From positions 90,001 through 122,000 of the forward strand of contig JAZDEL010000010.1 of the NCBI GenBank assembly GCA_043808785.1: a stretch of DNA of 32,000 nucleotides, in the 5' to 3' direction. Below are positions 1-32,000 of this stretch, one piece after another. Origin of the DNA: Candidatus Iainarchaeum sp. (GTDB lineage Archaea; Iainarchaeota; Iainarchaeia; Iainarchaeales; JAZDEL01). Below the pieces are notes generated by a model that searched no databases, was not told the DNA's origin, and saw only the letters and a program-made list of their open reading frames with translations. How positions within the stretch are numbered: position 1 is the stretch's first letter; each line of letters starts with the position of its first letter. Both the position numbers and the translations under genes were made by a program.

Positions 1-1563
1 CAATACTATGAATTAGACGATAATATTGGAAATCTCGAATTTGACTTGGAACAAGTACTTGAGAGAGTGCATTCCAAGGGCTACAAAGTGGTTTTTGTAA
101 TTGATGAGTTAGACAAAATAGATAACCAAAATGTCACAATAGGTGCAATAAAAAGTTTCAAAAATTTATTCAATCTCTCATCCGCAATTTTTGTCCTGAT
201 TGCAGGGCGGGACACGTTTGATAGGATTCAAGCTGGTAAAGGGCCAAGGACCCCAGACTACACACTTTTTACGCACAAGATATTTTTAAAGCGGCCAACA
301 TTCTGGGATATTGAGAGTTTTGTGGATGAGATAATAGCAAAGCCAGACATGGCAAAGCTCAAACAAAACGACAAATATAAAGAATTCAGAAATTTTCTTT
401 CTTTTGAAGCAAAAACTGACTTTTTTGAGTTGTATGCCATACTCCGAGACTACATCAAATTTGATAGGAGCGGCTCTACCCTTGCAATACCTAGATTAAC
501 GACTAAGGAATTGACCAAAGCAAGGCTGCAAAAAGCAATGGGTCAAGTATTTGGTCGGAGCGGGTGGGGCGTGCCCTCCAAGTGGCATATGGATGAAGAA
601 ATACTAACAAGCCTATATCTCTTAATAGATGGGCTTGCTGAGAAGGATAAAGGTGACGAGTTTGAAGATGACTTTGGAAATCATCCTACGGATGGTGAAA
701 ATGCACCCATAAAGCGGGATTTGTGCAAATACTTAGAGCGGCTCGGTGCCATCGAAAAAATCAGTGTTCGGGAAGAGGTAGTTGGCAATAAACCTAAAAA
801 AATTACGAAGTATCGATGGATGGGCTTCTGCAGTAAGGTTCCTTCTGAGATACGGGAAATAATGATGGAGCATGAGATGACATTTATCGATAGGGCTAGT
901 TCGCTCAAAAAAATGGTTGTGGAGATAGGTAACCTTTACAAAGTAGCTAACTCTGAAAGAACTTATTCAATGAACGGCTTTCAAAGCAACTCTCGAGAGA
1001 TACTGACGCTTGTTCAAAAACTGACGAATAGAAACTTGGTGCCAATCTTTGATCAGATAACGCCTATAGAGCAAGACCTTAATACTAAATTTCCAAAATT
1101 GCATAAACGTGAGGAAGTAGAGCAACACATAAAGAATCTTGAGGGGGAGATTAATGCCCTTAAAGAGTACTCCCGAATCGCTCTAGAAAATATTATTAAA
1201 GAAAAAGTCGCAGATATGGAATCTTCCCAACTCCAGACAAATGTGGGATTGTTTAGTGCCATTCAAGGATTAAGAAATAACGTAGTACATGGGGGCATAT
1301 TGCACTCAGTAATTTTCAAAAAAGATCTTTCTAAACAATTATTAATGTCTGTAAATATGTCCTCTGATCTAATAAACCAGAATAAACAATTAATACGCCA
1401 AAATTCAAAAACATTAAAAATCGTAAATATTCAAACGGACCCCTCTTTTGACTATAAAGATATGAAACATTTGGGAGGTGGTTTTTCAAGCGTAAAAGTG
1501 ACAGATAATTTTGAAGAACTTGGGCGGGTAATCAAGAAACTAATGCACTGGTTTTTATCATAA
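1..1563 (+). CDS. P-loop NTPase (AAA+/STAND-like), truncated at the 5' end by the window edge, with a long helical C-terminal region
   Basis: Frame 1 is open from base 1 (QYYELDDNIGNLEFD precedes the TTG at 46), so the start is upstream. Walker-B-like KVVFVIDELDK is followed by AIFVLIAGRD (sensor-1-like). Walker A would lie off-window. Family not recognised more precisely. Confidence 0.55.
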   Translation, partial: QYYELDDNIGNLEFDLEQVLERVHSKGYKVVFVIDELDKIDNQNVTIGAIKSFKNLFNLSSAIFVLIAGRDTFDRIQAGKGPRTPDYTLFTHKIFLKRPTFWDIESFVDEIIAKPDMAKLKQNDKYKEFRNFLSFEAKTDFFELYAILRDYIKFDRSGSTLAIPRLTTKELTKARLQKAMGQVFGRSGWGVPSKWHMDEEILTSLYLLIDGLAEKDKGDEFEDDFGNHPTDGENAPIKRDLCKYLERLGAIEKISVREEVVGNKPKKITKYRWMGFCSKVPSEIREIMMEHEMTFIDRASSLKKMVVEIGNLYKVANSERTYSMNGFQSNSREILTLVQKLTNRNLVPIFDQITPIEQDLNTKFPKLHKREEVEQHIKNLEGEINALKEYSRIALENIIKEKVADMESSQLQTNVGLFSAIQGLRNNVVHGGILHSVIFKKDLSKQLLMSVNMSSDLINQNKQLIRQNSKTLKIVNIQTDPSFDYKDMKHLGGGFSSVKVTDNFEELGRVIKKLMHWFLS

Positions 1564-1575
1564 TTGCTTTAAAAA

Positions 1576-2292
1576 TTGCGCAGGATCGTAGGATTGATTT
1601 ATGAATCAGATAAAACACTTTCAGGAGTGTCGGCTGCCGTGAACCGCAACAATATCGCAGATTGGATAATCGTAATTTTCACATTTTTGGCACTCATAAC
1701 TTTAGTTTATCTCGGAGAAGCAGGAGAACTTGACGTTTTCGCAGCGCTGGTCATGCTGGCGAGTGTGATTTTCAGCATTTTGCTCTCCGCAATCGCCGCA
1801 GGCGGTGCCCTCTGGCTGATTTACCTTATTTTTAAAGAATTGGAAAACGTATCTATAGAAAAACCGCCACAAATCTGGAAGGCTTTTTTCAGATTAATTA
1901 GGCCTAATGCTAATGTTGAGGGCCAATTGCCCCTAACGGATTTGCTTATTGCCCTTATTTTTTTGTATGTGCTCGCAATGGCGCTTACCGAAATTTTCTT
2001 CTTGGCTCAATTTAAGGAAGGTGGCATGATTGCATATTTTGCCCCGGTGTTTGTCGCGGGATACATCCTGCTGTACAGGTTTTTCGTAAAACGCGGAAAT
2101 AAGGAACTGAGCGACACAATGCTTGGTGTTTTGCTTGTGGCAATCGTCCTGGCTTTGGCGCAGGGTATGGCTTCAAACGGCTTTCAAAATATAACAATGC
2201 CTCGGCTTGAACGGCAGTTTGTCGCGATTGCGGCGGCAGGGATTGACTTTTTGGCACTGGAAGTTGGGAAGAAGTGGTGGTTCAAAAAATAG
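1576..2292 (+). CDS. Multi-pass membrane protein, unknown function
   Basis: Starts 12 nt after the NTPase stop (TTG at 1576; in-frame GTG alternatives a few codons downstream). Several hydrophobic helices, e.g. WIIVIFTFLALITLVYL, ALVMLASVIFSILLSAIAAGGALWLIYLIF, LLIALIFLYVLAMALTEIFFLA, APVFVAGYILLYRFF, LGVLLVAIVLALAQG. Confidence 0.5.
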   Translation: MRRIVGLIYESDKTLSGVSAAVNRNNIADWIIVIFTFLALITLVYLGEAGELDVFAALVMLASVIFSILLSAIAAGGALWLIYLIFKELENVSIEKPPQIWKAFFRLIRPNANVEGQLPLTDLLIALIFLYVLAMALTEIFFLAQFKEGGMIAYFAPVFVAGYILLYRFFVKRGNKELSDTMLGVLLVAIVLALAQGMASNGFQNITMPRLERQFVAIAAAGIDFLALEVGKKWWFKK

Positions 2293-2295
2293 GGC

Positions 2296-2315
2296 TTATT
2301 TCTCTGAGAAAATAA
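2296..2315. terminator. Imperfect AT-rich hairpin between convergent genes (possible bidirectional terminator)
   Basis: ttatttctc-t-gagaaaataa lies between the stop at 2290-2292 (+) and the stop at 2318-2320 (-). T-tracts flank it on both strands. Confidence 0.3.
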
Positions 2316-2317
2316 AA

Positions 2318-3823
2318 CTATTTTTTGCTTTTCTTGCGTTGTTTCTTCCTGGATTTTTTTACAATATCCGTTTTCAAACGATTCATGTTATTGGCCAATA
2401 GATCTATTCTTTCAACTAGTGCTGATGAATCTTTTTTTGTTTTTCCATAAAAATGCCAAGATGCAATAATGCCCGTAGCGCCAATAACTATGGTGGCTAA
2501 AAGTGCCCACCTGAATGTTTCTTTGTCGCTTTCCCAAGTTTTTTCCCAATTCTCCCAATTTTTCTCCCACGACAGCCTGCCTTGCCTATATATGAATTCA
2601 TCTAATTTTTCTTTGTATTTGGCTTTTGAATCATCGACACTTTTGACTACGGCTTCAGCCATATAGAGGTCCGCTTTCATTAGTGTTTGAACATTGCTAT
2701 CGTTGCCATATGCTTTGGGGAAACTTGGGTAGATTGAACTGAAAATAAATTCCTGCGAGTTTGCCGGAGTGTGGTAAAGTTTAACCAATCTGTTGAACTC
2801 ATCTTGCAGAATATTCATATTTTGTATTTGTTCTTCACAAAAAGATTTTACAGTTCCAAAAAATGGAAATGCTTCCTTATCTAAATAGTCAATCGCAGTA
2901 TCATAATACTCCAAACTGTTTGCATCTAGCCAGAAAGTCCTGTTTGAGAGGTTTACACCCACAACACCGCGTTCCTCTTTCCTGCCGCATTCAAGCGCAT
3001 ACTCCTGATTTTTCCAATAATAAAGTGTTGGCACATTAGCTAATAGTGCAGTTTTACTCAAATCAAGTAAGAACCCATCAATTTCCCCAAACTTCAGCAA
3101 CCTATCCTGCCCGCTCTTTATCAGAACGAACTCATTGTACTCGGGGCCGCTTTTATAAATAACTGCGAATTCTTTTTTGCCGTTTGCCAGTCGGCAAAAG
3201 CCTCGCATGTATGGTCTCTCCCCAAAATTCTGCACTAACAACTTTTGCGGTAACTCTTCCCATTCGGAAGATGCGCAACCAGTTTCGAACAAATCAGACC
3301 AATTGATTAAATTCACTACTCTTGCTGAACCCGACTGCGCTCTGACTACTAAATTTCCCATATTCCGTATGTTTAAAAATTCATCCGAAATATTTCTCCA
3401 CTTGTTGTCATTCTGCCTAAAATAATTTTCCCAAAGAAACTCGGCCACATCCGATGCTTCATTTGCTTTAACGCAATCAATATTTTCTGCCAGGTAAGAA
3501 TTGATTGAATATGTGCCATTATAAAAATTGATGAAATTATCTTGGGAATAATATAAGTCGCCGTTATTCTCTAAAACTGGCAACCCCTGTTTTCCCAGTT
3601 CGCGTTTTATTTGCACAATATTTTCATCAAATGCCAATGGGAGAAAATTGCCTCTCAAGTCAATTTCACTGAAACTGGATGCGTTTGAGGCAAGCGGGTT
3701 CCCAGAATAGTCCCCTAGCCAAGTGTCAACATATAAATATTCAACAGAACAAGCTGCAGCACAAATGCTTTGCATTATTATCCCCTCGACAACCAATATT
3801 AAAAGTGTGCGGGGTATTTTCAT
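2318..3823 (-). CDS. Secreted protein with a C-terminal membrane anchor, unknown family
   Basis: N-terminal signal-like RTLLILVVEGIIMQSICAAAC. C-terminal TM WALLATIVIGATGIIASWHF followed by a Lys/Arg-rich tail. Trp-rich WEKNWENWEKTWES sits just before the TM. AT-rich codon usage. Confidence 0.55.
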   Translation of the reverse strand: MKIPRTLLILVVEGIIMQSICAAACSVEYLYVDTWLGDYSGNPLASNASSFSEIDLRGNFLPLAFDENIVQIKRELGKQGLPVLENNGDLYYSQDNFINFYNGTYSINSYLAENIDCVKANEASDVAEFLWENYFRQNDNKWRNISDEFLNIRNMGNLVVRAQSGSARVVNLINWSDLFETGCASSEWEELPQKLLVQNFGERPYMRGFCRLANGKKEFAVIYKSGPEYNEFVLIKSGQDRLLKFGEIDGFLLDLSKTALLANVPTLYYWKNQEYALECGRKEERGVVGVNLSNRTFWLDANSLEYYDTAIDYLDKEAFPFFGTVKSFCEEQIQNMNILQDEFNRLVKLYHTPANSQEFIFSSIYPSFPKAYGNDSNVQTLMKADLYMAEAVVKSVDDSKAKYKEKLDEFIYRQGRLSWEKNWENWEKTWESDKETFRWALLATIVIGATGIIASWHFYGKTKKDSSALVERIDLLANNMNRLKTDIVKKSRKKQRKKSKK

Positions 3824-3891
3824 TAAAGATCACTCTTCAAATTTTTTATCGCAACAGACATAGTTGCACAAAAACTAACTTCGGAAATGTC

Positions 3892-4977
3892 CTAAACGGA
3901 TTCTGGGGGCGAGTTTGGTAAAGAGGATTTCTCAACTGGGTGGCTGTCTTTTTTTCGCCTCACTGTAGCAGCAGGAAACGCATTTTTTATCGAATTTTGC
4001 ATACTCCTAACCATGAGTCCTTGATTAATCTCTTGTGAAAAATTTGGAATTTGTGTCATTGCCTTGGTGGCTCGACTAATCTCTTCGGATAAGTTTGGCA
4101 CTTCTGCCACCATCTTAACCGCTCTGCGTACTTCCTCTGAAAGATTCGATAGTTGTGTTGAAACATTAAGTGCGTGAAGAATGGCGGGGGACACAAATAG
4201 TAATTCTTTTTCAAATTCCAACTCTTGGGCTATAATCTTATCTGAAGATTCTATTTCGGGAATGTTATGCTTTGTGAAACTGCCTAAATGCATATACGGG
4301 ATGATTTTCGATTTTTTATTATTAGTCCATTCGTCTATTAAGAAGGGCGCTATATTATTTTCGTCTACTTTTGATCTAAAATCCCGATCCAATCCAACAA
4401 AATGGAGAGGCTCGCCTTCTGGAAAATTATGGAGCAACGTTTCCCAAATGACCGCGTCACCATATGAATCCTTCTTTCCGGGGGGGTTGCCTAAGCTAGA
4501 CCGCTCACTTGCCTTGTTAACTACCTCAGGGGTATGCGAAACAAGTTTTGATGAAGAAAAAAGATCTTCAATTAATTTATCTGCCAAAAATGACCTTTTT
4601 GTAATCTTAGACTTGAAGATTTCTTGAAGTTTATCGGCAAACGAATTCGCCTCCCATATTTTTTGTTTAGATATTTTAAGGCAGCCCTCAATCTCAGCCA
4701 GCTCCTTACTTGATTCAGGTAAGTCTGGCATTTTGCAAGTTTTAAGGCTTGAAAGAATACTCTCGTTTTTTGAGATTAATTTATCAATCTTTGAATATTC
4801 ATCGTAAAGTCGTTTCTCTCGATTCCTTAAAAACTCATTCCTAACTTGTTCGGGAAGCCACAAAGTTATCTTGTTATTTTTTATGGATTTGACAAGTTTT
4901 TTTAAATCTTCAAGTTCCTCTTCTTGCAATGCATATAGTGCTAAATAGGTATTAGTATCTATAAAAAGATGATTCAT
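3892..4977 (-). CDS. PIN-like nuclease-domain protein (resembles the DUF4935-type PIN-like fold) with a long C-terminal extension
   Basis: N-terminus MNHLFIDTNTYLALY...ITLWLPEQVRNEF fits the PIN-like acidic-residue pattern (hhDTN ... E). The start ATG overlaps the stop of the upstream RHH gene (ATGA). The C-terminus carries three 17-aa tandem repeats. Confidence 0.5.
   Translation of the reverse strand: MNHLFIDTNTYLALYALQEEELEDLKKLVKSIKNNKITLWLPEQVRNEFLRNREKRLYDEYSKIDKLISKNESILSSLKTCKMPDLPESSKELAEIEGCLKISKQKIWEANSFADKLQEIFKSKITKRSFLADKLIEDLFSSSKLVSHTPEVVNKASERSSLGNPPGKKDSYGDAVIWETLLHNFPEGEPLHFVGLDRDFRSKVDENNIAPFLIDEWTNNKKSKIIPYMHLGSFTKHNIPEIESSDKIIAQELEFEKELLFVSPAILHALNVSTQLSNLSEEVRRAVKMVAEVPNLSEEISRATKAMTQIPNFSQEINQGLMVRSMQNSIKNAFPAATVRRKKDSHPVEKSSLPNSPPESV
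3997..4149 (-). repeat. Three in-frame 51-nt tandem repeats (17-aa units) in the PIN-like protein C-terminus
   Basis: Units 4099-4149, 4048-4098 and 3997-4047 encode LSNLSEEVRRAVKMVAEV / PNLSEEISRATKAMTQI / PNFSQEINQGLMVRSMQ. Confidence 0.6.
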
Positions 4978-5102
4978 TTCAACCCCCTCTTCACCAGCCT
5001 CACAACCGCCTCATTATTATTCCTCAGCCCCTGGTCTATCCTGTACTTCTGGACCTCTTTCCAGGTTTCCTCGTCGATGTCCAGAATCAGTTTCTTTGCC
5101 AT
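4974..5102 (-). CDS. Ribbon-helix-helix (CopG/Arc-like) small DNA-binding protein, antitoxin-like
   Basis: 42-aa ORF below the track cutoff: MAKKLILDIDEETWKEVQKYRIDQGLRNNNEAVVRLVKRGLK. It has a beta-strand then two helices, typical of RHH. Its TGA overlaps the ATG of the PIN-like gene. Confidence 0.5.
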   Translation of the reverse strand: MAKKLILDIDEETWKEVQKYRIDQGLRNNNEAVVRLVKRGLK

Positions 5103-5187
5103 TAACCCACGTTAATAGATGTTAACGGAAACTGTTAAAAGCATGTAGGTATTAATAGTTATTAATGACTGTTAATTTGGTGATAAA

Positions 5188-5352
5188 TTGAATCCCGAAG
5201 TTGCGCGCTTCCTGCTTGGCGCAATCTGCTGGCTGCCTGTGGGCTTCTGCATAGCGCTCGCACGATGGGGGCGTATCGAGGAGGCTTATGGGCTGGCGAA
5301 GTATTCCATGGCGTTCCTCGCGGGGGCGAGTTTGGCCGGCTGGCTCGGGTAA
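5188..5352 (+). CDS. Hydrophobic 54-aa mini-protein, paralogue 1 of 4
   Basis: TTG start with ggtga 5 nt upstream and an in-frame TAA at 5173. Product: LNPEVARFLLGAICWLPVGFCIALARWGRIEEAYGLAKYSMAFLAGASLAGWLG. Below the 60-aa track cutoff; found through nucleotide repeats. Confidence 0.5.
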   Translation: MNPEVARFLLGAICWLPVGFCIALARWGRIEEAYGLAKYSMAFLAGASLAGWLG

Positions 5353-5498
5353 GCAATTAATCAAATGAAAAACGATTTAACGGCAAATGCCTCCTTGTTT
5401 CTTGATTATGGCACTTATTTAACCTCGGATTGCAACAACAATAATTAAATATTATGAAGGGGGCTTATATAATCGGATAAACAAATCATGGTGGGGAA

Positions 5499-5720
5499 AT
5501 GAATTCTAAAATGGAGATACGCATCTGGGAAGGCTCGCCGCTTGTGGGGATGAGCGTGGAAAAACTGGACAAAAAATTCGGCGTCAATGTCCTGAAAGTC
5601 GCAAGGGGTGTTGAAGCCGCAAACCCGAAGGGCAATCTGAAAATAGAGGCCGCGGATTACATTACTTATGTCGGCGACCCTGCCAACTGCCTGAAAGTGC
5701 TGGAGAAATCCGTAAAATAG
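5499..5720 (+). CDS. Stand-alone TrkA-C (RCK C-terminal) domain protein
   Basis: The 73-aa product shows a TrkA-C-like pattern: EIRIWEGSPLVGMSVEKLDKKFGVNVLKVARG...NLKIEAADYITYVGD. SD-like ggtgggg lies upstream of the ATG. Confidence 0.55.
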   Translation: MNSKMEIRIWEGSPLVGMSVEKLDKKFGVNVLKVARGVEAANPKGNLKIEAADYITYVGDPANCLKVLEKSVK

Positions 5721-5753
5721 CGAATATACTGGCGGCTGCGTTATAGTGATACT

Positions 5754-6620
5754 TTGAAACTAGGGCTTATTGTCAATTGTGTAGGGTACGACCGGAATTG
5801 CGTGCCAATAAATGTCCATCTGCTTAAACATATCTCCCCCAGGTTGGGGCAGTTAGGGATAGAATATAGCCTTGTGATGCCTTCGAGCGATTGGATTGGC
5901 ACGAAGCTGACCAAACACACCGATTTTCTCCCTTCGCAAGACCCTGAGGAAGTCGCAAGAATCCTGCGTTCTGCAAATAACAAGGGCGTTGTTGTGAGGG
6001 GTTGCATTGCGGAGTTCGCAAAAGACGGGCTGGATTGCGTACTGCATATAGACGGGAGCGGCAAGTTCGATTTGGGCGACATAGTAAGGGTTATTGAGAT
6101 AATACTTGACGCTTCGGTAGATGCGATTTTAACAAAGAGGGACAAAAGCGGGATGAACAAATTCAGGACCCTGCTGGAAAAACTGGAAATGGAACTTGTT
6201 TCGAGAAAGTTTAATAATGCTCTTATTGAAGACGGGCAATGCGGCTGTTGGTGCATAAGATTGGGCAATAAAGATTGCGACTTACAAAAGGAGTTAACTG
6301 CTACCGGATACGAGATAGAGCTGGACATACTCATAAGCCAGCTCAAATATGGGCGAAATATAGTGTGGCTGCCTATAAAAATAACCGACACGAAAAAATC
6401 AAAATATACGTTCGGCGCCAACATTTTAAAGATGGAGTGGCTATCGGGAAAACTTGGGCTAAGGAAAAGCGAGGCATTATCGTTCATGCGGGAGTTTCAG
6501 TCAAAGAACGGCGGAGAGATACGCGATGCAGAAGATGAATCGGAAAAGCTTGGCGATGCCGAAAATAAATTTGACAACTATGTGCAAAAAATAGAAGAGA
6601 GCACTAAGTTTATCGGGTAA
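5754..6620 (+). CDS. Glycosyltransferase family 2-like protein (tentative)
   Basis: LHIDGSGKFDLGDIVRVIEIILDASVDAILTKR resembles the GT2 DxD-region/(D)GSG block. IEDGQCGCWCIR and GYEIELDILISQLKYGRNIVWLPIK resemble the GT2 C-terminal half. TTG start. The antisense ORF 5741..6487 is Ser/Leu low-complexity and was rejected. Confidence 0.4.
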   Translation: MKLGLIVNCVGYDRNCVPINVHLLKHISPRLGQLGIEYSLVMPSSDWIGTKLTKHTDFLPSQDPEEVARILRSANNKGVVVRGCIAEFAKDGLDCVLHIDGSGKFDLGDIVRVIEIILDASVDAILTKRDKSGMNKFRTLLEKLEMELVSRKFNNALIEDGQCGCWCIRLGNKDCDLQKELTATGYEIELDILISQLKYGRNIVWLPIKITDTKKSKYTFGANILKMEWLSGKLGLRKSEALSFMREFQSKNGGEIRDAEDESEKLGDAENKFDNYVQKIEESTKFIG

Positions 6621-6658
6621 AACTAAGGATGCAAAAGTTTGCAAAGAATAGAGGGGCG

Positions 6659-6823
6659 ATGGACCCCTCCGTCTCCCGCTTCATCTTTGGGGCAATCTGC
6701 TGGCTGCCTGTGGGCTTCTCTGTTGCGCTGGCGCGCTGGGGGCGTGTGGAGGAGGCTTATGAACTGGCGAAGTATTCCATGGCGTTCCTCGCGGGGGCGA
6801 GTATTGCGGGGTGGCTGGAGTAA
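6659..6823 (+). CDS. Hydrophobic 54-aa mini-protein, paralogue 2 of 4
   Basis: ATG at 6659 preceded by gagggg. Product: MDPSVSRFIFGAICWLPVGFSVALARWGRVEEAYELAKYSMAFLAGASIAGWLE. The track ORF starts at 6629, but homology to the other copies begins at this ATG. Confidence 0.6.
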   Translation: MDPSVSRFIFGAICWLPVGFSVALARWGRVEEAYELAKYSMAFLAGASIAGWLE

Positions 6824-6940
6824 AATTTCCGAAAACGAAACTGTTAAATATGTGAAAGCCGTTAATCTAAAACCAGCCAAGGGTGTATACGTATATATAC
6901 CCGTAGGCAGGGGAATTATTTTAGTAAAAGGGTGGATGAA

Positions 6941-7105
6941 ATGGCAAAAGTTATAAGGGCAACCCCGACGCTTGTCGGGGCGGAAGCCATAAGTTTCCTT
7001 GCGCGCATGAAGAGGAACGATTCAGCCAGGCCCAACAAGGCGGACAGGCGCCTGCTGGAAGCTGTCAGGGAGCACCAAAAGTTCTTTTCCTCTCCGATTC
7101 AATAG
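6941..7105 (+). CDS. Small hypothetical protein (54 aa), family not recognised
   Basis: ATG ORF below the track cutoff: MAKVIRATPTLVGAEAISFLARMKRNDSARPNKADRRLLEAVREHQKFFSSPIQ. Its 3' end overlaps the 3' end of the convergent GNAT gene by 41 nt. Confidence 0.3.
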   Translation: MAKVIRATPTLVGAEAISFLARMKRNDSARPNKADRRLLEAVREHQKFFSSPIQ

Positions 7106-7712
7106 ATTCGTTCAGAATCGGCTTCAGGTCCTTGTACATCGGGATGTATGCGGCATCGGGCTTGCCCCTTTCCTTTATGGTCAAAAACCCGTTTTTGTTG
7201 TAGAAGTGTATGGGCCTTTTCGGTTCCGGAAGGTTCCTGTCGTTTTTCGCCTCGAGGGTGAGGAACCTGCAGCCCGCATATTTGTTGAGTTCGAGCACCG
7301 TGCTTATCGCAAATGCGACCATTCTCGTGCCTATCTTGCGGCCCGCATATTTTGATGAAACCCCCATCCTGCAGATTTTCAGCGCGGGAAGCGCCTTATA
7401 GTCGAGGCCGATTGTTTTCATTTCCTCCTTTTTCCTGCCGGAAAGGTGTATGGAATCATTGCACAGGGAAATGAAGCCCAGCAGTTCCCTCGCGCTTTTG
7501 GAAACCCATAAGTATGTTAAGTTTACGGATTCCTTCTGCTGCCTCAGCGCATCGTCCCTCAGGAAATTGTTAAGGTCCTTTGTGCCGCAGTCGAAATCCT
7601 TTGCAAAGTCCAGGGTTACCTCGGAAAGTTTCATAATCTCAATGTCCGAAACGGGAAACTCCTGTTTTTTGTCTTCGGGCATATGGCGGATTACCTCTTG
7701 CCTGTTTAACAA
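7065..7712 (-). CDS. GNAT-family N-acetyltransferase, similar in layout to TacT/KacT-type toxins
   Basis: FDCGTKDLNNFLRDDALRQQKE N-terminal block. The acetyl-CoA motif region is ALKICRMGVSSKYAGRKIGTRMV (Q/RxxGxG/A-like), followed by FLTLEAKND...FYNKNGF. Confidence 0.7.
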   Translation of the reverse strand: MLNRQEVIRHMPEDKKQEFPVSDIEIMKLSEVTLDFAKDFDCGTKDLNNFLRDDALRQQKESVNLTYLWVSKSARELLGFISLCNDSIHLSGRKKEEMKTIGLDYKALPALKICRMGVSSKYAGRKIGTRMVAFAISTVLELNKYAGCRFLTLEAKNDRNLPEPKRPIHFYNKNGFLTIKERGKPDAAYIPMYKDLKPILNESIESERKRTFGAP

Positions 7713-7777
7713 ATATGAATATTCGGCATAGCTTTTAGAAACCTATTGGTCGGAGGCAATCCGGAAAGCATGCCCAT

Positions 7778-7948
7778 GTGCATACGGGCCCCTCCGTCTC
7801 CAGCTTCATCTTCGGCGCAATCTGCTGGCTCCCTGTAGGCTTCTCTGTGGCGCTGGCGAGATGGGGGTGCATAGAGGAGGCTTATGTGCTGGCGAAGTAT
7901 TCTATGGCGTTTCTGGCGGGGGCGAGCGTGGCGTGCTGGCTGGGGTGA
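7778..7948 (+). CDS. Hydrophobic mini-protein, paralogue 3 of 4
   Basis: GTG at 7778 is the only start after the in-frame TAG at 7736. Product: VHTGPSVSSFIFGAICWLPVGFSVALARWGCIEEAYVLAKYSMAFLAGASVACWLG. No obvious SD. Confidence 0.45.
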   Translation: MHTGPSVSSFIFGAICWLPVGFSVALARWGCIEEAYVLAKYSMAFLAGASVACWLG

Positions 7949-7965
7949 AAAATCCGCACGCGGGG

Positions 7966-8940
7966 TTACCCGACTTTTTTCAGAAGCCCGCCAAGAATGG
8001 CATCCCTGTCCTCCTTAAGTATCGCGCTTATTTCTTCCGCGCGCTTTTCGAGGCACATGTAAACGAACTTCGAGAATTTTGAATATTCCCCGCTTAACTG
8101 CACCCTTTCAAGAAGCGCTATGTAGCCCTGCCTGTTTTCAAGGTTGATTATCGCGCGCGGATATCCTGCGTTCCCAAGCATTACCTGCAGGAGTTCCCTG
8201 CCCGTTCTCCCGTTGCCGTCGTTGAAAGGGTGAATCTCCTCGAAGCGCGCGTGGAACTCCGCGGCAAGCTCGACAGGGTGCGTTTTGCCCGTGTTTTCCC
8301 CCAGCCATCCGAGGAGGGCGGCAAGCCTTTCCCCCACCTTGTCCGCGGGCGGGGGCCTTACCTTTGACCCCGTAATGAACATCGGGCCTTGCCTGTACGT
8401 GCCCGGGGTTTTGTCGTCAAAGCCCTTCAGTATCGCGGCGTTTATTTTTTTGATGCCCCTTTCGGTTATTTTTTTCATGTTCTTCGACGTTTCGGCGGCA
8501 AGTTTCATGTTTTCGATTTCCCTTATCTCCTCGATGCGCTTTCCCGCAACCGAGGCGCCCTTCTGAATTACAATAGATGCCTCCTGCAGGCTCAGCGAGT
8601 TTCCCTCTACCGAAGCGCTTCCCTGCGCATACCTGAGGAACTCGTCCTCCCTGAACGAGTCGAAGCCCTGCGGGAAAAATTCCTTCAGGAGCGCGTAATC
8701 CGACTTCAGCCTTTCCAGCGTGAGCTTTTCGGCTTTTGACAAAACACCGCCTCTGAACTCCTTTTCGGAATTCCTGAAATTCCCGACCACGGTCTCACGG
8801 ACAAGGCTGTCGAAGGCTTCCCCGATTCTGCCTGCGGCCTGCCCTTTCCTGCCGAGGGAAAAGCTAAGGCGCTTTCCGCCCGCCCTGTCCTCCAGGTAAT
8901 AGTAGTGCTTTCCGCCAATCTTCCGTTTAGATATGAACAT
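7966..8940 (-). CDS. Fic-domain protein (AMPylase-type), with an N-terminal inhibitory-helix-like motif
   Basis: Canonical Fic motif HPFNDGNGRTGR. SASVEGN matches the (S/T)xxxE(G/N) auto-inhibition motif. Start placed at Met16 of the track ORF (MFISKRKIGGKHYYYLE), which has a TATA-like tttttatac about 25-30 nt upstream. The 15 extra N-terminal residues in the track look spurious. Confidence 0.85.
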   Translation of the reverse strand: MFISKRKIGGKHYYYLEDRAGGKRLSFSLGRKGQAAGRIGEAFDSLVRETVVGNFRNSEKEFRGGVLSKAEKLTLERLKSDYALLKEFFPQGFDSFREDEFLRYAQGSASVEGNSLSLQEASIVIQKGASVAGKRIEEIREIENMKLAAETSKNMKKITERGIKKINAAILKGFDDKTPGTYRQGPMFITGSKVRPPPADKVGERLAALLGWLGENTGKTHPVELAAEFHARFEEIHPFNDGNGRTGRELLQVMLGNAGYPRAIINLENRQGYIALLERVQLSGEYSKFSKFVYMCLEKRAEEISAILKEDRDAILGGLLKKVG

Positions 8941-9036
8941 AAGACTAATTAACACCAAAAAGTATAAAAATGTATTATTTTGCATAAATTGGTGTTAAGA
9001 GGTTTTGACAGGGGAAACGCCAAATAGGATGGCGCA

Positions 9037-9201
9037 GTGGACCCCTCCGTCTCCCGCCTCATCTTCGGGGCAATCTGCTGGCTCCCCCTCGGCTTCTGCG
9101 TGGCGCTCGCGCGCCGGGGTTGCATCGGGGAGGCGTATGGGCTGGCAAAGTATGTGATTGCATTCCTGGCGGGAGCGAGCGTGGCGGGTTGGCTGGGTTA
9201 A
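9037..9201 (+). CDS. Hydrophobic 54-aa mini-protein, paralogue 4 of 4
   Basis: GTG at 9037 follows the in-frame TAG at 9025. Product: VDPSVSRLIFGAICWLPLGFCVALARRGCIGEAYGLAKYVIAFLAGASVAGWLG. Confidence 0.5.
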   Translation: MDPSVSRLIFGAICWLPLGFCVALARRGCIGEAYGLAKYVIAFLAGASVAGWLG

Positions 9202-9340
9202 AAAAACTTGCAGCGGAAATGAGCCCTACAGAGGTTTATAAACGAAAAAACCGTTATTAATTCAGGCGCGCAGTGCGCCTCTGCCTTATTCAAAAAATGC
9301 GGGCACGCATGAATTCGGCGCGCCGCGGCCCGCAGGGAGC

Positions 9341-10189
9341 ATGATTGGAATGGAAGGGAAAAATGCGCTTGTGGTTTTTCAGGACAGGAAGATAAGGAGG
9401 GCTTGGCATAAAGAGGAGTGGTTCTTTTCGGTTGTGGACGTCATTGAGGCGCTCACTGACAGCCCAACGCCGAGGCAGTATTGGGGCAAGGTAAAAGACA
9501 GGGAATTCGCGGGGCTTGAGTTGTCCCCAATTTGGGTACAACTGAAACTCCCCTCTGCGGACGGCAAATATTACGATACGGACTGCGCAAATACCGAGGG
9601 CATGTTCAGGATAATCCAGTCAATTCCGTCCCCCAAAGCGGAGCCATTCAAGCTCTGGCTGGCAAAGGTCGGCTATGAAAGGGTTCAGGAAATAGAGAAC
9701 CCCGAGCTTGCGCAGGCGAGGATGAAGGAGCTTTACAGGGCAAAGGGATACTCGGATGAATGGATTGAGAAGCGTGTGAGGGGCATTGCAGTAAGGCAGG
9801 AACTTACGGATGAGTGGAAAAATCGCGGCGTGCTTTACAGGGAATACGGCATACTGACGAATGAAATAAGCAAGGCCACCTTCGGGAAAACTGTGGATGA
9901 GTACAGGGATTTCAAGGGGCTTAAACGGGAACCGCTCAGGGACCACATGGCGGATTTGGAGCTTATTTTCACGATGCTCGGCGAGGCTTCCACAACAAAA
10001 ATAGCGCGCGGCAGGAATGCGCGCGGCTTTCCAGAGAACAAAACCGCGGCGGAAAAGGGCGGGAGAATAGCGGGAGATGCGAGGAAAAAACTTGAGATTG
10101 AATCCGGCGAAGAGGTTATGAATTCGGAGAATTACCTTAAGGAGCCTGAAGCCGTGAAAAGAAGGAGGCTGGCTGCGGGGAAGGGATGA
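9341..10189 (+). CDS. Bro-N domain protein / DNA-damage-inducible protein D-like
   Basis: N-terminus ALVVFQDRKIRRAWHKEEWFFSVVDVIEALTDSPTPRQYW fits the Bro-N pattern. It is followed by IQSIPSPKAEPFKLWLAKVGYERVQEIENPE, typical of DinD-like proteins. Confidence 0.6.
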   Translation: MIGMEGKNALVVFQDRKIRRAWHKEEWFFSVVDVIEALTDSPTPRQYWGKVKDREFAGLELSPIWVQLKLPSADGKYYDTDCANTEGMFRIIQSIPSPKAEPFKLWLAKVGYERVQEIENPELAQARMKELYRAKGYSDEWIEKRVRGIAVRQELTDEWKNRGVLYREYGILTNEISKATFGKTVDEYRDFKGLKREPLRDHMADLELIFTMLGEASTTKIARGRNARGFPENKTAAEKGGRIAGDARKKLEIESGEEVMNSENYLKEPEAVKRRRLAAGKG

Positions 10190-10200
10190 TGCTGCAGAAA

Positions 10201-11031
10201 TCAATGCAAAGAAATTTCCTTCCCCGATTTTTCCCGCGATGCTTTTCCGAAGGAGGGCATTTTCTTCAATTGCTCCCTTGTGAAAACTGGCCCGTCTTTG
10301 CACACGAGCATCCCGTCAATCTCGCATGCGCCGCACACCCCGAAGCCGCATCGGAAATATCGCTCCAAACTGAATTCATAATTCACGCCCGCCCTCTCGC
10401 ACACGTCCTGCAGCCCCTTCATCATTTTTTCGGGGCCGCAGGAGTAAGCCATATCATACGCCCCTCCCTTTCCTGCGCGCAGCATCTTCTCCGCGAGCGC
10501 TGTGGGAAAGCCCCTCTCCCCCGCGCTCCCGTCATCGCTGGTTATGTATAAGTTTGTGTGCTTGCCCAGCAAACCCTCGCAAAAAATTTCGTTTTTTGTT
10601 TTAACCCCGAAAATGAAGTCGGGTTTTTTGTTTTTCCCGCGCGCTGAGAAATGCTGCGCAAGCATCATCAGGGAAGCGACGCCGCACCCGCCGGCAACGA
10701 GGAGGGGTTTCTTCACGCCTTTTGTTTCGAACCCTTTCCCGTACGGCCCGCGCAAACCAACCTTATCGCCTTCCCGCAAGCCAAAAAGCGCATTTGTGAA
10801 TTTTCCCTTCCTCCTCACGAGGATTGCGTTCTCCCTCCCCGAAAGGAAAACGCTGTAGGGCTTCTCGTCCAAACCCGGGAGCCAGAGCATAACAAACTGC
10901 CCCGGCGCGCACTCGATTTTTTTGTCAATGTAAATTATGCGTACGTTTTTGTTTTCATCAGTTACGCGCGTAACCGCGGCCATTTCAGGAACATCCGCAA
11001 CATGCCGTTCCCCCGTGCAGGAAGCGCTCAT
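10201..11031 (-). CDS. pyrK: Dihydroorotate dehydrogenase (class 1B) electron-transfer subunit
   Basis: FAD/NAD-binding ferredoxin-reductase-like fold (GQFVMLWLPGLDEKPYS, LLVAGGCGVASL). C-terminal 2Fe-2S Cys cluster CGFGVCGACEIDGMLVCKDGPVF. ATGA overlap with the pyrD stop. Confidence 0.85.
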   Translation of the reverse strand: MSASCTGERHVADVPEMAAVTRVTDENKNVRIIYIDKKIECAPGQFVMLWLPGLDEKPYSVFLSGRENAILVRRKGKFTNALFGLREGDKVGLRGPYGKGFETKGVKKPLLVAGGCGVASLMMLAQHFSARGKNKKPDFIFGVKTKNEIFCEGLLGKHTNLYITSDDGSAGERGFPTALAEKMLRAGKGGAYDMAYSCGPEKMMKGLQDVCERAGVNYEFSLERYFRCGFGVCGACEIDGMLVCKDGPVFTREQLKKMPSFGKASREKSGKEISLH

Positions 11032-11942
11032 TCATGCGCCACCCCCCTCAGTTCCTTTATGTTGCGGACACCGTTCTTTTCCATCCATTCCGACATCTCT
11101 GCACATACCTTGCCGAAAATAGAGGGGCCGCTGCCGTAAACCGCAGTCCCTACCCCGACAGCAGCTGCGCCTGCCTCTATCATCTCAATAGCATCCCTGC
11201 CGCTGCTCACGCCCCCCATTCCGAGTATCGGTATTTCCACTTCCTCATACAACTGGTAAACGCACCTGAGCGCAAGCGGCTTTATTGCAGCGCCGCTCAT
11301 TCCCCCGAATTTGTTGGAAAGCACCGGCTTCCTCGCCTCCGCATTTATCAGCATCCCCGTCAGCGTGTTTATCGCGCACAGCGCGTCCGCGCCCGCATCC
11401 TCGCACGCTTTCCCCACTTCGACGATTTTGTATGTATTTGGCGTGAGCTTGGGCATCACGGGAATTTTCCCGCAAACACCCTTCACAGCGCGCGTAACCT
11501 CCGCGGCAGGCTCCGGCTCCAGGCCGAACATCTGCCCGTGCTTTGCCGAGTTCGGGCATGAAATATTTATCTCAATTATCGCCGGCTTTCGCTCCGCAAC
11601 CGCCCCCGCAACCTCGGCAAACTCCTCCACGGTCCCGCCGTAGATTGAGGCAATCAGCGGCGCCTTAATCCCGCGCAGTCCCCCCCATTCCTTGCCGAGG
11701 TTTTTGTAGCCGGGCGTCGGCAGGCCGACACAGTTAAGCGCCCCGTGCTCCCAGCGCACGATGCTCGGGTTTGCATGCCCCTCCCGCTCCCTCGGGCCTA
11801 TGGACTTCATTGTCACGGCGCCGGCCCCTGCTTCCGCTGCGCGCTTAAGCAGCGCCGCGCTTGTGCCGAATATTCCAGACGGGAGCACGGTGGGGTTTTT
11901 CATCTTCGCGCCGCAGAACTCCGTCGTGAGATTCATCGCCAT
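11028..11942 (-). CDS. pyrD: Dihydroorotate dehydrogenase catalytic subunit (class 1B)
   Basis: TIM-barrel DHODH motifs: IEINISCPNS, NTLTGM, GGMSGAAIKP, PILGMGGVSSGRDAIEMI. Confidence 0.9.
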   Translation of the reverse strand: MAMNLTTEFCGAKMKNPTVLPSGIFGTSAALLKRAAEAGAGAVTMKSIGPREREGHANPSIVRWEHGALNCVGLPTPGYKNLGKEWGGLRGIKAPLIASIYGGTVEEFAEVAGAVAERKPAIIEINISCPNSAKHGQMFGLEPEPAAEVTRAVKGVCGKIPVMPKLTPNTYKIVEVGKACEDAGADALCAINTLTGMLINAEARKPVLSNKFGGMSGAAIKPLALRCVYQLYEEVEIPILGMGGVSSGRDAIEMIEAGAAAVGVGTAVYGSGPSIFGKVCAEMSEWMEKNGVRNIKELRGVAHE

Positions 11943-12038
11943 CGCCCTTCCCGCTTCCGCCCGTGGTTCGTGGGCAAACCCGTGCCAGCTCCTTTTTTCC
12001 CTTCGGCCCGCAATTCGCAGCAGGGCCCGCCCGCAGCC

Positions 12039-13471
<1,433 letters not shown>

Positions 13472-13545
13472 TTAACCCTTTATATTATTGGGGTTCAGGA
13501 TATTTAAATGTGGCGGTTGCGCGCGCGGAATAGGTGCGGCAGGCT

Positions 13546-13695
13546 CGCAGCAGGAACAAAAACCAAACCCGCGGGTTTGCCGGGTTTGCGCGCCGCGAAC
13601 TGCAAACCAACCCGGCGGTTTGCGGGGTTTTCGTGCCGCGGGCCGCAGGCCGAACCCCGCGGAAGCGCGGGCTTTTGCGCCCGTTCCTGCCGCAG
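13546..13695. other. GC-rich, palindrome-dense intergenic element between divergent pyrB and ftsZ
   Basis: Perfect 16-nt palindrome CAAACCCGCGGGTTTG at 13564-13579. GGTTTGC heptamers at 13574, 13583 and 13617, plus an inverted GCAAACC at 13602. Flanking complementary arms gcaggaac (13550-13557) and gttcctgc (13683-13690). Confidence 0.3.
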
Positions 13696-13750
13696 GATTA
13701 ACCACTCGCAAGTAACAATTTTTGCCCGCAAGGCGCGCGAACATAGATAT

Positions 13751-13790
13751 GCTTTTAAACCATTTTTATGGGGTAATAGGTATATTGCTT
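13751..13790 (+). promoter_or_regulatory. AT-rich TATA-box-like region upstream of ftsZ
   Basis: gcttttaaaccatttttatggggtaataggtatatt is the only AT-rich patch between the GC-rich element and the proposed ftsZ start. Confidence 0.3.
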
Positions 13791-13834
13791 TATTCGTTGT
13801 TTCGGCTTTTGCCGGGTGTGCAGGGGGTTTGGGT

Positions 13835-15064
13835 GTGAGGACTGTTATTGACAAGGCTTTGAAAAGCATAAGGGCGGATGCTGCCACAGGAAAGGTCCAG
13901 GTAAGGGCTGTGGGGATAGACGCGGAAATTTCCGAGCGCAGGCCCGTGGAAAAGGCGCCAAAGGCATCCAAAAAGCGCGCTGCACAGGACGATAAAGCCA
14001 AGCGCAAGGGCTCCATAATACACTCGGACCAGGAACTCACCGAACTGCTTAAAACCGCGCGCGCAAAGATACGCGTTATTGGTGTAGGAGGGGGCGGGGG
14101 AAACACAATACAGCGCATGAGCGAAGTCGGAATCATAGGGGCGGAAACCTTTGCTGTCAACACGGATGCGCAGGACCTCCTTACTGTTTGCGCGGACCGC
14201 AAGATTCTTGTGGGAAAGAAACTCACCCGCGGCCTCGGCTCAGGGTCAAACCCGCAGATAGGGGAGGCAGCTGCGCACGAGAGCATCGAGGAACTCAACG
14301 AGCTTCTCGCCGACTCGGACCTTGTTTTTATCACGTGCGGAATGGGCGGAGGCACGGGCACTGGCGGAAGCCCCGTAATTGCCGCAATTACAAAGGACCT
14401 GAAGGCGCTTACAATAGGCGTTGTCACGCTCCCCTTCACTGTTGAGGGGAAGAAGCGCATGGAGAACGCGCTCGACGGGCTTTCAAAACTGAGGCAGCAC
14501 GCGGATACGGTTATTGTGATACCTAACGACAAAATCCTCGAGATTGCGCCCGACCTGCCCGTAAATGCCGCGTTCAAGGTCGCGGATGAAGTGCTGACAA
14601 ACGCGGTAAAGGGCATAACCGAAATGGTCACAAAGCCCGGGCTCATAAACCTCGACTTTGCGGACCTCAGGACAATACTTGAAAAGGGCGGGGCGGCAAT
14701 GATAGGCCTCGGGGAGAGCAGCACGGAGAAGGCATCCGACAGCCGCGCCCTGGAAGCGGTTGAGAATGCGCTAACATCCCCCCTGCTCGATGTCGACATT
14801 TCATGCGCATCCCGTGCATTGGTAAACGTTGTCGGGGGTTCCGACATGACACTGCGCGAAGCGGAGATGATTGTTGAAGCTGTAAGCGCGAAAATCCACT
14901 CCGATGCGCACATAATCTGGGGCGCAATGATAGACGAGAACATCCCGCGCAACCGCATACAGGCGATGATTGTGATTGCGGGCGGAAAGTTCCCGTACCT
15001 TGAGAAAAACGCCTCGGGCAAGTTCGAAGGGTCCATAGATTTGGGGATTAGGTTCACTGACTGA
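13835..15064 (+). CDS. ftsZ: Cell division GTPase FtsZ
   Basis: IRVIGVGGGGGN and the tubulin signature GMGGGTGTGGSPVIA. Start placed at GTG 13835 (TTG 13829 is an alternative), giving VRTVIDKALKSI. The track start at 13508 would add an Arg/Cys-rich extension across the promoter and palindrome region. Confidence 0.88.
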   Translation: MRTVIDKALKSIRADAATGKVQVRAVGIDAEISERRPVEKAPKASKKRAAQDDKAKRKGSIIHSDQELTELLKTARAKIRVIGVGGGGGNTIQRMSEVGIIGAETFAVNTDAQDLLTVCADRKILVGKKLTRGLGSGSNPQIGEAAAHESIEELNELLADSDLVFITCGMGGGTGTGGSPVIAAITKDLKALTIGVVTLPFTVEGKKRMENALDGLSKLRQHADTVIVIPNDKILEIAPDLPVNAAFKVADEVLTNAVKGITEMVTKPGLINLDFADLRTILEKGGAAMIGLGESSTEKASDSRALEAVENALTSPLLDVDISCASRALVNVVGGSDMTLREAEMIVEAVSAKIHSDAHIIWGAMIDENIPRNRIQAMIVIAGGKFPYLEKNASGKFEGSIDLGIRFTD

Positions 15065-15128
15065 GGGCGCGGGCAGCAAAGTTGCAATTGCCGCAACCAT
15101 TAAATATGGCGGGCGGCAATATATTGTA

Positions 15129-16046
15129 ATGGAAATCTTGAAGCGCAGGCAGACTTACGGCAACCGCCTAGATACCTATATGAAGCGGAAGCCCGGCCGA
15201 ATGCGCCATCCGATTTTTTTAAAGCAGAATCCGAAAGGCGAACTTATTTACCCCGTCCCCAAAGCGCTTGAGTATGCTGAGCTGCCCAAACCTATCAAGC
15301 TCGGGCAGCATATCGGAAATAAAGGCGAAAGGCCGCCCTTTACTCTTGCAAATGTGGAGTGGATACGCAAGACACGCATGCTCAAAATGGGCGGGTGCGA
15401 TGTTGGTTACCCCAATAGCCGCCGCGCAATTTACTCCGGAAAAATAAAATTCCTGGGGAAAAGCCAGCCAGAAAAAGTCATTGTTAAAGAAATTGTCGGC
15501 GGATTTACTTCACACAAGCCCTATGGCTCTTTTATTGAAATGCTCGATAAAGGCGGCGTTCCTCACCCAAAAATGGCCGCTTTCCAATTGTGGTCCGGCC
15601 GCCACAAGAACGATATGGCACAGTATGTGGTGATGGAGCCATTCCTGTCCAAGGGCAGCACAAAATTTCACTATGTGAATGAGGACTTGGTAAGGGCACT
15701 GGATTTGGGTAATGGATTCGACAGGGATATTTTCAGGCAGGTTGCCGAACATACTGCGGCAATTGCGAAAGCAGGGCTTCGCTTCGAGCCAGCCTCAACT
15801 ATGGCTGGCGAATTGAGGGTTGACCTCTTCAATGTAATTCGGCTTAAGGGCGGAACGCCGAAAGTTTTTGTCCAGGATTTGGACACTCTTAACTGGGGGG
15901 TGCATAGCCCGCAGTTGGATTGGGAACATTCCTGCAAAACGCTTCTTGCGGTCATAAATAATGCAAATAAGGCAAATAACGGGGCGGCAAAGAAGATAAT
16001 CGGGGAGGCGGCAAAGAAACACGGCTTAAACTGGCAGAGCGCCTGA
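15129..16046 (+). CDS. Hypothetical protein, possibly a protein-kinase-like (RIO/Kdo-type) fold
   Basis: Order of motifs resembles atypical kinases: KVIVKE (Lys), QYVVMEPF (hinge), RVDLFNVI (D..N catalytic loop-like) and VFVQDLDTL (metal-binding Asp-like). Pattern match by eye only. Confidence 0.4.
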   Translation: MEILKRRQTYGNRLDTYMKRKPGRMRHPIFLKQNPKGELIYPVPKALEYAELPKPIKLGQHIGNKGERPPFTLANVEWIRKTRMLKMGGCDVGYPNSRRAIYSGKIKFLGKSQPEKVIVKEIVGGFTSHKPYGSFIEMLDKGGVPHPKMAAFQLWSGRHKNDMAQYVVMEPFLSKGSTKFHYVNEDLVRALDLGNGFDRDIFRQVAEHTAAIAKAGLRFEPASTMAGELRVDLFNVIRLKGGTPKVFVQDLDTLNWGVHSPQLDWEHSCKTLLAVINNANKANNGAAKKIIGEAAKKHGLNWQSA

Positions 16047-16127
16047 GGCAACCGCAACCCTTATTAACCTTTTTTTACCCTTATTGGGTATAATTTGCCC
16101 TTAGGGGCGAGTGTGCAAGTGGTTTGA

Positions 16128-16304
16128 ATGTTCGACGTTTCAGGCTTCATTGACTCCACGAAAAGGATTTTAACCGTGAGCAAGAAGCCCGACAGGAAGG
16201 AATACGCCACAATGGTGAAGATAACAGGCCTTGGCATACTGCTGATTGCAGTTGTCGGGTTCGTGGTTATGCTCATATTCAGGCTGCTGAACTTAGGGAT
16301 TTGA
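16128..16304 (+). CDS. secE: Protein translocase subunit SecE / Sec61-gamma
   Basis: 58-aa ORF below the track cutoff: MFDVSGFIDSTKRILTVSKKPDRKEYATMVKITGLGILLIAVVGFVVMLIFRLLNLGI. It has a KP..EY motif plus a single C-terminal TM. Sits in the conserved position upstream of spt5. Confidence 0.75.
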   Translation: MFDVSGFIDSTKRILTVSKKPDRKEYATMVKITGLGILLIAVVGFVVMLIFRLLNLGI

Positions 16305-16387
16305 ACGCGGAATTTTGGCGTGTTTTGGAATCTGGAAACTCGGGATTTGAACCATGGCACGAATGAACCATTGACGGGATGTTTTTT

Positions 16388-16828
16388 ATGATTTTTACAG
16401 TGCGCACAACCGTGGGGCAGGAGAGCCTTGTTGTCGATATCCTCTCCAACAAGATTCACAAGGAGGAGCTCAACATATTCTCCCTTTCCGTTATCCCCGG
16501 GCTCAAGGGTTACATCCTTGTCGAGGCGGACAACGAGATGACGGTAAGGCGCGCGATTGCCAATACCTCCCACATAAAGGGCCGCGGAATTGTCGGCGGG
16601 GAAGTCAAAATAGAGGAACTCCATTCCCTGCTAGAGGCAAAGCCGCTGATGAAGAGCATCAAGACAGGGGCGAAGGTCGAACTTATTGCAGGGCCTTTCA
16701 AGGGCGAGAAGGCAAAGGTAATACGCGTGAACGACACAAAGGAAGAGGTAACGGTTGAACTGCTCGAGGCTGCGGTGAAAATACCCGTAACCATCCACGC
16801 GGAGCACATAAGGATACTGAAGGAGTGA
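16388..16828 (+). CDS. spt5: Transcription elongation factor Spt5 (NusG)
   Basis: NGN domain MIFTVRTTVGQE...GYILVEA. KOW motif GAKVELIAGPFKGEKAKVIRV. Second ATG chosen because archaeal Spt5 typically begins MIF.VRT; the track start at 16379 is possible. Confidence 0.85.
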   Translation: MIFTVRTTVGQESLVVDILSNKIHKEELNIFSLSVIPGLKGYILVEADNEMTVRRAIANTSHIKGRGIVGGEVKIEELHSLLEAKPLMKSIKTGAKVELIAGPFKGEKAKVIRVNDTKEEVTVELLEAAVKIPVTIHAEHIRILKE

Positions 16829-16892
16829 GCCCGCGCGGGTACATACGCATACTTAAGGAATGAACCATAAACGCACGGAGGGGTTTTTGTTT

Positions 16893-17492
16893 ATGCCTGA
16901 GATTTCGGTTCTGGTCGACGGGGGAAAAGCGACTGCTTCCGCTCCCTTGGGCCCTGCTTTGGGGCCTTTGGGCGTTGACATAGGCAAAATAGTCGCGGAG
17001 ATAAACCGCAAGACAAAGGCGTATGAAGGCATGAAGGTGCCCGTGAAGATTTCCGTGGATTCCTCATCCAAAGATTTCGAGGTTACGGTTGGTTCGCCCC
17101 CCATGAGCGGGCTGATAAAAAAGGAACTCAAGATAGAAACCGCCGCAAAGAACCCGAAACTTGAGCAGGTAGGCAACCTTACCCTTGAACAGGCGAAGAA
17201 AATCGCGCTTATGAAGCTGGACGGCCTCAAATCATACAAATTAAAGAGCGCGGTTTGCGAGGTTGTGGGGACGTGCAACAGCATGGGCGTAACCATCGAG
17301 GGCATGCCCGCAAAGGAGTTCCAGAAGGAACTCGCCTCGGGAAAGTACGACTCCGAGTTTTCGGGCACGCCTGCGGCGGAGCCCGCACCTGCTGCGGAAA
17401 CGCCCGCAGAAAAGGAACCCGCCGGGCAGCATGAAGCCGCCGCAGGAGCGGAAACCGATGAAGCTAAAAAGCGGGAAACGCCCGCGGAATAG
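16893..17492 (+). CDS. rpl11: 50S ribosomal protein L11 with a ~43-aa Ala/Pro/Glu-rich C-terminal extension
   Basis: VLVDGGKATASAPLGPALGPLGVDIGK is the hallmark L11 N-domain. SD ggagggg lies about 10 nt upstream of ATG 16893. The canonical end (...SGKYDSEF) is followed by SGTPAAEPAPAAETPAEKEPAGQHEAAAGAETDEAKKRETPAE. Confidence 0.9.
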   Translation: MPEISVLVDGGKATASAPLGPALGPLGVDIGKIVAEINRKTKAYEGMKVPVKISVDSSSKDFEVTVGSPPMSGLIKKELKIETAAKNPKLEQVGNLTLEQAKKIALMKLDGLKSYKLKSAVCEVVGTCNSMGVTIEGMPAKEFQKELASGKYDSEFSGTPAAEPAPAAETPAEKEPAGQHEAAAGAETDEAKKRETPAE

Positions 17493-17500
17493 CCTCCCAA

Positions 17501-20500
17501 TCAGCCCTGCCAGTTCTCGTAGTAGCCCTGCTTGAAGCCGCGGACTATGAAATTAACCAGCTTTGCCATCGGCATACTTGTGTCGCCCTTTTTCCATTTC
17601 TCGATTGCCGCTATGAGTTCCTGCAGCGAGAACTTTCCGTCCCCGTCCGCATCGAGCCATTCCTTAATGACGCACTTCGCGTAGCAGGGCTGCGGTTTCC
17701 TCGTGCACACCTCTCCCGCGGAGCAGTCGCTGTTAAGCGCACACGCCGGCGTTTTGCACACGCCGCCGCACTCAACCTCGCCCTGGGCGCATCCCTCCGT
17801 GCACTTTGTGCCCTGCCACACGCCCGAGCAGCAGTAGCCGGTGCTGTAATCCGCAGAGCCGCAGGCACACGTCCCCGTTATCTGCATGCCGTCAGTGCAG
17901 GGCGGGTTGGCGCCCGTCCTGTAAACGCTGAAAGAGCCGCCGCCCGCCGCCTCGAACTGGAGCACGCCGTGTGAGGATGCGGATATGCCCGCCGAAACGG
18001 TTTCGGCGCCCCTTTTAACGGTGTAAATGCCGGGCGCAAGGTTGAAAACGAAGTGCCTGCCCGCGCCGGAATACGCTGCGGAATAAGTTGCAGAGGTGTG
18101 CGGTGTCGCATCCTCATCCGAGAACAGCACGACCCTCGTGAGCCCGCTGTCCCTGATAAGGGCGCCGTACATCTTGCCGGCTGAGCCCGAGCCCTGCAGC
18201 AGTTCCGCATCCACAGCCTTGGCTTCCTTTTTTTCCGTGTCGGGGACAAGCCGCATGACGTGCAGGTAGTTGTCCTTTGCCTTGTTGTTCTTTGCGGAAA
18301 CCTCGAGCCTCCAGTTGCCGTTCTTTGGATAGTATTCGGGGCAGATGTTCTTCTGCAGCTCGTCCTGCCAGCACTCGTATCCATCGCCCCCCACAAGCCT
18401 GTAAGTTGCCTGCGCAGGCAGGAGGGTCTTGCCGCGCAGCGCGGCGCCGTAGTAATCTATGCTGAAGGCTGATGCATCCATGGTGCATATTCCCGCCTCC
18501 TCTGTCCCTGGATTGCAGTTCATGTTCTGCGCATCCGTGATTTCGGGCTTGGGATTTGTGTGTATCTGCCACTTCTCAACAAGGCTGCCGCTGAGGGTTT
18601 CCGTCCTGTCGAAAATAACGAGGTACTGGTCGCCGCCGCGCAGGTATGCAAGCTCGCGCTCGTAAACCGGGAGCTTCGTGTAATAGTCGTCCGCGCTTGA
18701 CTTGAATATGCGGTATGCATTCGCCGCATCGCCCGCAACGTAGGAGAAGTGCTTGTCATCTGATTCAAAGCGCAGGGTTTCGCCCGCGTCCCAGGCGTCC
18801 CGGTACTTTAGGTAGTCGCCCAGCGTGTAAACCCACTTCGCGCCGTTGCCGAGGAACTTGAAGTCGCGCTGCCCGCCCTCGTTTGCGTAGCCCGTGTCCT
18901 TGAACAGGTTGTGCCACGCGCGGTTTTCGCCGTAGCCGTCCCCGTCCCCCGCGGAACTGTCCTCTGTCTCGTCGTAAACGGTGAACGTGTTCGTCGAAAG
19001 CGTCCTGCCGCCGTACTCGCGGTGGTCGTGGTAATCATCGGAGCCGCCGTACGCGCCGCCCCAGTTTATGACGTCCGGGGCCTTTCCGAGCAGGACCGAG
19101 AAATTGTTCTGCGCAAGCAGGAGCTTTTCCGAATACCACGGTCCAGCCCTGAACGCTATGTAAGTGCCGTCCGTGTCCCAGCCGTCGCGCATTGTCGTGA
19201 ATCCGCTCGTGGAGCCTGACCATGCGAGCGGAAGCCCTTCCAGTGCGCCGGGCTGCAAGGTGGGGTCGTAGAAGAGCGCATTGTAAGCCACTACGCCTTT
19301 CGAATAGTAGCCGGGCTTGATGTATGCGTTGTTGCTGGAGAGAATCTCGGGGTAGCGGCCGAGGAATTCGCTGAAGTAGCGCCCGTCCGCAGGGAAGTAG
19401 TCGCCGAGGAGGGTATATGCCGGGGTTTCATAAACAAGGTTGGCGTTAACGTGCTCGTCGCCGTTTGCAGGGTCAGTCGAGAAGTACGAGCCGAAGGTAA
19501 GGTGCCTTACCTTGCCCTTGTCGTTGGGGTTCGGGTTCCCGAGGTTGGGGTAGAGCTTGTGGAGCTGCACCTTCATCGCGTTCTTGAAGAACTTGTTACC
19601 CGTTATGTAATCCTCGCCGAGTGCGGTGTTCACTGCGTCAAGCGTTATCATAGTGTCCCTCAGCGCAGCCCCGCCGTACTGCTCGCTGCAGAGCCAGAAG
19701 CCGTCCGCCATCGCCGAGTCGAGGAACGGCACGACCTCGTCAACAAGGAAATCGTACGAATCAGCCATGTAATCCTCCGCCTTGCCGGAATCGCCGTAGA
19801 GCGCGATGCCGGCATAAAGCCCGGCGTACCTCTTCGCAACGCCGTAGTTCTGGATTACGTGGTCGTAGCAGTTGTTCGCGAGTATTGCGTCGCCGTTATC
19901 CTCGAGGTGCCCCTTTATGAACTCCTTTTCATCTGTGGAAAGGTAATCGTGGCAGAGGTCGTAGACAATGGCCATGCTGACCGTGTCTCCGGCGCGCATG
20001 CCGCAACTCCCCGGAAGCCCGCCGGGCTCGGCGATTACGAGGGAAACCGCCTTTTCGCAGTATTGGGGGTTCTTGTAGTAATGCGTGGCAATCGCAAGCG
20101 TAACCGGGTTCGCGTTGTAACGCGTGTCGTACTTCATCCCGTTCTTCACGCCGTTGTCGAAGCCCTTCCAGAAATCGTTGTCCGCTGCCTCGTTATTCGC
20201 GATGTTCTCAAGGCGCTCCGGCGTTATAAGGAGGCGCGGCCTCGGCCCGACGCTGAACACCCCGCCGGAAACCGCACAGCTCCCGTCCTGCCCACAGGTG
20301 TAGCCCGCGGGGCAGCCGCATTCCGCGCATGCCTGGGCGAGCGTGCCGCCAGTGCACTTGTACGGCTGCGTATCCGAGCACTCCCCGTACGCGGTTCCGT
20401 CGGAGCAGTACTGCTGCCCCCCGCCCTCTCCCACCGCCTCTGCAAGCAGTTTCAGGTTCTGGTTCATGCCGCCGGAACTGCCGGGGGAGAAGCTCCCCCA

Positions 20501-23500
20501 GTTCCCCCTCGCGGCGGCAACTATATTGAGGCTGGGAATAACAGTCACTATCTCCTTGTAGAAATGCCCGTTTGCCTGGAAGGTGTCCTCCGGCGCATCA
20601 GGCCACGCCCTCTTGCCCGTCGTGCCCACCAGGCCGTTGTGCCACCAGTTGAAGCCGTATATGCCGGGACCGTATGAAGTCTGGTCGGTCCCGCCGCCCA
20701 TGGTGCCTATGCCGAGGTAATCGTCGGTTCCGCCGGCTGTCCTCGGCATGGTTCCGGGCACGAGCGGCTTCATGTAACTGTCGAAGTATTCCCCGGGCAG
20801 CAGCTGCACGCCTTTCCAGTTTCCCCTGTTCAGCCAGAACCACCCTATGCGCGCAAAGTCCCGTGCCGTAGTGCTTACGCCGTAGCCTTCGCGCGAGGAG
20901 AAGAGCGAGCCGTCCTCGAACTGCAGCGCGCCCAGCCTGCCGGAGTCGAGTGCCACGGTGTTCGGCGTTTCGCCGTAAACACTGTCAAAAAGCGTGTGGT
21001 TGTAGAGGTTAATCGCATAGTCGTTGTAGCCCCAGCTCTCGCCCGCCGCCTCGGGGAGGGCATACGTGCTCGTCATGTTCGCAAGGTCCAGGAACGTCAT
21101 CTGCTGATCGCCGGAGTTCAGGCTTTTGCCCCAGAGATAGTTGACATGGGGCCCGACAAGGCTGTTGACGCCTCCTCCCAGCTTGCCTTCCTTTACGGCA
21201 AAAAGTAGCAGCGTGCTTGTTACGGGCTTTGCCGCGGATGCCCAGTCGGCTTTCGACGCCTGGTTGCCCCATTCCTTTACCACGTAGCCTTTGTAGACTA
21301 TTGTGCCCACACCCCCCACATTGCTCGCGAACTGGTCCAGCTTTGCGGCATCCAGCCCCATTTCCCCCGGGGTTCTCACTTCCCATGAGGCGCCTGGGAA
21401 CACTGTTTCAGGAGGTGCTCCCGAGGTTTTCTTTATGTAAAGCGCAACTTCATTTCCTGCTATTGCCGCATTCTTGGCAAATTCCTGGTTGCCTGAGGAA
21501 ATGGTTTTGGTTTCAGTGGCGGTGGTGCCTGCCGCGGTGTCGAGCCACTTGAGCGAATAAGTTCCCGCGCCCATGCCCTTGATGCCCATGTTCCCGGAAA
21601 GTGCGGAGGCGTATGCTATGTAACTGTCCCCGGGCTTTGCAAGCACGTATTCCGTGCCGCCGAATTTTAACTCGTCGTGCGGCGCCATCTCGTTGAAGTT
21701 CGTGCCTTCCATGAAATCGACAAGCCTGCCGCAGCCCTGCAGGTCGGAAACCGCGGTTCCGGCAATGTCCCAGCCGATTACCATTGAATACGCGCCGCCC
21801 ATGGCAATCGCCCAGTTCTTCTTCCTTGCTGTTGCCCCTGTGCCGTGGTTCTCGGCCTCGGACATGTTGAGGCTGTATTTGCCAGCTGCGTTGTCCCATG
21901 CGCTAACCATCGCGCTGTGAATCCCGGAAGCGCTCAGGCCGCCCTGCTGTATCGCGAACTGGTCGATGTTCGGGTCGTCGGGGAAATCGAACACGACTCC
22001 TGAATGCTGGTGCACCGCAACAACATGGTCGTGGTTGTCTGCAGCCTTTATTGCAGCGGCGATGCCCGAAACGCGCTGCTTGCCGCCGCTGCCGGGATAT
22101 GCCTCGCTGTACTCCTCCGCCACAACCCATATGAGGTGCTTGTGGTGCTCGAACCTGTCCACAATCCCGTCGATGAACGCCTTCTCCGCCGTTCCCACAC
22201 TGTTCCCGGACCATATCTTCGCATCGTCGTCGTAGAAGATTAAGAAAATTGCAATCCCGGCGTTGTCCATCTCCGTGAACCACGTTTCCCACTGGTTGAG
22301 TATGTCCTCGTCCAGCCCTTTCGAAGGGTCGCTGTCAACAAAGGGGTTCTGCGTGCCGTCGGAACCCGCATCTCCGCCGTGCGAGCGCACAATCTGCATG
22401 TAGATGCCGTTAGCGCCCGTGCCCTTTAGTTTGTTTATGAGCGCCATCTGGTCGCCGCTGCGCGTGCCGTCGGCATTTCGCGTGCCCCGATAGAGGAAGC
22501 CCTCCGGGTCGCCGGGGCCGCACATGAAGAACGGCCCGCCGCCGTAATATTTCAGCCACTGCGGGTTTGCGCTGTCAACAACAACCTGCCCCTGCACCGG
22601 CCCCGAGCCGCCTGAATATGCGCACGAGCCGTTCCCCTGGCAGGTGTAGCCCGCACTGCACCCGCACTGCGAGCACACATCAACAAGCGCCCCGTTAACG
22701 CACTTCTTCGGCTTCGTTGTTGAGCACGCACCGTAAGCGGTGCCGTCCGAGCAGTACTGCTGGCATCCCTCATCGGTGCTTCCGTCGCAGTCGTCGTCAA
22801 GGGAATTGCCGCATGTTTCCGTGCCGGGGTTTACCGCGCCTATGCACGAGCCCCACTCCCCGCCCGAGCATGTCTGCGCCCCGTACTCGCACACCCCGAC
22901 ATCCGTTGTCCCGCACTGCTGCGTTTCGCCGTTCGTGCACGGTCCCGAGGTTTCCTCGGCGCCGAAAGATACAAAGCCCTGCGGGTTTCCCTGATTCGTG
23001 TAGCTTGCCCCGATCCATTCTGCTGACCGCACCACATTCGAGAGCCGGATTTCGTCGAGGGTTCCCGCAAAGTAGTCGGACGTGCCCGTCCTTGTGCCTA
23101 TTGTGAAAACGTCGCTTCCCGGGTTGTCGTCCGCGCTGTTCCAGGAGGTTTCCTTCGCGCCGTTGAAGTAAATTTCGCTCGCCTGAGCCGCGCTGTCGTA
23201 TGTAAACGTCAGGTAGGTCCACGTATTAAGGGCAAGGCCCGACTTTGAGGCAGGCACGCTCCCCGCTGTGAAAAGGTCGTTGCTGACAGGGTCGCCCGCA
23301 AGCTGGTCCTGCCACGCAACCTCGAACGCGTCATCCCCCCCCATGAACCTCTGGCGCGTGCCGTCTGCATAATCCGCATACGCCCAAAACTCCAATGTGC
23401 CCTGCGCCGGGGGCGTGAAAGTTCCGCTCGCAGGTATTGCAATCGAATCGCTGTCGTTGTCGAAGTGGTCCGCGCCGCCTATCTTTCCCTGCGCGTTCTG

Positions 23501-24037
23501 GTTCAGGCCGTTCTTGGGCATGCCGTCCCAGTTGTTGGAGGTTGAATCGTAGTGGGTTCCGCTTGTTTCCTCGAGGTGGTGCACGAACGTGAATCCTGTC
23601 CAGGTATTGGCGGCGTCCTGCTGGCTGCCCGAGGACGCGTTGCCGTAATACATGTAAATAACGCTGCCGCTTGCAAGGCTCGGCACTTTTACCCACGCCC
23701 TCAGCACCTTTCCGCCCGTGTTGTATTCCTCGATCTCGTGGCTGAGTTTTGTCGTGCCGTCCGCGGCGGTGAACAGAATATCGTCCCCGTCGCTTTGCGC
23801 GTGCGAAAAGAGCGGGTTGGAAGCATTGGTTAGCTGCACGAGCACAGGGAAGTTTGAAAGCGTGCCGCTTACGCCGCCCGTTACGGTTATCTGCTGCCTG
23901 TACTGCCACGAATTGTTCCACCATCCGCCCTGGAATGCCGCGCCGAACATCCCCTCCTTTGGCGCCTGTGCGCACCCGCTAAGCAGGACAAGCAGGATAA
24001 GGATAAGGGCTGCAACGGGTGCAATTGTTGTTCTCAT
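17501..24037 (-). CDS. Giant (2178 aa) secreted multi-domain protein: DUF2341-like, LamG-like, Cys-rich modules, glycoside-hydrolase-like barrel, beta-lactamase-fold serine hydrolase, heparinase II/III-like region, and a C-terminal Cys-rich plus EF-hand/dockerin-like motif
   Basis: Signal/lipobox-like MRTTIAPVAALILILLVLLSGC. WQYRQQITV...NFPVLVQL...DILF...WVKVPS...IYMYYGN is DUF2341-like. LEFWAY...LDEIRLSNVVRSAEWI is LamG-like. LIWVVAEEYSE is GH-barrel-like. SAAK at aa 934-937 within VYKGYVVKEWG...LLLFAVKEGKL is an SxxK hydrolase motif. DADGDGKFSLQELIAAIEKW is a Ca-binding-loop-like motif. Domain calls by eye. Confidence 0.85.
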   Translation of the reverse strand: MRTTIAPVAALILILLVLLSGCAQAPKEGMFGAAFQGGWWNNSWQYRQQITVTGGVSGTLSNFPVLVQLTNASNPLFSHAQSDGDDILFTAADGTTKLSHEIEEYNTGGKVLRAWVKVPSLASGSVIYMYYGNASSGSQQDAANTWTGFTFVHHLEETSGTHYDSTSNNWDGMPKNGLNQNAQGKIGGADHFDNDSDSIAIPASGTFTPPAQGTLEFWAYADYADGTRQRFMGGDDAFEVAWQDQLAGDPVSNDLFTAGSVPASKSGLALNTWTYLTFTYDSAAQASEIYFNGAKETSWNSADDNPGSDVFTIGTRTGTSDYFAGTLDEIRLSNVVRSAEWIGASYTNQGNPQGFVSFGAEETSGPCTNGETQQCGTTDVGVCEYGAQTCSGGEWGSCIGAVNPGTETCGNSLDDDCDGSTDEGCQQYCSDGTAYGACSTTKPKKCVNGALVDVCSQCGCSAGYTCQGNGSCAYSGGSGPVQGQVVVDSANPQWLKYYGGGPFFMCGPGDPEGFLYRGTRNADGTRSGDQMALINKLKGTGANGIYMQIVRSHGGDAGSDGTQNPFVDSDPSKGLDEDILNQWETWFTEMDNAGIAIFLIFYDDDAKIWSGNSVGTAEKAFIDGIVDRFEHHKHLIWVVAEEYSEAYPGSGGKQRVSGIAAAIKAADNHDHVVAVHQHSGVVFDFPDDPNIDQFAIQQGGLSASGIHSAMVSAWDNAAGKYSLNMSEAENHGTGATARKKNWAIAMGGAYSMVIGWDIAGTAVSDLQGCGRLVDFMEGTNFNEMAPHDELKFGGTEYVLAKPGDSYIAYASALSGNMGIKGMGAGTYSLKWLDTAAGTTATETKTISSGNQEFAKNAAIAGNEVALYIKKTSGAPPETVFPGASWEVRTPGEMGLDAAKLDQFASNVGGVGTIVYKGYVVKEWGNQASKADWASAAKPVTSTLLLFAVKEGKLGGGVNSLVGPHVNYLWGKSLNSGDQQMTFLDLANMTSTYALPEAAGESWGYNDYAINLYNHTLFDSVYGETPNTVALDSGRLGALQFEDGSLFSSREGYGVSTTARDFARIGWFWLNRGNWKGVQLLPGEYFDSYMKPLVPGTMPRTAGGTDDYLGIGTMGGGTDQTSYGPGIYGFNWWHNGLVGTTGKRAWPDAPEDTFQANGHFYKEIVTVIPSLNIVAAARGNWGSFSPGSSGGMNQNLKLLAEAVGEGGGQQYCSDGTAYGECSDTQPYKCTGGTLAQACAECGCPAGYTCGQDGSCAVSGGVFSVGPRPRLLITPERLENIANNEAADNDFWKGFDNGVKNGMKYDTRYNANPVTLAIATHYYKNPQYCEKAVSLVIAEPGGLPGSCGMRAGDTVSMAIVYDLCHDYLSTDEKEFIKGHLEDNGDAILANNCYDHVIQNYGVAKRYAGLYAGIALYGDSGKAEDYMADSYDFLVDEVVPFLDSAMADGFWLCSEQYGGAALRDTMITLDAVNTALGEDYITGNKFFKNAMKVQLHKLYPNLGNPNPNDKGKVRHLTFGSYFSTDPANGDEHVNANLVYETPAYTLLGDYFPADGRYFSEFLGRYPEILSSNNAYIKPGYYSKGVVAYNALFYDPTLQPGALEGLPLAWSGSTSGFTTMRDGWDTDGTYIAFRAGPWYSEKLLLAQNNFSVLLGKAPDVINWGGAYGGSDDYHDHREYGGRTLSTNTFTVYDETEDSSAGDGDGYGENRAWHNLFKDTGYANEGGQRDFKFLGNGAKWVYTLGDYLKYRDAWDAGETLRFESDDKHFSYVAGDAANAYRIFKSSADDYYTKLPVYERELAYLRGGDQYLVIFDRTETLSGSLVEKWQIHTNPKPEITDAQNMNCNPGTEEAGICTMDASAFSIDYYGAALRGKTLLPAQATYRLVGGDGYECWQDELQKNICPEYYPKNGNWRLEVSAKNNKAKDNYLHVMRLVPDTEKKEAKAVDAELLQGSGSAGKMYGALIRDSGLTRVVLFSDEDATPHTSATYSAAYSGAGRHFVFNLAPGIYTVKRGAETVSAGISASSHGVLQFEAAGGGSFSVYRTGANPPCTDGMQITGTCACGSADYSTGYCCSGVWQGTKCTEGCAQGEVECGGVCKTPACALNSDCSAGEVCTRKPQPCYAKCVIKEWLDADGDGKFSLQELIAAIEKWKKGDTSMPMAKLVNFIVRGFKQGYYENWQG
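20273..20416 (-). repeat. 48-aa Cys-rich linker module, copy 2 (QQYCSDGTAYGECS...CGCPAGYTCGQDGSCA)
   Basis: Aa 1208-1255 of the giant protein. Same eight-Cys spacing as copy 1. Confidence 0.7.
22619..22762 (-). repeat. 48-aa Cys-rich linker module, copy 1 (QQYCSDGTAYGACS...CGCSAGYTCQGNGSCA)
   Basis: Aa 426-473 of the giant protein. About two-thirds identical by eye to copy 2 at 20273-20416. Confidence 0.7.
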
Positions 24038-24176
24038 TCGGTATAATCCTTCTACTTTCCCCTATTTATTAGTTGCGAATGCCCTCCCCCCCGTTTCGGG
24101 CTTTCGTCGGCATTTTTCCCAAAACCACGCGTTTTTTAAACATCAAAACCTCAGTATTTACGGAGGTGTTCCGGAA

Positions 24177-24470
24177 ATGCCTATATTGAAACCCCCGTTG
24201 CAGTCCCCTTACAGGCACGGTTGCAGAGTTTATTCCTCTCAGGAGGCGTATGCCGACGCTTTAAGGTTCTTCGGTAACGAGTTTTCCGCAAATTACTCCA
24301 AAATTGCCGCCGAGCAGCCCAAGCTCGCGCCGCAGTTGTGGGAACTTGAGCACATGCTCCCCGAGGAAAGGGAAGAGGAAATAGCGCGCCTGAAGGCGAG
24401 GGGCGTTGAACTGCCCGAAGGCTACAAGTTCGGCGAATTCGCGCATCTGGGGAAGGTTGTCGGGGAGTAG
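24177..24470 (+). CDS. Hypothetical protein (97 aa)
   Basis: ATG preceded by SD GGAGGTG about 8 nt upstream. Only this C-terminal part of track ORF 23718..24470 is accepted, because the rest overlaps the giant gene. Product: MPILKPPLQSPYRHGCRVYSSQEAY... Confidence 0.45.
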   Translation: MPILKPPLQSPYRHGCRVYSSQEAYADALRFFGNEFSANYSKIAAEQPKLAPQLWELEHMLPEEREEEIARLKARGVELPEGYKFGEFAHLGKVVGE

Positions 24471-24557
24471 GGTCGCGGCGCCCTTACGCAGGCGTGCGCC
24501 TAGCGCGCGAAAGGCAAACGGCATCTTTAAATACAAATTCGCACTTTTAATTAAATC

Positions 24558-24992
24558 ATGGAAAACACGGGCAAGGGCATATTTGAGGCCGCGTTAAAAG
24601 AGAACTTAATCAAAAATGCCGCAATCCTTGCCCTCGCATTCCTTTTCTATCCGCAAATCAGCGCAGGGCTTGGCGCGCTTGACAGCACAAAAATAGGCGA
24701 TTTCCTGCTGATTATAAGCATGCTGCTTGTAACCGCGTGCTTTGCGAATTTCGCTCTTTCATACGGGCATTTAAGGCTGGAGCAATTCGGATACAGGATG
24801 TTTTCGCACTTTTCAACATTCGTTTTCATGCTGCTGATTGCCTTCCTGCTTGAGGCGATAGTTATAGGCACAATCGTTGTTTACCCGTCGCTTGCGTTTA
24901 TTGTCATGGTTTTCTCGGCGCTGCTTTATTTAGGGGTTGCGCTTTACGACTTCTGGGACTTTTTCAGGGCGTTCAGCAAGCCCGCCAATTGA
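24558..24992 (+). CDS. Small integral membrane protein (about 4 TM), unknown function
   Basis: Hydrophobic segments AAILALAFLFYPQISAGLGAL, FLLIISMLLVTACFANFAL, FSTFVFMLLIAFLLEAIVIGTIVVY and LAFIVMVFSALLYLGVALY. TATA-like ctttaaatac about 30 nt upstream. Confidence 0.5.
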   Translation: MENTGKGIFEAALKENLIKNAAILALAFLFYPQISAGLGALDSTKIGDFLLIISMLLVTACFANFALSYGHLRLEQFGYRMFSHFSTFVFMLLIAFLLEAIVIGTIVVYPSLAFIVMVFSALLYLGVALYDFWDFFRAFSKPAN

Positions 24993-25042
24993 GGCTTTCG
25001 GAACCCCCCTGAAAACCTTTAAAAACCCTTCACACGGCATAG

Positions 25043-25052
25043 TTTATATTAA
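25043..25052 (+). promoter_or_regulatory. TATA-box-like element for the rpl1-rplP0-rpl12 operon
   Basis: tttatattaa lies in an otherwise GC-rich intergenic region, about 125 nt upstream of the rpl1 ATG. This implies a long 5' leader. Confidence 0.35.
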
Positions 25053-25175
25053 TGTAAATTAAATGGCTCAGTTTTAACGCCGTTTGCACTGCCTTTGGCA
25101 GGAGGTAATTACTTTGGGTAAACTCGGAGTCCTTGTTCGGCATTGCGTGCCTGAGGCACTTGCGGAGGCGGGAGC

Positions 25176-26024
25176 ATGAGAAAGGACGAGGTGCTATCCG
25201 CACTGCGCGACATGCGCGACGCATCTGCACAGCGCAAGTTCAGGCAGTCCGTCGACCTTACAATCAACTTCAGGGGCATAGACTTCAGGAAGCCCGAAAA
25301 CGCGGTAGATGTGGATGTTTCGATGCCCAACGCCACGGGCAAGCAGTCAACCGGAAAGGCAGTTGTTTTCGTCCGCGACAAGGACTTTGCGCACAAACTG
25401 AAGGGCAGGGCGGACAGGATTGTGCTTGAATCCGAAATTGCCGCGCTCAAGAAAAATGATGTTGATGACATAATCCGCAATTACTCGGTGCTCCTTGCGG
25501 AAGGGCCTGTTATGCTCACAGTAGCAAAGCACCTCGGCCAGCAGCTTGCCCCGAAAGGCAAGATGCCCAGGCCGATAACGCCCGACATGAACACATTCGA
25601 GGACGCGATAAGCGGGATGAGCAGCAGCGTTAAGGTAACGACAAAGAAAGGCAAGAGCATGCCTCTGGTGCATGTGAACATCGGCAAGGAGGACATGCAG
25701 GACGAGAAACTCGCGGAAAACGTAATGGCTGTTTATGGCGCAATTGTCCCCGCCCTGAAAGAGAAGGAGCAGAGCGTGAAATCCGTTTATGTGAAACTTA
25801 CAATGGGCCCCGCGGTTAAGGTGGGTTCAAAGAGCCCTGTCGAGAAGCAGGAAAAGAAATCCAAAAAAACAAAAATAAAAGAAGAAACCGCTGCCGAGGG
25901 TTCGGAAGGGCAGGCGAAAACAAAAAAGCACGCGCCTGCGGAAGGGGCTGAAAAAACAAAAAAGCACGCTCCCGCCGAGGGTTCGGAAGGTTCAGGTTCC
26001 AAGGGCGAGGGTGGTGCTGAATGA
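25176..26024 (+). CDS. rpl1: 50S ribosomal protein L1 with a Lys/Glu/Ala-rich C-terminal extension
   Basis: QSVDLTINFRGIDFRKPEN..., ...SSVKVTTKKGKSMPLVHVNIGKEDM and ...VYVKLTMGPAVKV are typical L1. SD ggaggcggga lies upstream. The tail begins at about 25824. Confidence 0.9.
   Translation: MRKDEVLSALRDMRDASAQRKFRQSVDLTINFRGIDFRKPENAVDVDVSMPNATGKQSTGKAVVFVRDKDFAHKLKGRADRIVLESEIAALKKNDVDDIIRNYSVLLAEGPVMLTVAKHLGQQLAPKGKMPRPITPDMNTFEDAISGMSSSVKVTTKKGKSMPLVHVNIGKEDMQDEKLAENVMAVYGAIVPALKEKEQSVKSVYVKLTMGPAVKVGSKSPVEKQEKKSKKTKIKEETAAEGSEGQAKTKKHAPAEGAEKTKKHAPAEGSEGSGSKGEGGAE
25890..25990 (+). repeat. Short in-frame tandem/direct repeats in the L1 tail
   Basis: KTKKHAPAEG is encoded twice (aaaacaaaaaagcacgc.cc.gc.ga.gg). 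gccgagggttcggaagg occurs at 25893 and 25974. Confidence 0.6.
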
Positions 26025-27028
26025 CCAGCCACACAAGGCCATGGAAAGACGCCCAGCTCGTGGAGCTGAAACAGCTCGCGGGAAAGTACCCCGTGATTGC
26101 GATAGCGGATATTTCAATGTTCCCCGCTGCTCTCTTCCAGGACATAAGGAAGAAACTGCACAGCAAGGCCGTGGTTAAAGTTTCGAAAGTGCGCCTTATG
26201 CAGATGGCACTTGAAAGCGCGGGCGAAAAGAAAGCGCTCAGGCCCTACACGGAAAAATCCTGCGCGATAATTTTCACGGAGATGAACCCTTTCGAGGTTT
26301 ACGCTTTCCTGAAAAAGAACAAGGGAAGCATGTACGCAAAGGAGGGCATGTTGGCGGAGGCTGACATAACGATTCCGGCAAGGGACACCGGGCTTCCCCC
26401 CGGTCCCGCACTGAGCGAACTGAAGGCTGTCGGCCTGCAGATACAGGTGCAGGGCTCGACAATACACATCACAAAAGATAAGGTCGTTACAAAGGCGGGG
26501 GAGGTTATCACGGGCCCTGTTGCGGGCACGCTGCAGAAACTCGACATAAAACCCGTGAAAGTGGGCCTTAAACTTGTTGCAGCGTTCGAGAACGGGCAGG
26601 TTTTCGAGGGCAAGGTGCTTGATATTGACACGGACGCGGTGTTCGCGAACTTCATGCGTGCCTACTCGGAATCGCTGAACCTCGCAGTATTCGTGCGCTA
26701 CCCGACAAAGGAAAGCACGCCGCTGCTCGTGCAGAAGGCGTTCAGGGAAGCAAAGGAAGTCGCGTTCGCGGGAAATGTTTTCAACGAGGAAACGCTTCCC
26801 TCAATCCTTGCCGAGGCTTACGCCCAGGCGAAGGCGCTGAAGGGGGAAGTGAAGGAGCCGGCGGCAAAGGCGGAAGGCGCGGAGGGTGCGGAAGCACAGG
26901 CCGCAGCGGAACCCGCGGCAGGTGCGGAGCCGGCGAAGGAAGCCGAACCCGCAAAGGAGCCGAAGGAAGCGGCACCGGCGAAAGAGGCAAAAGATGCCGA
27001 ACAGGAAAAAAAGGAGGGCGCAGCGTAA
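26021..27028 (+). CDS. rplP0: 50S ribosomal stalk protein P0 (L10)
   Basis: ATGA overlap with the rpl1 stop. WKDAQLVELKQLAGKYPVIAIADISMFPAALFQDIRKKL is the typical P0 N-domain. The C-terminus is Ala/Glu/Pro/Lys-rich and ends ...EQEKKEGAA. Confidence 0.9.
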   Translation: MTSHTRPWKDAQLVELKQLAGKYPVIAIADISMFPAALFQDIRKKLHSKAVVKVSKVRLMQMALESAGEKKALRPYTEKSCAIIFTEMNPFEVYAFLKKNKGSMYAKEGMLAEADITIPARDTGLPPGPALSELKAVGLQIQVQGSTIHITKDKVVTKAGEVITGPVAGTLQKLDIKPVKVGLKLVAAFENGQVFEGKVLDIDTDAVFANFMRAYSESLNLAVFVRYPTKESTPLLVQKAFREAKEVAFAGNVFNEETLPSILAEAYAQAKALKGEVKEPAAKAEGAEGAEAQAAAEPAAGAEPAKEAEPAKEPKEAAPAKEAKDAEQEKKEGAA

Positions 27029-27062
27029 TTCTTAACAAATAACGCTTAAAGAGGTGAAAACA

Positions 27063-27362
27063 ATGGAGTATGTCTACAGTGCAATGCTGCTTCACGCCGC
27101 AAAGAAGCCTATAGATGAAAAGGCCGTAACTGCGGTGCTTGAGGCTGCCGGGGTAAAGGCGGACCCTGCGAGGGTGAAAGCCCTTGTTGCTTCGCTCAAG
27201 GAAGTAAACATAGGCGAGGCAATAAAGCAGGCGGCGGTCGTGCAGGCTCCTGCGGCACAGGCAAAGGCTGAAGCAAAGGCAGAGAAAGCCGACGAACCGG
27301 AAGAAGACACAAAGAAGTCCGAGGAAGAGGCAGCTGCAGGGCTGGGAAGCTTGTTCGGGTAA
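27063..27362 (+). CDS. rpl12: 50S ribosomal stalk protein P1 (L12)
   Basis: [31 protein letters not shown]... ends with the conserved [13 protein letters not shown]. The ATG at 27063 is preceded by SD gaggtga; the track GTG at 27054 lies inside the SD. Confidence 0.9.
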
Positions 27363-27371
27363 TTCCGTAGC

Positions 27372-27394
27372 GCGCCCCGCTCAGTACGGGGCGC
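27372..27394 (+). terminator. GC-rich hairpin just after the rpl12 stop
   Basis: gcgccccg-ctcagta-cggggcgc gives an 8-bp perfect stem 10 nt after the stop. No clear oligo-T follows, so a terminator role is uncertain. Confidence 0.3.
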
Positions 27395-27532
27395 AAACGG
27401 TTCCCGCAACATCCCGACCTGCAGGCACCGAGCCGCACGGCTATCCGCATACTTTGGCGCCCTGCGCACATGCAAACCCGCCCTCCCAAGCCACGCGCCG
27501 CGGCAAAACTATTTAATAATACCTCGACCATT

Positions 27533-29890
27533 ATGGTTAGTGGTGTGATTTTGCGCAAAGTTCTTTTTGCATTCGCGATTTTCTCGCTCCTGCTCTTGAT
27601 TGCACACCCCGCAATCGCCGCTGCCGTAACCAAAGGCGAAATGAAGATTTACGCCGTAACAACCGAGGGCAAGGGCCTCAGTTCCAGCCTTGTTGTCGAG
27701 ATTGTGCCCGGCACGGGAAAGGTGTGGAGCTCCGTCGAACCCCTGGTTGGGACAACAACCCAGAACACCGAGCGCATTGCAGTGGAACTCGCGAAGAACT
27801 ATTCAAAGGAAGTGAATTCCCACGATTATAAGTTCACCATAAATTCCGACGCGTCCGTTGTAGAGGGCCCGAGCGCGGGCGCCGCAATGGCGCTTCTTGT
27901 TATTTCAATGCTCGAGGGCAGGCAGCTTCCCGCGAATGTAAGCGTCACAGGCACGATAACGAGGGACGGGCGGATAGGGGGTGTCGGGGGGGTTTTTGAA
28001 AAGGCGCGCGCGGCATCAGAAAGCGGGATAAAGCTTTTCCTCGTGCCGCAGGGCGAGGCAAAGCAAACAGTGAAATTGGACGGCAATGTGCAGAGCGTGA
28101 ACCTCCTTGAATATGCCCCGCAGGCTTGGGGCCTAAAGGTTGTCGAAGTTGAAACCATAGATGACGTGCTGAAATATGCGTTCTCCGACATAGGGAGCAT
28201 CGATGTAAATGTTTCCCCTTCCGCGGGAATCGTGGATTTCGTTCCCGTGCCCGTGAATTACGCGGAGAACGCCGCGCCGATGAAGCAGCTTACCTCGCGC
28301 TACCTGCAGGAAACAAGGGAAATGATAAATGTCGCCAGAAACTCCCTCTCGACAACCCTGCTCGAGGACAACGCGCTTGTTAACGGGCTCCTCGAGAGCC
28401 TCAAGGGTTCGGAAGAGGCGCTGCACATGGCAGAAATATTGAACGACCAGAACTACCTTTACAGCGCCGCGAATTACTCTTTCCTTGCAAGGGCGAACGC
28501 AATGCTCGTGAAGGACATTTCCGACAACCCCTCGCTGCTGAACGATAACTCGACAGCATTTGAACTGAAAATTTTCGACCTCAAGGGAAAGGTTTCCTCG
28601 CTGAGGGAGGCGCTTGATTCTTACGTGCCCGTTGATTACCTCGAGTGGCACATCTCCGCACAGCAGAGGCTCGCATATGCGGAACTTAACCTGCAGAAAC
28701 TCACGGGAACGCAGACAATTGTCATAGGCGGGGACGAGGATGCCGCAACCTCCCTTGCGCTGCAGAACCTGCAGGATTACGAGTTCGCTTTGGCATGGTA
28801 CGGGGTTGCGAACGACTTTTACCAGGTAAGCAGGGTTTCGAAGAAAAAGGTCGTGCCGGGGGATGAGTTCAGGACAAGCATGGATGAATTAATAGTTGCC
28901 GCCGAGAATGCCCTTGCGGCAAGCGGCAAGAGCGATGCCGACGCGGAGGAAATCCTGCGCAGGCTTAATGCCGCAAAATATGAGAAGGGGCAGGGCTGGT
29001 ATCTTGCGTCCGTTTTCGACGCGGCCTCCGCATATGCCCTTCTTGTGAGCGAGCAGGCGTCCGCGGATAAGGATGCCGCAGGCCTGCAGGCCACGCTTTC
29101 GCAGATGATATCCGCGCTCGACAAGAACATGGCCGCCTCAAGTAACGCGTTCCTCTGGCCCAGGCTTTACCTTGACCACGCGAAATATTATTATGCCTCC
29201 GCTGAATTTTACGCCGATAAATCCCAGAATATTTCCGCATCCGCCTCGCTGAAAAACGGGATAAGCCTCGCATTCCTTGCGGGGCAGCTCTTCAACGCAT
29301 CCGACAGCATACTTTCGTATTATTCCGCCCTGCCTGGGAGCGAATACATCATAGAGAAACCTGTAACCGCCGGGGAGGTAGGGCAGCCTCAGCAGCCGCA
29401 GGACAACACCCTGCTCATTGCGGGCGTGTGCGCGGCGGTTCTTGCGCTTGTAATTTCACTCCTGCTCGTCCTCAGGCTGAGGGCTGCAGCAGCCGCACCC
29501 CCCCCTCTCGGCTCCGAAATCTCGCGCCTGAAGGAACTGCAGAGGAAAGCCGACGAGGCTTTCATGAAGGGCAAAATGGGCGAGGAAAAGCACACCGCAC
29601 TTGTGAAGGGATACAGGACGGAGATTGCCGAGCTCGGCGGCCTGCGCAGGACGCAGGGCATGCACACGCTTGAACTCGACAGGCTTAAATCCGAAGTTGT
29701 CGCCTTTACCCTGCGCCTGCGGGAGTTGAGGCAGCACTTCAACGACGGCATCCTCACAAAGAAAGAGTACGGGCGCACAATGCAGGAATACGGGAAGCAC
29801 ATCTCGGAACTTCAGAATGGAATTGAGAAGGAGATTCGTTTCCTCGACGGCGTCAAGAGTGCGGGAAAGAAACTCTCTAAGCGCACCTGA
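27533..29890 (+). CDS. Membrane-anchored Lon-like (S16) serine peptidase with a long helical ectodomain, a second TM and a cytoplasmic SHOCT-like coiled-coil tail
   Basis: Start at ATG 27533 (MVSGVILRKVLFAFAIFSLLLLIAHPAIAA), with TATA-like tatttaataa upstream. Lon proteolytic-domain motifs VVEGPSAGAAMALLVISML...VTGTITRDGRIGGVGGVFEKARAA (Ser-Lys dyad context). TM LLIAGVCAAVLALVISLLLVL. SHOCT-like LRELRQHFNDGILTKKEYGRTMQEY. Confidence 0.7.
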   Translation: MVSGVILRKVLFAFAIFSLLLLIAHPAIAAAVTKGEMKIYAVTTEGKGLSSSLVVEIVPGTGKVWSSVEPLVGTTTQNTERIAVELAKNYSKEVNSHDYKFTINSDASVVEGPSAGAAMALLVISMLEGRQLPANVSVTGTITRDGRIGGVGGVFEKARAASESGIKLFLVPQGEAKQTVKLDGNVQSVNLLEYAPQAWGLKVVEVETIDDVLKYAFSDIGSIDVNVSPSAGIVDFVPVPVNYAENAAPMKQLTSRYLQETREMINVARNSLSTTLLEDNALVNGLLESLKGSEEALHMAEILNDQNYLYSAANYSFLARANAMLVKDISDNPSLLNDNSTAFELKIFDLKGKVSSLREALDSYVPVDYLEWHISAQQRLAYAELNLQKLTGTQTIVIGGDEDAATSLALQNLQDYEFALAWYGVANDFYQVSRVSKKKVVPGDEFRTSMDELIVAAENALAASGKSDADAEEILRRLNAAKYEKGQGWYLASVFDAASAYALLVSEQASADKDAAGLQATLSQMISALDKNMAASSNAFLWPRLYLDHAKYYYASAEFYADKSQNISASASLKNGISLAFLAGQLFNASDSILSYYSALPGSEYIIEKPVTAGEVGQPQQPQDNTLLIAGVCAAVLALVISLLLVLRLRAAAAAPPPLGSEISRLKELQRKADEAFMKGKMGEEKHTALVKGYRTEIAELGGLRRTQGMHTLELDRLKSEVVAFTLRLRELRQHFNDGILTKKEYGRTMQEYGKHISELQNGIEKEIRFLDGVKSAGKKLSKRT

Positions 29891-30035
29891 TGGGGCTTAG
29901 GACGCGGGGAAGAACTTTTCAAAGCGCGGTTGATAGGTGCGGACAAAACCCGGAACCGAACTTCAAAGCGCGGCAATTGATTGCCCCCGGTTCCGGCAAA
30001 ATGCAAACTTCGGCTTTTAGGCGGGCGGTTTTCCC

Positions 30036-30212
30036 TTACCCTTCCTTCTTCTTCGGCCGCATTATTTCGCTGTCGGGGCCCCTCGGGATTCCCCTGCCCT
30101 TTAAAGTGTCGAGCCCCGAAGCCTGGAACTTATCCCTGCACTTCTGCGAGCAGAAAACAGAATCATCCTTTACTTCAAATATCATTCCGCAGCGCGGGCA
30201 CATTTTCTTCAT
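30036..30212 (-). CDS. Small zinc-ribbon-like protein (58 aa)
   Basis: ORF below the track cutoff: MKKMCPRCGMIFEVKDDSVFCSQKCRDKFQASGLDTLKGRGIPRGPDSEIMRPKKKEG, with CxxC...CxxxC. Confidence 0.4.
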   Translation of the reverse strand: MKKMCPRCGMIFEVKDDSVFCSQKCRDKFQASGLDTLKGRGIPRGPDSEIMRPKKKEG

Positions 30213-30286
30213 GAATACACCCCCACGTAACTATGGAAAAAATAGGTTAGGAACTGATTAAATAACCCGTCTTTGCGGGGTTTTGC

Positions 30287-30384
30287 ATGGTTGCAAAAAA
30301 CAAAAATCCGCAGGCGGATTCCGCGGTTTGCGGAAAACAAAAACAACCCGCCAACGCGGGTTCGCGGTTGTTGTTTTGTGCGGC
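30287..30384 (-). terminator. Hairpins plus oligo-T tracts (minus-strand sense) downstream of the pyrophosphatase gene
   Basis: atccgc-ag-gcggat hairpin and the imperfect long stem caaaaacaacccgc...gcggttgttgttttg. The plus-strand A-runs (aaaaaacaaaaa, aaaacaaaaacaa) read as T-tracts on the coding strand of hppA. Confidence 0.4.
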
Positions 30385-32000
30385 TTATAGGAACAGCGGC
30401 AGCAAAACCAGTGTTATCGTGCCCAGAAGCTTTATCAGCACGTGCAGGCTCGGCCCTGCCGTGTCCTTGAGCGGGTCCCCAACAGTGTCACCCGTTACCG
30501 CAGCCTTGTGCGCGTCAGAGCCCTTTCCGCCGAAATGCCCTTCCTCGATATACTTCTTTGCGTTGTCCATCGCCCCCCCGCCGTTGTTCATGAACAGCGC
30601 GGTAATTATTCCCGTAATCGTGCCCACCATCAGGAACGCGCCTATTGCCTCCGCCTTCAGCAGCATCCCGACGGCAACCGTTGTAGCGACAACAAGCACA
30701 CCCGGCAGGACCATTTCCTTCAGGGAAGCGCTTACGCATATATCGACGCACCTTGCATAATCCGGCTTTTGTTTGCCCTTCATTATGCCCGGCATCTCCT
30801 TGAACTGCCTCCTGACCTCGTTCACGATGGAGTATGCCGTCTTCCCCACGGCCCTTATCGCAAGCGAACTGAACATGAAAATCAGCGCAGCGCCCAGCAG
30901 TGCGCCGACAAACACGGGCACCTTTGAGATGTCAATTGACGGCAGTTTTGCGTCGACCATGAACGCCGAAAACAGCAGGAACGCGGCAAGCCCCGCGGAC
31001 CCTACGGCGTAACCCTTTGTCAGCGCCTTTGTCGTGTTCCCGACGGCATCAAGCCTGTCGGTAATCTTCCTCACTTTCTCGGGCTGGCCCGACATCTCGA
31101 CTATACCGCCCGCGTTGTCCGTAATCGGCCCGAAAGTGTCCATCGAAAGTATGTATGCGGCAGTCGAGAGCATGCCCATTGTCGCTACGGCGGTTCCGAA
31201 AAGCCCGCCCTGCGCAACCCCGCTCCATTCCCCGAGCATGAAAGACGCAATAAGCGCCGCCCCGAGCACAACCGCGGGCAGTGCCGTGCTCTCAAGCCCC
31301 ACCGCAATTCCCGAAATTATGTTTGTCGCGTGCCCTGTCCTCGATGCCTCCGCAATTGTCTTGACAGGCCTGTATCTCCTTTCTGTGTAATAAACCGTAA
31401 TCCACACGAACAGGATTGATGCGATTATGCCCACGCACCCCGCATAGAAGAAAAATATGTTCCCGAGCAGCACCTCGGTTGCCATGTAAAGCCCCACAAC
31501 CGCAAGCGCGGCGGTTACGTAATATCCCCTGTTCAGCGCGTTCATCGGGTCCTCGGTTTCCCTTGCATCTACGGTAATTATCCCTATTATGGATGCGACA
31601 AGCCCGACAGCCCTTGCCACGAGCGGGAAAAGAATTCCGTTCAGGCCGAATACGGGGTACAGTGCAACCCCCAAAATCATTGCACCAATGTTCTCCGCTG
31701 CCGTGCTTTCAAACAGGTCAGCGCCCCTGCCTGCGCAGTCCCCGACATTGTCCCCCACCAAATCCGCAATTACCGCGGGGTTCCGAGGGTCGTCCTCGGG
31801 TATTCCCGCCTCAATCTTCCCGACCAAATCCGCGCCGACATCCGCGGCCTTTGTGTAAATTCCGCCTCCCAATTGCGCGAACAGCGCAACAAAGCTCGCA
31901 CCGAAACCGTAACCCACAATCACGAACGGCAGTTCCTCCGCGGTGAGCCCGAATATCGCCTGATAAGCGACATATATTACGGTTATTCCGAGCAGGGACA
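30385..32000 (-). CDS. hppA: Membrane-bound proton-translocating pyrophosphatase, K+-independent type; N-terminus off-window
   Basis: GGGIYTKAADVGADLVGKIEAGIPEDDPRNPAVIADLVGDNVGDCAGRGADLFES is the canonical M-PPase motif. GNTTKALTKG has Lys/Thr at the positions that distinguish K+-independent enzymes. The frame stays open past the GTG at 31923 to base 32000. Confidence 0.9.
   Translation of the reverse strand, partial: SLLGITVIYVAYQAIFGLTAEELPFVIVGYGFGASFVALFAQLGGGIYTKAADVGADLVGKIEAGIPEDDPRNPAVIADLVGDNVGDCAGRGADLFESTAAENIGAMILGVALYPVFGLNGILFPLVARAVGLVASIIGIITVDARETEDPMNALNRGYYVTAALAVVGLYMATEVLLGNIFFFYAGCVGIIASILFVWITVYYTERRYRPVKTIAEASRTGHATNIISGIAVGLESTALPAVVLGAALIASFMLGEWSGVAQGGLFGTAVATMGMLSTAAYILSMDTFGPITDNAGGIVEMSGQPEKVRKITDRLDAVGNTTKALTKGYAVGSAGLAAFLLFSAFMVDAKLPSIDISKVPVFVGALLGAALIFMFSSLAIRAVGKTAYSIVNEVRRQFKEMPGIMKGKQKPDYARCVDICVSASLKEMVLPGVLVVATTVAVGMLLKAEAIGAFLMVGTITGIITALFMNNGGGAMDNAKKYIEEGHFGGKGSDAHKAAVTGDTVGDPLKDTAGPSLHVLIKLLGTITLVLLPLFL

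Follow-up and report, generated by a model that had tools for sequence, protein, structure and literature searches.

A coding mini-gene reiterated between variable defence- and toxin-type genes in Diapherotrites archaea, and its possible part in gene accretion

The tRNA-targeting integrative elements and the tycheposons form tandem islands that are bounded by repeated att fragments of the target gene. In the orphan toxin/immunity arrays of Rhs, CDI and Maf, the conserved segments are fragments of a large-toxin gene fused to a variable tip. In tandem type I toxin loci such as the E. coli long direct repeats ldr/rdl, promoter, leader and antisense RNA all belong to the unit that is repeated. Little is known of how the host-dependent DPANN archaea, whose genomes are small, gain and shuffle defence and toxin genes. 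The attC repeat of CALINs is an imperfect palindrome of 57–141 nt (PMC9668308). The window analysed here, a 32,000 nt stretch from a Diapherotrites (DPANN) metagenome-assembled genome, carries four copies of a small protein-coding gene set among unrelated genes, in an island of variable content that borders the pyrimidine operon. The reading that is preferred, with a probability of roughly 0.4, is that the copies mark the accretion of genes, in which they probably act as substrates of recombination.

Four plus-strand paralogues had been described in the original prediction, with homology stopping near the ends of the ORFs, and both points agree with the results. The repeat finder reports a single direct-repeat family of four 171 nt units, at 5190, 6661, 7786 and 9039, and the degenerate family pattern matches all four copies, no other site in the window, and nothing in 100 shuffles. 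The copies are spaced by 1471, 1125 and 1253 nt and are 77–84% identical to each other; a six-frame HMM search found no further copy in the window. In the alignment, homology among them begins at about the start codon and ends a few nucleotides 3' of the stop codon. There are in-frame stops 3–17 codons 5' of each copy in the window, making all of them complete ORFs. It had been foreseen that they might prove to be 3' fragments of a longer gene flanking integrase-bearing elements, as in att-type partial duplications, but the window copies are complete and no integrase was found. The repeat search revealed no terminal inverted repeats, no inverted repeats within the copies, and no spaced short repeats in 4000–11000. 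Copy 1 has a Shine-Dalgarno-like GGTGA 4–9 nt before its TTG start, while the GTG start of copy 3 lies two codons 5' of an ACG at the aligned start position. Copy 4 had no match in the protein search and is therefore apparently without annotation in the public record.

Table 1. Features of the mini-gene array and its surroundings, in window coordinates.
Feature	Position	Strand	Details
PIN_12 protein, 361 aa, and overlapping 42-aa upstream ORF	3892..5102	-	Pfam; GC3 0.35
Mini-gene copy 1	5188..5352	+	54 aa, TTG start; V1676_07020
TrkA_C, 73 aa	5499-5720	+	Pfam
288-aa protein gene	5754-6620	+	ORF call
3.6-kb block	6621..10200		copies 2-4, 57-aa ORF, GNAT, Fic, Bro-N; missing from both sister genomes
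Mini-gene copy 2	6659..6823	+	54 aa, ATG start; P0001, V1676_07035
57-aa ORF (+) and GNAT acetyltransferase, 215 aa (-)	6932..7712	+ and -	convergent, 41-nt overlap; Pfam for GNAT
Mini-gene copy 3	7778..7948	+	56 aa, GTG start, homology from 7784; P0004, V1676_07050
Fic protein, 339 aa, SoFic/PDC-S04-like	7966..8985	-	Pfam, family libraries
Mini-gene copy 4	9037..9201	+	54 aa, GTG start
Bro-N protein, 282 aa	9341..10189	+	full-length match to defence candidate PDC-S13, E 7e-116
pyrK and pyrD	10201..11942	-	the conserved core begins here and anchors the island

The mini-gene is protein-coding and is under purifying selection. Variable sites fall 17/8/33 by codon position (chi-square p 2.5e-4), and the plus-strand frame 0 is the sole open frame with a low pN/pS. 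The dN/dS is 0.15–0.27 among the window copies, where a value of about 1 had been named beforehand as counting against the prediction, and 0.11–0.19 between these and copy B of the sister genome L003. The hand count made for copies 2 and 3 is exact (26 of 165 nt differ, with 10 of the 19 differing sense codons synonymous), and the argument drawn from it, that selection acts on the peptide rather than the repeat decaying, is supported by the codon-phased substitutions and the low dN/dS. Conservation of the mini-gene is at the level of the protein and not of a DNA site. That the copies are a non-coding DNA or RNA element, be it attC-like, a miniature transposable element, a small RNA, or an att site derived from a tRNA or gene fragment, with an incidental ORF, might be suggested by GC-rich direct repeats lying between cassette-like genes and by the partly open antisense frames. 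This has been largely refuted, since substitutions are phased by codon and replacement is low in the plus frame only. The single-stranded DNA fold is no better than that of shuffled sequences (-25.1 kcal/mol against a mean of -28.2; z +1.04), the RNA covariation terms of the two strands are close to zero (-0.12 and +0.44), and with no inverted repeat in the copies there is no sign of an attC hairpin. Nor are there attC core sites, as RYYYAAC and GTTRRRY never occur together on one strand of a copy and are both missing from copies 3 and 4, while a tRNA scan found nothing and Rfam had no match across the whole window.

The family is very narrow. A search of 5.8 billion proteins gave 4 matches and one of 1.84 billion representatives added a single relative. 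Members have been seen in four Diapherotrites genomes only. At least five copies are present in this genome, the fifth being P0002 (V1676_00325). The sister genomes L003 and L005 together have two copies and one pseudogene, all unannotated, and L002 has a single copy, 38% identical, between two restriction-modification systems. Only copy A of L003 looks like a 3' fragment. A match from the GTDB genome scan, L001, was spurious, lying inside NuoG. No member was found in JGI metagenomes, either with peptide patterns or with the degenerate ICWLP-N54-LAKY pattern, which was validated on the window, and the same pattern found none in IMG/VR. Exact-protein look-ups returned no record for copy 2, the fifth copy, pyrK or the Bro-N protein of this genome.

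The AlphaFold2 model of the mini-protein (pLDDT 90.5) is a helical hairpin, with helices at residues 3–26 and 30–53. The proteins are 52–57 aa long, and the best 19-residue Kyte-Doolittle window is 1.72–2.15 in every intact member. The first helix is hydrophobic enough to span a membrane, and the mini-protein is probably located there. The family had been described as unrecognised, and so it has stayed. Among PDB and viral models, Foldseek matched nothing more specific than helical hairpins of a generic kind (E > 0.5); no meaningful match came from PADLOC, NCBIfam or PHROGs; and Pfam offered only DUF6000, below threshold. This assignment was rejected, the scores being 12.7 and 17.3 bits where shown, under the gathering cut-off of 25 bits, with the weak matches of 5 of the 6 members (E from 0.0038 upwards) covering only positions 81–119 of the 185 in the profile.

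By its size, hydropathy and model, the mini-protein resembles type I toxins, which are peptides of less than about 60 aa with a membrane-spanning helix. It might by this analogy be a selfish membrane toxin, each copy being kept in check by a putative antisense RNA or by a head-to-head neighbour, with addiction retaining the copies and stabilizing the island. A small, hydrophobic product, a family that is multi-copy, narrow in range, mostly unannotated and found in mobile or defence islands, the decay of the mini-gene in some lineages, and the head-to-head placement of 5 of the 7 intact copies with a toxin or regulator gene (spacers of 34–85 nt) would all be in keeping with this. Yet there is no conserved flank to hold an antisense promoter or structured leader, the RNA structure signal is absent on both strands, and no known toxin family in the libraries searched matched the mini-protein, all of which make a toxin of this kind unlikely.

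The genes around the copies were for the most part correctly named in the original prediction: Pfam supports PIN_12, TrkA_C, GNAT, Fic and Bro-N. The "GT2-like" label of the 288-aa protein has as its basis only a sub-threshold match to AglJ (E 0.0025; 17 bits, where the cut-off is 325), and the 42-aa "RHH" ORF has no Pfam match. As had been noted, no integrase or transposase appears, there being no such domain in any of the window ORFs that were scanned. The low-GC PIN_12 gene is cargo and is head-to-head with copy 1; copy 3 faces GNAT head-to-head and Fic tail-to-tail, the latter across a 17-nt gap; and copy 4 is head-to-head with Fic across a 51-nt spacer. The Bro-N protein has 37 relatives in viral contigs, whereas viral relatives of the Fic protein were not found. 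A 282-aa protein next to Fic in L002, considered as a relative of Bro-N, was unrelated on comparison.

A further proposal had been that the adjoining enzymes have the mini-protein as a common partner, a role that for these transferases and nucleases might be that of anchor, substrate, antitoxin or effector. It does adjoin Fic, GNAT, PIN and Bro-N genes here, DUF3800 and 327-aa protein genes in L003, and restriction-modification genes in L002, and the short head-to-head spacers could allow co-regulation. The neighbours, however, have no common family, orientation or spacing and are mostly on the opposite strand. Beside the conserved TrkA_C and 288-aa pair, the mini-gene is crippled in L003 and a pseudogene in L005, and it is not found near any of the 37 Bro-N homologues in viral contigs. 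The defence-candidate models matched by Fic and Bro-N have no such component. Class I Fic antitoxins (VbhA-like) carry the inhibitory helix motif [S/T]xxxE[G/N]; this candidate identity was rejected, the motif being in no mini-protein sequence, while the Fic protein has its own, an internal SASVEG upstream of HPFNDGNGRTGR in the translation, which is an SxxxEG inhibitory motif. A shared partner is therefore highly improbable, and our guess would be that the mini-protein is a small membrane protein that works alone.

Comparison with the sister genomes indicates how the array may have formed. The copy 1 locus is collinear, 3' flank included, with 12285–10902 of L003 and 5165–3816 of L005, and window positions 5220–6602 and 10220–11936 are contiguous in both by blastn. 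There the order is pyrK, 288-aa gene, TrkA_C and then the mini-gene, so that the TrkA_C and 288-aa pair, at 86% nucleotide identity in L003 and 79% in L005, adjoins pyrK; these two genes (5499..6620) are conserved native neighbours and not cargo. Copy 1 is thus, judging by synteny, the ancestral copy, at the border between conserved genes and the variable region. The 3.6-kb block with the other three copies, of which copy 2 is the first gene, is a lineage-specific insertion of defence- and toxin-type genes, with neither a target duplication nor a retained spacer at its junctions. In L003, a DUF3800 gene lies between two mini-gene copies of the same orientation, and the neighbours also include an unannotated 327-aa protein. 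Indeed, when the flanking genes are tabulated as the original prediction advised, the cargo between and beside the copies is seen to vary among related genomes, and all copies in both arrays, that of the window and that of L003, share one orientation. Between copy 1 and its L003 orthologue the 3' flank is 93% identical and nt 34–165 are 76% identical, but only 7 of the first 33 nt match (Fisher p 1e-8), which places a break in homology within the ORF of L003 copy A, the single clean case.

If genes are accreted at the mini-gene, the array would arise by recombination there, as insertion and duplication either of the Campbell type or mediated by repeats in some other way. With every piece of cargo gained, one more copy in the same orientation would be left behind; the copies would then be traces of earlier insertions and, at the same time, homology for the next one. 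We infer this mechanism of accretion, as we infer any role for the protein. The suggestion that the mini-gene is a scaffold delimiting exchangeable cassettes is supported in part: the varying cargo, the lineage-specific block and the intragenic break are in its favour, whereas conservation at the protein level and the failure to find a recombinase or attC-like structure are not. Against accretion, neither the window nor the related loci yielded a recombinase, only one clean intragenic break is seen, and the comparison covers just four genomes. The block is also 3' of the 288-aa gene, where the relatives have no mini-gene, and insertion into the ancestral copy therefore needs an extra step. Phylogenetically incompatible sites among the copies (6, 3 and 2 for the three splits) could be due to homoplasy; with dS between copies of 0.4–1.1 the events are old, and recombination tracts are beyond resolution in 165 nt.

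The same absence of recombinase and site structure, together with window copies that are all intact and selected as proteins, would suit an ordinary expansion of paralogues in an insertion-prone region, where unrelated genes have come to lie between copies by chance and the mini-gene has no mechanistic role. The pyrK side is indeed a synteny break in this lineage, while in the distant pyrK loci L007 and L008, which are without the mini-gene, the pyr operon continues. Such an expansion is possible, if rather doubtful, given the strict alternation of copies and cargo, with 1–2 genes per interval, in two genomes, the break within L003 copy A, and the mosaic identity of the first 33 nt and the rest of the gene. 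It also leaves the high GC3 of the mini-genes unexplained, which is 0.72–0.80 regardless of that of the host (0.50–0.76) or the cargo (0.30–0.67). A stronger form of accretion might account for this, in which a platform for cassette capture, anchored at the 3' end of pyrK, would use the mini-gene as its repeated unit of attachment or homology, and defence and toxin genes would be added unit by unit, through a putative recombinase or the homologous recombination of the host. GC-biased conversion in the course of frequent recombination, or constraint at the DNA level, would then keep GC3 at about 0.72–0.80 despite a host core GC3 of 0.50, although such a platform seems unlikely.

Should accretion at the mini-gene be correct, cargo delimited by a coding gene would make a cassette architecture unlike that of integrons or tRNA-targeted islands, and the sequence of that gene would be an easy means of finding variable islands in these lineages. 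Should it be wrong, the small and probably membrane-bound proteins still make up a new family of very narrow range. In either case gene callers miss such genes, annotation being absent from all three sister-genome copies and apparently from one of the four in the window.

Of the known systems, CALINs, including archaeal ones (PMC9668308), share with this locus a repeat in one orientation every 1–2 genes, in units of about 1.1–1.5 kb, as well as toxin- and defence-type cargo, an array set against a fixed chromosomal point, and no integrase found nearby. Here, in contrast, the repeat is a 165-nt coding gene under purifying selection, without a hairpin or R'/R'' core sites, and the orientation of the cargo is mixed. 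Tandem att-bounded islands are alike in that cargo segments at a single hotspot are set apart by direct repeats of a resident gene, and L003 copy A resembles a 3' remnant joined to foreign 5' sequence; the window copies differ in being full-length, intact and selected, with a mini-gene for a protein as the target and no integrase found. The ldr/rdl repeats likewise encode multi-copy hydrophobic peptides of less than 60 aa that are lineage-restricted and often unannotated, but here homology ends with the ORF and unrelated genes separate the copies. With the Rhs, CDI and Maf arrays there is a likeness in the reiteration of conserved coding segments between variable cargo, which there may allow cassettes to be exchanged by homologous recombination; in these archaea, by contrast, each unit stands on its own as a whole mini-gene, apart from the cargo genes.

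The four-copy array of the original prediction is real, as the repeat finder, the alignment, and a degenerate pattern agree on it. A single repeat family is present in the window, with four direct copies of 171 nt (starts 5190, 6661, 7786, and 9039; spacing 1471, 1125, and 1253 nt; 77–84% identity), and a six-frame HMM search of the 32 kb adds no fifth. In the multiple alignment the similarity begins at approximately the start codon and ends a few bases beyond the stop, with unrelated flanks. A degenerate pattern built from the two best motifs, ICWLP and LAKY with 54 nt between them, matches exactly the four copy sites and nothing in shuffles. The earlier hand counts for copies 2 and 3 are exact, with 26 of 165 nt different and 10 of the 19 differing sense codons synonymous.

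Coordinates of the mini-genes and neighbouring features
Sequence	Feature	Position	Strand	Remarks
Window	spacer, 42-aa/PIN operon to copy 1	5103-5187		85 nt; 28% GC
Window	copy 1	5188-5352	+	54 aa
Window	TrkA_C	5499-5720
Window	lineage-specific block	6621-10200		copy 2, 57-aa ORF, GNAT, copy 3, Fic, copy 4, Bro-N, in order
Window	copy 2	6659-6823	+	54 aa
Window	57-aa ORF	6932-7105	+
Window	GNAT	7065-7712	-
Window	copy 3	7778-7948	+	56 aa
Window	Fic	7966-8985
Window	copy 4	9037-9201	+	54 aa; uncalled
Window	Bro-N	9341-10189
Window	pyr cluster	10201-13471
Window	FtsZ	13508-15064		518 aa
Window	DUF2341/lectin-domain protein	17501-24037		2178 aa
L003	TrkA_C	11785-12006
L003	copy A	12153-12317		just upstream of TrkA_C; six-frame HMM; uncalled
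L003	copy B	13520-13678		farther out than copy A; six-frame HMM; uncalled
L003	327-aa gene	13697-14680
L005	decayed copy	5094-5198		upstream of TrkA_C; in-frame stop, 15-nt insertion; uncalled
L002	spacer, mini-gene to divergent 55-aa ORF	9928-10000
L002	P0006 mini-gene	10001-10159	+	lone gene; two restriction-modification systems either side

Variable alignment columns number 17, 8, and 33 at codon positions 1, 2, and 3 (chi-square p = 2.5e-4), and pairwise Nei-Gojobori dN/dS among the copies is 0.15–0.27 (dS 0.45–1.13), not about 1. Of the six frames, + frame 0 alone combines the absence of stops with a low pN/pS (0.30), and in the other low-pN/pS frame there are four internal stops. An attC site was ruled out, the repeat having this coding pattern, no integron attC core sites, and a single-strand fold no better than shuffles (z = +1.04). 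A small RNA was likewise ruled out, with nothing from the tRNA scan of the repeat, no Rfam match, and nil covariation on either strand, as was a miniature transposable element, the repeat being coding. Codon-phased variation, low dN/dS, a single open frame, and no RNA or attC signals therefore mean that the repeat is a protein-coding gene, and a non-coding element is highly improbable.

From a six-sequence alignment, AlphaFold2 confidently predicts a helical hairpin (mean pLDDT 90.5; helices at residues 3–14, 16–26, and 30–53). The first helix, made up of 3–14 and 16–26, has a kink at the invariant Pro17, and in every intact member it includes a 19-residue stretch whose mean Kyte-Doolittle score is 1.72–2.15. 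The second is charged at its start (EEAYxLAKY) and Ala/Gly-rich toward its end. The mini-protein probably inserts in the membrane. Invariant family-wide are ICWLP, L24, R26, G28, LAKY, FL, G46, A50, and L53. Foldseek with the model returned generic hairpins only, PADLOC, NCBIfam, and PHROGs were uninformative, and Pfam gave one recurrent but sub-threshold match, DUF6000; the family is undescribed in these four libraries. A selfish membrane peptide of the type I toxin kind is an unlikely explanation; of the type I toxin features, size and hydrophobicity agree with it.

The wider search found a very narrow distribution, with protein-database matches in Diapherotrites MAGs only. Among 5.8 billion proteins, all matches came from one MAG, labelled Candidatus Diapherotrites archaeon, with V1676_07020, V1676_07035, and V1676_07050 on the window's own 233.5-kb contig and a further mini-protein, V1676_00325, on a different contig. 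Copy 4 is missing from these and therefore appears to be unannotated. Searching 1.84 billion representatives with a profile added one true relative, P0006 (V1494_05240; 52 aa, 38% identical, E = 2.4e-5), from a separate Diapherotrites MAG. The sole match in GTDB representatives, NuoG, was rejected as spurious, and JGI metagenomes and IMG/VR gave no mini-gene match. As copy 4 and all three sister-contig copies are uncalled in the records used, protein-database searches undercount the family.

Relatives were found through pyrK homologues on three contigs from public sequencing runs (L003, L004, and L005, with pyrK 83%, 71%, and 66% identical to that of the window). In L003 and L005 the 288-aa gene and TrkA_C directly follow pyrK, the same pair as at window 5499-6620, and blastn places the window segments 5220-6602 and 10220-11936 next to each other in both, which makes the 3.6 kb between the two segments lineage-specific. 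Six-frame HMM searches of these contigs uncovered unannotated family members. Copy A of L003, from its place beside TrkA_C, is orthologous to window copy 1, and a DUF3800 gene separates it from copy B; relative to pyrK the two point the same way, and so do the four copies of the window. The mini-gene of L002, a fourth Diapherotrites genome, is in a low-GC island with HD, PemK, and Fic genes. More distant genomes have no mini-gene after pyrK and keep pyrC, pyrE, and pyrF there. The window's pyr cluster ends after pyrK, where that of the distant Diapherotrites loci L007 and L008 continues with these three genes, which places the island at an old synteny break.

Between the window and L003, dS is 0.11 for TrkA_C and 0.68 for the adjoining 288-aa gene; recent exchange, conversion, or synonymous constraint could each account for this. 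The spacer 5' of copy 1 holds several TGTTAA(C/A/T) motifs that could be operator sites, and TTCTATATAGAATA, present twice in the L002 spacer, may be an operator; the divergent 55-aa ORF there is AbrB-like by eye, without a Pfam match. The 57-aa ORF and GNAT gene are convergent and overlap by 41 nt, and since the former has no family match one gene end may be misassigned. Fic matched PADLOC SoFic and PDC-S04 (E = 3e-32) and Bro-N matched PDC-S13 from end to end (E = 7e-116). Proteins 38–57% identical to Bro-N are encoded on 37 IMG/VR contigs, which suggests that it is widely mobile cargo. The L003 327-aa gene ends 18 nt short of copy B, and its product, with no significant family match, has an LRNTLLH stretch that can be read as an Rx4H HEPN-like motif. 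Window 1-5000, at about 38–40% GC (55–60% in the core), holds three large ORFs of 505, 238, and 501 aa, for which the only family match is a weak Csx1-like one (E = 0.004). FtsZ, with its tubulin domain from residue 187, is longer than its relatives (371–409 aa), so that either its N-terminus carries a long extension or its start was miscalled. The 2178-aa protein has DUF2341 and a laminin-G-like lectin domain, with weak beta-lactamase, apiosidase, and heparinase-C matches; its gene is inserted beside the L11 gene, where L003 has a PIN and an MmeI-type restriction-modification gene.

It had been proposed that the mini-gene delimits exchangeable cassettes, and this gains partial support. Between genomes the mini-genes persist and the cargo changes, and there is a break in homology within the gene itself. 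Identity between copy 1 and its L003 orthologue is 93% in the 3' flank and 76% for nt 34–165, but only 7 of the first 33 nt match, and the dissimilarity extends upstream (Fisher p = 1e-8). The break lies immediately 5' of GCAATCTGCTGGCT, the most conserved DNA block in the family. Over the same 33 nt copy 1 is only 52–61% identical to copies 2–4, which are 82–91% identical to each other, at least matching the remainder of the gene (first 33 nt against remainder, Fisher p = 0.0016 for copies 1 and 2, 0.06 for copies 2 and 4). Informative sites conflict, with 6, 3, and 2 supporting the three splits. This suggests recombination within the mini-gene, from very few sequences, in a comparison of four genomes. 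Cassette gain is supported in part, by the varying cargo and the lineage-specific block, but not by a recombinase, none being seen, nor by the block's junctions, where no signatures were found. Simple insertion into copy 1 is inadequate, as the block lies where the relatives have no mini-gene. The preferred reading, with a probability of roughly 0.4, is of a real, lineage-restricted gene for a small, probably membrane, protein, whose copies mark the accretion of genes in a variable island next to the pyr genes and are probably recombination substrates for it. Simple paralogue expansion at a spot prone to insertions, with which the intragenic break has to be reconciled, is less probable.

The second proposal, that the mini-protein is a shared partner of the neighbouring enzymes, fared poorly and is very unlikely. 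It draws on their adjacency, but the neighbours are of unrelated families, most on the opposite strand, and the L005 mini-gene is a pseudogene although TrkA_C and the 288-aa gene beside it stay conserved. Beside the same conserved pair in L003 the mini-gene is crippled, with both Trp codons gone, MFFAALQKRKI in place of the N-terminal hydrophobic segment, Kyte-Doolittle down to 1.26, and dN/dS up to 0.26–0.40. None of the 37 viral contigs with Bro-N relatives has a mini-gene nearby, and the defence-candidate models matched by Fic and Bro-N are without any such component. The Fic protein, read from translation, has its own SASVEG stretch upstream of HPFNDGNGRTGR, which fits the intramolecular inhibitory motif of Fic proteins.

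In the window GC3 is 0.73–0.80 for the mini-genes, 0.63–0.76 for the core, and 0.35–0.67 for the cargo; in L003 it is 0.72 for copy B and 0.59–0.65 for the core. The L002 mini-gene has 0.72 (0.73, 38/52, without the stop codon), where the host core has 0.50 and the island cargo 0.30–0.42 (binomial p = 0.001), and its product is only 38% identical to the window copies, so the high GC3 is not from recent import. Across genomes, mini-gene GC3 is 0.72–0.80 regardless of the core (0.50–0.76) or adjoining cargo (0.30–0.67), and some factor keeps it high; consistent candidates are GC-biased conversion at a repeat prone to recombination, constraint at the DNA level, and codon selection.

The array lacks those defining features of integron attC sites and att-fragment arrays for which it was tested. 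The alternation of mini-gene and cargo is nevertheless like that of integron CALINs (PMC9668308), att-fragment island arrays, and tandem type I toxin loci, and what sets it apart from the CALINs is that the repeat here is a complete, selected mini-gene.
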